Part shown: positions 1 to 64,000 of the stretch, in pieces
How the letters are laid out: each line of letters begins with the position of its first letter
Position numbering within the stretch: position 1 is the stretch's first letter
From: Escherichia coli
GTDB taxonomy: Bacteria; Pseudomonadota; Gammaproteobacteria; Enterobacterales; Enterobacteriaceae
Assembly (NCBI RefSeq): GCF_003790525.1
Contig: NZ_CP033634.1
Direction: 5' to 3' (one strand)
Length of the DNA: 64,000 nucleotides
Made by a program: the position numbers and the translations under genes
The notes under the pieces: model-generated
The model's input: the letters and a program-made list of their open reading frames with translations, nothing else
Told to the model about the DNA's origin: nothing
Databases searched by the model: none

Positions 1-1320
1 CCCAACCGCAGCTACAGCAAACTGGTGGACACACTGCTTTCCATCAAAATTGAAAAACTGCGTACCTTCCTGCGTAATTCACCGGCAGCCAACCTGGTGG
101 AAGAGAAAATTGAGAAAACGGCGATTTCCATCCGTGCTGTGCTGACCAACTACGTGAAAGCCATCCGTTACCTGCAGGGGATTGAGCATAACGGTGAGTC
201 TTTTACCATCCGTGACTGGATGCGTGGTGTCCGGGAAGATCAGAAAAACGGCTGGCTGTTTATCTCGTCGAATGCCGACACCCATGCCTCCCTGAAGCCG
301 GTGATCTCCATGTGGCTGTCCATTGCCATTCGTGGTCTGCTGGCAATGGGAGAAAACCGTAACCGTCGTGTGTGGTTTTTCTGTGACGAGTTACCCACGT
401 TACACAAACTGCCGGACCTGGTGGAGATCCTGCCGGAAGCCCGTAAGTTCGGTGGCTGTTATGTGTTTGGTATCCAGTCCTATGCCCAGCTGGAAGATAT
501 CTACGGTGAGAAAGCGGCGGCCACGCTGTTTGACGTCATGAACACCCGTGCTTTTTTCCGTTCCCCGAGCCATAAGATTGCAGAGTTCGCTGCCGGTGAG
601 ATTGGTGAGAAAGAGCACCTGAAAGCCAGCGAGCAGTATTCCTACGGTGCTGACCCGGTACGTGACGGGGTATCGACCGGTAAGGATATGGAGCGTCAGA
701 CACTGGTCAGTTATTCCGACATTCAGTCTCTGCCGGATCTGACCTGCTATGTCACTCTGCCCGGACCGTATCCGGCAGTAAAACTCTCCCTGAAATATCA
801 GGCACGACCGAAGGTCGCTCCGGAGTTTATTCCGCGTGACATCAACCCGGAAATGGAGAACCGTCTGAGTGCCGTACTTGCTGCAAGGGAAGCAGAAGGT
901 CGCCAGATGGCCAGCCTCTTCGAACCGGAGGTTGCCTCCGGAGAAGGCGTGACTCAGGCTGAACAGCCACAACAGCCACAACAGCCACAACAGCCACAAC
1001 AGCCACAACAGCCACAACAGCCACAACAGCCACAACAGCCAGTGTCTTCTGTCATGAATGATAAGAAGTCAGATGCAGGTGTGAGTGTTCCGGCAGGGGG
1101 GATCGAGCAGGAGCTGAAAATGAAACCGGAAGAAGAGATGGAACAGCAACTGCCACCCGGGATCAGTGAATCCGGTGAAGTGGTGGATATGGCCGCTTAT
1201 GAGGCATGGCAACAGGAAAATCATCCGGACATCCAGCAGCAGATGCAGCGTCGTGAAGAGGTGAACATTAATGTGCACCGGGAGCGCGGGGAGGATGTTG
1301 AGCCGGGAGATGATTTCTGA
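1..1320 (+). CDS. traD: Conjugative coupling protein TraD, C-terminal part (gene begins upstream of window)
   Basis: Open frame from nt 1 to TGA at 1318-1320; C-terminus has the QPQ repeat array and ...EDVEPGDDF tail typical of F-like TraD; stop overlaps the traI ATG. Confidence 0.93.
964..1041 (+). repeat. 9-bp tandem repeat (CAGCCACAA x8 plus partial unit) encoding the TraD C-terminal QPQ array
   Basis: Read directly from sequence. Confidence 0.9.
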
Positions 1321-4300
1321 TGTTGAGTTTTAGCGTTGTTAAATCGGCAGGCAGTGCCGGAAACTATTACACCGACAAGGATAATTACTATGTGCTGGGT
1401 AGCATGGGAGAACGCTGGGCCGGTCAGGGGGCTGAACAGCTTGGGCTGCAGGGCAGCGTCGATAAGGATGTTTTTACCCGTCTTCTGGAGGGCAGGCTGC
1501 CGGACGGGGCGGATTTAAGCCGCATGCAGGATGGCAGTAATAAGCATCGTCCCGGCTACGACCTGACCTTCTCCGCCCCCAAAAGTGTCTCCATGATGGC
1601 CATGCTCGGGGGGATAAACGTCTTATTGATGCACATAACCAGGCTGTGGATTTTGCTGTCCGTCAGGTGGAGGCGCTGGCTTCCACACGGGTGATGACGG
1701 ACGGACAGTCAGAAACGGTGCTGACCGGTAATCTGGTGATGGCACTGTTTAACCATGACACCAGTCGCGATCAGGACCCACAGTTACACACGCATGTGGT
1801 GGTGGCTAATGTCACGCAGCATAACGGCGAGTGGAAGACACTGAGCAGTGACAAAGTGGGGAAAACCGGATTTTCCGAGAACGTGCTCGCGAACCGGATT
1901 GCGTTCGGGAAAATATATCAGAGTGAGTTACGTCAGCGCGTTGAGGCGCTGGGTTATGAAACCGAAGTGGTCGGTAAGCACGGTATGTGGGAGATGCCGG
2001 GCGTACCGGTGGAGGCCTTTTCCGGACGCTCACAGGCTATCCGGGAGGCCGTCGGGGAAGATGCCTCGCTGAAATCCCGGGATGTGGCGGCACTGGATAC
2101 GCGAAAATCCAAACAGCACGTCGATCCGGAAATCAGAATGGCTGAATGGATGCAGACGCTGAAGGAAACCGGGTTCGACATCCGGGCATATCGTGACGCG
2201 GCGGATCAGCGTGCGGAGACCCGCACGCAGGCGCCCGGGGCTGTTTCACAGGAGGGGCCGGATGTGCAGCAGGCGGTGACACAGGCCATTGCCGGATTAA
2301 GTGAACGAAAAGTGCAGTTCACGTATACGGACGTGCTGGCCAGGACGGTCGGCATACTGCCGCCGGAAAATGGTGTGATTGAACGGGCACGCGCCGGTAT
2401 CGATGAGGCCATCAGCCGTGAGCAGCTTGTCCCCCTCGATCGTGAGAAGGGGCTGTTCACGTCCGGGATTCATGTGCTCGATGAGCTGTCAGTCCGGGCA
2501 CTCAGTCGTGACATCATGAAACAGAACCGGGTGACCGTACATCCGGAGAAAAGTGTCCCCCGGACGGCCGGTTACAGCGATGCCGTCAGTGTTCTGGCAC
2601 AGGATCGCCCGTCGCTGGCCATTGTGTCCGGGCAGGGCGGTGCAGCCGGGCAGCGTGAGCGGGTGGCTGAACTGGTCATGATGGCCCGGGAGCAGGGGCG
2701 GGAGGTGCAGATTATCGCTGCTGACCGTCGCTCGCAGATGAACCTGAAGCAGGATGAACGGCTGTCCGGTGAGCTGATAACCGGACGTCGTCAGCTGCAG
2801 GAGGGCATGGTCTTCACGCCGGGCAGTACCGTTATCGTTGACCAGGGCGAAAAACTCTCCCTGAAAGAGACGTTAACCCTGCTGGACGGTGCCGCACGTC
2901 ATAACGTACAGGTCCTGATAACCGACAGCGGGCAGCGAACCGGTACAGGCAGTGCGCTGATGGCCATGAAGGATGCCGGGGTGAACACGTATCGCTGGCA
3001 GGGCGGAGAACAGCGACCGGCCACCATCATCAGTGAACCGGACCGGAATGTCCGCTATGACCGGCTGGCCGGAGATTTTGCGGCCAGCGTGAAAGCCGGA
3101 GAAGAGAGCGTGGCACAGGTCAGCGGGGTACGGGAACAGGCCATACTGACACAGGCCATTCGCAGTGAGCTGAAAACACAGGGCGTGCTCGGACACCCGG
3201 AGGTGACCATGACCGCCCTGTCACCGGTCTGGCTGGACAGCCGGAGCCGTTATCTGCGGGATATGTACCGACCGGGGATGGTGATGGAGCAGTGGAACCC
3301 GGAGACACGCAGTCATGACCGCTATGTTATCGACCGGGTGACGGCGCAGAGTCACAGCCTGACCCTGCGGGATGCGCAGGGCGAAACGCAGGTGGTGCGT
3401 ATTTCCTCCCTGGACAGCAGCTGGTCGCTGTTCCGGCCGGAAAAAATGCCGGTGGCAGACGGCGAGCGACTGAGGGTGACAGGGAAAATTCCCGGACTCC
3501 GCGTCTCCGGCGGTGACCGCCTGCAGGTGGCATCCGTCAGTGAAGATGCGATGACGGTTGTTGTGCCGGGGCGGGCTGAACCGGCCACCCTGCCTGTGGC
3601 TGATTCACCGTTCACGGCACTGAAGCTGGAGAACGGCTGGGTGGAAACGCCCGGGCATTCCGTCAGCGACAGTGCGAAGGTTTTTGCCTCCGTCACACAG
3701 ATGGCAATGGACAACGCCACCCTGAACGGTCTGGCCCGCAGTGGTCGTGATGTCCGGCTGTATTCTTCACTGGATGAAACCCGTACTGCGGAAAAACTTG
3801 CCCGCCATCCCTCCTTTACGGTGGTTTCTGAGCAGATAAAGGCGCGTGCCGGTGAGACATTGCTGGAAACCGCTATCAGTCTGCAGAAAGCCGGGCTTCA
3901 CACGCCGGCACAGCAGGCTATTCATCTGGCCCTTCCTGTGCTGGAAAGTAAAAACCTGGCCTTCAGCATGGTGGACCTGCTGACAGAGGCGAAGTCGTTT
4001 GCTGCAGAAGGAACCAGTTTTACTGAACTGGGAGGGGAAATCAATGCGCAGATAAAACGCGGTGATTTACTGTATGTGGATGTGGCAAAAGGCTATGGCA
4101 CAGGCCTGCTGGTTTCCCGTGCGTCGTATGAGGCAGAAAAGAGCATTCTTCGCCATATTCTCGAAGGTAAGGAGGCGGTCACGCCGCTGATGGAGAGAGT
4201 ACCTGGCGAACTCATGGAGAAACTGACATCAGGACAGCGTGCCGCCACCCGCATGATACTGGAAACGTCCGACCGTTTCACGGTGGTGCAGGGCTATGCC

Positions 4301-6589
4301 GGTGTGGGTAAGACCACACAGTTCCGGGCGGTGATGTCAGCCGTGAACATGCTGCCGGAGAGTGAGCGTCCCCGTGTCGTTGGGCTGGGTCCCACGCACC
4401 GCGCGGTCGGGGAGATGCGCAGCGCCGGCGTGGATGCACAGACACTGGCGTCCTTTCTGCATGACACGCAGCTGCAGCAGCGCAGCGGAGAAACGCCGGA
4501 TTTCAGCAACACGCTGTTCCTGCTCGATGAGAGCTCAATGGTGGGCAATACCGACATGGCACGGGCATACGCCCTGATTGCGGCCGGTGGCGGTCGTGCT
4601 GTGGCCAGCGGTGACACGGACCAGCTGCAGGCCATCGCGCCCGGTCAGCCTTTCCGTCTCCAGCAGACGCGCAGTGCTGCCGATGTGGTCATCATGAAGG
4701 AGATTGTGCGTCAGACGCCGGAACTGCGGGAGGCGGTATACAGCCTGATTAACCGGGATGTGGAAAGGGCACTGTCCGGGCTTGAGAGTGTGAAACCGTC
4801 TCAGGTTCCCCGTCAGGAGGGCGCATGGGCACCGGAGCACTCCGTGACGGAGTTCAGTCACAGCCAGGAAGCGAAACTGGCAGAAGCGCAGCAGAAGGCG
4901 ATGCTGAAAGGCGAGGCTTTCCCGGATATCCCCATGACACTGTATGAAGCCATTGTCCGCGACTATACCGGCAGGACACCGGAAGCACGGGAGCAGACGC
5001 TGATTGTCACACACCTGAATGAGGACCGGCGCGTACTGAACAGCATGATTCATGATGCACGGGAAAAGGCCGGTGAGCTGGGCAAAGAGCAGGTCATGGT
5101 GCCTGTCCTGAACACAGCGAATATACGTGACGGAGAACTGCGTCGTCTCTCCACCTGGGAGAATAACCCGGATGCCCTTGCCCTGGTGGATAGTGTGTAT
5201 CACCGGATTGCCGGTATCAGCAAGGATGACGGGCTGATAACCCTGCAGGATGCGGAAGGTAACACGCGGCTGATTTCGCCCCGGGAGGCGGTGGCTGAAG
5301 GCGTCACACTGTACACCCCGGACACCATCCGGGTGGGAACCGGTGACCGGATGCGCTTCACGAAGAGTGACCGGGAGCGCGGTTATGTGGCCAACAGCGT
5401 CTGGACGGTGACAGCGGTTTCAGGTGACAGTGTCACGTTGTCGGACGGACAGCAGACCCGGGTGATTCGCCCCGGTCAGGAGCGGGCAGAGCAACATATT
5501 GACCTGGCTTATGCCATCACCGCCCACGGTGCGCAGGGGGCAAGTGAAACCTTTGCCATCGCGCTTGAAGGCACGGAAGGTAACCGGAAACTGATGGCAG
5601 GCTTTGAGTCAGCTTATGTAGCCCTGTCGCGTATGAAGCAGCATGTGCAGGTGTACACCGATAACCGTCAGGGCTGGACGGATGCCATCAACAATGCCGT
5701 ACAGAAAGGAACTGCCCACGATGTGTTTGAACCGAAACCGGACCGGGAGGTCATGAATGCAGAGCGGCTGTTCAGTACGGCGCGGGAGCTGCGGGACGTG
5801 GCGGCAGGCCGTGCCGTTCTTCGTCAGGCGGGACTTGCCGGGGGAGACAGTCCTGCACGGTTTATTGCTCCGGGACGTAAATATCCGCAACCGTATGTGG
5901 CACTGCCGGCTTTTGACCGTAACGGCAGGTCCGCCGGTATCTGGCTGAACCCGCTGACCACGGATGACGGAAACGGGCTGCGGGGATTCAGCGGTGAAGG
6001 CCGGGTGAAAGGCAGCGGGGATGCACAGTTTGTGGCCCTGCAGGGCAGCCGTAACGGAGAGAGCCTGCTGGCTGATAATATGCAGGATGGTGTCCGGATT
6101 GCCCGTGATAATCCTGACAGCGGTGTGGTGGTGAGAATCGCCGGTGAAGGCCGTCCGTGGAATCCCGGTGCCATCACCGGTGGTCGCGTGTGGGGGGATA
6201 TCCCGGACAACAGCGTCCAGCCGGGGGCCGGAAATGGTGAACCGGTTACAGCTGAAGTGCTGGCACAGCGGCAGGCTGAAGAGGCCATCCGCCGTGAAAC
6301 GGAACGTCGCGCAGATGAAATTGTCCGTAAAATGGCAGAGAACAAACCTGACCTGCCGGATGGCAGAACAGAGCAGGCTGTCAGGGAGATTGCCGGGCAG
6401 GAGCGTGACCGGGCTGCCATAACTGAACGGGAAGCCGCGCTGCCGGAGAGTGTGCTGCGTGAATCACAACGGGAGCGGGAAGCGGTCCGGGAGGTTGCCC
6501 GGGAAAATCTGCTGCAGGAGCGTCTGCAGCAGATGGAGCGGGATATGGTCCGTGACCTGCAGAAAGAGAAAACCCTGGGCGGAGACTGA
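1320..6589 (+). CDS. traI: TraI relaxase/helicase; frame interrupted by an apparent 1-nt loss in a G6 run near 1608-1613 (ORFs 1320-1694 and 1646-6589)
   Basis: N-terminus [35 protein letters not shown] and the 1647-aa downstream ORF both match recalled F TraI; the two ORFs are in different frames and together give full length. Confidence 0.85.
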
Positions 6590-6608
6590 TACAGGAAGAC
6601 AAACACTG

Positions 6609-7355
6609 ATGACAACGGATAACACGAATACGACACGTAACGATTCACTGGCTGCACGGACCGATACCTGGTTGCAGTCGTTTCTGGTCTGGTCACCCGG
6701 ACAGCGGGATATCATCAAAACGGTGGCACTGGTGCTGATGGTACTGGACCACATCAATCTGATATTCCAGCTGAAGCAGGAATGGATGTTTCTGGCCGGG
6801 CGAGGAGCCTTTCCGCTGTTTGCCCTGGTGTGGGGGCTGAATCTGTCCCGTCATGCGCATATCCGGCAACCGGCCATTAACCGGCTGTGGGGATGGGGAA
6901 TTATTGCCCAGTTCGCATATTATCTGGCCGGCTTTCCCTGGTATGAGGGGAATATCCTGTTTGCCTTTGCAGTGGCGGCACAGGTGCTGACGTGGTGTGA
7001 AACGCGCAGTGGGTGGCGTACAGCAGCGGCCATTCTTCTGATGGCCCTGTGGGGGCCCTTGTCCGGCACCAGTTACGGCATTGCCGGGCTGCTGATGCTG
7101 GCAGTCAGCCACCGGCTGTACCGGGCGGAAGACAGAGCGGAACGTCTGGCGCTGGTCGCCTGCCTGCTGGCTGTTATTCCGGCGCTTAACCTTGCCACCA
7201 GTGATGCAGCGGCGGTGGCCGGTCTTGTGATGACGGTGCTGACCGTTGGTCTGGTGTCGTGTGCAGGAAAATCATTACCCCGTTTCTGGCCCGGGGATTT
7301 TTTCCCGGTATTCTACGCCTGTCATCTGGCTGTGCTGGGCGTTCTGGCGCCGTGA
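6609..7355 (+). CDS. traX: TraX F-pilin acetylase
   Basis: MTTDNTNTTRNDSLAARTDTWLQS... near-identical to recalled F TraX; ATG at 6609 inside the longer listed ORF. Confidence 0.9.
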   Translation: MTTDNTNTTRNDSLAARTDTWLQSFLVWSPGQRDIIKTVALVLMVLDHINLIFQLKQEWMFLAGRGAFPLFALVWGLNLSRHAHIRQPAINRLWGWGIIAQFAYYLAGFPWYEGNILFAFAVAAQVLTWCETRSGWRTAAAILLMALWGPLSGTSYGIAGLLMLAVSHRLYRAEDRAERLALVACLLAVIPALNLATSDAAAVAGLVMTVLTVGLVSCAGKSLPRFWPGDFFPVFYACHLAVLGVLAP

Positions 7356-7409
7356 CGGGTGTGGTATCTTTGACCGTAACAGGATGATTCGTCAGAGGCA
7401 GAACACAGC

Positions 7410-7970
7410 ATGACAGAGCAGAAGCGACCGGTACTGACACTGAAGCGGAAAACGGAAGGGGAGACGCCTGTCCGCAGCCGGAAAACCATCATCAATGTCA
7501 CCACGCCACCAAAGTGGAAGGTGAAAAAGCAGAAGCTGGCCGAGAAAGCAGCCCGGGAAGCAGAGCTGGCGGCAAAAAAAGCGCAGGCCAGACAGGCACT
7601 GTCCATTTATCTGAACCTGCCCACGCTGGATGAGGCCGTGAATACCCTGAAACCCTGGTGGCCGGGATTGTTTGACGGTGACACGCCCCGGCTTCTGGCC
7701 TGCGGTATCCGGGACGTGTTACTGGAAGACGTGGCGCAGCGGAATATCCCGCTCTCGCATAAAAAACTGCGCAGGGCGCTGAAGGCCATCACCCGTTCAG
7801 AAAGCTATCTGTGTGCCATGAAAGCCGGTGCCTGCCGGTATGACACGGAAGGGTATGTGACGGAGCATATTTCTCAGGAGGAGGAAGCGTATGCGGCAGC
7901 GCGTCTGGATAAAATCCGCCGCCAGAACCGGATAAAGGCAGAACTTCAGGCCGTGCTTGATGAGAAATAA
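7410..7970 (+). CDS. finO: FinO fertility-inhibition RNA chaperone
   Basis: 186-aa product [14 protein letters not shown]... matches recalled F/R100 FinO; position after traX is canonical. Confidence 0.92.
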
Positions 7971-8557
7971 AAAAGCCTCCGTCAGAGAGAGGAGGCAGGG
8001 AAATAAGGCTTAAAGGAAATAACTTCCGTACCCAAAAGGAAATCGGTCCACTGAATTATTTAACACCATAATGTTGACGGGTTAAAGAGGAGTGATAAAG
8101 ATGAATGGATTCAGAAACAGTTCACGGAACGGTCAGGTCTGGCGCTGGCAGCGTGCCGGAAGCCGGGCCGTTATTCTGGAGGTCAGTGGACGCTGGATGG
8201 AAGCGGCAGAAGCATGGCGACGGGCTGCCGGTGTTGCACCCCGGACAGACTGGCAGCAGTTTGCCCGAAAAAGGGCTGAACAATGCCACCGACGCTGCCG
8301 GGGAAGGGTGTAACGAAAAAGCAGCCTTCATTACTCCAGGGATTCAGAAGGCTGAATAATGCATGAGATTTGCTTTTTTTAATATCCGGTCGGGCAGTAT
8401 GACCGGACAGTTCTGAGTAGCACAGAGTTTTTTCCGTATTAAGTCGTGATTTTATATTTTGTGATTAATTTCGCAAAATAAGGTGTTATTCAGTGTGTGC
8501 TGCGATATTCAGGATTACCTGAAATACAGGTGCCATTTATCTGATATGGAGAATAAT

Positions 8558-9019
8558 ATGAGGAAATATATTCCACTGGTATTATTTATCTTTTCATGGC
8601 CGGTATTGTGTGCAGATATTCATGGACGGGTTGTTCGTGTACTGGACGGTGATACCATCGAGGTCATGGACTCACGGAAGGCAGTGCGGATCAGGCTGGT
8701 AAATATTGATGCACCGGAAAGGAAACAGGATTATGGCCGGTGGTCAACGGACATGATGAAATCACTGGTTGCAGGAAAAACGGTTACCGTCACATATTTT
8801 CAGCGAGATCGTTATGGTCGTATTCTCGGGCAGGTTTATGCACCAGACGGAATGAATGTTAATCAGTTTATGGTCCGGGCCGGGGCTGCCTGGGTATATG
8901 AGCAGTACAACACAGATCCCGTGCTGCCTGTCCTTCAGAACGAAGCCAGACAACAAAAACGTGGGCTCTGGTCAGATGCTGATCCGGTTCCCCCCTGGAT
9001 ATGGAGACACCGTAAATAA
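8558..9019 (+). CDS. Secreted thermonuclease-family (staphylococcal-nuclease-like) endonuclease
   Basis: Signal-peptide-like N-terminus MRKYIPLVLFIFSWPVLCA then SNase-like motifs (LDGDTIEV, RLVNIDAPE, DRYGRILGQVY); GGAG 6 nt before the ATG at 8558. Confidence 0.75.
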   Translation: MRKYIPLVLFIFSWPVLCADIHGRVVRVLDGDTIEVMDSRKAVRIRLVNIDAPERKQDYGRWSTDMMKSLVAGKTVTVTYFQRDRYGRILGQVYAPDGMNVNQFMVRAGAAWVYEQYNTDPVLPVLQNEARQQKRGLWSDADPVPPWIWRHRK

Positions 9020-9064
9020 AGCGATGGCAATCTTATCATTCATCTGTTCTCAGCGGGAATAAAA

Positions 9065-9274
9065 ATGGCGAAAACAAAACAGGAATGGCTGTATCAGTTA
9101 CGGCGATGTTCATCAGTCAATACGCTGGAAAAAATTATTCATAAAAACAGAGACAGTTTATTAAACAGTGAACGTGAATCATTTAATTCAGCAGCAGACC
9201 ACCGGTTAGCGGAATTAATCACCGGAAAGTTATATGACAGGATACCAAAAGAGATATGGAAATATGTAAGGTAA
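9065..9274 (+). CDS. Hypothetical small protein
   Basis: 69-aa ORF between nuclease and DUF2726 genes in the same orientation; no recognisable domain. Confidence 0.4.
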   Translation: MAKTKQEWLYQLRRCSSVNTLEKIIHKNRDSLLNSERESFNSAADHRLAELITGKLYDRIPKEIWKYVR

Positions 9275-9311
9275 TAATTCAACATAATTAATTTCCAGGA
9301 ACAGATAAATA

Positions 9312-9902
9312 ATGAAGTTGATTATTTTTATTCTCATTGTTCTGATTATTGCAGCGTTACTTATCCGGATTATCCTCAGAAGTGTAAATCAGCATTCTCC
9401 TTTGCTGATGCAGTTACATGCGGCAGGTATACGGACCGGTGATGCAGAGCGAATACTGTCCGGCGGTGAATACTGGCAACGTCAGAAGACGCTGCTGACA
9501 GAAAGGGAAGTCAGTTTTATGAAAGGACTGTTCAGAATTGTGGATATGAAGCGGTGGTATCTGTGTCCGCAGGTACGGGTCGCGGATATCGTCCAGCTGA
9601 ACGGGAATATCCGGCCACGATCACGCCAGTGGTGGCAGTTATTCAGGATGGTGTCTCAGTGGCATGTTGATGTGGTTATCGTTGAGCAGCGTTCGTTCAG
9701 TATTGTTGCAGCAGTAGAGCTGGATGATGCCAGCCATTTACGACCGGAACGCAGACGCCGGGATATTCTTCTGGAAGAGGTTCTGAGGCAGGCTGGTATT
9801 CCGTTGCTCAGAAGCCACGATGCCAGAAAACTGCTGCAGATGACCGGAGAATGGCTGAATACAACAGGGGCTGATCAGCAGTCCCCGGAACATCGTAGCT
9901 GA
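9312..9902 (+). CDS. DUF2726-like (nuclease-related fold) protein with N-terminal transmembrane helix
   Basis: Hydrophobic N-terminus; central WHVDVVIVE and ELDDASH segments recalled as typical of DUF2726 proteins common downstream of finO in IncF plasmids. Confidence 0.65.
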   Translation: MKLIIFILIVLIIAALLIRIILRSVNQHSPLLMQLHAAGIRTGDAERILSGGEYWQRQKTLLTEREVSFMKGLFRIVDMKRWYLCPQVRVADIVQLNGNIRPRSRQWWQLFRMVSQWHVDVVIVEQRSFSIVAAVELDDASHLRPERRRRDILLEEVLRQAGIPLLRSHDARKLLQMTGEWLNTTGADQQSPEHRS

Positions 9903-10056
9903 CGCCTTCGCGTTGCTCAGTTGTCCAACCCCGGAAACGGGAAAAAGCAAGTTTTCCCCGCTCCCGGCGTTTCCGTAATAAAAAACGGGAAATGGTGGTC
10001 ACAGAATAAATTCCGGAACTACCTGTACCCAAACTTTATATAATAAAGGTGAATAT

Positions 10057-10506
10057 ATGGAATATGATGATGTATCAGAATTGATGATTAAGCGTGAACA
10101 CAATATTCTTATTGTTGGGAATTCTGCCTCCCACATTGATAAGTTTTTTAAGGAGTATTCTATACCAAGTTCTAAATATTATGATTTCACTCAGATTAAC
10201 AGTGATTCAGATGTAGAGAGAAATGAGAATGCTGTCTCTTTTATCAGGGATGCAATGAATAGTGAAGAGCTCACAATCATTTTTAATTGCGTTGGGTGGC
10301 CTGATTTAGGTGGTGGAGCAGCAGTATCACAGTTTGCAATGATGGCCAGAAAATTTGGTAAACAACTTATTGTCGCTGTAAGTGAAAAGGATGCCATCAA
10401 ATTAAAAGACAACTTTGATATTATTGGGATGTTGTCATATGGTAAAGAAAATTTTATTGCCATGAGTCATACGAAAAGCGAGTTAACTGGAGGGAAACGT
10501 CGGTAA
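10057..10506 (+). CDS. Hypothetical 149-aa protein in an AT-rich segment flanked by imperfect direct repeats
   Basis: Clean ORF with ATG start; Rossmann-like ILIVGNSA and GGG-containing segments; function unassigned. Confidence 0.5.
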   Translation: MEYDDVSELMIKREHNILIVGNSASHIDKFFKEYSIPSSKYYDFTQINSDSDVERNENAVSFIRDAMNSEELTIIFNCVGWPDLGGGAAVSQFAMMARKFGKQLIVAVSEKDAIKLKDNFDIIGMLSYGKENFIAMSHTKSELTGGKRR

Positions 10507-10649
10507 CGGATTAAAAATAGATGTAAATAAAAAGCATACTTATTGGCTGGAGTGACGCCTTCGTGCTTCGGTAGTAAAAAACGGGAAATGAAGGTAATAG
10601 TCAGCAACAGGGAATGTGGTATTATCGCGGCGGGTGTCTGAGCCTTTCT

Positions 10650-10740
10650 GGTTCAGGCAAGACGCAGGTACCAGAAATGCGAAGACCCCACTTGTTAATC
10701 CATTAACTCGTGAGGTCTGCATGAAGTACTTGAACACTAC
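10650..10740 (-). ncRNA. Putative SrnC-like antisense RNA (approximate)
   Basis: Position inferred from the Hok/Sok paradigm (antisense across the leader start region); promoter not identified. Confidence 0.3.
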
Positions 10741-10927
10741 TGATTGTAGCCTCTTCCTTGCAGAGAGGTCAAAGTTTATGACGAAATATGCCCTTATCGG
10801 GTTGCTCGCCGTGTGCGCCACGGTGTTGTGTTTTTCACTGATATTCAGGGAACGGTTATGTGAACTGAATATTCACAGGGGAAATACAGTGGTGCAGGTA
10901 ACTCTGGCCTACGAAGCACGGAAGTAA
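10721..10927 (+). CDS. SrnB leader/overlapping reading frame (mok-like) of Hok-family type I toxin locus
   Basis: In-frame upstream ATG at 10721 (MKYLNTTDCSLFLAERSKF) ahead of the toxin ORF, the arrangement recalled for srnB. Confidence 0.5.
   Translation: MKYLNTTDCSLFLAERSKFMTKYALIGLLAVCATVLCFSLIFRERLCELNIHRGNTVVQVTLAYEARK
10778..10927 (+). CDS. srnB: SrnB, Hok/Gef-family membrane toxin (type I toxin-antitoxin)
   Basis: MTKYALIGLLAVCATVLCFSLIFRERLCELNIHRGNTVVQVTLAYEARK, a typical ~50-aa Hok-family peptide; GAGAGG before the ATG at 10778. Confidence 0.8.
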   Translation: MTKYALIGLLAVCATVLCFSLIFRERLCELNIHRGNTVVQVTLAYEARK

Positions 10928-11210
10928 GCTGCCGGGCGGGGACGGAAGTCCCCGCTTTCCGGGAGTGTGAGGTATTTCAGGGGCAGACACCCTACACGTC
11001 AGAAACCGCCGGTCCCGCCCGGGGCCGGCACACAGGTTAAGGCATTTCCTGTTTTTCAGCCATTTCGCAACAAAATTCACACTAAACGACAGTAATCCCC
11101 GTTGATTTGTGCGCCAACACAGATCGTCGTCACAATTCTCAAGTCGCTGATTTCAAAAAACTGTAGTATCCTCTGCGAAACGATCCCTGTTTGAGTATTG
11201 AGGAGGCGGG

Positions 11211-11471
11211 ATGTCGCAGATCGAAAATGCAGTAACTTCCTCACCGAAACGCATTTACAGAAAAGGTAATCCGTTAACCGGAGCCGAGAAACAACGTATA
11301 TCTGTTTCCCGGAAAAAGGGGACACATAAAGCGATTAATGTTTTCATCCAGAGTGAACTCAAAGATGATTTGACACAGCTTTGTAAAGATTCGGGCTTAA
11401 CTCAAAAAGAAATGATAGAGCACTGGATTTTGAAAGAAAAAGCTGCGATGGATAATGCGAATAGAAGGTAA
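11211..11471 (+). CDS. copB: RepA2/CopB replication copy-number repressor (IncFII)
   Basis: MSQIENAVTSS... resembles recalled R100 RepA2; AGGAGG before the ATG; directly upstream of the tap-repA1 unit. Confidence 0.85.
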   Translation: MSQIENAVTSSPKRIYRKGNPLTGAEKQRISVSRKKGTHKAINVFIQSELKDDLTQLCKDSGLTQKEMIEHWILKEKAAMDNANRR

Positions 11472-11569
11472 CTAAGTTACTTTCTTGAACATTTGAATTG
11501 CGGATGCTAGATTACTGATCGTTTAAGGAATTTTGTGGCTGGCCACGCCGTAAGGTGGCAGGGAACTGG

Positions 11570-11670
11570 TTCTGATGTGGATTTACAGGAGCCAGAAAAG
11601 TGAAAACCCCGATAATCTTCAGCAAGTTTGGCGACTAAGAGAAGATTAACGGGGCCATCTAAAAACCGTA
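11570..11670 (-). ncRNA. copA: Putative CopA antisense RNA (approximate)
   Basis: Inferred from the canonical IncFII arrangement between copB and tap; exact ends not determined. Confidence 0.35.
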
Positions 11671-11706
11671 TAGCCAACAATTCAGCTATGCGGGGAGTAT
11701 AGTTAT

Positions 11707-11781
11707 ATGCCCGGAAAAGTTCAAGACTTCTTTCTGTGCTCGCTCCTTCTGCGCATTGTAAGTGCAGGATGGTGTGACTGA
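11707..11781 (+). CDS. tap: Tap/RepA6 leader peptide, translationally coupled to repA1
   Basis: 24-codon [27 protein letters not shown] whose stop overlaps the repA1 GTG start. Confidence 0.7.
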
Positions 11782-31434: not shown

Positions 31435-32523
31435 CTATTCAGTTAGCATGAGCTTTGCTTTAAGAAACGTAAGTTTGATGTCATCAGTTTTGGTGAACTT
31501 GAACTTACCGTCAGTAGAAGCGTTAAACCTTTCAAAATAGTATTCAAGTAGCGGATCGTACCTGCCACCGTGAACCCAAGTGTAGAACTTACCAAGTTCA
31601 TAACGTAACTCTTTATCAAGTTCAGATCTTATTCTCAGCTCACTATCGTTTGCTAGTTCAACGATGTTCATTTCTTGAAGGTTCGTCTTAATCTCTTCAA
31701 TCAGAGGTAGGAGGGATTCTTTATACTTATCAGCCAATGGTACAAGGTCAGCGTCAGTTACTTCCGCTTCAAAAATCATAATCAGGTCGTCAATCTCCCC
31801 GTTATAGTAATCGTTATCTAATCGTTTTTCTGACTCAGTACGAAGAACATAGAGTTGTTCTAAAGGATCTAATTTAGTCTCAATTTTTTCTTTTGAAAGT
31901 TTGTGTTGATACTCAACAAACAGCGTTTCAATCCTATCAGCAATAACATCAAGATACTCATATCGAATTCTGAGAAATTCCAACAGCTCATTGATATTGA
32001 GGTTTAACGTTAGGTCTTCTTTACCCACATCTCGACTGTACAAATGAACACTCAAATCGCCAGTGTTGAAATGACTTTGAAATGGCCAACTTGCGAAACG
32101 CTTTGAGTTTTCTTGATTCAGATTTACGGGGTGAGCACCGAAACACGCCCTGATAGTTTTAAAATAATTATTATCATCTTCATTAGCGAAGAGGCGATCT
32201 TTGAAACATTTCTTTTCACCATAAAACGGATCTTTCTTATCAGTTATAAACACTCGATGGAGTTGTTTTATTGACTCGAAAATAAGGTCTATTGAAGAGA
32301 TCAGAGAGTAGACCTGCATACATCTACTATCTATGTTCTTGTCAAACTCAGGCGCATTTTCTAAGTGGCGAACAGAGACAGAGATCCAATCCATAGCAGA
32401 GCAAACGAGGTTAAAAAGATTCTTACCACCTTTATCTTTGTATATTTGATACACAAAGCTAGAGTTTGAGTTAACTAAGTCTCGAAAATCACTGATTTTA
32501 TCGTCACTAACAACGTTTCTCAT
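31435..32523 (-). CDS. Hypothetical 362-aa protein, candidate abortive-infection effector (Rx5H HEPN-like motif)
   Basis: Long clean ORF in a low-GC segment; RACFGAH fits the Rx4-6H HEPN pattern; no other family recognised. Confidence 0.6.
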   Translation of the reverse strand: MRNVVSDDKISDFRDLVNSNSSFVYQIYKDKGGKNLFNLVCSAMDWISVSVRHLENAPEFDKNIDSRCMQVYSLISSIDLIFESIKQLHRVFITDKKDPFYGEKKCFKDRLFANEDDNNYFKTIRACFGAHPVNLNQENSKRFASWPFQSHFNTGDLSVHLYSRDVGKEDLTLNLNINELLEFLRIRYEYLDVIADRIETLFVEYQHKLSKEKIETKLDPLEQLYVLRTESEKRLDNDYYNGEIDDLIMIFEAEVTDADLVPLADKYKESLLPLIEEIKTNLQEMNIVELANDSELRIRSELDKELRYELGKFYTWVHGGRYDPLLEYYFERFNASTDGKFKFTKTDDIKLTFLKAKLMLTE

Positions 32524-32958
32524 TCTCTAATCGCCTTCTAACCAATTGAAAATATTATGAAGAATGGCAAAAATGATAGTGATAGTTCTTCAATTCTTCA
32601 ACTTCTTTTTTGATTTGAAGTGAAGTGATACGCTGGGTTTTGTCACTTAGTTAGATTTGAACGATGAGGATCTCTAGCCAGTTGTATTGCTAGGCATTAT
32701 CCGAAGACAAATAGAAGAACTGAACCTCGAAGTAACTTTTATCCTAGGACGTGCTGAAGCTGGTCTCCGCAAACTTGTGATCTAGGCCAACACGCCTTTG
32801 CCCCCAAAACATTTAAAGCTATCCCTCATCACACCTTGCTAACTCGTTACTTGCCCGAATTTTTGTAATGAGCCAATATGCTATTAGTTGGTTATCCACT
32901 TAATTGTTTTATCAATTTATTTGATGACAATTTACACCATGTGTTCAAGGTATTGATT

Positions 32959-34059
32959 ATGGAATTACAGACAAGGCTAGTTTTTATCGATACAAGCGCT
33001 TTTGAAAAGAAAAACTATCAATTTGGGCAACACGCTCTTGGTCGTCTTCAAGAACTAATTGAGGATGAGAAAATCCACTTGCTCATTACTGATGTGACAA
33101 GGAAAGAGATCGACTCCCATCTCAAACACAAATCTGAAGAAGCAGCTTCTATGATAAAGAAGATGCAAAGAGATGCGATGTTCCTAAGAAACACCCCCGA
33201 CCTTGATTGTCATGGCATCTTCACCAAGATTAAAGGTGATGATATTTATGCTGTTATCAGTGAAAAATTTGATGATTTCGTCGAAAACGGCTACGTCGAA
33301 ACAATTGATGTAAGCACTGTTAACCCTCAAGTTGTATTTGATGCTTACTTCAACAACCTTCCTCCTTTTGGCAAAGAATCAAAAAAGCACGAGTTTCCTG
33401 ATGCATTTGCGCTAGAAGCTATTAAACAGGTGAGCTTGGCTAGAGGATATTCAGCCTATATCGTTAGTGACGACGGCGATATGAAATCATTCTGTGAGAA
33501 AGAAGATAACTTCATTCATCTTGAAAATGTCGATGACCTAATTGACTTGATTGTTCGAAGCGACAAAGCGTACGAAGAACCAGCCAAATTTGCTGATGAA
33601 ATATTCGAACAACTCCTAGAACAAATCAAAGCGGATGCCCTGCAAGCTCTCGAAGATGGCGAGTTCAACTATGAAAACGCAGATCCTTTCGATGAGACTA
33701 TCAATTCTATAGAAATCAACTCGGTGAATGTTGGGAAGAAAAACTTACAGAATGTCGATGCCGAGTGGGCTGAATACGAAGTAGAATTTGAGGTGGTTGT
33801 TACGGCAGATTATCGATTCTCAGATTATGACCGTTCACCTTGGGACCCTGAAGACAAGCAATATGTATTCGTCTTGAGTAATGAGTCAACAGTAAAACAC
33901 AAAGAAACATACACTGCCCACATAACACTTGCCTATACCGATGGATTAAAAGCTAACGCATACATTGAAGAGTTTTACTTCCAAGATACATATTTTGAGC
34001 TGACTGATAATGACTCCGAAGTCATTAGCTTCAAAGAACTAGATATCAACGGTGAATGA
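32959..34059 (+). CDS. PIN-like domain protein (resembles DUF4935-type PIN-like nucleases); alternative upstream start at 32878
   Basis: N-terminal LVFIDTSAF...LLITDVTRKEI...EFPDAFALEAI...YIVSDDGDM pattern of acidic residues on a PIN-like scaffold; stop lies 2 nt before the next gene. Confidence 0.6.
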   Translation: MELQTRLVFIDTSAFEKKNYQFGQHALGRLQELIEDEKIHLLITDVTRKEIDSHLKHKSEEAASMIKKMQRDAMFLRNTPDLDCHGIFTKIKGDDIYAVISEKFDDFVENGYVETIDVSTVNPQVVFDAYFNNLPPFGKESKKHEFPDAFALEAIKQVSLARGYSAYIVSDDGDMKSFCEKEDNFIHLENVDDLIDLIVRSDKAYEEPAKFADEIFEQLLEQIKADALQALEDGEFNYENADPFDETINSIEINSVNVGKKNLQNVDAEWAEYEVEFEVVVTADYRFSDYDRSPWDPEDKQYVFVLSNESTVKHKETYTAHITLAYTDGLKANAYIEEFYFQDTYFELTDNDSEVISFKELDINGE

Positions 34060-34060
34060 C

Positions 34061-34529
34061 ATGAAGCTATATGTAATAGGTAATGGCTTTGATGTTCATC
34101 ATGGCCTTGACACTAGGTATACATCTTTTGGGCTTTATCTCAAAAATAACTACTGGGAAACTTATGAACTATTGCTCGACTATTACGGGTTTGCTGACTT
34201 AGACCCAGATTTTCCAACAACAATGTCAGACCCTTTATGGTCTGAATTTGAAACGAGTATGTCACTGCTTGATAAAGATTCAGTTTTGGAAGCAAACATG
34301 GATGCAATGCCAAACTATTCTTCAGATGACTTTCGAGACAGAGACCGATACACGCTTGAAATTGAGATGGAGCGAATACTTGGCCTTCTAACCACTGAAC
34401 TGTATAAAGCATTCAAAGAGTTCATTTTGGCTGTACAGTTTCCTCAGTTTGATCACAGCCGATCAGTAAACATTGATAGAGACGCTGTTTACCTCACATT
34501 CAACTACACAGATACGCTTTCTCAATACT
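34061..34529 (+). pseudogene. AbiH-like abortive infection gene, truncated at codon 156 by IS2
   Basis: N-terminus MKLYVIGNGFDVHHGLDTRYTSF matches the recalled AbiH N-terminal signature; the frame runs into the IS2 left end at 34530. Confidence 0.6.
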
Positions 34530-34620
34530 TAGACTGGCTCCCTGAATCTCCAGACAACCAGTATCACTTAAATAAGTGATAGTCTTAATACTAGTTTTTA
34601 GACTAGTCATTGGAGAACAG

Positions 34621-34986
34621 ATGATTGATGTCTTAGGGCCGGAGAAACGCAGACGGCGTACCACACAGGAAAAGATCGCAATTGTTCAGCAGAGCTTTGA
34701 ACCGGGGATGACGGTCTCCCTCGTTGCCCGGCAACATGGTGTAGCAGCCAGCCAGTTATTTCTCTGGCGTAAGCAATACCAGGAAGGAAGTCTTACTGCT
34801 GTCGCCGCCGGAGAACAGGTTGTTCCTGCCTCTGAACTTGCTGCCGCCATGAAGCAGATTAAAGAACTCCAGCGCCTGCTCGGCAAGAAAACGATGGAAA
34901 ATGAACTCCTCAAAGAAGCCGTTGAATATGGACGGGCAAAAAAGTGGATAGCGCACGCGCCCTTATTGCCCGGGGATGGGGAGTAA
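34621..34986 (+). CDS. insC: IS2 OrfA (InsC)
   Basis: [56 protein letters not shown]... Confidence 0.92.
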
Positions 34987-35849
34987 GCTTAGTCAGCCGT
35001 TGTCTCCGGGTGTCGCGTGCGCAGTTGCACGTCATTCTCAGACGAACCGATGACTGGATGGATGGCCGCCGCAGTCGTCACACTGATGATACGGATGTGC
35101 TTCTCCGTATACACCATGTTATCGGAGAGCTGCCCACGTATGGTTATCGTCGGGTATGGGCGCTGCTTCGCAGACAGGCAGAACTTGATGGTATGCCTGC
35201 GATCAATGCCAAACGTGTTTACCGGATCATGCGCCAGAATGCGCTGTTGCTTGAGCGAAAACCTGCTGTACCGCCATCGAAACGGGCACATACAGGCAGA
35301 GTGGCCGTGAAAGAAAGCAATCAGCGATGGTGCTCTGACGGGTTCGAGTTCTGCTGTGATAACGGAGAGAGACTGCGTGTCACGTTCGCGCTGGACTGCT
35401 GTGATCGTGAGGCACTGCACTGGGCGGTCACTACCGGCGGCTTCAACAGTGAAACAGTACAGGACGTCATGCCAGGAGCGGTGGAACGCCGCTTCGGCAA
35501 CGATCTTCCGTCGTCTCCAGTGGAGTGGCTGACGGATAATGGTTCATGCTACCGGGCTAATGAAACACGCCAGTTCGCCCGGATGTTGGGACTTGAACCG
35601 AAGAACACGGCGGTGCGGAGTCCGGAGAGTAACGGAATAGCAGAGAGCTTCGTGAAAACGATAAAGCGTGACTACATCAGTATCATGCCCAAACCAGACG
35701 GGTTAACGGCAGCAAAGAACCTTGCAGAGGCGTTCGAGCATTATAACGAATGGCATCCGCATAGTGCGCTGGGTTATCGCTCGCCACGGGAATATCTGCG
35801 GCAGCGGGCTTGTAATGGGTTAAGTGATAACAGATGTCTGGAAATATAG
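34944..35849 (+). CDS. insD: IS2 OrfB (InsD) transposase catalytic part (expressed as OrfAB frameshift fusion)
   Basis: DDE integrase-like ORF overlapping orfA in the -1 frame. Confidence 0.92.
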
Positions 35850-35957
35850 GGGCAAATCCAGTGATATCCAATTCATTCAGTCTGTAAACACAATAGTGGA
35901 CATTCTCACATTGTCAAACGTGTATAGTTAGAGAGTGGAAGTAAAAGTGTATGGGTG

Positions 35958-36056
35958 GTTATTGCTGAGTACGATGACCGGTTCGTTGCGAAGGTCCGGG
36001 CGGAAAACTTTTTCACATGAGGCGTAGAAACTGTTGATATCAGCCAGTGCAAACAT
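35958..36056 (-). pseudogene. impB: impB 5' portion (first 33 codons)
   Basis: MFALADINSFYASCEKVFRPDLRNEPVIVLSNN matches the recalled UmuC N-terminus; the ATG overlaps the impA stop. Confidence 0.75.
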
Positions 36057-36493
36057 CAGCGTAACTCCCGCGTCCTGTGTATCACGTGAGTGACAACACC
36101 AAAAATACAGATGTTTTCCGGATACAGTGTGCGGAACTCCGGGCTGTCTGAAACCGGCTCCAGTGCCGGGCGTGGGCGCAACAGCAGTCGTTTGACGGTG
36201 AACTCACCATCGATCTCAGCGATAACGATGTCCCCGTGTTGTGGTTTTTCGGCCCTGTCCACTACCAGCAGATCACCATTCTGCACGCCAGCCTGGTTCA
36301 TCGATTCACCGCTGGCGCGCAGAAAGAAGGTGGCTGCAGGTCTGCTGATGCAATAGCTGTTCAGATCCAGTTCCTGCTCAGCATAATCAGTGGCAGGCGA
36401 AGGAAAACCGGCCAGGCAACGATCGGCAAACAACGGTCGCACGTAACTGTCATTGCCTGAAGGGTCAGCCGGACGGTGATAAACGGTACTCAT
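36056..36493 (-). CDS. impA: ImpA (UmuD-like, LexA-type S24 peptidase fold)
   Basis: 145-aa product aligns with recalled UmuD (FPSPATDYAEQELDLN...GESMNQAGVQNGDLLVVD...GDIVIAEIDGEFTVKRL). Confidence 0.88.
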   Translation of the reverse strand: MSTVYHRPADPSGNDSYVRPLFADRCLAGFPSPATDYAEQELDLNSYCISRPAATFFLRASGESMNQAGVQNGDLLVVDRAEKPQHGDIVIAEIDGEFTVKRLLLRPRPALEPVSDSPEFRTLYPENICIFGVVTHVIHRTRELR

Positions 36494-36738
36494 GCTGCAG
36501 GCAGCCAGCTGTCGTCCTGCCAGATTTCTTCCAGCAGAGACAGGATACGTTCTTTATCCTTGTCGTTGCGGGCTCCTGTGACAGATACAGACGGGGCGCT
36601 GCCCTGGTCTATACGCAGCCAGATTTCCGGGTAGTGTGGTTTCAGACGTCGTTCGATTTCATTCTGTAGCGCCTGAAGTGTGCCTGATTTGAGGTTTTTT
36701 GTGCTCTGGCGGTCGAAAAGAATTTCAATGCGGATCAT
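36490..36738 (-). CDS. impC: ImpC, small first gene of the impCAB operon
   Basis: 82-aa ORF from ATG 36738 with GGAG upstream; stop overlaps the impA start; sits between the LexA box and impA. Confidence 0.7.
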   Translation of the reverse strand: MIRIEILFDRQSTKNLKSGTLQALQNEIERRLKPHYPEIWLRIDQGSAPSVSVTGARNDKDKERILSLLEEIWQDDSWLPAA

Positions 36739-36761
36739 GTTCTCATCTCCCTTTTCTTTTG

Positions 36762-36777
36762 CTGTATGTATATACAG
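36762..36777 (-). promoter_or_regulatory. LexA (SOS) box CTGTATGTATATACAG upstream of impC
   Basis: Perfect CTGT-N8-ACAG palindrome 24 bp upstream of the impC start. Confidence 0.7.
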
Positions 36778-37378
36778 TATTCTAATAACTGAATCCACAC
36801 ACAGTCAAATGTCATTATTGTGACTAAAAAACGCTCAATTCTCTGAGGGTGTGGCTGTATGCCTGCTGTGGACTGCTGTGTCCAGCTTATCCACAGCATT
36901 TTGCGCACGGTTCTGTGAATAAAATACCTGGTTACCCAGGCCGTGCCGGCACGTTAACCGGGCTGCATCCAATGCAAGTGTGTCGCTGTCGCCGGCATCC
37001 TCACCAGGTCACTCAGCAGTCAGGGAGAAAAATGGCGGATGAAGTATGACGGAGACGGTCGGGCAAGTGCCCGTTTCTTTTCCGACAAAGGATGTCGCCG
37101 TGCTCCTCTTTTTACTGCGCCGGCTGACGCGGCGCGGCATAAACGCTGCCTGTGGTCAGTGTCCCGCGTCCGGCGGGCACGGGACGGGCGCTTTTACCGC
37201 TCCCGGCTGGCACCGGTGACAGTGTACGCCAGCCCGTCGCCCTTTTCTGATGAACGCCCTTCAAGCCGCTTTCGCGAATGAAAGGGACATCTTATTCGGT
37301 CTTTACGCTGGAGAGTTACTTTGGAAGACTGCGTCAACACGATGATAAGCGTACAAAGCCATTGTTAAGGGATCCTCT

Positions 37379-38395
37379 ATGACTGTTGTTACTGTCGGTA
37401 TTGATTTAGCTAAAAATGTGTTCGCTGTGCATGGCGTTAATGCTGCAGGAAAAGCTGTTTTAGTTAAGCCTCTTGTGCGTCGGGCTAAATTGCTTGAATT
37501 GATTGCAACACTTCCAGCATGTCTGATTGGAATTGAAGCATGTACAGGTGCACATTACTGGGCAAGAGAGTTCCAGAAAATGGGGCATACAGTTCGAATT
37601 ATGGCGCCGCAACTGGTTTCTCCATACCGTATGGGTGGCCGTCATGGGAAAAATGATGCTGCAGATGCCGCTGCCATTTGTGAAGCTGTTACCCGTCCTA
37701 ATATGCGGTTTGTTCCCATAAAATCAGTTGAGCAGCAAGGGCAGTTATTTGTACACAGAGCTCATCAGGGATATGTCAGTGAGAGAACAGCATTGATTAA
37801 TCGCATCCGGGGATTGCTCAGTGAGTTAGGTATTGTTCTCCCGCAGGCGTTTAAAGCGTTTTTATCCGGGGTGGCTCAGGTCCTTGAGGATTTGCCCGGT
37901 TACTGTAATCAGGTTATTGGTGATCTTCTTAATGAGCTTTATCACATAGAAGAAAAGATTAAAAACAGTGAAAAACTCATTCAGCAACTTGCCAGAGATA
38001 ACTCAGCAGCACAACTACTAATGCAATTCAGGGGGATAGGCCCGATGACTGCAACAGCAATCGTTGCCAGCATAGGTAATGGTCATGATTTCAAGAACGG
38101 ACGTCAGTTTAGTGCCTGGCTGGGGCTAACACCAAGACAACAAAGTTCCGGGGGGAAAGCACGGTTAGGGAGAATAACTAAAGCCGGCGACAGCTATCTC
38201 AGAACACTTCTTGTTTTGGGGGCGAGATCTGTATTGTTGGGAGCAGCTAAAAATGATGATCCGGTCAGTCGATGGGCCCTGCAGTTAAAAGAAAGGCGAG
38301 GATATGGACGAGCGCTTGTTGCGATAGCAGCAAAAAATGCACGTATGTGCTGGGCAATGTTGCACCTGAGAGATGAATTCAGATTTCCTGCCTAG
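37379..38395 (+). CDS. IS110-family transposase/recombinase
   Basis: 338 aa; N-terminal RuvC-like segment (VGIDLAKNVFAVHG...IGIEACTGAHYW), NDAADAAAICEA motif and C-terminal GIGPMTATAIVASIGNGHDF segment; element ends not determined. Confidence 0.85.
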   Translation: MTVVTVGIDLAKNVFAVHGVNAAGKAVLVKPLVRRAKLLELIATLPACLIGIEACTGAHYWAREFQKMGHTVRIMAPQLVSPYRMGGRHGKNDAADAAAICEAVTRPNMRFVPIKSVEQQGQLFVHRAHQGYVSERTALINRIRGLLSELGIVLPQAFKAFLSGVAQVLEDLPGYCNQVIGDLLNELYHIEEKIKNSEKLIQQLARDNSAAQLLMQFRGIGPMTATAIVASIGNGHDFKNGRQFSAWLGLTPRQQSSGGKARLGRITKAGDSYLRTLLVLGARSVLLGAAKNDDPVSRWALQLKERRGYGRALVAIAAKNARMCWAMLHLRDEFRFPA

Positions 38396-39091
38396 TCTAC
38401 TGATTATTAATGAGTTTATGAAATTGATTTCTTTCCTTGCATGACGACTGCACGATGATGATTTAAAAGGTTTGGACCTGCGCCATGGTTTACTCGAGAT
38501 ATGCAAGAGGCTGCCATGTTTATGTGGATATCTGTTTCGCGGATGGAGTCTATGGCGTGCGTCTTTCGTCAGGGTTCGTTGCTAACAACAGCACGTTAAT
38601 AACCGTTTATAGGCTCGCTGTCCGTAACCTTTTACTCTGACTGTGCAAGTTGTGTGCAGAAATCAATCTCATGATAGATAAAAGAATTATTCCACTGTTG
38701 CACCTGGAGTGTTCGGTGCTCGCTTTGCTGCGCTCCGCCTCAATCCAGTTGCAACAGCGTTTAATTAAAAGCATTAAGGCTTGTGTCATTGCGTACTTGA
38801 GCTATGCAGGAGATTTTTATTGGTTCTCTGTTTCGCGGATGAAGTCTCTGACATGAGCCTTTCTCTCATAAAAATCGTTCTATTTCATATTGATATATTA
38901 ATTTCATCATCATCGTTGACTCTGCAACAGATGTCCTTATAGGCATAGCCTTGCCGTCAAAAAGACGACGGCTGCGGTATTCCACGGTCGGCCTGACCCG
39001 TTACCGGACGCGGTGAACAGCCCACAGGCAGCGGGGAACGGGCACCACAGGGGTGCCCTCCCGGTGCCTTCTGTAAGAGAAGGAGGCTTTT

Positions 39092-39775
39092 ATGTCCCGT
39101 TTTATCCTGGGTGACTGCGTGCGAGTTATGGCCACGTTTCCGGACAATGCTGTCGATTTCATCCTCACCGACCCGCCGTATCTCGTCGGTTTCCGTGACC
39201 GTTCCGGGCGCACCATTGCCGGTGACGTTAACGATGACTGGTTGCAACCTGCCAGCAATGAGATGTACCGCGTACTCAAAAAAGACGCTCTGTTGGTCAG
39301 CTTCTACGGCTGGAACCGTATTGACCGCTTTATGGCGGCCTGGAAACGCGCCGGATTCAGCGTGGCAGGGCACCTCGTGTTCACCAAAAACTACACATCC
39401 AAATCTGCGTATGTCGCGTACCGCCACGAATGCGCCTACATCCTGGCAAAAGGCCGTCCACGTCTGCCACAAAACCCGCTGCCGGACGTGCTGGGCTGGA
39501 AATATTCGGGCAATCGTCATCACCCGACGGAAAAGCCTGTTACCAGCCTGCAACCGCTGATTGAGAGCTTCACACACCCGAACGCAATTGTGCTGGACCC
39601 GTTTGCAGGCAGCGGCTCAACCTGCGTTGCCGCCCTCCAGTCCGGACGCCGGTATATCGGTATCGAGCTGCTTGAGCAGTATCACCGTGCCGGACAGCAA
39701 CGACTGGCTGCCGTTCAACGGGCCATGCAGCAGGGGGCCGCGAATGATGACTGGTTTATGCCGGAGGCTGCGTAA
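39092..39775 (+). CDS. Orphan DNA methyltransferase (N6-adenine/N4-cytosine class, DPPY motif)
   Basis: FILTDPPYLVGF motif IV and C-terminal FAGSGST AdoMet-binding motif; AGGAGG before the ATG; no adjacent endonuclease gene. Confidence 0.8.
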   Translation: MSRFILGDCVRVMATFPDNAVDFILTDPPYLVGFRDRSGRTIAGDVNDDWLQPASNEMYRVLKKDALLVSFYGWNRIDRFMAAWKRAGFSVAGHLVFTKNYTSKSAYVAYRHECAYILAKGRPRLPQNPLPDVLGWKYSGNRHHPTEKPVTSLQPLIESFTHPNAIVLDPFAGSGSTCVAALQSGRRYIGIELLEQYHRAGQQRLAAVQRAMQQGAANDDWFMPEAA

Positions 39776-39997
39776 ATGAACTATGCCGGACACGAAAAAC
39801 TTCGCGCCGAAGTGGCGGAGGTGGCCAACACCATGTGTGACCTTCGGGCCAGGCTGAACGATATGGAGCATCGCTGTCGTTTTGATTCCGATGTGCTTGT
39901 TGAACGCCTGACACGCCAGACGCTGTATCGCGCCAATCGCCTGTTTATGGAGGCGTATACCGAAATTCTTGAACTGGATGCGTGCTTCAAAGATTAA
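39776..39997 (+). CDS. Hypothetical leading-region protein
   Basis: 73-aa ORF starting 1 nt after the methyltransferase stop. Confidence 0.5.
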   Translation: MNYAGHEKLRAEVAEVANTMCDLRARLNDMEHRCRFDSDVLVERLTRQTLYRANRLFMEAYTEILELDACFKD

Positions 39998-40009
39998 GGG
40001 GGAGACGAA

Positions 40010-40444
40010 ATGTACGGAACATGCGAAACACTCTGCCGGGAGCTGGCAGCGCAGTATCCGGGAGACACGCCGCTGATGCTGGTTGTCTGGTCCCCGGAAG
40101 AGATTCAGGCACTGGCTGACGGTATGGAAATTTCTCTGACCGATCATGAAATCAGGACCGTCCTGTCGCGCCTGGAGGACATCCCGGAAGACCAGCGGAG
40201 TGAATCCGGTATTTCTTCTGCCGCTGCGATGGAGATTATCAGCAACGTGAGCGAAAACCGCCAGGTGACCGTCCCTGCTGAACTGCTGGCGTCCCTGATT
40301 CAGACCGCCGAACAGGCACTGTGGAAACGTGAATGGGCCGCCCGTGATAACGGCCTTGCCGTCCCGGAATGTGTTACCCGCCGTCAGGCAGTGATTAATC
40401 AGGCCCGCACCCTGCTGAAAAACAACACACACGAAAACAACTGA
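40010..40444 (+). CDS. Hypothetical leading-region protein (paralogue of the ORF at 41921-42343)
   Basis: 144 aa; shares the ...R.VTVPA..L...... block with the 41921 ORF. Confidence 0.55.
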   Translation: MYGTCETLCRELAAQYPGDTPLMLVVWSPEEIQALADGMEISLTDHEIRTVLSRLEDIPEDQRSESGISSAAAMEIISNVSENRQVTVPAELLASLIQTAEQALWKREWAARDNGLAVPECVTRRQAVINQARTLLKNNTHENN

Positions 40445-40558
40445 TGTTATCGCCGCCTGCCCTCTGCCATTCAGAGACTGACCGGAACCGGGGCGGAACT
40501 GGTACTGTCCGGCAGTCAGTGGCAGTCGCTGCCGGTACTTCCGGCAGACGGAACGCAG

Positions 40559-41032
40559 GTGTCTTTCCCGTATGCCGGAGAATGGCTGACCGAAGACGAA
40601 ATCAGGGCTGTTCTTGATGCGGTGCACGATGCGGTACGAAGCATCTGTTACCAGGTGGCAGAAGATACGCGGCGTATCCGGGCGGCGCTGACCACCACCG
40701 GTCAGACGTTGCTGACCCGCCAGACGCGCCGCTTTCGCCTGGTCGTGAAGGAAAGCGATCATCCCTGCTGGCTCGATGAAGATGACGAAAACCTGCCCGT
40801 AGTGCTCGATGTCATCGTGAACCGGGGCGCACGTTTTTCGGCAGTGGAAATGTACCTGGTCAGCGATTGTATTGAGCATATCCTGTCCAGTGGGCTGGCC
40901 TGCGATGTGCTGCGTATACCGGATGAACCGCCCCGCCGCTGGTTTGACCGTGGTGTTCTGCGGGAGGTGGTCCGGGAAGCCCGGACCGAAATCCGCAGCA
41001 TGGCGGATGCCCTGGCAAAAATCCGTAAATGA
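40559..41032 (+). CDS. Hypothetical leading-region protein (GTG start)
   Basis: 157-aa ORF in the same orientation as its neighbours. Confidence 0.5.
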
Positions 41033-41448
41033 TGACACTGGCGGGGTAAATCCCCGCCTTTTTCCTGCCGGTCCCCGGACAGAGCACAAAGGAAGTCGCC
41101 GCCGGCTCCGCTTTACCCGGCCATGCGGGGCATGGCCTTGTGGATTTTCAGTTATGTGGCCTCAGCGTCGTGTGCGGGCTGTGCCGTGCCTCCATCGTAG
41201 CCGGGCTTCTGCGGGCGGGTTGCAAGGTAAGGTGAACCGCTGCGGTCACCCGGTCCCTCCTTCCCGTCTGCCGTGATTTTCCGGTCGTTCACCCGCTCAG
41301 ATTTCGCGGTCTCACCCTCCAACTCCCGCCAGCCGTGTGCGTCAGGCTGCGGCTTCCCTTGCGCCCTTGCAACCCTGCAGGCCCGGCAAAGATGGAGGCA
41401 CGGCACCGCCCGGTGTCGCGGAATATGTGAACAACGGAGGAAAACATC

Positions 41449-41874
41449 ATGCAATATGCGAAACCTGTCACTCTGAATGTTGAAGAGTGCGACCGTCTGT
41501 TTTTTCTGCCTTACCTGTTTGGCCAGGATTTTCTGTATGCCGAGGCATCTGTGTACGCGCTGGCGAAAAAAATGATGCCGGAATATGACGGCGGATTCTG
41601 GCACTTCATCCGCCTGCCGGACGGTGGCGGTTACATGATGCCGGATGGCGACCGTTTTCATCTGGTCAACGGTGAAAACTGGTTTGACCGTACGGTCAGC
41701 GCCGATGCCGCAGGCATCATTGTGACTTCCCTTGTGATTAACCGTCAGTTGTGGCTGTACCACGACAGCGGTGATGCAGGACTGACTCACCTGTACAGGA
41801 TGCGCGATGCGCAGTTGTGGAGCCACATCGAATTTCACCCCGAATGCAATGCGATTTACGCGGCACTGGACTGA
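41449..41874 (+). CDS. klcA: KlcA/ArdB-family antirestriction protein
   Basis: 141-aa product; size, leading-region position and recalled KlcA/ArdB family resemblance. Confidence 0.7.
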
Positions 41875-41920
41875 TTAACGGACGGGGCGGCAATGCCGCC
41901 CCTGTAAAGGAGACGAGAAC

Positions 41921-42343
41921 ATGTACTGTACTGTTAAAGAAATTATCCGCGAAGTGCTGGATACAGACGTGCCGGACAGTGAATGCGTTTTTGCCGTGGT
42001 GCTGACCCGTGGGGATGTGCGCCACATAGCTCAGGACTGGAGTCTGGCAGACGATGAGCTGGAAACCGTCATGCAGCGGCTGGACGATGCCTTTGAGCAT
42101 GGTGCGGATGTCAGCGTTGTTCACGACGTTGTTCGTGAACTGATGGAAGAAAAGCGCGCCAGCCGTCATGTGACAGTCCCGGCGATGATGCTGGAAAAAG
42201 TGATGGCGCTGGCAGGCAGTGAAATGAAGCGCCTGTATGCCGTCGGAAGTGAGAACGGGGGCGACGGTGACGCATTCGTCAGGGAGGAACGCGAAGCAAT
42301 GGACGTTGTGTTACAGGCGCTGGACGGGGAGACGATGTCATGA
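41921..42343 (+). CDS. Hypothetical leading-region protein
   Basis: 140-aa ORF with an AGGAGA-type ribosome-binding site. Confidence 0.55.
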   Translation: MYCTVKEIIREVLDTDVPDSECVFAVVLTRGDVRHIAQDWSLADDELETVMQRLDDAFEHGADVSVVHDVVRELMEEKRASRHVTVPAMMLEKVMALAGSEMKRLYAVGSENGGDGDAFVREEREAMDVVLQALDGETMS

Positions 42344-42531
42344 ATATCAGCACAGAAACCCGCGAAATTCTGCGTAATTACAGGGCCGTGATTAATGCGC
42401 GGCGTCGTGAAATGGGGCAGAAACCGCTCACCACCGCGCAGATTGTTGATGAAATCTGCGATTTTGTGGCGAATCAGCAGGCGGTTTTCCTAGGCGGTCA
42501 CTACATCTTACAGGGCAGCAGAAACAGGTGA
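42340..42531 (+). CDS. Hypothetical small protein
   Basis: 63-aa ORF overlapping the upstream stop. Confidence 0.4.
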   Translation: MNISTETREILRNYRAVINARRREMGQKPLTTAQIVDEICDFVANQQAVFLGGHYILQGSRNR

Positions 42532-42720
42532 TACAGGGGCAGGCGGTGGAGGCCGCCTGTCAGCCCGCGCGAAAACCCCTGGCAGGCTGACGCCTGCCGG
42601 AAGGGAAGCGGGCCACGCTGGCGCGTCGCCCGTTACCCTTCCCGTCTGTGATGTGTCTGACTCAGGAGTGTTTCTTTCTTATGTTATGGAACTGTTCCTG
42701 ATGTTGTTGTTCCTTTATCT

Positions 42721-43335
42721 GCTGCTCTGATTCTGACTACTGCAGTGTTGTTCTGTCTGCCGGGCGCACCTTCGGCTCCCGGCTGCCTGGCGGCATCCGG
42801 TCGTCAGGCCCGACTCCGACAGGCAGCTGCTGGCGCACCCGCCAGTCTCCGCCGAACCCGCTGGCGCGGTTTCGGGCTGTCGCTACGGTCCGATGCGTGA
42901 AAACCCCGGGCTTGCAGCGACCGTTCCGGTCGCGCCGCCTCTGTCGCGCCGTGGCCTGCGCTCCAGGCATCCCGGCAAAAAGACGCCGGGATGTAAGGCG
43001 CAACGCCGTTTCGCAAACCGCGCTTCACGTCGTTGCTGCGGGTCCCTGCTCATTGCCTGCCGGGTGCCACACACCCGTATGAGTCCCTGTCGCCGGGGGC
43101 ATAGACAGCCACAACCTGCCGCACTGACTGTCCAGGGTAAATGAACAGCCCACAAAATTTTTTACCCAGAACCCGGTAAAAAATTTTGCGTTCTGCCCAG
43201 GACAGGTGCGTCAGGCCGTGGCAGTGATGCCCCTTGCGGCGAAGGTTCTCAAACGGGTGAAGTTCATACCACAGGGAATACAGCAGCAGGTTCCCGCGAA
43301 ACGTCAAAACCGCGGCTCCCGAAACTCAACGGGTG
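42721..43335 (+). repeat. Frpo/ssi-like leading-region repeat, copy 1 (putative single-stranded-DNA promoter element)
   Basis: About 600 bp of GC-rich non-coding sequence recurring near-identically at 46052-46675 and, with an internal deletion, at 51454-52010; each copy precedes a plus-strand gene cluster. Confidence 0.6.
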
Positions 43336-43570
43336 ATGTTCTTTAAAAATCAGGATTTATTTCAGGCTCCGGCAATACGCATTTATGTGTTCTGTCAGTC
43401 ATCCGGCTGGCAGGTAATGAGAACGCAGGAACAGAAGGAGGAAAACACCGGAGAACGTCAGACGCAGATATGAAAAAAGCAGGTCAGGGACCTGCTTAAT
43501 CCACGCCGTAAGAATTGCGCAACCAATTTTGACGGCATTGTTAACCAATTTGTCATAAGGAGTTTCATTT

Positions 43571-43801
43571 ATGACGGTAAGTATTGTTTCACCTTCCGCA
43601 GCGGCTGTAAAGCCCCGCCGTCATCCCCGTTTCAGACGCGAAGACATCCCCGCGCCGGAAATTGACCCCGTGCTGAAAGCCTTCGGGCGACACATAGCCC
43701 GGAGTTTTCACCGGGGGCGTGGTGTACACATCCCCGCCATGAAAAACACGGCCTTCGGGCAGGTGCTCCGCACACTCGAACTGAAACGCGCTTTTAACTG
43801 A
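43571..43801 (+). CDS. Hypothetical small basic protein
   Basis: 76-aa ORF downstream of Frpo copy 1. Confidence 0.4.
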   Translation: MTVSIVSPSAAAVKPRRHPRFRREDIPAPEIDPVLKAFGRHIARSFHRGRGVHIPAMKNTAFGQVLRTLELKRAFN

Positions 43802-43852
43802 TGAGGTGAGCCGCCCCGCGAGGGGCGGCAACAGATGGAAGGAGAACATTTT

Positions 43853-45214
43853 ATGACATTAGCAGCAATCACCATGACCGCCCCGGAAGCCGCCAACCCT
43901 GTGCAGATGTACCGCGCGACCTACTCACCGGATGACAACAAACTGCGCCTGTATGCCGCGTCACGTCTTGACCCGGAGACGTATAAAAAAGTGCATGATG
44001 CCGGTTTTCGCTGGGCACCCAAACAGGCGCTGTTTGTCGCGCCAGCCTGGACACCGGGCCGGGAAGACGTGCTCCTCTCACTTGCCGGAGAGATTGAGGA
44101 TGAAGACAGCACGCTCGCTGAACGTCAGGAAGCACGGGCGGAGCGGTTTACCGGATACAGCGGAAAGCGGGCCAGTGAATCCGCACAGGCACTTGATGAA
44201 GTGGAAAGACTGGCCGCGATGATCCCGCCCGGTCAGCCCATTCTTGTGGGGCATCACAGCGAACGCCGCGCCCGTCGTGATGCGCAGCGTATTGAAAACG
44301 GCATGAAACGTGCCGTGATGCTCTTTGAGCGTGCGGAATACTGGGAGGAGCGGGCGCGGTCGGCACTGCTTCACGCGAAGTATAAAGAACGCCCGGACGT
44401 TCGCTGGCGTCGTATCAAAAAAATCGAAGCGGATTTGCGCAAGGCTGAAAAGACCATCGCGCAGTCGCAGAAATATCTGACGATGTGGCGGGCTGAATCG
44501 CTGGATCTGAATATGGCAAAACTCATCAGCAGTCATGACCATATCAGCGCCTGTTTCCCGCTGGACAGGTATCCGCGCCCGGCAGAAAAAAGCCAGTATG
44601 AAGGAAGTCGATCGTTATGGTCGGCCCTGGATGATGACATCATCACCACGGAGCAGGCCCGCGAAATTGCGATCCGCTGTCATGAACGGCAGATTCAGCA
44701 TCAACAACGCTGGGTTAACCACTATCATAACCGCCTGATCTATGAGCGTGCCATGCTGGACGAAAGCGGCGGCGTGGTTACCCGGACACAGGATTTTGAG
44801 CCGGGCGGACAGGTTTTCAGCCGGGGCGAGTGGCTGACCATCATCCGCGTGAACAAAAGCAACGGGGCGGTGAGTTCAGTCACAACGCCGAATTACAGTT
44901 TTCTCGGGTACAGCGGCACGATGAAAGTGACACCCGATCGCATCACGGACTACAAAGCACCATCGGCAGAAGAGGCTGCCGTCGCCAGTCAGGCCGCGAA
45001 GCGTCCGCCGGTAGTCAACTATCCGGGGGAAGGTTTCCGGGAAATGACAAAGGCGCAGTGGGCCGCCCTGCCCCGGGACTGTAAGGCCGTGCGCAGTGTG
45101 GCAGAGACAGAAGACCACGGGGCATACCGCTACCGCCGCACAATGGACAATAATTTCCGCCTGGTGAATGTGTATATCACTGACATGAAAATCACGGAAA
45201 TCCCACAGAAATAA
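43853..45214 (+). CDS. Large leading-region protein (recalled as DUF3560-like)
   Basis: 453 aa from the ATG at 43853 (GGAAGGAGA 7 nt upstream); the listed ORF starts 6 codons earlier. Confidence 0.65.
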   Translation: MTLAAITMTAPEAANPVQMYRATYSPDDNKLRLYAASRLDPETYKKVHDAGFRWAPKQALFVAPAWTPGREDVLLSLAGEIEDEDSTLAERQEARAERFTGYSGKRASESAQALDEVERLAAMIPPGQPILVGHHSERRARRDAQRIENGMKRAVMLFERAEYWEERARSALLHAKYKERPDVRWRRIKKIEADLRKAEKTIAQSQKYLTMWRAESLDLNMAKLISSHDHISACFPLDRYPRPAEKSQYEGSRSLWSALDDDIITTEQAREIAIRCHERQIQHQQRWVNHYHNRLIYERAMLDESGGVVTRTQDFEPGGQVFSRGEWLTIIRVNKSNGAVSSVTTPNYSFLGYSGTMKVTPDRITDYKAPSAEEAAVASQAAKRPPVVNYPGEGFREMTKAQWAALPRDCKAVRSVAETEDHGAYRYRRTMDNNFRLVNVYITDMKITEIPQK

Positions 45215-45260
45215 GGTATATCCCCCCGGGAAATCCCCGGGGGATGACGGAGATAATGAC

Positions 45261-45824
45261 ATGCACAGTCAGTTAAGAGAACGTATCCGGCTGATGCGCG
45301 CAAGGCTGGATAACGCCGCGCCGGTTGCTGAAATCCGGGCTGAATCTCAGCTTTTTGTGACTCCTGCCCCGGTCTGTGATCGCCTGGTGACGCTGGCGGA
45401 AATCAGCAACCGTGATCACATTCTGGAACCCTCTGCCGGCACCGGGGCCATACTGCTGGCGATTCGGGATACCGCGCCGGAGGCCATGTGTGATGCGGTG
45501 GAGATTAACAGCGGGCTGGTCCGGTATCTGCGGGAAAATTTTAACGGTGTCAGGGTACAGTGTGGCGACTTCATGGAATGGCAGCCGGTGCAGTATTACA
45601 GCCGGATCATTATGAATCCGCCGTTCAGTCACGGGCAGGATATCCGGCATATCCTGCGGGCTTTTTCCCTGTTGCGTCCGGGGGGCGTTCTGGTTGCCGT
45701 CTGTCTCAACGGGCCGCGCCAGCAGGAGAAGCTGTTACCGTTTTCTGACGTCCGCGAGGAGCTGCCGCGCGGCACGTTTGCTTATACCGATGTCCCGACG
45801 ATGATTATTCGTTTGCGTGCCTGA
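45261..45824 (+). CDS. Second orphan SAM-dependent methyltransferase (NPPF motif)
   Basis: ILEPSAGTGAIL (AdoMet-binding motif I) and IIMNPPFSHG (motif IV); 187 aa; no endonuclease partner. Confidence 0.7.
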   Translation: MHSQLRERIRLMRARLDNAAPVAEIRAESQLFVTPAPVCDRLVTLAEISNRDHILEPSAGTGAILLAIRDTAPEAMCDAVEINSGLVRYLRENFNGVRVQCGDFMEWQPVQYYSRIIMNPPFSHGQDIRHILRAFSLLRPGGVLVAVCLNGPRQQEKLLPFSDVREELPRGTFAYTDVPTMIIRLRA

Positions 45825-46006
45825 TGACACAGGGCTGGCGGGAGGATAAATGCCCGTCTGTCCGCGCCGGGAAAAGACCGCGCGCCGGTGGCGCTGAAAG
45901 GGGCCGCGCTCACGCGCCGCCCCTTTCATTACGCGGACGTTCTGATGGGGGCTTCTGTCTTTTCAGACCTGTCATTTGTCTGTTACTGATGATGTTGTTG
46001 TTCCTG

Positions 46007-46040
46007 CTACTGCTACTGCTACTGCTACTGCTACTGCTCT
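46007..46040 (+). repeat. Hexanucleotide tandem repeat (CTACTG)n immediately upstream of Frpo copy 2
   Basis: ctgctactgctactgctactgctactgctactgctc read directly; absent at the equivalent position of copies 1 and 3. Confidence 0.85.
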
Positions 46041-46051
46041 TCTTTTTCCTG

Positions 46052-46675
46052 CTGCTCTGATTCTGACTACTGCAGTGTTGTTCTGTCTGCCGGGCGCACC
46101 TTCGGCTCCCGGCTGCCTGGCGGCATCCGGTCGTCAGGCCCGACTCCGACAGGCAGCTGCTGGCGCACCTGCCAGTCTCCGCCGAACCCGCTGGCGCGGT
46201 TTCGGGCTGCCGCTACGGTCCGATGCGTGAAAACCCGGCTTGCAGCGACCGTTCCGGTCGCGCCGCCCCTGTCGCGCCGTGACCTGCGCTCCAGGCATCC
46301 CGGCAAAAAGACGCCGGGATGTAAGGCGCAACGCCGTTTCGCAAACCGCGCTTCACGTCGTTGCGGCGGGTCCCTGCCCGTTGTTGTGTCCGGTGCCATT
46401 CACCTGTTTAAGCCCCTGTCGCCGGGGGCTGATACAGCCACAACCTGCCGCACTGACTGTCCAGGGTAAATGAACAGCCCACAAAATTTTTTACCCAAAA
46501 CCCGGTAAAAAATTTTGCGTTCTGCCCAGGACAGGTGCGTCAGGCCGTGGCAGTGATGCCCCATGCGGCGAAGGTTCTCAAACAGGTGATGGTGAATACC
46601 GGAGGGAACAAAGAGCAGGTCCCCGCAAAACGTCAAAACCGCGGCTCCCGAAACTCAACAGATGATGGGGGCTGA
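46052..46675 (+). repeat. Frpo/ssi-like leading-region repeat, copy 2
   Basis: Near-identical to copy 1; lies directly upstream of ssb. Confidence 0.6.
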
Positions 46676-46700
46676 AAACATCAACAGAAGGAGACACATC

Positions 46701-47228
46701 ATGGCAGTTCGTGGCATTAACAAGGTCATTCTTGTCGGTCGTCTGGGAAAAGATCCGGAAGTCCGTTACATCCCAAACGGGGGCGCAGTGGCAAACCTGC
46801 AGGTGGCCACGTCAGAAAGCTGGCGCGACAAACAGACGGGGGAGATACGGGAGCAGACAGAATGGCATCGCGTGGTGCTGTTCGGCAAGCTCGCGGAAGT
46901 GGCTGGTGAGTATCTGCGCAAGGGCGCGCAGGTCTACATCGAAGGTCAGCTTCGCACCCGTAGCTGGGAGGATAACGGTATCACCCGTTACGTCACCGAA
47001 ATTCTTGTTAAGACCACGGGCACCATGCAGATGCTGGGACGTGCCGCAGGTACTCAGACTCAGCCGGAAGAGGCGCAACAGTTCAGCGGTCAGCCTCAGC
47101 CGGAATCACAGCCGGAACCGAAAAAAGGAGGCGCGAAAACGAAAGGCCGTGGACGTAAGGCCGCGCAGCCGGAGCCTCAGCAGCCGTCTGAACCCGCGTA
47201 TGACTTCGATGACGACATTCCGTTCTAA
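46701..47228 (+). CDS. ssb: Plasmid single-stranded DNA-binding protein
   Basis: [48 protein letters not shown]... OB-fold SSB with acidic DFDDDIPF tail; AAGGAG before the ATG. Confidence 0.92.
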
Positions 47229-47241
47229 CGAAAGACAGTGA

Positions 47242-47517
<276 letters not shown>

Positions 47518-47580
47518 GAGAGGTGCCGGACGGGAACGCGTCCGGCAGACATACAACCATCCCGGTCAAAGGAGAAATAT

Positions 47581-49539
47581 ATGTCAGTTACAGAGTCTAA
47601 GACAAAAACGGAGCGTAAATCCAGCCGTAAACCTGCAAAAACGCAGGAAACTGTCCTGTCTGCCCTGCTGGCGCAGACGGAGGAAGTGAGCGTGCCGCTG
47701 GCCTCGCTGATTAAATCACCGCTGAATGTGCGCACGGTGCCGTATTCTGCGGAGTCCGTCAGCGAACTGGCGGAGTCCATTAAGGGCGTCGGACTGCTGC
47801 AGAATCTGGTCGTGCATACCCTGCCAGGTGACCGTTACGGTGTCGCCGCAGGTGGTCGCCGACTGGCAGCACTCAACATGCTGGCAGAGCGTGGAATCAT
47901 TCCGGCTGACTGGCCTGTCCGCGTGAAAATTATTCCGCAGGAACTGGCGACGGCTGCATCGATGACCGAGAACGGTCATCGTCGGGATATGCACCCTGCC
48001 GAACAGATTGCCGGATTCCGCGCAATGGCGCAGGAAGGCAAAACACCTGCACAAATCGGTGATTTGCTGGGCTATTCACCCCGCCACGTTCAGCGAATGC
48101 TGAAACTGGCAGACCTTGCGCCTGTCATTCTCGATGCGCTGGCAGAGGACCGCATCACCACAGAGCACTGTCAGGCGCTGGCGCTGGAGAACGACACCGC
48201 GCGTCAGGTGCAGGTGTTTGAAGCCGCCTGTCAGTCAGGATGGGGCGGTAAACCGGAAGTGCAGACCATTCGTCGTCTGGTGACCGAAAGTGAAGTGGCG
48301 GTGGCGGGGAACAGTAAATTCCGCTTCGTGGGGGCTGATGCCTTCTCGCCAGATGAACTGCGCACCGATTTGTTCAGCGACGACGAGGGTGGCTATGTGG
48401 ACTGCGTGGCGCTCGATGCCGCCCTGCTGGAAAAACTCCAGGCTGTTGCTGAACACCTTCGGGAAGCCGAAGGCTGGGAATGGTGCGCCGGACGTATGGA
48501 GCCTGTCGGTTTCTGCCGTGAGGATGCCGGAACATACCGCAGTCTGCCGGAGCCGGAAGCGGTGCTGACGGAGGCGGAAGAAGAACGCCTGAACGAACTG
48601 ATGGCACGTTACGACGCGCTGGAAAATCAGTGTGAGGAATCCGACCTGCTGGAAGCAGAAATGAAGCTGATTGACTGCATGGCGAAGGTCAGGGCGTGGA
48701 CGCCGGAGATGCGTGCCGGAAGTGGCTTGGTGGTATCCTGGCGTTATGGAAACGTATGTGTCCAGCGTGGTGTGCAGTTGCGCAGTGAGGATGACGTGGC
48801 TGACGACGCTGGCCGCACGGAACAGGTGCAGGAGAAAGCCTCCGTGGAGGGAATCAGTCTGCCGCTGCTGACGAAAATGTCTTCCGAACGCACGCTGGCA
48901 GTCCAGGCGGCACTCATGCAGCAACCGGACAAATCCCTGGCACTGCTGGCATGGACGCTCTGCCTGAATGTGTTTGGCAGCGGAGCGTACAGTAAACCAG
49001 CACAAATCAGCCTGGAATGTGAACATTATTCGCTGACCAGCGATGCGCCATCGGGGAAGGAAGGTGCCGCATTCATGGCGCTGATGGCAGAAAAAGCCCG
49101 TCTTGCTGCCCTGTTGCCGGAGGGATGGGCACGGGACATGACGACGTTCCTGTCACTCAGTCAGGAGGTGCTGTTATCCCTGCTCAGTTTCTGCACCGCA
49201 TGCAGCCTTAACGGTGTCCAGACCCGTGAGTGTGGTCACACGTCACGCAGTCCGCTTGACTCGCTGGAAACCGCTATCGGATTCCACATGCGCGACTGGT
49301 GGCAGCCGACAAAAGCAAACTTCTTCGGACACCTGAAAAAGCCGCAGATTATCGCAGCCCTGAATGATGCCGGACTGTCCGGTGCCGCACGGGACGCGGA
49401 GAAGATGAAGAAAGGCGATGCGGCTGAACATGCAGAGTTCCACATGAAAGACAACCGCTGGGTGCCTGGCTGGATGTGTGCACCACGTCCACAGACGGAT
49501 GCCACTGAACGCACCGCTAACCTGGCTGATGCCGCCTGA
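47581..49539 (+). CDS. ParB-like nuclease-domain protein of the leading region
   Basis: 652 aa; N-terminal ParB/Srx-like motif (GLLQNLVVHTLPGDRYGVAAGGRRLAA). Confidence 0.8.
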   Translation: MSVTESKTKTERKSSRKPAKTQETVLSALLAQTEEVSVPLASLIKSPLNVRTVPYSAESVSELAESIKGVGLLQNLVVHTLPGDRYGVAAGGRRLAALNMLAERGIIPADWPVRVKIIPQELATAASMTENGHRRDMHPAEQIAGFRAMAQEGKTPAQIGDLLGYSPRHVQRMLKLADLAPVILDALAEDRITTEHCQALALENDTARQVQVFEAACQSGWGGKPEVQTIRRLVTESEVAVAGNSKFRFVGADAFSPDELRTDLFSDDEGGYVDCVALDAALLEKLQAVAEHLREAEGWEWCAGRMEPVGFCREDAGTYRSLPEPEAVLTEAEEERLNELMARYDALENQCEESDLLEAEMKLIDCMAKVRAWTPEMRAGSGLVVSWRYGNVCVQRGVQLRSEDDVADDAGRTEQVQEKASVEGISLPLLTKMSSERTLAVQAALMQQPDKSLALLAWTLCLNVFGSGAYSKPAQISLECEHYSLTSDAPSGKEGAAFMALMAEKARLAALLPEGWARDMTTFLSLSQEVLLSLLSFCTACSLNGVQTRECGHTSRSPLDSLETAIGFHMRDWWQPTKANFFGHLKKPQIIAALNDAGLSGAARDAEKMKKGDAAEHAEFHMKDNRWVPGWMCAPRPQTDATERTANLADAA

Positions 49540-49590
49540 TGAACAACCACACCGCCCCGCCGGAGACGGGGCGGCAGAGGGAGAAATACG

Positions 49591-50028
49591 ATGATGAATA
49601 CCGAACTGACACTGAATGCCCTGCAGTCCATGAATGCCCAGGAATATGAAGAAATCCGTGCTGCGGGAAGCGATATGCGCCGTAATCTCACTCACGAGGT
49701 GATGCGTGAAGTGGACGCACCGGCTAACTGGATGATGAATGGCGAGTATGGCAGCGAGTTCGGGGGCTTTTTCCCCGTCCAGGTTCGTTTCACGCCAGCC
49801 CACGAACGTTTCCACCTGGCATTATGTTCGCCGGGAGACGTCTCTCAGCTCTGGGTGCTGGTTCTGGTGAATGCCGGTGGTGAGCCGTTTGCGGTGGTTC
49901 AGGTGCAGCGGCGGTTTGCACCGGAAGCTGTCAGCCATTCACTGGCACTGGCGGCGTCACTGGATGCGCAGGGGTACAGCGTTAACGACATCATTCATAT
50001 CCTGATGGCGGAAGGAGGTCAGGCATGA
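49591..50028 (+). CDS. psiB: PsiB plasmid SOS-inhibition protein (alternative start 49594)
   Basis: ...[26 protein letters not shown]...[33 protein letters not shown]... near-identical to recalled F PsiB. Confidence 0.92.
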
Positions 50029-50744
50029 GCGCACGTTCACAGGCACTGGTTCCTCTCAGCACAGAGCAACAGGCCGCATGGCGGGCGGTGGCGGAGACCG
50101 AAAAACGCCGCCATCAGGGTAACACGCTGGCTGAATATCCGTATGCGGGGGCGTTTTTCCGCTGTCTGAACGGAAGCCGCAGGATTTCGCTGTCTGACCT
50201 GCGATTTTTCATGCCATCCCTGACCGCAGAAGAACTGCACGGCAGCCGTCTTCAGTGGCTGTATGCCATCGATGTGCTGATTGAAACACAGGGCGAGGTC
50301 TGCCTCCTTCCCCTTCCCGGTGATGCAGCAGAGCGCTTGTTCCCGTCGGTGCGGTTTCGTGTCAGGGAACGCAGTCGCCATAAATCCGCGCTGGTCATGC
50401 AGAAGTACAGCCGCCAGCAGGCGAGGGAGGCAGAGCAGAAAGCCCGTGCGTACCAGGCGCTGGTCGCTCAGGCTGAAATCGAACTGGCATTCCATTCGCC
50501 GGAAACAGTCGGAAGCTGGCATGCACGCTGGAGTGACCGGGTGGCAGAGCATGACCTGGAAACCCTGTTCTGGCAGTGGGGCGAGCGTTTTCCGTCACTG
50601 GCCGGAATGGAACGCTGGCAGTGGCAGGATATGCCGTTCTGGCAGGTTATTGCGGAAGCCAGTCTTGCAGCAAGAGAGGCCGGTCACGCTGTCCGTGAGA
50701 TGGAGCGGTGGATGGTGCCGAACAAACTCCGGGAGGCAGCGTGA
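50025..50744 (+). CDS. psiA: PsiA
   Basis: 239-aa product downstream of and overlapping psiB, as in F. Confidence 0.9.
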
Positions 50745-50924
50745 TGCGGCAACAATCACACGGATTTCCCGTGAACGGTCTGAATGAGCGGATTATTTTC
50801 AGGGAAAGTGAGTGTGGTCAGCGTGCAGGTATATGGGCTATGATGTGCCCGGCGCTTGAGGCTTTCTGCCTCATGACGTGAAGGTGGTTTGTTGCCGTGT
50901 TGTGTGGCAGAAAGAAGATAGCCC

Positions 50925-51000
50925 CGTAGTAAGTTAATTTTCATTAACCACCACGAGGCATCCCTATGTCTAGTCCACATCAGGATAGCCTCTTACCGCG
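50925..51000 (-). ncRNA. sok: Putative Sok antisense RNA (approximate)
   Basis: Position inferred from the hok/sok paradigm (antisense across the mok start region). Confidence 0.35.
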
Positions 51001-51178
51001 CTTTGCGCAAGGAGAAGAAGGCCATGAAACTACCACGAAGTTCCCTTGTCTGGTGTGTGTTGATCGTGTGTCTCACACTGTTGATATTCACTTATCTGAC
51101 ACGAAAATCGCTGTGCGAGATTCGTTACAGAGACGGACACAGGGAGGTGGCGGCTTTCATGGCTTACGAATCCGGTAA
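50966..51178 (+). CDS. mok: Mok-like overlapping reading frame of the hok/sok locus
   Basis: 70-codon frame overlapping hok in the +2 register, as described for R1 hok/sok. Confidence 0.55.
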
Positions 51179-51182
51179 GTAG
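51024..51182 (+). CDS. hok: Hok host-killing toxin (type I toxin-antitoxin; flmA-like)
   Basis: [52 protein letters not shown], 52 aa, matching recalled Hok. Confidence 0.9.
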
Positions 51183-51453
51183 CAACCTGGAGGCGGGCGC
51201 AGGCCCGCCTTTTCAGGACTGATGCTGGTCTGACTACTGAAGCGCCTTTATAAAGGGGCTGCTGGTTCGCCGGTAGCCCCTTTCTCCTTGCTGATGTTGT
51301 ACGGGCATGAACAACCTGACTTCAGGAAGGTCGTTTCCCTTCAGGAACGGGGATGAACGCGCGCCTGCGGCGCCCGTTCTTTTCCCCCGCCTTCTCTGGT
51401 TACGGCCTGTCAGAAATCACATCACCTTCCCTGTGATTATTCTCTTTTTCTTC

Positions 51454-52010
51454 CTGCTCTGATTCTGACTACTGCAGTGTTGTCCTGTCTGCTGGCGCAC
51501 CTGCCAGTCTCCGCCGAACCCGCTGGCGCGGTTTCGGGCTGTCGCTACGGTCCGATGCGTGAAAACCCCGGGCTTGCAGCGACCGTTCCGGTCGCGCCGC
51601 CTCTGTCGCGCCGTGGCCTGCGCTCCTGGCATCCCGGCAAAAAGACGCCGGGATGTAAGGCGCAACGCCGTTTCGCAAACCGCGCTTCACGTCGTTGCTG
51701 CGGGTCCCTGCCCGTTGTTGTGTCCGGTGCCATTCACCTGTTTAAGCCCCTGTCGCCGGGGGCTGATACAGCCACAACCTGCCGCACTGACTGTCCAGGG
51801 TAAATGAACAGCCCACAAAATTTTTTACCCAAAACCCGGTAAAAAATTTTGCGTTCTGCCCAGGACAGGTGCGTCAGGCCGTGGCAGTGATGCCCCTTGC
51901 GGCGAAGGTTCTCAAACAGGTGATGGTGAATACCGGAGGGAACAAAGAGCAGGTCCCCGCAAAACGTCAAAACCGCGGCTCCCGAAACTCAACAGATGAT
52001 GGGGGCTGAA
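51454..52010 (+). repeat. Frpo/ssi-like leading-region repeat, copy 3 (about 70-bp internal deletion relative to copies 1 and 2)
   Basis: Same start (ctgctctgattctgactactgcagtgttg) and end (cgtcaaaaccgcggctcccgaaactcaac) as the other copies. Confidence 0.6.
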
Positions 52011-52438
52011 AACCAGAGAGAGGAGAAAGCTGGATGAGTACCCGAAATATCCACGTTAACACCGCGTCGTACACGATTCTTGTTGCCGGGAGGGAAAAAA
52101 CACCGGGGAAGAGTGGGACGTCCTGGAATTCAGCAGCCTGACTGAGCTGAAAAAATATCGCAAAAGCCACCCGGAAAAGATGGCCTTCAGCTATAGCTAC
52201 GCGCTCAGCCGGGGTGTGGATACGCAGTTCCGCCATATCAACATTGCGGAAGCCGATCACTTCAAACAGTTCCTGCGTCAGATTAAGCGTGCCGGCCTCG
52301 ATATCCGGGCGATCTGCTGACCGGATGTGATGAATATCCCTCCTGATTGTTGCAATCTTGTTAATGGAGATCGGGAGAGATGATATTAAGCGGAAAAATT
52401 TTTTATTAAATTTATTCTTTCATAAAGGAGTAGCTGTT

Positions 52439-53260
52439 ATGCGATTAGCTTCCCGTTTTGGTCGGTATAATTCCATCCGTCGTGAACGTCCTTTAACGGA
52501 TGATGAATTAATGCAGTTCGTGCCTTCGGTATTTTCCGGTGATAAACATGAGTCCCGGAGTGAACGTTATACGTATATTCCAACAATCAATATCATCAAT
52601 AAGTTACGTGATGAAGGTTTCCAGCCATTCTTTGCCTGTCAGAGTCGGGTTCGTGATTTGGGACGCCGCGAATACAGTAAACATATGTTACGTCTTCGCA
52701 GGGAAGGGCATATTAACGGGCAGGAAGTTCCTGAAATTATCCTGCTTAATTCACATGATGGTTCATCCAGTTATCAGATGATCCCCGGAATTTTTCGTTT
52801 TGTCTGCACAAATGGCCTGGTGTGCGGAAATAATTTTGGCGAAATCCGTGTTCCACATAAAGGTGATATTGTCGGGCAGGTTATCGAGGGAGCGTATGAA
52901 GTGCTCGGTGTCTTTGATAAGGTCACTGATAATATGGAGGCGATGAAAGAAATTCATCTTAACAGTGACGAGCAACATTTATTTGGCAGAGCTGCACTGA
53001 TGGTCAGGTATGAAGATGAAAATAAAACGCCAGTGACACCTGAACAGATAATTACTCCCCGTCGTCGGGAAGATAAACAGAACGATCTCTGGACAACCTG
53101 GCAGCGGGTTCAGGAGAATATGATAAAAGGTGGATTATCGGGGCGAAGTGCCTCCGGGAAAAATACCAGGACAAGAGCCATTACAGGTATTGATGGTGAT
53201 ATAAGAATCAACAAGGCGTTATGGGTGATTGCCGAACAGTTCAGAAAGTGGAAGTCATGA
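52439..53260 (+). CDS. DUF932-like leading-region protein
   Basis: 273 aa from the ATG at 52439 (AAGGAG upstream), MRLASRFGRYNSIRRERPLTDDELMQF...; the gene nearest oriT on the leading side. Confidence 0.7.
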   Translation: MRLASRFGRYNSIRRERPLTDDELMQFVPSVFSGDKHESRSERYTYIPTINIINKLRDEGFQPFFACQSRVRDLGRREYSKHMLRLRREGHINGQEVPEIILLNSHDGSSSYQMIPGIFRFVCTNGLVCGNNFGEIRVPHKGDIVGQVIEGAYEVLGVFDKVTDNMEAMKEIHLNSDEQHLFGRAALMVRYEDENKTPVTPEQIITPRRREDKQNDLWTTWQRVQENMIKGGLSGRSASGKNTRTRAITGIDGDIRINKALWVIAEQFRKWKS

Positions 53261-53556
53261 TAATATAAGTAAAGCCCCGAAAAAATTTTCGGGGCTTTAC
53301 TTATATTATCATTTTTCGGCATTGCTGTGTCGTCTGATATACCTCAATTTCATCGACCGGCTTTCCGGTTGTCTGTAAATATTGTGCCCGCGAAAAATGG
53401 TCTGGCAGGAGGCTGCGCAGTTACCGGGTATATATAAGATGGGTTCCCGCTTCGCGGGGCTTCGGCCAGTCAGTATTGTCACTCATATGATATTTTTGTG
53501 TGTGGCCTTCCATGCCGCTTTTGCGGCATAACCGGTATCTGACAATGTCTGTAAGA

Positions 53557-54066
53557 TTAATTGTTCTGCACGCTGTTAATTTCCGGAAGTGATTTCTTCG
53601 TGGCCGGAAGCCGGATACCTTTACTGCTTTTTATCCCGGTATAAATCCGGTAAACCTCTGATGCGTAGGCAAGACGTCTCTGGTTCTGGCGTTCGGATTT
53701 CCTGAATCCTGCATTGTATGCACCAACGGCCTCCCAGGTGACGCCCCATTTTTTAAATGCTATTGCCAGATAATAAGCACCGGTATAAATGTTCATGCAG
53801 GGATCTGTTGTCAGATGTTCTGGCTTAATTCCGTAGCGGGCCAGTTCGTTAAAATGCTGGGAATCTACCTGCATCAGTCCGCTGCCATATCCCGTTACCG
53901 GATTAATACCGATGGCATTAACCCGGTAACGGGATTCTTTCCATGATATTGCTCTCAGTAAATCAGGATCTATTTTGTAATCCCGGCCTGCAAGATCAAA
54001 GCAATCAGTGGCATGGCAGATCTCATTTATAAACATCAGGCAGATGGCTAACATCCATTTTTTCAT
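53557..54066 (-). CDS. Lytic transglycosylase (gene X / orf169-like)
   Basis: 169 aa from [10 protein letters not shown]...; signal peptide then lysozyme-like transglycosylase motifs ([24 protein letters not shown]). Confidence 0.85.
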
Positions 54067-54099
54067 TTTTCCACCTCTGGTGACTTTATCCGTAAATAA

Positions 54100-54470
54100 T
54101 TTAACCCACTCCACAAAAAGGCTCAACAGGTTGGTGGTTCTCACCACCAAAAGCACCACACACTACGCAAAAACAAGTTTTTGCTGATTTGCCACTTGAA
54201 TCATTAACTTATGTTTTAAATAATGTATTTTAATTTATTTTACATTATAAAAAGGATTCATTGGTGAATCGCATATGATTCACCAATGAATTTAACACAA
54301 CTCATAGATGAATCAGTAATAATAAAACAACGAGTTAAAGCGAATTGACTCTAGATTCAATTCGTGATGTGATTTGCTGCATGAATCGTAATTTTCGTAA
54401 CTTGCGTCACGATTCGATTCATCGATGAATTGTCATTTTTTTATATGTGAAATAAATTTGATGCGATAAG
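54100..54470. other. oriT region; nic predicted on the minus strand near 54157/54158
   Basis: Inverted repeat TTGGTGGTTCTCACCACCAA (54131-54150) followed by AAGCACCACACACTACGCAAAAAC, resembling the recalled F/R100 nic region; AT-rich tract with repeated motifs before traM. Confidence 0.7.
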
Positions 54471-54489
54471 AAAATAAAGAGGTATACAT

Positions 54490-54873
54490 ATGGCGAAAGT
54501 GCAGGCTTATGTCAGTGACGAAATTGTCTATAAAATAAATAAAATTGTGGAAAGAAGACGTGCAGAAGGAGCTAAAAGTACAGATGTAAGTTTCTCAAGC
54601 ATATCCACTATGCTTCTCGAATTAGGGCTTCGTGTATATGAGGCTCAGATGGAGCGTAAAGAGTCAGCGTTCAATCAGGCTGAGTTTAATAAGGTGCTTC
54701 TTGAATGTGCGGTAAAAACACAGTCAACAGTTGCTAAGATTTTAGGTATTGAGTCACTAAGCCCTCATGTTTCCGGGAATCCAAAGTTTGAATATGCGAA
54801 TATGGTCGAAGATATCAGGGAGAAGGTGTCATCTGAGATGGAGAGGTTCTTTCCAGAAAATGATGAGGATTAA
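54490..54873 (+). CDS. traM: TraM
   Basis: MAKVQAYVSDEIVYKINKIVERRRAEGAKSTDVSFSSISTMLLELGLRVYEAQ..., 127 aa. Confidence 0.9.
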   Translation: MAKVQAYVSDEIVYKINKIVERRRAEGAKSTDVSFSSISTMLLELGLRVYEAQMERKESAFNQAEFNKVLLECAVKTQSTVAKILGIESLSPHVSGNPKFEYANMVEDIREKVSSEMERFFPENDED

Positions 54874-54961
54874 AAAAGAATTAAAAGTTGATTTGCTTCA
54901 AATAACAGGATTTTGATCTGGTTCAATTTGATGACAATTAACCGCATAAAGGTTATATTAA

Positions 54962-55040
54962 TTACGTGGTTAATGCCACGTTAAAAATTGAAACTGAAAA
55001 TCGCCGATGCAGGGAGTTCAGACCTCCCTGCATCGACTGT
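54962..55040 (-). ncRNA. finP: Putative FinP antisense RNA against the traJ leader (approximate)
   Basis: Two hairpins in the traJ 5' UTR (CGTGG-TTAATG-CCACG at about 54965-54980; GATGCAGGGAG-TTCAGAC-CTCCCTGCATC at about 55005-55035); finO is present in the window. Confidence 0.45.
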
Positions 55041-55066
55041 CCATAGAATCCTTAACGGAGGTTCCT

Positions 55067-55753
55067 ATGTGTGCGCTGGATCGTAGAGAAAGGCCACTTA
55101 ACAGTCAATCTGTAAATAAATACATCCTTAACGTTCAGAATATCTACAGAAATTCTCCCGTTCCGGTTTGTGTCCGTAACAAAAACCGGAAAATCCTTTA
55201 TGCCAATGGGGCTTTTATTGAACTCTTTTCCAGAGAAGATAAACCCTTATCCGGAGAGAGTTATATACGTCTGCAGGTTGAAATTTTTCTTTCATCACTT
55301 GAACTGGAATGCCAGGCTCTTGGACATGGCTCTGCATTTTGTCGTCGTTTTAATTTTCATGGCGAAATCTATCAGATAAGGATGGAGAATGTTTCTTTTT
55401 ATAATGACGAATCTGTTGTTTTATGGCAAATTAATCCGTTTCCTGATTATCCATTTTTTGCGTTAAATCAGAGTGGAAGTAATACAAATACTTCTGATAA
55501 ATTAACGATATGGAATGATCTTTCTCCAGGGACATTGGTTGTTTTCTCTTTTTATATGCTGGGTGTTGGTCACGCAACAATTGCCAGAGAGTTGGGTATT
55601 ACAGACAGAGCATCTGAGGATCGAATTAAACCAGTTAAACGGAAAATAAAAGAATTTTTTGAACACTTTGATTTATTCAGAGTGTCATGTATCTATAAAG
55701 GAGAAATAGATTCGCTATTAAGTATAATTCGTGAATTTTATAGTATTAAGTAA
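55067..55753 (+). CDS. traJ: TraJ transfer activator
   Basis: 228 aa from the ATG at 55067 (GGAGG 6 nt upstream); position between traM and traY; TraJ is poorly conserved among F-like plasmids. Confidence 0.7.
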
Positions 55754-55846
55754 ATGTTAAATAAGGCACGCCAATTTTGGCGTGTTTTTTTTCGTCGGTT
55801 TCTGTGCAATCATGATTTTATTAGTCAGGAAACAGAGGTGAATTGA

Positions 55847-56074
55847 GTGAGGAGGCGTAACGCGAGAGGCGGGATAAGCAGAACAGTCTCAGTGTATCTC
55901 GATGAAGATACAAATAACCGACTTATTCGGGCCAAAGATCGTAGCGGTAGAAGTAAAACTATAGAGGTTCAGATCCGTCTCAGAGATCATCTGAAACGGT
56001 TTCCTGATTTCTATAATGAAGAAATATTCAGGGAGGTGATCGAAGAGAACGAGTCAACATTTAAAGAACTTTAG
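55847..56074 (+). CDS. traY: TraY (R100-type short form, GTG start)
   Basis: MRRRNARGGISRTVSVYLDEDTNNRLIRAKDRSGRSKTIEVQIRLRDHLKRFPDFYNEEIFREVIEENESTFKEL; ribbon-helix-helix motifs. Confidence 0.8.
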   Translation: MRRRNARGGISRTVSVYLDEDTNNRLIRAKDRSGRSKTIEVQIRLRDHLKRFPDFYNEEIFREVIEENESTFKEL

Positions 56075-56107
56075 TTTTTATCTATCAATATTAAACAGAG
56101 GAATCAT

Positions 56108-56467
56108 ATGAATACTGTTTTAAGTGTTCAGGGTGCTTCTGCGCCTGTTGAAAAGAAATCGTTTTTTTCTAAATTCACTCGTCTGAATATGCTTCGCCTG
56201 GTTCGCGCAGTGATCCCGGTTGCTGTTCTGATGATGTTCTTCCCGCAACTGGCAATGGCAGCACAGGGCCAGGACCTGATGCAGAGTGGTAACTCCACGG
56301 TTAAGGCGACCTTCGGTAAGGACTCCAGTGTTGTTAAATGGGTTGTTCTGGCTGAAGTTCTGGTCGGTGCTGTCATGTACATGATGACCAAAAACGTCAA
56401 GTTCCTGGCCGGTTTTGCCATCATCTCTGTATTTATTGCTGTGGGTATGGCCGTCGTTGGCCTCTGA
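56108..56467 (+). CDS. traA: TraA propilin
   Basis: [31 protein letters not shown]...[10 protein letters not shown]...[25 protein letters not shown]. Confidence 0.93.
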
Positions 56468-56481
56468 CAGGAAATAAAACG

Positions 56482-56793
56482 ATGTCGGGAGACGAGAATA
56501 AACTTAAGAAATATCGTTTCCCGGAAACACTGACCAACCAGAGCCGCTGGTTTGGCCTGCCACTGGATGAACTGATCCCCGCAGCAATCTGTGTTGGCTG
56601 GGGTATCACAACATCGAAATATCTGTTCGGTATTGGTGCAGCTGTTCTGGTTTATTTCGGGATTAAAAAACTGAAAAAAGGGCGGGGCAGTTCCTGGTTA
56701 CGTGACCTGATTTACTGGTATATGCCAACAGCCCTGCTGCGCGGTATTTTTCATAATGTTCCCGATTCGTGTTTCCGGCAGTGGATTAAATAG
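56482..56793 (+). CDS. traL: TraL
   Basis: 103-aa product in conserved gene order. Confidence 0.9.
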
Positions 56794-56814
56794 AACTGAT
56801 ATCAGGATTGTTAT

Positions 56815-57381
56815 ATGGAACACGGTGCCCGTTTAAGTACCAGTCGTGTAATGGCCATCGCCTTTATATTTATGTCAGTGCTTATTGTTCTCAGCCTCTC
56901 TGTTAACGTCATTCAGGGGGTGAATAACTACCGCCTTCAGAATGAGCAACGCACTGCCGTGACGCCAATGGCATTTAATGCCCCCTTTGCCGTGTCACAG
57001 AACAGTGCCGACGCCTCTTATTTACAGCAGATGGCGCTGTCATTTATTGCCCTCCGTCTGAATGTTTCATCAGAAACCGTCGATGCCTCACATCAGGCGC
57101 TTCTGCAATATATCCGCCCGGGCGCACAGAACCAGATGAAAGTTATTCTGGCTGAAGAAGCGAAGCGTATTAAAAACGATAACGTGAACTCAGCCTTTTT
57201 CCAGACCAGTGTTCGTGTCTGGCCTCAGTATGGCCGTGTGGAAATTCGTGGTGTGCTTAAAACCTGGATTGGTGATTCAAAACCTTTCACTGATATCAAA
57301 CATTACATCCTTATTCTGAAGCGGGAAAACGGGGTGACCTGGCTGGATAATTTCGGGGAAACAGACGATGAGAAAAAATAA
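56815..57381 (+). CDS. traE: TraE
   Basis: 188-aa product with N-terminal transmembrane helix; conserved order. Confidence 0.9.
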
Positions 57382-58096
57382 TACGGCAATAATATTCGGC
57401 GGCCTGTTTTTTTCCTGCAGCGTGATGGCCGCAAACGGTACGCTGGCCCCCACTGTGGTGCCAATGGTGAACGGTGGTCAGGCCAGTATTGCCATCAGCA
57501 ATACCAGCCCGAATCTGTTTACCGTTCCCGGTGACCGGATTATCGCCGTGAACAGTCTGGATGGTGCCCTGACCAATAATGAGCAGACCTCCTCCGGCGG
57601 TGTGGTGGTGGCCACCGTCAACAAAAAGCCCTTTACGTTCATTCTGGAAACAGAACGTGGTCTGAATCTTTCCATTCAGGCCGTTCCCCGTGAAGGCGCG
57701 GGGCGTACCATTCAGCTGGTCAGTGACCTGCGCGGAACCGGAGAAGAAGCCGGTGCGTGGGAAACGTCCACGCCTTACGAATCCCTGCTTGTGACCATCA
57801 GCCAGGCTGTCCGTGGCGGAAAATTACCTGCAGGCTGGTATCAGGTTCCTGTGACAAAGGAAACCCTGCAGGCCCCGGCGGGGCTGTCTTCAGTGGCAGA
57901 TGCCGTATGGACGGGGAATCACCTGAAGATGGTCCGCTTTACCGTGGAAAATAAAACGCTGTCTGCCCTGAATATCCGGGAAAGTGATTTCTGGCAGCCG
58001 GGAACCCGTGCCGTGATGTTCAGCCAGCCTGCCAGCCAGTTACTGGCAGGTGCGCGCATGGATGTGTATGTCATCCGTGACGGGGAGGGCAACTGA
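57368..58096 (+). CDS. traK: TraK
   Basis: 242-aa product with signal peptide; overlaps traE and traB as in F. Confidence 0.9.
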
Positions 58097-59523
58097 TGGC
58101 CAGTATCAACACCATTGTGAAACGCAAGCAGTACCTGTGGCTGGGGATTGTGGTTGTCGGTGCAGCCTCCGCGATTGGTGGGGCACTGTATCTGTCTGAT
58201 GTGGACATGTCCGGTAACGGTGAGGCGGTGGCTGAACAGGAGCCTGTACCGGATATGACCGGTGTGGTGGATACGACCTTTGATGACAAGGTGCGTCAGC
58301 ATGCCACCACAGAGATGCAGGTGACGGCAGCGCAGATGCAGAAGCAGTATGAGGAAATCCGTCGTGAGCTGGATGTCCTGAACAAACAGCGCGGTGATGA
58401 CCAGCGTCGTATTGAAAAGCTGGGACAGGATAATGCTGCCCTGGCAGAGCAGGTAAAAGCCCTGGGTGCAAATCCCGTCACCGCGACCGGTGAGCCAGTA
58501 CCGCAGACGCCAGCCTCACCGCCCGGCCCGGAAGGCGAACCACAGCCAGGAAACACACCCGTATCTTTCCCGCCGCAGGGCAGCGTTGCTGTTCCACCGC
58601 CGACGGCGTTTTATCCCGGGAATGGTGTCACGCCACCACCACAGGTGACGTACCAGTCTGTGCCGGTGCCTAACCGGATACAGCGTAAGGTGTTTACCCG
58701 TAATGAGGGAAAACAGGGACCATCACTGCCGTACATTCCGTCAGGAAGTTTTGCGAAAGCCATGCTGATTGAAGGGGCGGATGCCAATGCCTCTGTCACC
58801 GGTAATGAATCCACGGTGCCGATGCAGCTGCGTATCACCGGCCTGGTGGAAATGCCGAACAGCAAGACGTATGACGCAACGGGATGTTTTGTGGGTCTGG
58901 AAGCCTGGGGGGATGTGTCCAGTGAGCGTGCCATTGTACGCACCCGCAATATCAGCTGCCTGAAGGACGGCAAAACTATTGATATGCCGATTAAGGGGCA
59001 TGTCAGCTTCCGGGGTAAAAACGGTATCAAGGGCGAAGTGGTGATGCGTAACGGCAAAATCCTCGGCTGGGCATGGGGCGCGGGATTTGTTGACGGTATC
59101 GGTCAGGGAATGGAGCGTGCCTCCCAGCCGGCTGTCGGGCTGGGTGCCACCGCTGCTTACGGGGCCGGCGATGTCCTTAAAATGGGTATCGGTGGCGGCG
59201 CATCGAAAGCCGCACAGACGCTCAGTGACTACTACATCAAACGTGCCGAACAGTATCACCCGGTGATACCGATTGGTGCGGGCAACGAAGTGACCGTGGT
59301 GTTCCAGGACGGCTTCCAGCTGAAAACCGTGGAAGAGATGGCGCTGGAACGCACGCAGAGCAGAGCTGAAGAAGACAATCCGGAAAGTCCGGTTCCTGTT
59401 CCGCCATCGGCTGAAAGTCATCTTAACGGCTTTAATACTGACCAGATGCTGAAGCAGCTGGGCAACCTGAATCCGCAGCAGTTTATGTCCGGCAGCCAGG
59501 GAGGGGGCAACGATGGCAAATAA
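58096..59523 (+). CDS. traB: TraB
   Basis: 475-aa product with N-terminal transmembrane helix, coiled coil and Pro-rich linker. Confidence 0.9.
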   Translation: MASINTIVKRKQYLWLGIVVVGAASAIGGALYLSDVDMSGNGEAVAEQEPVPDMTGVVDTTFDDKVRQHATTEMQVTAAQMQKQYEEIRRELDVLNKQRGDDQRRIEKLGQDNAALAEQVKALGANPVTATGEPVPQTPASPPGPEGEPQPGNTPVSFPPQGSVAVPPPTAFYPGNGVTPPPQVTYQSVPVPNRIQRKVFTRNEGKQGPSLPYIPSGSFAKAMLIEGADANASVTGNESTVPMQLRITGLVEMPNSKTYDATGCFVGLEAWGDVSSERAIVRTRNISCLKDGKTIDMPIKGHVSFRGKNGIKGEVVMRNGKILGWAWGAGFVDGIGQGMERASQPAVGLGATAAYGAGDVLKMGIGGGASKAAQTLSDYYIKRAEQYHPVIPIGAGNEVTVVFQDGFQLKTVEEMALERTQSRAEEDNPESPVPVPPSAESHLNGFNTDQMLKQLGNLNPQQFMSGSQGGGNDGK

Positions 59524-60097
59524 TATGTCACTCCGTCAGATATGCCATGCCACCCGGTATGTTGTTGTCCGGGGCCTGTGTTGGTTGTTCTGGTGTCTGA
59601 AATACGCCGTCATTCTGCCACTGGCCACAATGGCCCTGATGGCTCTGTTTGTTTTATGGAAGGACAACACCACACCGGGAAAATTACTGGTTCAGGAAAT
59701 TGACTTCGTAAGACAAACAGCCCCTGCCGGGCAGTTTCCTGTAAGAGAATGTTTGCCTTCTCTGCATGATCTTCCAGGAGCAGAAGAGAAAATCTGCCGT
59801 TACCGTGCTGCTGATGCTGCAGATTATGTCAGGGAGACTGACCGGTCACTGATGCAACTGGTCACCGCATTCTGGGCAACGCTGGCACTTATGTATATGT
59901 CGTTTGCGGCAGGCACCGGGAAATATCCGGTGCTGCCCGGAAAAATGAAATGTGTCCGTGTGGCAACAGCAGATGAGCGTCTGAAGGAAGTTCTTGCAGA
60001 AGACACTTCCCTGCCGGGAAAAATCAGGGAATGCCATGTTTATTTCCCTGATGACAGAACAATCAGAAACAACGGAGATAAAAATGAACATGCGTAA
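59513..60097 (+). CDS. traP: TraP
   Basis: 194-aa membrane protein following traB. Confidence 0.85.
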   Translation: MANNMSLRQICHATRYVVVRGLCWLFWCLKYAVILPLATMALMALFVLWKDNTTPGKLLVQEIDFVRQTAPAGQFPVRECLPSLHDLPGAEEKICRYRAADAADYVRETDRSLMQLVTAFWATLALMYMSFAAGTGKYPVLPGKMKCVRVATADERLKEVLAEDTSLPGKIRECHVYFPDDRTIRNNGDKNEHA

Positions 60098-60404
60098 TAT
60101 TAATGTTATTACTGCCCGCTCTGTACCGGATAAAAGCGTATCAGATGATTTTATGCATGCTGTTCTCAGTAACTGCACCACAAGAATCGTACTTCCTGCA
60201 CCGAAGGAATTCAGTTCTGAATCATTGCCGCACAATTTTAATATGGCTGCTGTCGGTGTGATGAAGAAGGGTATGTCGATGAGCTTATTTTCTTCTCCGG
60301 GGCATATTGTGGTTGCCGGACAATCCGGTGGCGGAAAATCTGTTCCGGTGAAAGAACTAATCGACAGAATTATTCAGAAATATAAGGAACCCTTCGATGA
60401 ATAA
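60084..60404 (+). CDS. trbD: Putative TrbD-like protein (start uncertain)
   Basis: ORF between traP and trbG; ATG at 60084 preceded by ACGGAG; assignment by position only. Confidence 0.45.
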   Translation: MNMRNINVITARSVPDKSVSDDFMHAVLSNCTTRIVLPAPKEFSSESLPHNFNMAAVGVMKKGMSMSLFSSPGHIVVAGQSGGGKSVPVKELIDRIIQKYKEPFDE

Positions 60405-60648
60405 GCTGGTTTCTGATGGCAGCGTCAAAAAAATAAATTATCCGGTGCTGTATGAATCCGGAATAACACCTCCGTTATGTGAAGTCAGTGCGCCAGAACC
60501 TGATGCGGGGGGGAAACGCATTGTGGCATATGTTTATAAATCATCACGGAATACGGTTTTTGAAAATCCTGACATTGTAAAAACCTGTACGGTCAGGGAT
60601 TTGAAGAATGATTTTGTGAACTGCGATGAGAAAGGTGAGGGACAATGA
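60397..60648 (+). CDS. trbG: TrbG
   Basis: 83-aa product MNKLVSDGSVKKINYPVLYESG... Confidence 0.8.
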   Translation: MNKLVSDGSVKKINYPVLYESGITPPLCEVSAPEPDAGGKRIVAYVYKSSRNTVFENPDIVKTCTVRDLKNDFVNCDEKGEGQ

Positions 60649-61160
60649 AACAGATTTCTTTATTTATTCCTCTGCTGGGGACCTTATTACTTTCCGGCTG
60701 TGCCGGAACCAGTACGGAATTTGAGTGTAACGCCACCACATCCGATACCTGTATGACGATGGAGCAGGCCAATGAGAAGGCCAAAAAACTGGAGCAGTCC
60801 TCAGAAGCAAAGCCGGTTGCGGCATCACTGCCGCGCCTGGCTGAAGGGAACTTCCGGACAATGCCGGTGCAGACCATTACCGCGACCACTCCGTCCGGCA
60901 GCAGACCTGCGGTGACAGCACATCCGGAGCAGAAACTGCTGGCACCACGCCCGCTGTTTACCGCTGCCCGGGAAGTGAAAACGGTTGTTCCGGTCAGTTC
61001 AGTTACGCCGGTAACACCTCCTCGTCCGCTAAGAACGGGTGAGCAGACGGCAGCATTATGGATAGCGCCTTATATTGATAACCAGGATGTTTATCATCAG
61101 CCATCCAGCGTGTTTTTTGTTATTAAACCGTCTGCGTGGGGAAAGCCACGTATTAATTAA
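60645..61160 (+). CDS. traV: TraV outer-membrane lipoprotein
   Basis: MKQISLFIPLLGTLLLSGCAGTSTEFECNATTSDTCMTMEQANEKA... (lipobox LLSGC). Confidence 0.9.
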   Translation: MKQISLFIPLLGTLLLSGCAGTSTEFECNATTSDTCMTMEQANEKAKKLEQSSEAKPVAASLPRLAEGNFRTMPVQTITATTPSGSRPAVTAHPEQKLLAPRPLFTAAREVKTVVPVSSVTPVTPPRPLRTGEQTAALWIAPYIDNQDVYHQPSSVFFVIKPSAWGKPRIN

Positions 61161-61294
61161 CTGGCCCTGAAGTTGTATATCAGCCGGCAATGTCGGCGGG
61201 CTTTCTGTATTCAAAATCTGCCTGTAAAACGAGTGCCCTGTGCGTGAAAAGGGATGGGCGGTAGCGTGTCAGAACATGTCGGGAGGAATATTCC

Positions 61295-61516
61295 GTGAGT
61301 GATGAAGCCGATGAAGCATATTCAGTGACAGAACAACTGACCATGACAGGAATAAACCTGATACGCCAGAAAATAAATGCTCATGGTATTCCTGTTTATC
61401 TCTGTGAAGCATGCGGAAATCCTATTCCGGAAGCCCGGCGGAAAATATTTCCCGGTGTGACGTTGTGCGTTGAATGTCAGGCGTATCAGGAAAGGCAGAG
61501 GAAACACTATGCATAA
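61295..61516 (+). CDS. traR: TraR (DksA-like zinc-finger protein; GTG start)
   Basis: MSDEADEAYSVTEQLTMTGINLIRQKINAHGIPVYLCEACGNPIPEARRKIFPGVTLCVECQAYQERQRKHYA. Confidence 0.9.
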   Translation: MSDEADEAYSVTEQLTMTGINLIRQKINAHGIPVYLCEACGNPIPEARRKIFPGVTLCVECQAYQERQRKHYA

Positions 61517-61982
61517 ATCAGAAGCTGAAAAAATAGATTCTATTCTGGATGAACATCAACAGATATATCGCAGACATAACCGAATAGATAACATCCTGGC
61601 GTTTTGTGCGTGTATTGCATGGGTTCCCTGTATTATTGCTGCGTTCGGCGTTGATGGTATATATCTGAAAATACTGTTTGCGGTCCTTGCCTGCTGTGGT
61701 GCGGTATGCTTTTTTATTTTCTTCTTCACCCTCCTGCCGGAATCACTCATGGTCCTCAGCCGTCAGAGCCTGCTTCAGCTTATGCGTCTGACTGAAGACG
61801 TACCGGATGCGAGACAGGAACTGCTTAACCGTCTGCTGTCCGGTAAAAAACTGACTGGTCGGGATGAACAGGATATCCGGCGTCTCTGGCAGGAGAAAGT
61901 GGATGCAATGCAGGAGTCTGCCACCCGTCAGCGTGAACAGGATACTATTCGGAAGTTTACTGAAGGGAATAAATCCGAATGA
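61509..61982 (+). CDS. Hypothetical membrane protein between traR and traC
   Basis: 157 aa from an ATG overlapping the traR stop; central hydrophobic segments. Confidence 0.5.
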   Translation: MHKSEAEKIDSILDEHQQIYRRHNRIDNILAFCACIAWVPCIIAAFGVDGIYLKILFAVLACCGAVCFFIFFFTLLPESLMVLSRQSLLQLMRLTEDVPDARQELLNRLLSGKKLTGRDEQDIRRLWQEKVDAMQESATRQREQDTIRKFTEGNKSE

Positions 61983-62030
61983 GAATCTGCAGTGTTTTAT
62001 GACCTCATAAGTTAACTGAAGGGATATTCA

Positions 62031-62276
62031 GTGATTAATATACAAGCGGAGATAATAAAGAATGCATACCTTTATTTTTCTTGTGCTGATAAAAATATTA
62101 ACGGTGGCGGAAGCTGGAATATTACACCCATGCCAAATACGGACGTATGCGTGCAGGTTCTTCGGACAATCGAGTCACACGGAGGCAGGGGATTTGGAAA
62201 TACAGGGGAATGTATTGAAGTTAAAACAAATAAACCTTTGAACAACGTGATGGATACACTGAATGGGGGGCAATGA
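62031..62276 (+). CDS. Hypothetical small protein (GTG start)
   Basis: 81-aa ORF; weak support. Confidence 0.35.
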   Translation: MINIQAEIIKNAYLYFSCADKNINGGGSWNITPMPNTDVCVQVLRTIESHGGRGFGNTGECIEVKTNKPLNNVMDTLNGGQ

Positions 62277-62303
62277 GTGCTTACTGCTTCAAAGGAAAAT
62301 GAA

Positions 62304-62666
62304 ATGAAGTCGATATATTTAGAATCTGTTCTGGCTTTTATATTTGTTGGCGTTATGGCTATGTTGATATGTGGTCTTTTTTACAATGACTACCTTGAGC
62401 AACAACCTGCAACACCAGAACAACTGAGAGAGATTACACAGGATATCCCCTGTGCAGCAGAAGCATTTAAGGAAGCTATTAAGTCTGACACATCTGATTA
62501 TCAGCCTGAACCTTTAAGTCTTGGTAAGGCAAAAGAGCTTGCATCAGCGTGTAGAGAAAGAAACGAAATGGCAGAGGTGAAACGGGTAAGAGAAAATGAG
62601 CGCAATAAGATTCGCGAAAAACAAATTCAGGCATTAAATGATGCTCATTCAGTAAAGGAACGTTAA
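62304..62666 (+). CDS. Hypothetical protein with N-terminal transmembrane helix
   Basis: 120 aa from the ATG at 62304, with AAAGGAAA upstream. Confidence 0.45.
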   Translation: MKSIYLESVLAFIFVGVMAMLICGLFYNDYLEQQPATPEQLREITQDIPCAAEAFKEAIKSDTSDYQPEPLSLGKAKELASACRERNEMAEVKRVRENERNKIREKQIQALNDAHSVKER

Positions 62667-62791
62667 TCCTGGTTTCCTGTTAAAAGCCTCCATCTCTTAT
62701 TTGTGCTGTGGTTTCAGGAATGGCACTGCGTGATATATCCACGGCCACAGACTGATATTTTCCTTTTTTAAACGCACTAAGGAATACGCAT

Positions 62792-64000: not shown

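Follow-up and report, generated by a model that had tools for sequence, protein, structure and literature searches.

The locus and its two orphan methyltransferase genes

What do two methyltransferase genes without a restriction partner do in the leading region of a conjugative plasmid, and do they act in the same way? The leading region decides whether a resistance plasmid survives its entry into a new host, and the two genes considered here, MTase 1 and MTase 2, are among the commonest plasmid genes of E. coli; they occur in 62% and 51%, respectively, of complete E. coli genomes (n = 5426), and about 99% of the copies of each are plasmid-borne. The DNA analysed (the 64-kb window) is an IncF-type conjugative plasmid with a standard leading region, whose placement follows from the traJ 5' UTR and FinP (54964-55073), from traI (1646-6589) and from a group of genes at 46.7-50.7 kb, ssb, parB, psiB and psiA, that share the strand of both methyltransferase genes. 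The features needed at this point are:

39092..39775, + strand: MTase 1, a beta-class N6/N4 DNA methyltransferase of 227 aa, orthologue of M.EcoGIX (93%)
41449..41874, + strand: klcA, ArdB/KlcA-type anti-restriction protein (phmmer: KlcA 2KMG E 2e-18, ArdB 2WJ9 E 8e-8)
45261..45824, + strand: MTase 2, a class I SAM-dependent amino-methyltransferase core of 187 aa with SQLFVTP, EPSAGTG and NPPF, without a target-recognition domain
46662..47228, + strand: plasmid ssb (NCBIfam PRK13732, 366 bits)
47581..49539, + strand: ParB-like leading-region protein (NCBIfam ParB models; PDB Spo0J/ParB structures, E 1e-17)

Both methyltransferase genes are on the + strand, the orientation that can be transcribed from the transferred strand. 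The original prediction, made from the sequence alone, had named these two reading frames as orphan leading-region methyltransferases with klcA and a ParB-like protein nearby, and this description holds: both frames are present with exactly these ends, each carries AdoMet-binding and catalytic amino-methyltransferase motifs (DPFAGSGST and DPPY in MTase 1, LEPSAGTG and NPPF in MTase 2), and none of the eight neighbouring proteins matched the PADLOC restriction and other defence models or the NCBIfam nuclease families, so that no restriction endonuclease was found to adjoin either gene.

That such regions carry two orphan methyltransferases is already known. Samuel et al. 2024 catalogued both families as leading-region orphan methyltransferases and suggested that they protect from restriction; their families 8 (K07319), 26 (K07317/K00561) and 28 (DUF3560), which lie at medians of 21, 11 and 12 ORFs from oriT, fit MTase 1, MTase 2 and the DUF3560 protein encoded beside MTase 2 in annotation, size and strand, the fit being one of annotation and position and not of sequence. 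The account that we consider probable as a whole is that MTase 1 would be a protector of single-stranded DNA of the M.EcoGIX type, and that MTase 2 and the DUF3560 protein would form a two-subunit enzyme expressed from an Frpo-type hairpin.

MTase 1 is an orthologue of M.EcoGIX

In MTase 1 the DPPY motif (residues 27-30, nt 39170-39181) precedes DPFAGSGST (residues 169-177, with FAGSGS at aa 171-176), and this placement of motif IV N-terminal to motif I (FxGxG) is the beta-class layout. The protein matches Pfam N6_N4_Mtase (PF01555) with E 8e-38, NCBIfam PRK13699 "DNA methyltransferase" with 489 bits (cut-off 244) and PADLOC MTase_II with E 8e-143, and its gene has a strong ribosome-binding site, AAGGAGG, 6 nt 5' of it. 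When aligned with M.EcoGIX of the IncI1 plasmid pESBL-EA11 (54782..55465, the coordinates by which the reference gene is fixed in Supplementary Table 7 of PMC7736820), 210 of 227 residues are identical (93%) over the full length without a gap. The two also share the DPPY/FxGxG layout, leading-region orientation and downstream genes; methylase, 73-aa ORF, DUF1380 and klcA stand in this order in the present plasmid, in pESBL and in F.

39776..39997, + strand: conserved 73-aa ORF; the same 222-nt gene lies directly 3' of the methylase in F, pESBL and pU302L

This small ORF matched no NCBIfam family. The MTase 1 allele is uncommon at the nucleotide level: of 4527 E. coli records, no more than 14 match it at 95% identity or above.

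M.EcoGIX is a promiscuous m6A methyltransferase specific for single-stranded DNA, with SAY as its target (Fomenkov et al. 2020, PMC7736820), and in that specificity it resembles M.BceJIII, which is likewise plasmid-encoded (PMC7736820). It does not use RNA, it is silent in donors, and its protection of DNA during transfer depends on the orientation of oriT (PMC7736820); M.EcoGIX is strongly induced early in transconjugants, as is its F homologue (PMC12672017). By homology, MTase 1 would methylate adenines in single-stranded DNA almost without sequence specificity (SAY). Its action would fall in the interval after the transferred strand has entered the new host and before second-strand synthesis, so that the duplex then formed would be hemimethylated at many sites and escape restriction; in established cells the enzyme would be silent. 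No new explanation is required for MTase 1.

These properties bear on how such a gene should be assayed. The original prediction proposed to compare the methylomes of plasmid-bearing and cured strains and took the absence of a plasmid-dependent motif as refutation. Because neither M.EcoGIX nor its IncF orthologue leaves detectable methylation in donors, although M.EcoGIX does protect DNA as it is transferred (PMC7736820, PMC4659465), this comparison would wrongly reject the idea; for enzymes of the M.EcoGIX class a steady-state methylome comparison is the wrong assay.

The region upstream of MTase 1 is rearranged

37277..38941, + strand: IS110-family insertion 150 bp upstream of MTase 1, with its transposase at 37379-38395

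BLASTN comparison with pESBL, pU302L and F gave the break points of this insertion, whose transposase is annotated as ISShdy1-family in the identical plasmid pGZM7d, and the same comparison shows that about 1 kb, including the DUF1281 gene, has been lost at junction 37012/37032. Compared with the M.EcoGIX locus, the plasmid thus lacks DUF1281 and some of the hairpin region that lies upstream, and it has an IS110-family element before the methylase gene. In pESBL the intergenic segment upstream of the M.EcoGIX operon, the presumed site of a dedicated single-strand promoter (class 3), folds at -80 kcal/mol. The window keeps this region only up to L003:3352 (in the pESBL piece), and the remnant folds at -41 kcal/mol; half of the counterpart of the large hairpin is deleted, and the IS element separates what is left from MTase 1. 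As judged from these sequences, the insertion and the deletion have probably damaged the single-strand promoter of MTase 1 in this plasmid. Early expression of MTase 1 may be reduced here, because half of the upstream hairpin is gone and the IS element stands between the remnant and the gene. The proposal that these genes act against restriction and are expressed early stands for MTase 1 through the experiments on its 93%-identical orthologue (PMC7736820, PMC12672017), and is weakened for this particular copy by the probable damage to its own promoter.

MTase 2 is a catalytic core without a recognition domain

MTase 2 has its motifs in the order X, I, IV (SQLFVTP at 29-35, EPSAGTG at 56-62 within LEPSAGTG at 55-62, and NPPF at 119-122, nt 45615-45626), and all three are conserved across 23 homologues of 51-88% identity, LEPSAGTG and NPPF being invariant or nearly so. 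It shares this order and the (N/D)PP(Y/F/W) motif with the gamma-class N6-adenine methyltransferases, and it aligns with residues 23-109 of M.TaqI. The AF2 model is a seven-stranded Rossmann core with an N-terminal helix, and the protein ends right after the core; as the original prediction had suspected from its length, the model contains no target-recognition domain, and no S-subunit gene was found nearby with NCBIfam or PADLOC. Gamma-class enzymes (M.TaqI, M.BseCI, CamA, type I HsdM) carry one or the other; MTase 2 has neither.

The family matches of MTase 2 are of two kinds. Those to general methyltransferase models are modest (Pfam MTS E 1e-7, Methyltransf_25 E 2e-5, RrnaAD E 3e-4; PADLOC MTase_II only E 7e-11), and those to Pfam N6_Mtase (E 0.12) and Eco57I are not significant. 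The strongest are to methyltransferase domains of mobile-element proteins, namely PHROG giant-protein and "DNA methyltransferase" families (E 1e-25 to 1e-32) and PADLOC mad2 (E 1e-20), and there is also a match to the DarB-like antirestriction protein of a phage. In DarB-like and PHROG 9133/11358/15406 proteins and mad2 (of the MADS defence system) the match covers the whole MTase 2 core (E 1e-20 to 1e-32); there, however, the domain is embedded among other modules in proteins of 500 to 3900 aa, whereas MTase 2 is a free 187 aa protein beside a DUF3560 gene. In both sequence and fold MTase 2 is about equally near to M.TaqI, HsdM and M.BseCI and to METTL5, KsgA, Erm and HemK, and neither separates DNA from RNA or protein substrates. 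The designation of both genes as DNA methyltransferases thus fits MTase 1 and is unproven for MTase 2.

MTase 2 and the DUF3560 protein resemble a split enzyme

43835..45214 (annotated start 43853), + strand: DUF3560 protein (YdbA-type) of 459 aa, proposed non-catalytic partner of MTase 2 (Pfam DUF3560 E 1e-36 at aa 95-212)

This protein, whose AF2 model has a pLDDT of 86.8, is encoded directly upstream of MTase 2. We examined representative distant relatives of MTase 2 of at least 225 aa each (n = 94), and in 75 of these, modules of the DUF3560 protein are N-terminal to the methyltransferase domain; the full N-terminal architecture is present in 45 of the 75, and Pfam DUF3560 itself is detected in 48 of 93 relatives. 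Among the relatives are chains in which the entire DUF3560 protein precedes an MTase 2-like domain, and fused forms occur in Pandoraea, Pelobacter and others. In one split pair (46% identical) the stop and start codons overlap, and one relative has a beta-clamp-like domain fused to it. So frequent a fusion makes MTase 2 and its upstream neighbour look like the two halves of a split enzyme. In keeping with a partnership, the two families of Samuel et al. 2024 are of near-equal size (1957 and 1913) with adjacent median positions; that study is not known to join the DUF3560 protein and its neighbouring methyltransferase into one enzyme, and the link appears to be new here. The original prediction had likewise passed over the upstream DUF3560 gene.

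We infer from the fusions that MTase 2 would be the bare catalytic subunit of a second amino-methyltransferase, in which the DUF3560 protein would do the work of the missing recognition domain by binding or targeting the substrate; this substrate would most likely be incoming plasmid DNA. A more specific version, which we put forward tentatively and hold to be possible but rather less than even in likelihood, is that the pair represents, in split form, a fused protein that is widely distributed among plasmids, integrative elements and phages; its non-catalytic part would stand in for the recognition domain and hold the catalytic core to single-stranded DNA or the replication machinery, as the beta-clamp-like domain of the one relative would suggest. 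If this is true, the split enzyme would methylate the entering strand irrespective of sequence by a mechanism other than that of M.EcoGIX, and so provide a second route to the same end. In either version the fusion evidence turns a short methylase without a recognition domain into a concrete two-protein hypothesis.

Promoter-like hairpins flank the MTase 2 operon

42691..43353, - strand: Frpo/ssi-type (class 1) single-strand promoter element, copy A of three repeat copies, before the MTase 2 operon; 93% to F 58174-58609, just 5' of F ssb
43474..43576, - strand: AS-pc01 antisense RNA (Rfam RF02875, 86.7 bits, gathering score 79), overlapping the start of the 76-aa ORF
43571..43801, + strand: 76-aa ORF, first gene of the MTase 2 operon, annotated at the same position in pGZM7d and pU302L
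46021..46682, - strand: Frpo/ssi-type element, copy B, upstream of ssb, marking the end of the MTase 2 operon; 94% to F 58170-58642 (-102.4 kcal/mol, z -10.2)

Copy A forms a hairpin of about 320 nt on the transferred (-) strand at 43000-43340 (-101.7 kcal/mol, z -10.3, DNA fold), and in this long hairpin and its 93% identity to the F element it resembles the Frpo/ssi promoters of F and ColIb-P9 (Masai and Arai 1997; class 1 of PMC12672017). Transcription has been shown to start on single-stranded DNA at the copies of F and pESBL, and Frpo hairpins are reported to be inactive once double-stranded (PMC12672017). The available early-conjugation transcriptomes are those of F and pESBL, which both lack the MTase 2 operon, and copy A is characterised here by its sequence and fold. 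Its likeness to Frpo and its hairpin on the transferred strand suggest that the operon would be expressed early, with MTase 2 co-transcribed from its own Frpo-type hairpin with the 76-aa ORF and the 459-aa DUF3560 protein. The 76-aa product has no NCBIfam, PHROG or PADLOC match, and the antisense RNA has promoter-like (43611-43583) and terminator-like (43497-43477) sites on the - strand.

Other substrates and other roles

MTase 2 could instead methylate host or plasmid RNA and not DNA, with adenine N6 or guanine N2 of rRNA or tRNA as its target, and might in this way adjust translation while the plasmid becomes established. We regard this as unlikely: its scores against Erm (33 bits, cut-off 212) and KsgA (30 bits, cut-off 171) are far below threshold, the C-terminal RNA-binding domain of those enzymes is missing from the AF2 model, and much stronger matches are to mobile-element domains annotated as DNA methyltransferases and to mad2. 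The relative with a beta-clamp-like fusion also counts against an RNA substrate, as does the failure of M.EcoGIX to use RNA (above), though the latter belongs to a different family. A HemK/PrmC-type enzyme that methylates protein (glutamine N5), with a host factor or the DUF3560 partner as its target, would account for the NPPF motif and the matches to PrmC, HemK and the L3 glutamine methyltransferase, and two fused relatives are named "protein-L-isoaspartate O-methyltransferase" by JGI. Those names are automatic, however, the HemK/PrmC score reaches 29 bits where the cut-off is 199, neither Pfam nor the AF2 model shows the N-terminal domain of HemK, and the plasmid, integrative-element and phage context of the relatives together with the clamp fusion point to nucleic acid; we find this reading very improbable.

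Alternatively, both enzymes might serve the plasmid in established cells, in copy number, replication or gene regulation, and not in restriction evasion. M.EcoGIX does associate with PolI and lower the copy number of PolI-dependent replicons (PMC7736820), plasmid methylases can have regulatory roles and one dam knockout was without effect (Dimitriu et al.), and an antisense RNA overlaps the start of the MTase 2 operon. Nonetheless, the silence of M.EcoGIX in donors and its dependence on oriT orientation (above), the position of both genes on the strand that permits transcription from the transferred strand, and the location of MTase 2 behind an Frpo hairpin, a type reported inactive once double-stranded, make a housekeeping role quite unlikely in our estimate. 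Action on the entering plasmid DNA remains the reading that we prefer for both genes.

A candidate single-strand promoter upstream of klcA

41089..41441, + strand: candidate class 2 single-strand promoter, intergenic, upstream of klcA

This segment is 87.5% identical to the pESBL piece L003:13958-14310, which lies directly upstream of ardA, and the hairpins 5' of klcA and of ardA have been reported to be alike (PMC12672017).

The plasmid and its leading region

The window is from an IncF-type conjugative plasmid. Its features used below are as follows:

1646-6589, traI
11598-11689, CopA
37379-38395, IS110-family transposase (pGZM7d carries the same IS)
39092-39775 (+), MTase 1
42691-43353, copy A of a ~600-nt repeat
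43474-43576 (-), AS-pc01 antisense RNA
43571-43801 (+), 76-aa ORF
43835-45214 (+), DUF3560 protein gene
45261-45824 (+), MTase 2
46021-46682, copy B of the repeat
46.7-50.7 kb (+), ssb, ParB-like gene, psiB and psiA
about 51380-52016, third copy of the repeat
54964-55073, traJ 5' UTR and FinP

The positions of the traJ 5' UTR and FinP and of the ssb, ParB-like, psiB and psiA genes place oriT near 54.5 kb and thus make 39-54 kb the leading region, whose genes are oriented toward oriT. The 7.8-kb segment that contains both methyltransferase genes matches at least 5000 plasmid records, and its closest listed match is E. coli pGZM7d (IncFIA, MOBF) at 99.7% identity. The original prediction grouped the two methyltransferases with klcA and a ParB-like protein, and searches with the latter two proteins bore out their identities. 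Upstream of the leading region, 31435-36800 holds genes for a PIN-domain protein and an AbiH family protein (pGZM7d annotation), then an IS2 copy, and after it umuD and a DinI-like gene on the minus strand. Two sok antitoxin RNA matches (10632-10788 and 50850-51026) indicate two hok/sok-type loci, one after psiA in the leading region and the other near the replicon.

The 300-aa ORF at 52358-53260 was considered as a third leading-region methyltransferase, of the DUF4942/YdiA type that pESBL has, and was ruled out by family search. The DUF1380 genes at 40010-40444 and 41921-42343, which gave no NCBIfam or PADLOC match, belong to families often named "adenine-specific methyltransferase" in UniProt. 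The same label is on families 7 and 14 in the table of Samuel et al. 2024, where the alternative names include DUF1380/PF07128; we rejected both as the family of MTase 2, since both are DUF1380 proteins, and we take the methyltransferase name on DUF1380 families to be a propagated mislabel.

MTase 1 is an orthologue of M.EcoGIX

The methyltransferase motifs predicted for ORF 39092-39775 are present: its 227-aa product carries DPPY (residues 27-30) and FAGSGS (171-176) and is recognised by Pfam N6_N4_Mtase (E 8e-38) and by NCBIfam PRK13699 (489 bits; cut-off 244). Plasmid pESBL-EA11 has a single "DNA methylase" gene at 54782..55465, exactly the coordinates of M.EcoGIX in Supplementary Table 7 of Fomenkov et al. 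2020 (PMC7736820). MTase 1 and M.EcoGIX are identical at 210 of 227 residues without gaps, and downstream of MTase 1 come a 73-aa ORF, a DUF1380 gene and klcA, as in pESBL, F and pU302L. Judged by sequence and gene order, MTase 1 is the M.EcoGIX orthologue.

M.EcoGIX makes m6A at SAY in single-stranded DNA only, is silent in the donor, and shields pESBL from recipient restriction with an effect that depends on oriT orientation (PMC7736820). In transconjugants, a "class 3" single-strand promoter drives strong induction of the M.EcoGIX gene within 15 minutes, as is also seen for the F homologue (PMC12672017). The IncF orthologue on pEC958 left no detectable signature in the steady-state methylome (PMC4659465). 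Given the donor silence and the pEC958 result, a steady-state methylome comparison of plasmid-bearing and cured strains would give a false negative, so that test, proposed originally with "no plasmid-dependent methylation motif" as the refuting outcome, is invalid.

The nucleotide sequence of the MTase 1 allele is unusual, with only 14 of 4527 E. coli records reaching 95% identity to it and most lying at 80-95%; by contrast, about 3000 records carry the MTase 2 gene at 95% identity or more. This contrast suggests mosaic ancestry of the leading region.

An insertion and a deletion upstream of MTase 1

Homology with pESBL, F and pU302L reaches 37012 (position 3352 of L003, the pESBL locus used for comparison), restarts at 37032 (L003:4388), and is interrupted again at 37277-38941 by the IS110-family element. 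These two breaks show that the DUF1281 gene has been lost, with ~1 kb of sequence that F, pESBL and pU302L share missing at the 37012/37032 junction, and that MTase 1 has an IS 150 bp upstream. No more than 3 plasmid records reach ≥99% with the 7.8-kb query; among the other matches listed, the alignment begins at 38942, just past the IS.

On the transferred strand, the pESBL intergenic segment upstream of the M.EcoGIX operon has a folding energy of -80 kcal/mol (z -5), which passes the -75 kcal/mol limit by which single-strand promoters were picked (PMC12672017); the main hairpin of this segment lies at about L003:3276-3441. Only half of this hairpin is kept in the window, and what is left has a folding energy of -41 kcal/mol. 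This plasmid has therefore probably suffered damage to the dedicated single-strand promoter of MTase 1.

The catalytic core and substrate of MTase 2

Methyltransferase motifs were likewise found as predicted in the 187-aa product of 45261-45824, with EPSAGTG at 56-62 and NPPF at 119-122, both kept across 23 homologues down to 51% identity; matches to Pfam MTS, Methyltransf_25 and RrnaAD are weak. None of the 8 neighbouring proteins has a restriction-enzyme or any PADLOC match, so MTase 1 and MTase 2 are orphans, in agreement with the claimed lack of a cognate endonuclease. The AlphaFold model of MTase 2 (pLDDT 87.8) is a seven-stranded Rossmann sheet with helices, preceded by an N-terminal helix (aa 3-17) of lower confidence and a disordered linker (aa 19-29); no extra domain appears in the model, so MTase 2 is a bare catalytic core, which bears out the suggestion that so short a protein may lack a target-recognition domain.

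In a profile search of PDB sequences, MJ0882, M.TaqI, KsgA, Erm and HemK were matched with similar E-values, the curated NCBIfam Erm, KsgA and PrmC models scored far under their cut-offs, and the fold search did not tell DNA methyltransferases apart from those that act on RNA or protein. By the PDB and NCBIfam comparisons, which point to no single class of substrate, MTase 2 is predicted to be an amino-methyltransferase with an exocyclic or amide nitrogen as its target. Methyltransferase domains within mobile-element proteins match much better than these relatives: PHROG families whose proteins span 1200-3900 aa and of which some bear the name DNA methyltransferase (E 1e-25 to 1e-32), phage proteins that include a DarB-like antirestriction protein, and mad2 of the MADS defence system (PADLOC; E 1e-20). 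Such matches tilt the odds toward DNA as the substrate, though the annotations behind them are mostly inferred themselves. One phage protein of 262 aa among the matches to MTase 2 is labelled "DNA polymerase processivity factor", a name that was not trusted.

Fused and split forms of the DUF3560 protein and MTase 2

A HMMER scan with MTase 2 over 1.84 billion representatives gave 4831 relatives at E < 1e-10. Among the best 150 of these, the MTase 2 domain is C-terminal in most proteins of 400-730 aa (43-50% identity), and the N-terminal ~430 residues of the fused relatives are homologous to the entire DUF3560 protein encoded directly upstream of MTase 2 (phmmer E 1e-70 to 1e-130). We built four module profiles from the latter (an N-terminal alpha/beta domain, a helical region with Pfam DUF3560, and two C-terminal beta modules); at least one module is present in 75 of the 94 relatives of ≥225 aa, the alpha/beta domain and helical region together in 45 of them, and Pfam DUF3560 in 48 of 93 relatives. 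A Foldseek search of AFDB also turned up fusions, from Pandoraea, from Pelobacter propionicus and from an uncultured deltaproteobacterium. Fused genes lie in mobile surroundings, one locus with RadC, resolvase and integrase and another with phage genes. A DUF3560-type gene also precedes a free methyltransferase 46% identical to MTase 2, with overlapping stop and start codons. Fusion evidence was restricted to relatives at 40-55% identity; P0125 and P0126 (582 aa, 98%-identical "fusions") and other close chimeras, singletons from short assemblies, were treated as frameshift or read-through artefacts.

Alignments of fused forms to MTase 2 mostly start at residue 23-27, so the N-terminal helix is for the most part missing from them; in the free form it is strongly conserved (M1, L5, R8, I9 and M12 are invariant) and may therefore be a docking element. 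One metagenomic relative, P0367 (1018 aa), has a beta-clamp-like domain (DNA_pol3_beta_3, E 2e-6) ahead of DUF3560 and the methyltransferase, a lone example that may point to a link with replication. The DUF3560 protein is modelled well (AlphaFold pLDDT 86.8); searches of the PDB by structure and by sequence gave no relative that informs on it, and DUF3560 was absent from titles and abstracts in the literature searched. This uncharacterised two-gene methyltransferase module is the one lead worth following.

Another relative, P0290 (1453 aa; 6135-10496 of the phage-like locus L007), has a long low-complexity C-terminal extension with repeated "PPHTSTGP" motifs. In the window, a GC-rich palindrome, ATCCCCCCGGGAAATCCCCGGGGGAT (45220-45245), occupies the 46 nt that separate the stop codon of the DUF3560 gene from the start codon of MTase 2. 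It lacks a T-run and so is not a typical terminator; it might serve to couple the translation of both genes or to adjust it.

Relation to published leading-region families

In Samuel et al. 2024, "orphan" DNA methyltransferases are among the most prominent leading-region functions, all on the strand transcribable from transferred DNA. Among the families tabulated there, MTase 1 fits family 8 (K07319, 3753 members, median position 21), MTase 2 family 26 (K07317/K00561, 1957 members, position 11) and the DUF3560 protein family 28 (DUF3560, 1913 members, position 12), whose Foldseek matches are named "Methyltransferase domain". Given these three families, the picture of two orphan DNA methyltransferases in the leading region is the current textbook view and no discovery; it was largely right, and overconfident about the substrate of MTase 2, for which M.TaqI, KsgA, Erm and HemK score alike. 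New to this picture are the explicit relation between fused and split forms and the damage seen locally in the promoter region of MTase 1; the remainder was known already.

Putative control of the MTase 2 operon

The three repeat copies are 84-94% identical to two sites in F, one at 58170-58642 immediately ahead of ssb and one at 63558-64011, which by position we take to be the Frpo sites; Frpo is grouped with ssi1-3 of ColIb-P9 as class 1 (PMC12672017). Copy A lies upstream of the 76-aa ORF, the DUF3560 gene and MTase 2 (the MTase 2 operon), and copy B lies after MTase 2 and before ssb; on the transferred strand both form ~320-nt hairpins of about -102 kcal/mol (z about -10). The third copy, 98% identical to copy B over 300 nt, is downstream of hok/sok and upstream of the 52358-53260 ORF. 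F and pESBL lack the MTase 2 operon, so the published early-conjugation transcriptomes are silent on it; from promoter homology we infer that it would be zygotically induced. The AS-pc01 RNA matches its Rfam model at 86.7 bits and overlaps the 76-aa ORF at its beginning. Sites resembling a promoter (43611-43583) and a terminator (43497-43477) go with this RNA, which could shut down the operon once the plasmid is established. Between MTase 2 and copy B, a CTGCTA hexamer is tandemly repeated in 5.8 exact copies (46004-46073) and produces a spurious poly-leucine ORF at 45824-46060.

Follow-up and report, generated by a model that had tools for sequence, protein, structure and literature searches.

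The closest described counterparts of the repeats reported here are the Frpo elements of plasmid F. Frpo1, which is the same element as ssiD (Masai & Arai, 1997), lies 5' of ygeA/ygeB, and Frpo2 (Couturier et al., 2023), which served as a portable single-stranded DNA (ssDNA) promoter in Samuel et al. (2024), lies directly 5' of ssb, yfjA (DUF905), yfjB (ParB-like), psiB and psiA. For these F sequences, which are nearly identical to the repeats described below, the literature reports dependence on RNA polymerase, activity on ssDNA only, early expression in the recipient, and priming. Homologs of Frpo are widespread, with 13,089 found in 6,006 conjugative elements (PMC11541004). The class 1 elements ssi1–ssi3 of the IncI1 plasmids ColIb-P9, R64 and pESBL are likewise three direct repeats dispersed in the leading region, with one ahead of each gene block; the start sites of the pESBL class 1 promoters have been mapped by 5' RACE (PMC12672017). 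The class 2 (ssp2, “Frpo3”) and class 3 ssDNA promoters of F and pESBL follow the same principle, that of a hairpin promoter in the leading region on the transferred strand (T-strand).

Three direct repeats in an IncF leading region

The window (the whole 64-kb stretch of DNA that was analyzed) represents an IncF leading region with the gene order of plasmid F. By repeat finding, MAFFT alignment and BLAST we identified three direct repeats in it (copies 1, 2 and 3) that are 92–98.5% identical. Chance was ruled out as the source of these matches, as every BLAST E-value was 0.0, and BLAST found no fourth copy in the window. The repeats and their surroundings comprise the following features:

42691-43338, no strand assigned: copy 1, whole unit, made up of the Frpo hairpin and the accessory module upstream of it; 92.5% identity with copy 2 across 650 bp
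42691-43007, minus strand: accessory module of copy 1
43008-43327, minus strand: Frpo-type hairpin of copy 1, 320 nt; −101.3 kcal/mol, z −11.3; nine G·T pairs, no A·C mismatches; identity 80% with F ssiD and 90.7% with the F Frpo2 construct
43571-46060, plus strand: gene block after copy 1, not in F; 76-aa ORF, DUF3560 protein (43835-45214), class I SAM methyltransferase (45261-45824), 78-aa ORF
46021-46682 (to 46667 when aligned to copy 1), no strand assigned: copy 2, whole unit, directly 5' of ssb (repeat finding, MAFFT, BLAST)
46021-46335, minus strand: accessory multi-hairpin module of copy 2, repeated together with the promoter; −86.2 kcal/mol, z −5.0
46336-46656, minus strand: Frpo-type hairpin of copy 2, 321 nt, positional equivalent of F Frpo2; −101.9 kcal/mol versus −92.1 for the plus strand; 97.6% identical to the Frpo2 segment of Samuel et al. 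(2024) and 94.4% to F Frpo2
46456-46492, minus strand: candidate elements of a promoter, located in the 3' arm of the hairpin of copy 2; UP-like A/T tract with TTGTGG (46479-46492), 8-nt bulge TTCATTTA (46467-46474) and TGGACAGT (46456-46463)
46701-51178, plus strand: gene block after copy 2; ssb (46701-47228), DUF905 gene, ParB-like gene (47581-49539), psiB (49591-50028), psiA (50025-50744), hok/sok
51443-52016, no strand assigned: copy 3, whole unit, without 70 bp of the distal accessory module, 5' of the ygeA homolog and the DUF932 gene; 98.5% identical to copy 2 over 525 bp
51443-51669, minus strand: accessory module of copy 3, with the 70-bp deletion
51670-51990, minus strand: Frpo-type hairpin of copy 3, 321 nt, positional equivalent of F Frpo1/ssiD; −102.6 kcal/mol, z −11.5; 87% identical to F ssiD
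52034-53260, plus strand: gene block after copy 3; ygeA homolog (frameshifted relative to F), DUF932 gene (52358-53260)
54152-54164, minus strand: nic site of oriT, of the R100 type (AGTGTGT^GGTGCT), with the nick falling between 54158 and 54157

The preliminary description had placed the repeats at 42721-43335, 46052-46675 and 51454-52010, which agrees with our coordinates to within about 30 bp, and had called them GC-rich, as they are (0.57–0.68 versus roughly 0.55–0.60 in the flanking region). The internal deletion of about 70 bp that it noted in copy 3 proved to be exactly 70 alignment columns, equivalent to positions 46087-46156 of copy 2 and 42757-42826 of copy 1, with the junction at about 51488/51489 and a CTGC microhomology flanking the deleted segment. 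Its view of each repeat as a ~600-bp Frpo/ssi-like element had to be narrowed: the three copies are real, but the Frpo hairpin takes up only the downstream ~320 nt of each ~600–650-bp unit, and the upstream ~300 bp form an accessory multi-hairpin extension. Since the segment missing from copy 3 lies beyond the promoter hairpin, there is no ground to expect that this copy is impaired.

The genes 3' of each repeat are those listed previously (DUF3560-like and methyltransferase genes; ssb, ParB-like, psiB, psiA and hok; DUF932). A ribosome-binding site is situated 30–45 nt past the hairpin for copies 2 and 3, and for copy 1 the first ORF is 244 nt away, with an antisense RNA gene in the gap. The nic site, which is of the R100 type, has the minus-strand orientation near 54157 proposed earlier, and this fits transcription of the plus-strand genes from the transferred strand. 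As the nick is on the minus strand, this strand is the T-strand and the template for all plus-strand leading genes, and each of the three repeats is in the leading region next to oriT, with the transferred strand as the template of its downstream genes.

On the minus strand, F ssiD (D90178) matches 46671-46322 and 52005-51656 (87%) and 43327-42994 (80%). Identity to the functional segment of F Frpo2 is 97.6% for copy 2, 97.7% for copy 3 and 90.7% for copy 1, and the F core identities are 94.4% and 88.6%. BLAST matched the repeats only to each other and to Frpo; no homology to class 2 or class 3 promoters was found. Homology, position, strand and fold together support the interpretation, made in the preliminary description, of Frpo/ssi ssDNA promoters, and the three repeats are very probably class 1 ssDNA promoters (Frpo/ssi/ssp1) of the IncF leading region. 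They are an ordinary, already known and well-studied feature of F-like plasmids. The element is present in more than 5000 PLSDB plasmids with ~2.9 copies each, so three copies are normal; F has two.

Long imperfect palindromes in several dispersed copies are also what would be expected from three insertions of a small non-autonomous mobile element (a MITE-like palindrome), and Venturini et al. raised the possibility that the leading region bounded by Frpo is mobile (PMC3817090). However, the inverted repeat is internal and asymmetric, the repeated sequence continuing for another ~315 bp on just one side. The two ends of the unit do not form an inverted repeat, and no target-site duplications flank the copies in the alignments. 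Since all copies also have the same orientation relative to oriT and the genes, at positions syntenic with F, we consider an origin by insertion extremely improbable.

Folding of the transferred strand

Folding of the minus strand, a check proposed earlier, produced an imperfect hairpin of ~320 nt in each copy that is more stable than that of the plus strand by ~10 kcal/mol and has 8–9 G·T pairs and no A·C mismatches. These long stem-loops (~300 nt) on the transferred strand have folding energies of −101 to −107 kcal/mol and are far more stable than shuffled sequence (z values of −10.8 to −11.5), and the minus strand of the whole copy 2 unit reaches −190.8 kcal/mol (z −10.8). When a 300-nt sliding fold was run over positions 36000-55000, the three repeat hairpins were the top three sites (−95 to −98 versus a mean of −48.6, sd 14.2).

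Covariation among eight homologs argues for the same structure, with 94.6% of cells paired versus 38–49% when the partners were slid. Double changes occurred at 11 hairpin pairs, and the observed covariation score was reached in none of 500 shuffles. The hairpins of copies 1 and 2 differ at 31 positions and have near-equal stabilities (−101.3 vs. −101.9 kcal/mol). Conservation along the hairpin is highest in the lower stem, in which the sequence of the 5' arm is almost invariant. It is lowest in the upper stem and apex, the part expected to carry the promoter, and this counts against the promoter reading.

The hairpins might instead act as RNA, as structured 5' UTRs, processing sites or operon-separating terminators. 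Read-through from upstream could yield a plus-sense RNA that forms a similar hairpin, and the almost invariant 5' arm would then fall in the leader of the first gene, but all of the G·T wobbles of the minus strand would become A·C mismatches in this RNA, in keeping with the lower stability of the plus strand. In addition, a T-run 3' of the stem is absent for all copies and there is no match to an Rfam family. Published work in which the near-identical F element was deleted, transplanted or changed in orientation shows that it depends on the DNA strand. We think action as RNA highly improbable, and return to the hairpins as ssDNA promoters.

Candidate promoter elements and priming

The candidate elements listed for copy 2 are present, identical in sequence, in copy 1 (43127-43163) and copy 3 (51790-51826). 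On the 3' arm, TGGACAGT is surrounded by the 8-nt bulge, a T·T mismatch and a 3-nt bulge, with the UP-like A/T tip and TTGTGG on the same arm. The construct of Samuel et al. (2024), in which acrIIA4 was driven from ssDNA, begins at the equivalent of copy 2 position 46412, and this places the promoter in the upper stem. The earlier expectation of a hairpin with promoter-like −35 and −10 boxes was borne out with regard to the stable hairpin, but canonical boxes are not obvious: the top candidate on the 3' arm, TTGTGG-17-GACAGT, has 3/6 consensus matches in each hexamer and a weak score of 5.0. No site was consistently the best-scoring across the F, ColIb-P9, Serratia and insect homologs. A linear consensus scan found no sigma-70 match of at least 9/12 inside any of the three repeats, so that, judged from sequence, a conventional duplex promoter appears to be absent. 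We regard exact positions of the −35 and −10 elements and of the start site as putative.

Based on the F elements, we propose that in conjugation the minus strand would be nicked at 54158/54157 and enter the recipient 5' end first, with each gene block arriving just before its own repeat. As long as the DNA remains single-stranded, the ~320 nt that make up the downstream end of each repeat would fold into the long imperfect hairpin. Its upper stem may imitate a duplex promoter, with an UP-like tip rich in A/T, a −35 of the TTG type and, on the 3' arm, a −10 region that is bulged and mispaired. Host sigma-70 RNA polymerase would bind this hairpin and transcribe along the 5' arm into the downstream plus-strand genes, using the T-strand as template. 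The same transcripts could prime complementary-strand synthesis, and conversion to duplex would destroy the hairpin and turn the promoters off. In this way, the first genes to enter a new host would be switched on at once. Homology, strand, position, fold, strand asymmetry, covariation and the lack of a canonical duplex promoter were computed for this plasmid; transcription or priming that depends on RNA polymerase and transfer would be expected here by analogy with the near-identical F elements.

The elements could also be mainly ssi signals, priming complementary-strand synthesis on the incoming T-strand with gene expression secondary. Their homolog F ssiD was originally isolated for its priming activity and is catalogued as an ssi, and Masai and Arai found that the RNA synthesized at Frpo primes DNA synthesis (summarized in PMC7690428). 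Transcripts of ssp1/Frpo prime conversion to duplex in vivo, and early conversion events 3' of ssp1/Frpo are sensitive to rifampicin (bioRxiv 10.64898/2026.01.09.698686). Priming is, however, compatible with a promoter role, and published deletions of F Frpo1 or Frpo2 abolished downstream gene expression. Each copy here is directly 5' of a co-oriented block, with the ribosome-binding sites of copies 2 and 3 close behind the hairpin, and priming at copy 3 would copy only ~2 kb before the 5' end of the strand is reached. A mainly priming role is therefore possible but doubtful.

Comparison with related plasmids and the accessory module

Copy 3 is in the same place as F Frpo1, between hok/sok and ygeA/DUF932, and has the same strand and the same ~320-nt T-strand hairpin (87–88.6% identical), but its upper stem and apex are of the Frpo2 type. 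The Frpo1-type apex is absent from the window, although it is present in 2,839 PLSDB plasmids. Over equivalent ~370-nt segments, predicted stability is greater for the hairpin in the window than for F Frpo1 (−107 vs. −93 kcal/mol). Copy 2 shares its gene neighborhood with F Frpo2 (identity 94.4% in the core, 97.6% in the functional segment). F Frpo2 itself appears to be a recombinant that joins a left flank and 3' arm of the copy 1 type to a 5' arm of the copy 2 type, being copy 1-like left of position 46413 and copy 2-like from 46430 on. F is also without the 76-aa/DUF3560/methyltransferase block that divides copies 1 and 2 in the window. Recombination between Frpo repeats (R1–R3 of pO26-CRL125, and the chimeric repeat of pO111-CRL115; Venturini 2013; PMC3817090) deletes the leading-region genes between them and leaves a chimera, and we infer the same kind of gene loss for F relative to this plasmid. 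Those plasmids differ in that they have an IncI backbone and the whole 9.7-kb R1–R3 block was lost, whereas here only the copy 1–copy 2 block (~3.3 kb) differs from F.

Such exchange raises the alternative that copy 1, and the repeat architecture generally, is a passive product of duplication or recombination, with only the copies known from F being functional. The structure of F Frpo2 indicates that copies recombine, a similar chimeric repeat is documented in IncI plasmids (PMC3817090), and paralogs (98.5%) are more alike than positional orthologs (88.6%). Nevertheless, the copy 1 hairpin is as stable as that of copy 2 (z −11.3) despite its sequence differences and has kept its upper stem identical, and the genes that follow it form a co-oriented block of the leading-region type. 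As ~2.9 copies per plasmid are also maintained across the PLSDB plasmids, a passive origin is improbable, and copy 1 is predicted to be an active promoter.

The ssi1–ssi3 elements of ColIb-P9, R64 and pESBL share with the window long T-strand hairpins, the A/T-rich tip, the TTGTGG motif, the bulge and CCCTGGAC. Their similarity is limited in that BLAST aligns only ~80 nt at the apex (79–80%) and the lower stems are unrelated in sequence.

The accessory module, the ~300 nt that follow the T-strand hairpin on its 3' side, is a string of short GC-rich hairpins (z −5). Its proximal ~100 nt are conserved in F, insect-metagenome and Salmonella Frpo-like sequences, and its distal part is plasmid-specific. 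The module as a whole is homogenized within a plasmid, being of the window type in all three copies here and of the F type in both F copies. It is copied with every promoter, which gives the repeated unit roughly double the length of the promoter hairpin. The lower stem of the main hairpin is nearly invariant, yet was dispensable in the Frpo2 reporter construct (Samuel et al., 2024). These two features hint at a possible separate module. Module and lower stem together might act at the ssDNA level as a barrier to complementary-strand synthesis or SSB/RecA loading, or as a site where primer RNA is handed over to DNA polymerase, but we consider this unlikely. If true, the barrier would prolong the single-stranded state of the promoter, as reported for ssp2, an unrelated promoter of class 2; class 2 is reported to act also as a conversion roadblock (bioRxiv 10.64898/2026.01.09.698686). 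The class 2 promoter hairpins, found 5' of klcA/ardB, and those of class 3, found 5' of the M.EcoGIX-type methylase, have no sequence similarity to the three repeats. A class 2 homolog that is 90% identical to that of F is present elsewhere in the window, at ~41090-41450, 5' of a klcA/ardB-like gene.

Three direct repeats and the direction of transfer

The window covers the leading region of an IncF plasmid, with oriT and the tra operon after it. The preliminary description had proposed three repeats here, each preceding a gene block, and repeat finding, MAFFT alignment and BLAST searches of the window with each copy recovered all three in the same places, with no fourth copy found in the window by BLAST. 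Identity is 92.5% over 650 bp between copies 1 and 2 and 98.5% over 525 bp between copies 2 and 3 (BLAST, all E-values 0.0), and local GC maxima coincide with the three repeats. Copy 2 is 100% identical to p1522kTc1 (F29:A-:B-, NZ_MW800637.1), and we pieced the gene order together from the annotation of that plasmid, the annotation of plasmid F (NC_002483) and NCBIfam matches.

Gene order, repeats (by repeat finding, MAFFT and BLAST) and hairpins of the transferred strand (T-strand)
Before copy 1: DNA methylase, DUF1380 protein, hypothetical, antirestriction (klcA/ardB-like), DUF1380 protein, hypothetical
42691-43338: copy 1
43008-43327, minus strand: copy 1 hairpin, -101.3 kcal/mol, z -11.3
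Between copies 1 and 2: 76-aa ORF, DUF3560 protein, class I SAM methyltransferase, 78-aa ORF
46021-46682: copy 2
46336-46656, minus strand: copy 2 hairpin, -101.9 kcal/mol
Between copies 2 and 3: ssb, DUF905 gene, ParB-like gene, psiB, psiA, hok/sok
51443-52016: copy 3
51670-51990, minus strand: copy 3 hairpin, -102.6 kcal/mol, z -11.5
After copy 3: ygeA homologue, DUF932 gene, SLT transglycosylase (minus strand), oriT, traM, traJ onward

An R100-type nic sequence, AGTGTGT^GGTGCT, was found at 54164-54152 on the minus strand, placing the nick between 54158 and 54157. Since the nick is on the minus strand, this is the T-strand, which enters the recipient with its 5' end leading and continues toward lower coordinates. 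Every plus-strand leading gene also has this strand as its template, so the nic motif and the gene strands agree with the earlier placement of nic on the minus strand near 54157 and of the genes on the transferred template. Based on this direction of entry, each gene block enters the recipient just ahead of its own repeat.

Two features close to the repeats concern individual genes. Compared with F ygeA, the homologue after copy 3 (52034-52330) is frameshifted by -1 within a poly-A tract at ~52090-52100 (GGGAGGGAAAAAACACC in the window, GGGAAGAAAAAAAACACC in F), leading to a stop after 35 codons, and from the sequence this could be either a true pseudogene or an error in sequencing the homopolymer; deletion of ygeA in F strongly reduces transfer (PMC9849209). 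The copy 1 hairpin is separated by 244 nt from the first following ORF (43571-43801), and in this gap there is an Rfam match to AS-pc01, "antisense to pHK01_035" (43474-43576, minus strand, 86.7 bits; gathering score 79), with a terminator-like hairpin (43497-43477) and a promoter-like site (43611-43583) on the same strand, so that the copy 1 block may have its first gene under antisense control.

T-strand hairpins and their identity as class 1 ssDNA promoters

When modelled as single-stranded DNA, the minus strands of the copies each fold into a single long imperfect hairpin of ~320 nt, with minimum free energies of -101.3 to -102.6 kcal/mol compared with a mean of -55 kcal/mol for dinucleotide shuffles; the fold of the whole copy 2 unit has a z of -10.8. 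The three repeats are the strongest T-strand sites at 36000-55000 in a 300-nt sliding fold (-95 to -98 kcal/mol, against a background mean of -48.6, sd 14.2). A further predicted T-strand peak, at 47700-48299 within the ParB-like gene (-80.2 kcal/mol per 300 nt), may reflect GC content only.

The plus strand of the hairpin segments is ~10 kcal/mol weaker than the T-strand, and the T-strand hairpins have 8-9 G·T pairs and 0 A·C single mismatches, as expected if the minus strand has been selected to fold. Action of the repeats at the RNA level is disfavoured by this same asymmetry, which favours minus-strand DNA over plus-sense RNA, and by the lack of terminator features at the repeats. At a permissive threshold no Rfam family covers them, which is expected for a DNA-level element.

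Pairing was also supported by an alignment of eight T-strand homologues (copies 1-3, both F copies, and one Serratia and two insect-metagenome sequences listed by Samuel et al.). RNAalifold predicted 88 pairs, with standard pairs in 94.6% of cells versus 38-49% when partners were slid by 1-3 columns; 11 pairs had changed on both sides, and none of 500 column shuffles reached the observed covariation score. Copy 1 is unlikely to be a passive duplicate, as 31 positions of its hairpin are not those of copy 2, yet it folds equally well and has an upper stem identical to those of the other copies.

For direct comparison with known Frpo/ssi sequences we used Supplementary file 4 of Samuel et al., 2024 (PMC11541004). 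By BLAST, F ssiD (D90178) aligns on the minus strand with copies 2 and 3 at 87% identity (46671-46322 and 52005-51656) and with copy 1 at 80% (43327-42994). An F Frpo2 segment served in the same study as the driver of acrIIA4 expression from ssDNA; it is 97.6% identical to copy 2, 97.7% to copy 3 and 90.7% to copy 1. The core of copy 2 shares 94.4% identity with Frpo2 of plasmid F and 88.6% with its Frpo1. Copy 2 is the positional equivalent of F Frpo2, and copy 3 that of F Frpo1. The Frpo family has been named class 1 ssDNA promoters, with pESBL start sites mapped by 5' RACE (Wen et al., 2025; PMC12672017), and a 2026 preprint, in which they are called ssp1a and ssp1b, reports in vivo priming of conversion by their transcripts. 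The earlier reading of the repeats as ssDNA promoters is thus supported by homology to the F elements and by the T-strand hairpins: the repeats are a rediscovery of known class 1 ssDNA promoters (Frpo/ssi) in an ordinary IncF instance. A function mainly in priming would be compatible with a promoter role of the hairpins and already belongs to the published model.

Promoters of this type explain how anti-SOS, anti-restriction and other establishment genes are expressed within minutes of entry, before double-stranding, and they are a current focus in work on the spread of resistance plasmids. The window adds no new principle to this picture and serves as a clean three-copy example, in which the DUF3560/SAM-methyltransferase block, having its own copy, is a candidate early-expressed establishment or anti-defence module.

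Candidate promoter elements and the accessory module

The hairpin apex is a perfect A/T-rich stem (AAAATTTTTTACC / GGTAAAAAATTTT). From loop to base, the T-strand 3' arm then has TTGTGG, an 8-nt bulge, CCC, a T·T mismatch, GGACAG and a 3-nt TCA bulge, and these upper-stem motifs are identical in the three copies.

Candidate elements of the 3' arm
TTGTGG
8-nt bulge, TTCATTTA
TGGACAGT, with the TCA bulge

For a plus-sense RNA, the 3' arm would be the non-template strand, the 5' arm would be the template and polymerase would run from loop to base. This geometry agrees with the class 2 hairpin of the same region, whose 3' arm bears a far clearer TTGCAA ... TACGAT. The working Frpo2 construct starts at the equivalent of copy 2 46412 and holds the upper stem only, which points to the upper stem as the probable site of the promoter.

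The preliminary description had looked to a minus-strand hairpin with -35 and -10 elements; the stable hairpin is present in all copies, but the boxes resemble the consensus only weakly (TTGTGG-17-GACAGT, 3/6 + 3/6). A sigma-70 consensus scan of the repeats found no site inside them, and a weighted-matrix scan across 10 T-strand homologues gave neither a strong site nor a consistently placed one. Because the match is weak and the published positions appear in figures only, the -35/-10 assignment is one that we infer. The absence of a good duplex promoter from the repeats fits an ssDNA-only model.

Two other placements were rejected. A lower-stem promoter using the invariant 5'-arm TTGACG has no -10-like hexamer 16-19 nt on in any homologue, and the working Frpo2 construct (Samuel et al., 2024) does not include the partner arm of the lower stem. 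For a -10 inside the 8-nt bulge or its variants, the matching -35 would land in the loop.

The part of the hairpin thought to bear the promoter is the least conserved, and the most conserved part is missing from the working Frpo2 construct. In the eight-member alignment 78% of columns are invariant in the lower-stem 5' arm (91% identity to the Serratia and insect outgroups) versus 9% in the apex (31% identity).

The Frpo hairpin makes up only the downstream half of each repeat unit. The upstream ~300 nt (copy 2 46021-46335), which we term the accessory module, forms a row of short GC-rich hairpins on the T-strand (-86.2 kcal/mol, z -5.0). Its proximal ~100 nt are common to both F copies and to insect and Salmonella Frpo-like sequences, and include one hairpin with compensatory changes as judged by eye (ATCCCGGC...GCCGGGAT versus ATGCCGGC...GCCGGCAT). 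The ~70-bp deletion noted previously in copy 3 is real, amounting to 70 columns of the MAFFT alignment (copy 2 46087-46156) with CTGC microhomology at both edges, but it lies in the distal accessory module, where it takes out one hairpin (CTGCCTG...CAGGCAG), and leaves the promoter hairpin untouched. The promoter hairpins of copies 2 and 3 share 98.5% identity, and nothing in the sequence predicts a weaker copy 3. At the left edge of copy 2, within the 3' end of the 78-aa ORF (45824-46060), is a perfect (CTGCTA)x5.8 microsatellite (46004-46038); in NZ_MW800637.1, near-identical in other respects, the gene coordinates shift by 12 bp over this stretch, suggesting a variable repeat number.

Exchange among copies, prevalence and neighboring elements

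Plasmid F differs from the window in having two copies and in lacking the block between copies 1 and 2 (76-aa ORF/DUF3560/methyltransferase). F Frpo2 (plasmid F 6171-6693) is copy 1-like in its left flank and at 12 of 12 informative positions at 46378-46413 (copy 2 coordinates), and copy 2-like at all informative positions from 46430 onward, save one SNP private to copy 2. Based on this site-by-site switch, F Frpo2 looks like the product of a crossover between copies 1 and 2 that removed the DUF3560/methyltransferase block. The same event has been described in IncI plasmids (Venturini et al., 2013; PMC3817090), and the possibility of a crossover in F was already raised by Couturier et al. F Frpo2 is also the least stable of the F and window copies (-87.4 kcal/mol, with F Frpo1 at -92.8 and the window copies at -105 to -107); chimerism alone does not account for the difference, since the non-chimeric F Frpo1 is also weaker than the window copies.

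Copy 3 is 98.5% identical to its paralog copy 2 versus ~88.6% to its positional ortholog F Frpo1. The distal accessory module follows the plasmid and not the position, with the window type in copies 1-3 and the F type in both F copies. By these comparisons the copies show concerted evolution, homogenizing within the plasmid, and they appear both to swap sequence among themselves and to mediate gene-block loss. An origin of the repeats as a mobile element fails, based on the asymmetry of the repeat unit and the absence of terminal repeats and target-site duplications. The Frpo1-type apex, absent from the window, occurs in 2,839 PLSDB plasmids, in some adjoining ssb.

A PLSDB megablast with copy 2 gave at least 14,620 places in at least 5000 records, or ~2.9 per record among the matches listed, which are mainly to conjugative Escherichia, Klebsiella, Salmonella and Shigella plasmids. 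This ratio points to three class 1 copies as the ordinary IncF state, versus two in the laboratory F plasmid; ColIb-P9 and pESBL have three each, like the window. The count given by Samuel et al. is 13,089 Frpo homologues in 6,006 conjugative elements.

Upstream of the first methylase (38800-39095), where a class 3 promoter would lie, there is no outstanding hairpin (-47 kcal/mol); an IS110 element is located just upstream of that region. A fourth strong T-strand hairpin (41090-41450, minus strand; -91.4 kcal/mol, sliding-fold peak -84.2) lies directly upstream of the klcA/ardB-like antirestriction gene (41449-41874) and is 90% identical to an F region now described as a class 2 ssDNA promoter (ssp2, "Frpo3"). 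Lastly, 53374-53562 on the minus strand matches F ssiE (D90180) at 97.9%, ssiE being another single-strand initiation signal known from the literature; from its place after the DUF932 gene and before the SLT/gene X ORF, it enters the recipient ahead of all three Frpo copies.

Follow-up and report, generated by a model that had tools for sequence, protein, structure and literature searches.

The hexanucleotide array at positions 46004-46038 of the analysed DNA (the window, a 64,000-nucleotide stretch of Escherichia coli contig NZ_CP033634.1) is orthologous to VNTR-37 (O157-37), an already known typing locus of E. coli O157:H7. It is very probably a non-coding, slippage-prone and most likely neutral VNTR, which lies in a T-rich spacer at a mosaic junction. 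The array is placed between a hairpin that follows a methyltransferase gene and a unit of about 650 bp with a predicted Frpo2-type promoter for ssb-psiB. The features of the locus are as follows.

43571-43801, plus strand: orf76, the first gene of the orf76-DUF3560-MTase block
43835-45214, plus strand: DUF3560 gene
45261-45824, plus strand: class I SAM-dependent methyltransferase of 187 aa (Pfam MTS/Methyltransf_25; annotation of relatives)
45824-46060, plus strand: 78-aa ORF, annotated as a 'hypothetical protein' in relatives and reading poly-Leu across the array; judged spurious
45896-45927, plus strand: GC-rich hairpin GAAAGGGGCCGCGC-TCAC-GCGCCGCCCCTTTC after the methyltransferase gene (fold; conserved in copies 1-3)
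45950-46095, plus strand: T-rich, A-poor low-complexity spacer enclosing the array (sequence; period-18 row of Tandem Repeats Finder at 46004-46073; centroid fold)
46004-46038, no strand: the array, (CTGCTA)x5 + CTGCT (Tandem Repeats Finder, sequence, shuffles, and published primers bracketing the orthologue in pO157)
46039-46682, plus strand: Frpo copy 2, a Frpo2-type (class 1) single-strand promoter module (repeat search; alignment)
46316-46654, minus strand: long imperfect hairpin, the Frpo structure proper (DNA fold)
46701-47228, plus strand: ssb of the plasmid, first in the series of genes that the Frpo2-type module drives (ORFs; annotations)

The array is real and beyond chance. Tandem Repeats Finder reports a perfect repeat with a period of 6, 5.8 copies, 100% matches and the consensus CTGCTA. 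An 18-mer composed of three array units has a single site in the whole 64-kb window, and 100 dinucleotide-preserving shuffles yielded 0.00 matches. In the CTACTG register, five units are found at 46007-46036, followed by CT. The original prediction of about six CTACTG units at 46007-46040 was therefore correct regarding the repeat itself, but there are five such units and the end was set 1-2 bases too far. Repeat search and alignment revealed three copies of the Frpo-like repeat of about 650 bp, at about 42691-43353, 46021-46682 and 51489-52016. Within the window, the array is present solely at copy 2, as had been stated; the homologous T-rich tract of copy 1 (…CTGATGTTGTTGTTCCTTTATCTGCTGCTCTGA…) is free of hexamer repeats. 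The restriction to copy 2 is no general rule, since the array stands ahead of two Frpo modules in the metagenome contigs L026, L072 and L091.

The window harbors additional tandem repeats. A perfect 9-nt array at 962-1041 (AACAGCCAC x 8.9) reads Gln-Gln-Pro repeats in frame, and is presumably akin to the variable QQP repeat that F-type TraD carries close to its C-terminus. Arrays of the 8-bp unit GATAACAA are located at 28660-28711 (x4.4 and two inverted copies) and 29772-29826 (x6.9). They flank a minus-strand two-gene cassette, the first product of which starts with MIIVLGSQKGGVGKST (deviant Walker A, ParA-like), and resemble the centromere repeats found at partition loci. For IncI1 plasmids, a difference in the length of an '8 bp tandem repeat' is listed as well (PMC3817090).

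The array lies in the leading region of a conjugative, F-like plasmid. The methyltransferase gene is the last of the orf76-DUF3560-MTase block and lies upstream of the array, and ssb is followed in order by DUF905, a ParB-like gene (47581-49539), psiB (49591-50028) and psiA. Homologues of F genes were identified further downstream, comprising a DUF932 gene at 52439-53260, an SLT gene at 53557-54117 (minus strand) and traM at 54490-54873. Their positions place oriT near 54.2-54.5 kb and thereby identify the transferred strand as the minus strand of the window, which is the template for the leading-region genes from orf76 to psiA. Comparison with the F sequence indicates that copy 2 corresponds to Frpo2, which sits upstream of ssb in F, and copy 3 to Frpo1 (PMC9849209). 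The homology of copy 2 with copies 1 and 3 begins directly after the array. The hairpin at 45896-45927 is terminator-like but lacks a long T tail, and a terminator scan of 45600-46800 did not call it. The spacer at 45950-46095 exhibits a 3-nt periodicity with CTG, TTG, TTC and ATG units; on the transferred strand, it is rich in purines, and most of it is predicted to be unpaired. An Rfam scan of 41000-54000 detected no family at the array. Elsewhere in this range, two families scored above the gathering threshold: AS-pc01, an antisense RNA first described on plasmid pHK01, at 43474-43576 (minus strand) just downstream of Frpo copy 1, and the sok antitoxin RNA at 50850-51026 (plus strand) after psiA.

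Repeat number among related plasmids, the comparison that the original prediction had proposed, is far from invariant: 131 public sequences that share the left flank and have a complete array (fetched plasmids and metagenome loci) carry 1-14 units. Arrays of 1, 2, 3, 4, 5, 6 and 7 units occur in 14, 19, 16, 15, 20, 18 and 16 sequences, respectively, followed by a tail of 8 (three sequences), 9 (five), 12 (three), 13 (one) and 14 units (one). This distribution is nearly flat and has no preferred class. The commonest flank haplotypes each cover nearly the whole range, and single haplotypes span 1-14 units. The metagenome contigs were scanned for the exact pattern with the left flank, which provided 120 loci. 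Short-read metagenome assemblies could mis-size some of these arrays, but finished plasmids give the same range, with 1, 3, 5, 5, 5, 8, 9, 12 and 14 units in nine of the ten complete plasmids fetched and an interrupted array in the remaining one. In a BLAST search of 45880-46160 against plasmids, the full-length matches measured 254-332 bp versus 281 bp in the window. Full-length matches in complete E. coli genomes measured 194-242 bp versus 221 bp in the window, and the differences are all multiples of 3.

The array changes by whole units on otherwise identical backgrounds, as in a slippage-driven VNTR, and does so faster than point substitutions accumulate. Unit number differs in eight of nine pairs of sequences with no more than 3 mismatches over 1,400 nt of flanks, and identical flanks of 1.4 kb carry 7, 8 and 9 units in one case and 12 and 14 in another. 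The nearest plasmid, pGZM7d (NZ_CP129283.1), is 99.8% identical to the window over 21.5 kb. In the 4.3 kb around the array, the two show 0 substitutions and a single 24-nt gap, which corresponds to 9 units in pGZM7d and 5 in the window. Together with the mutations observed on passage in the literature, described below, these results bear out the claim that the repeat is slippage-prone.

Among 5,426 complete E. coli genomes, 2,732 carry the locus; of its 3,333 places in them, 3,307 are on plasmids. The locus is also present in plasmids of Klebsiella, Salmonella and Shigella. In the species-representative genome set, the single match is contig L131 (CAAGJQ010000034.1) of an 'uncultured Oscillibacter' MAG. 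This contig is E. coli-plasmid-like, and the enterobacterial plasmid locus in the Oscillibacter MAG is probably a binning contaminant. Many metagenome contigs (L011-L130) end 100-200 nt past the array. The multi-copy Frpo repeat seems to be where short-read assemblies break, which would leave leading regions systematically fragmented in metagenomes.

Since pO157-type plasmids were among the matches, the MLVA literature on O157:H7 was checked. The names VNTR-37 and O157-37 reportedly go with Keys et al. 2005 and the scheme of Hyytia-Trees et al. 2006. The VNTR-37 primers printed in PMC3321953 match the O157:H7 plasmid L134 and Sakai pO157, our reference for the pO157 comparison, with 0 mismatches and bracket the array. 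The amplicon in pO157 is 184 bp long and contains 7 units, ATGCTA followed by 6 x CTGCTA. This array occupies positions 46467-46508 of the Sakai pO157 record, between pO157p47 (a methyltransferase homologue) and ssb. VNTR-37 was described as a 6-bp repeat on pO157 'inside ORF L7083'; among 202 O157 isolates, it showed 11 alleles, from 3 to 17 repeats long, and its diversity index was 0.82 (PMC3321953). During serial passage, O157-37 underwent two mutations, one single-unit insertion and one multi-unit deletion, at a combined rate of 8.5e-5 per generation (PMC3777172). In the window, the forward primer site is located at 45916-45942 with 2 mismatches and overlaps the hairpin at 45896-45927, while no reverse primer site is present within 8 mismatches. 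The reverse site is missing because the segment of about 170 nt downstream of the array is an alternative allele, and the standard assay would therefore score a null allele. VNTR-36/Vhec7 of pO157 was ruled out as the identity of the array by its 7-bp unit. A full-text literature search found the repeat sequence itself in no paper, and the array is unmentioned in the Frpo and leading-region papers searched.

A coding role was considered, in which the array specifies a poly-Leu tail of variable length on a small hydrophobic protein, or the poly-Ser stretch of the minus-strand ORF L7083/pO157p48; the poly-Leu protein would be translationally coupled to the methyltransferase through the TGATG overlap at 45822-45826. 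PGAP and older annotations indeed call ORFs across the array, the hexamer unit leaves all frames open, and the Leu frame reaches its stop 24 nt past the array in 91 of 103 relatives. The frames chosen, however, differ between records. Besides the poly-Leu ORF, an overlapping 84-aa ORF reads Ala-Thr, and minus-strand poly-Ser ORFs are annotated in pO157 and pMS20675C, which amounts to three different frames or strands across the same array. The two plus-strand ORFs match no Pfam or NCBIfam family. Among the 103 relatives, the Leu frame has its first in-frame ATG at widely differing distances, 12 to 327 nt, upstream of the array. In the window, the shared ATG(ATG)TTG has no Shine-Dalgarno sequence ahead of it. 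Moreover, the poly-Leu ORF runs through the GC-rich hairpin, indels of 1-2 nt break its frame in L009, L036 and L081, and in the window, the pO157 minus-strand ORF is already closed ahead of the array. A coding role is thus extremely unlikely, and the ORFs across the array were judged to be annotation artefacts of stop-poor, low-complexity DNA. The 'hypothetical proteins' annotated there, namely L7083/pO157p48 and several RefSeq WP_ entries, probably do not represent genes. A regulatory role was also considered, in which the array length alters the output of the Frpo2 single-strand promoter or the read-through from upstream, resulting in graded or switchable ssb-psiB expression, like the repeats upstream of promoters in some pathogens. 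The array is situated upstream of the only ssb-psiB promoter module, and its length is hypervariable, as in contingency loci. The predicted DNA fold points the other way. For the minus strand of an 821-nt stretch, the MFE is -225.9 kcal/mol (z = -11.2), and the hairpin forms at 46316-46654, with the inverted repeat CAAAATTTTTTACC/GGTAAAAAATTTTG at its apex near 46495. The array directly adjoins the repeated unit of about 650 bp on its 5' side, and in this sense is immediately upstream of Frpo as originally described. The base of the hairpin, however, is about 280 nt away, and the array falls outside this structure and is unpaired in the predicted centroid structure of the transferred strand. 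When the array was rebuilt in silico with n=0-20, the mean unpaired probability of the hairpin region stayed at 0.24, and the array itself remained mostly unpaired (0.55-0.64). The MFE ranged from -225.1 to -227.2 kcal/mol for n=0-14 and was -229.6 kcal/mol at n=20. A promoter scan of 45600-46800 found no sigma-70-like site. Phase variation through a frame shift or a change in -35/-10 spacing does not fit a 6-nt unit with no credible ORF or promoter-like site. The length distribution is nearly flat, and all lengths of 1-14 units (17 in the literature) are tolerated. In F, deletion of all of Frpo2 abolished early ssb expression but left the transfer frequency unchanged (PMC9849209), which leaves little to select on. 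Modulation of the spacing or expression of the ssb-psi block, as suggested originally, is therefore unsupported, and we regard it as very unlikely.

A further reading, related to the original suggestion of a recombination scar, is that the array marks or promotes exchange between plasmid backbones and between Frpo copies. Many Klebsiella and E. coli plasmids match the BLAST query at 100% as far as query position 159 (46038 of the window), where the array ends, and diverge beyond it; in other plasmids, the match sets in only at query position 162, just past the array. Length-variable repeats, however, are places where local alignments tend to stop in any case. The segment of about 170 nt that separates the array from the conserved Frpo core (46040-46236 in the window) exists as two unrelated GC-rich alleles, CCGGGCGCACCTTCGG… in the window and CCGGGCGTCCCCCTGGCGGGG… in pO157, F and Klebsiella plasmids (compared with L004, L008 and L134). 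Window Frpo copy 3 lacks 70 nt of this segment. In metagenome contig L091 (oriented minus, 372-6257), a 3,334-bp block of Frpo, orf76, DUF3560, methyltransferase and array is duplicated in tandem, with 6 array units in each copy. The period of this duplication is the same as the distance between Frpo copies 1 and 2 of the window, which is what unequal crossing-over between Frpo repeats would give. L072 contains a second array together with a 3' remnant of the methyltransferase gene ahead of a third Frpo, and L026 has a second array behind a different gene. Frpo repeats are documented sites of recombination crossover (PMC3817090), and these long repeats alone can explain the exchanges; changes in unit number inside identical flanks need slippage only. 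The array thus stands at the junction of mosaic blocks, and Frpo-bounded blocks are duplicated, but the repeat itself is explained by slippage. It marks the edge of a shuffled module, and recombination as the explanation of the array is unlikely.

The preferred reading, a slippage-driven VNTR, accounts for the variation as follows. In slipped-strand mispairing, the most likely mechanism, the two strands would pair out of register by complete 6-nt units while DNA is being synthesized, leading to the gain or loss of units. Loops of 6 nt are poor substrates for MutS-dependent repair in E. coli. Opportunities for slippage may arise during vegetative replication, donor rolling-circle replacement synthesis and complementary-strand synthesis in the recipient. 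The resulting changes would only lengthen or shorten an unstructured spacer. Since the unit is a multiple of three, neither a credible gene nor the promoter hairpin includes the array, and arrays of 6 to about 100 nt all persist in nature, this variation is most likely selectively neutral.

The T-rich tract as a whole could be under compositional constraint. Upstream of 103 of 106 distinct Frpo-like modules, a 60-nt window with a T-over-A skew, (T-A)/60, of at least 0.37 was found (median 0.43), and the median value is reached by only 0.5% of random segments of the analysed window. This T-minus-A skew was used because a minimum-A-content statistic did not isolate the tract, the GC-rich module being A-poor as well. 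At the equivalent place before Frpo2/ssb, the F plasmid (L132, NC_002483.1; locus 5990-6060) carries a different pyrimidine repeat, (CCTCTTCTT)n, where the window has the CTGCTA array. Shorter versions of (CCTCTTCTT)n in the metagenome loci L034, L047 and L016 indicate that the F-type tract is also variable in length. Shared descent of homologous modules may explain the skew. We consider it improbable, on present grounds, that the T-rich, A-poor tract, which lies just 3' of nearly every Frpo-type module on the transferred strand, is a functional part of the promoter cassette. If it were, the tract might serve as an unstructured stretch letting the hairpin fold on its own, or as a landing zone for structure-opening proteins (a 3'-to-5' helicase like UvrD, SSB, the replisome). 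VNTR-37 and the (CCTCTTCTT)n of F would then be by-products of selection for composition rather than sequence.

VNTR-37 has been in use as a typing marker of E. coli O157 for about 20 years. Our analysis adds two modestly new points, namely its link to the Frpo module and its commonness, as it is present in half of the complete E. coli genomes. VNTR-37 is not specific to O157 but tracks a mobile leading-region module, which matters for reading MLVA results and plasmid comparisons. The MLVA literature is also linked in this way to that on single-strand promoters; in the papers searched, neither cites the other.

Several known systems resemble the array in part. The Frpo/ssi class 1 single-strand promoters are reportedly also associated with Masai and Arai 1997. 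The array adjoins a unit that bears a Frpo2-type hairpin of the kind found on F and IncI1 plasmids (PMC9849209; PMC12672017), whereas it lies outside the hairpin itself and is missing at the other two Frpo copies of the window. With contingency loci, which are based on promoter-proximal or frame-shifting repeats, it shares a hypermutable simple repeat 5' of an operon. In contrast to these loci, its unit is a multiple of 3 and causes no frameshift, the array is neither between nor beside promoter hexamers, and the promoter is a single-stranded-DNA hairpin about 280 nt away; to our knowledge, no on/off or graded phenotype is associated with it. Other VNTRs used for bacterial typing (for example O157-3, -9, -17, -19, -25 and -36) similarly consist of short, perfect units of 6-7 bp that change by whole units, and passage experiments put their mutation rates at around 1e-5 to 1e-3 per generation (PMC3777172). 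The window array differs from them in that it sits on plasmids and occurs across many Inc types and host species, and therefore reports plasmid ancestry rather than strain ancestry. The closest counterpart is VNTR-37 of pO157. Both arrays have the unit CTGCTA, reside on an F-like plasmid between a methyltransferase-like ORF and ssb, and vary by whole units between isolates, and the left flank at 45880-46038 is about 97% identical to pO157-type plasmids. The two differ in that pO157 has ATGCTA as its first unit and 7 units compared with 5.8 in the window, and that the window represents a non-O157 F-like plasmid whose nearest relative is pGZM7d.

Follow-up and report, generated by a model that had tools for sequence, protein, structure and literature searches.

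The window, by which we mean the whole 64,000-nucleotide stretch of DNA analysed here, carries between the Frpo-like copy nearest oriT and a DUF932 gene two reading frames that overlap on the plus strand (Table 1). As the preliminary description had reported, an ATG at 52034 preceded by AGGAGA, a motif unchanged across aligned ygeA orthologues, opens a frame of 35 codons that ends with a TGA at 52139-52141 (MSTRNIHVNTASYTILVAGREKTPGKSGTSWNSAA), and a long open stretch lies in the +2 frame. This second frame, starting at 52036, contains a TAA at 52057-52059 and is then open from 52060 to a TGA at 52318-52320, so that the two frames overlap at 52060-52138. Because of this overlap, an indel joining them must fall within that interval, which contains runs of six A (A6, 52095-52100) and of four G (G4, 52105-52108). 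An indel in one or other of these runs, placed jointly at 52094-52108, had been proposed; alignment of orthologues singled out the A run, and the G4 run was ruled out as the site, being invariant among all aligned orthologues.

Table 1 Features of the Frpo1-ygeA-ygeB region, in window coordinates
Feature	Position	Strand	Basis or comment
Putative Frpo-like ssDNA promoter hairpin, copy nearest oriT	51489-52013	-	Equivalent to F Frpo1/ssp1a
Shine-Dalgarno AGGAGA of ygeA	52021-52026	+	Read from sequence; 8 nt ahead of ATG 52034
ygeA (yubO-type), frameshifted allele as written	52034-52320	+	287 nt, against 288 nt in intact orthologues
Truncated ygeA product as written	52034-52141	+	35 codons (22 native and 13 out-of-frame residues), TGA
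A6 homopolymer, site of 1-nt deletion	52095-52100	+	Alignments; A7 in closest relatives
Out-of-frame ygeA remainder, codons 24-95 and stop	52102-52320	+	tblastn, family alignments, AlphaFold2 model
ygeB (DUF932), intact second operon gene	52439-53260	+	Pfam PF06067, E = 2.3e-52
Terminator-like hairpin closing the ygeA-ygeB unit	53261-53308	+	20-pair stem

Gene identity and synteny

A 601-nt query around the site matched at least 5000 PLSDB plasmids and 4152 complete E. coli genome records, almost all of them F-like plasmids. The top matches were all 602 nt long; the exact window sequence was not found in PLSDB or in the complete E. coli genome set, and the best matches always carried a 1-nt gap. 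At the corresponding position, between the hok/sok-Frpo region and the DUF932 gene, thousands of F-like plasmids encode an intact 288-nt (95-aa) gene annotated as 'hypothetical protein' (WP_000107526.1, WP_000107535.1 or WP_000107542.1). The continuous 95-codon frame is present in F (NC_002483, 64032-64319), MW800637, CP144508, CP057541, CP010147, pLH50-c-D and pGZM7d. The preliminary description had suggested a comparison with orthologous leading regions and had named a short ORF standing by itself in them as the outcome that would speak against a frameshifted gene; these regions instead contain a single continuous gene, and the A6 allele is rare (15 of 2409 E. coli records, 8 of 2486 PLSDB records).

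Where the closest relatives read GGGAGGGAAAAAAAC, the window reads GGGAGGGAAAAAAC, with a single A missing. Its ygeA DNA is otherwise that of MW800637 and pGZM7d (A6 against A7), and the same holds for the other plasmids with the WP_000107526.1 allele (pLH50-c-D and CP144508). Adding one A yields the annotated 288-nt CDS of WP_000107526.1 base for base and a translation identical to it (MSTRNIHVNTASYTILVAGREKNTGEEWDVLEF...RAIC), in line with the earlier suspicion of a frameshifted small gene. When F YgeA was used as a tblastn query, residues 1-26 aligned at 52034-52111 and residues 22-95 at 52096-52317 in the other frame, the latter with 100% identity. That one added base recovers a CDS found in many plasmids is beyond chance.

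The surroundings of the gene agree with those in plasmid F. The gene order in the window is hok/sok, Frpo, ygeA, DUF932, SLT (ygfA, transglycosylase), oriT and traM; in F, ygeA is followed by a DUF932 gene, an oppositely oriented SLT (transglycosylase) gene, oriT and traM. These genes are called ygeA, ygeB and ygfA in the literature (PMC9849209; 10.1101/2025.05.27.656304), in which Frpo1 of F is placed 'upstream ygeA and ygeB' (PMC9849209) and ygeB adjoins ygfA (10.1101/2025.05.27.656304). Because the position and neighbours of the F gene match these names, we assign the locus to a frameshifted ygeA. F ygeA (WP_000107542.1) resembles the window gene in position and neighbours, and its product is identical to that of the repaired window gene at 92 of 95 residues (I15L, R20K and E21K), including all of residues 22-95. 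The two differ in the tract itself: F-type alleles have A8 within AAGAAAAAAAAC, an AAGA-run context, and read GGGAAGAAAAAAAAC, whereas the window has A6 in an AGGGA-run context and is out of frame after codon 22.

Taken with its full-length similarity to intact ygeA and YubO-type members and its synteny (Frpo hairpin upstream; ygeB, ygfA and oriT downstream), the window gene is a family member by descent, and with its frame shifted after codon 22 in place of an uninterrupted frame of ~95 codons, it is a pseudogene or null allele as written. We are thus highly confident both of the identity of 52034-52320 as ygeA and of the lesion as a single-base homopolymer contraction. Together, the two short frames make up a single known F-plasmid gene of 95 codons that carries an ordinary homopolymer frameshift, a kind of allele that is already known, and the locus should be annotated as ygeA (frameshifted) and not as two hypothetical ORFs.

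The Frpo1-ygeA-ygeB unit and the effect of the lesion

The unit would consist of the Frpo1 hairpin, ygeA as first cistron, ygeB and a terminator. The segment 51489-52013 ahead of ygeA matches both the corresponding sequence upstream of ygeA in F and the other Frpo-like copies of the window (about 42713-43338 and 46042-46679). Folded as single-stranded DNA, the minus strand of 51500-52033 reaches -156.4 kcal/mol (z = -10.8 compared with shuffles), and the hairpin is predicted to form in the strand that is transferred and that serves as template for ygeA. A role as an Frpo-type promoter is assigned by analogy to F (PMC9849209). On the plus strand, no sigma-70-like duplex promoter was predicted upstream of ygeA, and no terminator-like site was found between ygeA and ygeB. 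The YgeB proteins of the window and of F share 99.3% identity over 273 aa.

In F, YgeA-sfGFP was seen in transconjugants before complementary-strand synthesis (Couturier et al. 2023, PMC9849209), and production of YgeA requires Frpo1 and ends once the DNA is duplex (PMC9849209). Deletion of ygeA lowered the transconjugant frequency from 92.6% in the wild type to 3.9%, a drop of about 20-fold, and a deletion of ygeB only could not be constructed (PMC9849209). By our own reading of the order of the F phenotypes, YgeA and YgeB probably act together, because ΔygeA was worse than ΔFrpo1ΔygeA, itself worse than ΔFrpo1ΔygeAB. By analogy, the transferred single strand entering a recipient would normally use the upstream Frpo hairpin as promoter, and YgeA would be made transiently, before a complementary strand exists, as shown in F and suggested here by orthology and synteny. 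From the conserved hairpin and the absence of a duplex promoter, we infer that expression of the window genes likewise depends on Frpo1 and single-stranded DNA.

Two observations concern the Frpo-like sequences themselves. The window has three copies (Table 1 and the two positions given above), and F has been described with two. In RefSeq relatives, NCBI's annotation pipeline PGAP calls parts of the Frpo hairpins 'single-stranded DNA-binding protein, frameshifted' (locus L005, 5955-6160; locus L017, 4224-4429), and these pseudogene calls look like annotation artefacts on a non-coding ssDNA promoter.

Loss of one A from the A7 tract at codons 21-23 (GAA AAA AAC) shifts the frame after Lys22 and brings in a stop 13 codons further on. 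As written, ygeA is predicted to be a null allele, because the conserved residues and nearly the whole predicted fold are downstream of the shift. In family alignments, E48, Y54, H76 and F80 are invariant, and all of these core residues, spanning β2 to α2, are encoded within 52102-52320. The confident AlphaFold2 model of repaired YgeA (pLDDT 82.6, pTM 0.72) has the topology β14-21, β29-33, α36-45, β52-62, β68-74 and α77-86, a small beta-beta-alpha-beta-beta-alpha fold. Sequence searches with YgeA of Pfam, NCBIfam, PHROGs and PDB sequences gave no match, and no structural relatives of the model were detected in the PDB or BFVD. The ygeA/YubO-type family, for which Pfam and NCBIfam have no model, is small: its profile has 82 representatives among 1.84 billion proteins, and it lies mainly on Enterobacterales plasmids; two distant homologues are surrounded by runs of small unannotated genes, with no DUF932 partner. 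We found no mechanistic literature on the function of DUF932, ygeA or ygeB.

Run-length alleles and possible functions of the A tract

In-frame A7 or A8 alleles make up >95% of about 2400 records, and the intact gene is the ancestral form. Alleles frameshifted by run length (OFF alleles) account for 0.3-3.6% of records, the A6 group being largely clonal. For the F-type context, 88 of 2454 records show A7 and about 5 show A9. The pCoo-like plasmid lineage of enterotoxigenic E. coli (ETEC) is fixed for A6, and this allele is also found in pEC14_114, CP072912 and pEBM1, which have a different haplotype with A and not T at 52031. PGAP routinely labels such alleles 'frameshifted'.

The annotated examples resemble the window in the tract that is affected and differ from it in background. 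The 'frameshifted' pCoo/pFORC31.4/pGN4143-2 lineage (A6) is inactivated at the same poly-A tract, as are, with run lengths changed by ±1, pO103 and E. coli D10 plasmid A (A7 in the F-type context) and the ST131 plasmid pMB9366_1 (A9). These alleles sit on other haplotypes, whereas the window is otherwise pGZM7d-like, and in the pCoo-like lineage the ygeB gene is gone too, along with the 3' end of ygeA, whereas the window keeps an intact ygeB. The poly-A tract of ygeA is thus a recurrent inactivation site in public plasmids. In pO103 (NC_013354.1; locus L021, 3475-4697), both ygeA (A7, F-type) and ygeB are annotated as frameshifted and lie beside a degraded IS4 element; decay here extends to the entire Frpo1 operon of a virulence plasmid.

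The run varies repeatedly in length, by -1 as well as by +1, as would be expected if the A tract were a functional slippery site that sets the dose of YgeA or gives two products by ribosomal -1 frameshifting, transcriptional slippage or an ON/OFF switch at the DNA level. If the P-site tRNA-Lys slipped by -1 on GAA AAA A, the next codons read would be AAC ACC, restoring exactly the wild-type EKNT, and the dosage of ygeA matters for F conjugation (PMC9849209). We nevertheless consider programmed recoding or phase variation very improbable. The >95% of alleles that are simply in frame speak against it, as does the absence of a conserved two-frame arrangement in orthologues. Programmed -1 frameshifting and transcriptional slippage are known on A runs such as A AAA AAG of dnaX and the A6G/A7 motifs of IS elements, and the window shares with these a Lys-codon A run where two frames overlap; unlike them, it lacks a canonical heptamer, a stimulatory structure and a conserved split, the in-frame gene being the norm. 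The sequence A AAA ACA does not conform to X XXY YYZ, and at its zero-frame codons, GAA AAA ACA, only single-tRNA slippage in the P site would be expected to work. The region 3' of the run (52101-52170) folds with -12.8 kcal/mol (z = +0.64) and shows no stimulatory RNA structure, and a run of six A is short for efficient slippage of RNA polymerase. The tract is also not conserved in the family, other members having ADKPKNS, ADMPKKA or AENENNAA in its place, and many of the OFF alleles examined lie where the leading or transfer region has decayed, as in pCoo-like ETEC plasmids and pO103. Programmed frameshifting was therefore rejected for want of a heptamer, a downstream structure and conservation; nor does the locus look phase-variable, as OFF alleles are confined to the small fraction of records given above and several branches of the family lack the tract. 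It is also very unlikely that the tract, near the 5' end of ygeA, is a recurrent, selectable off-switch for a gene with a strong effect on transconjugant yield, possibly leaky through a -1 slip, and the window another independent OFF event; were this so, plasmids could tune or shed the YgeA/YgeB establishment function with the DNA retained. Two independent small genes, the 35-codon ORF and a downstream ORF such as the 46-codon ATG ORF at 52180-52320, exist mechanically, and the A6-allele record CP072912 annotates only a downstream ORF of 198 nt. Relatives, however, invariably have both parts in a single frame, no homologue has an equivalent of the 13 residues that follow the shift and PGAP calls such alleles frameshifted, so that comparison with orthologues effectively refutes two genes and leaves them almost no probability.

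Comparison with pGZM7d and the origin of the contraction

A near-isogenic plasmid, pGZM7d (NZ_CP129283.1), is about 99.95% identical to the window and collinear with it over about 62 kb. The two differ by 12 SNPs (7 transitions and 5 transversions) and have exactly two 1-nt indels between them, one in ygeA (A7 to A6) and one in traI (G7 to G6). In each case the window has lost a base from a 7-nt run, and a CDS that is intact in pGZM7d is broken. The gene traI (relaxase/helicase; window 1320-6589) is hit at about 1609-1614, where the window has G6 in CTCGGGGGGATAAAC; pGZM7d and nearly all relatives have G7. The contraction splits traI into 1320-1628 and 1610-6586, and only 5 of 3153 E. coli records share the exact G6 allele. 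Among the 23 runs of at least 7 nt shared with pGZM7d, 2 are contracted, 21, including both 8-nt runs, are unchanged and none is expanded. Because 16 of these 23 runs lie in a CDS, two deletions in coding sequence are unsurprising, and their coding location was discarded as an uninformative clue.

Copy numbers of tandem repeats also differ between the two plasmids. At about 46004, just upstream of the second Frpo copy, the window is short of four CTGCTA units (24 bp), and an 8-bp AAGATAAC-type unit has been lost at about 28660 and gained at about 29772, the two positions flanking a ParA-like partition gene.

We lean slightly towards an uncorrected homopolymer-length error in the assembly as the source of A6, because the only other 1-nt indel is of the same kind (G7 to G6) and breaks the essential traI. 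That A6 is instead a genuine mutation has a substantial, if less than even, chance: it would have arisen by replication slippage while conjugation decayed in a vertically inherited lineage, with traI likewise inactivated. Homopolymer contraction is the commonest spontaneous 1-nt indel, and in the pCoo-like ETEC plasmids A6 is a real, inherited allele, present in pEC14_114, CP072912 and pEBM1 as well. Since the pCoo-like plasmids were sequenced independently by many projects, the contraction does occur in nature, which argues against an error, as do the unchanged 8-nt runs, expected to be the most error-prone, and the real slippage relative to pGZM7d at the three tandem repeats. The 88 alleles in which A8 has become A7 include that of the Sanger-era pO103, with its frameshifted ygeB, and alongside 12 SNPs one or two neutral indels would not be surprising. 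Both broken genes serve conjugation, and a dead traI makes ygeA dispensable and free to decay, so the paired frameshifts are biologically coherent. Against a genuine mutation, both events fall in genes that are intact in >99% of records sharing the local sequence, and deletions in 7-nt runs are also the classic signature of long-read or 454 errors. The assembly is apparently long-read or finished, as we infer from the resolution of multiple IS26 and Frpo repeats in the window, and the split of transitions and transversions carries no mutator signature. The Dam/Dcm methylation-motif context of the window SNPs gave no convincing nanopore signature. The pattern of two contractions is explained as well by homopolymer under-calling as by real slippage in a plasmid on its way to losing conjugation, and there is little probability that anything other than error or mutation is involved.

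The traI frameshift should be checked together with that in ygeA. If both are errors, the record needs homopolymer polishing. Should both be real, the plasmid would have no relaxase and is predicted not to transfer itself; it would also be without a leading-region protein that is important for the yield of F transconjugants (PMC9849209).

Two further differences from pGZM7d lie elsewhere in the window. The IS26-bounded region at 18888-23500, with IS26 copies at about 18888-19708 and 19867-20689, is arranged unlike that of pGZM7d, whose integron/sul2 block is absent from the window; IS26 appears to have rearranged the resistance region. In an IS2-like element, an adjacent double difference at 35473-35474 sets GCCAGGAG, which contains a Dcm CCAGG site, in the window against GCTGGGAG in pGZM7d, and may be a methylation-related base-calling oddity of pGZM7d and not of the window.
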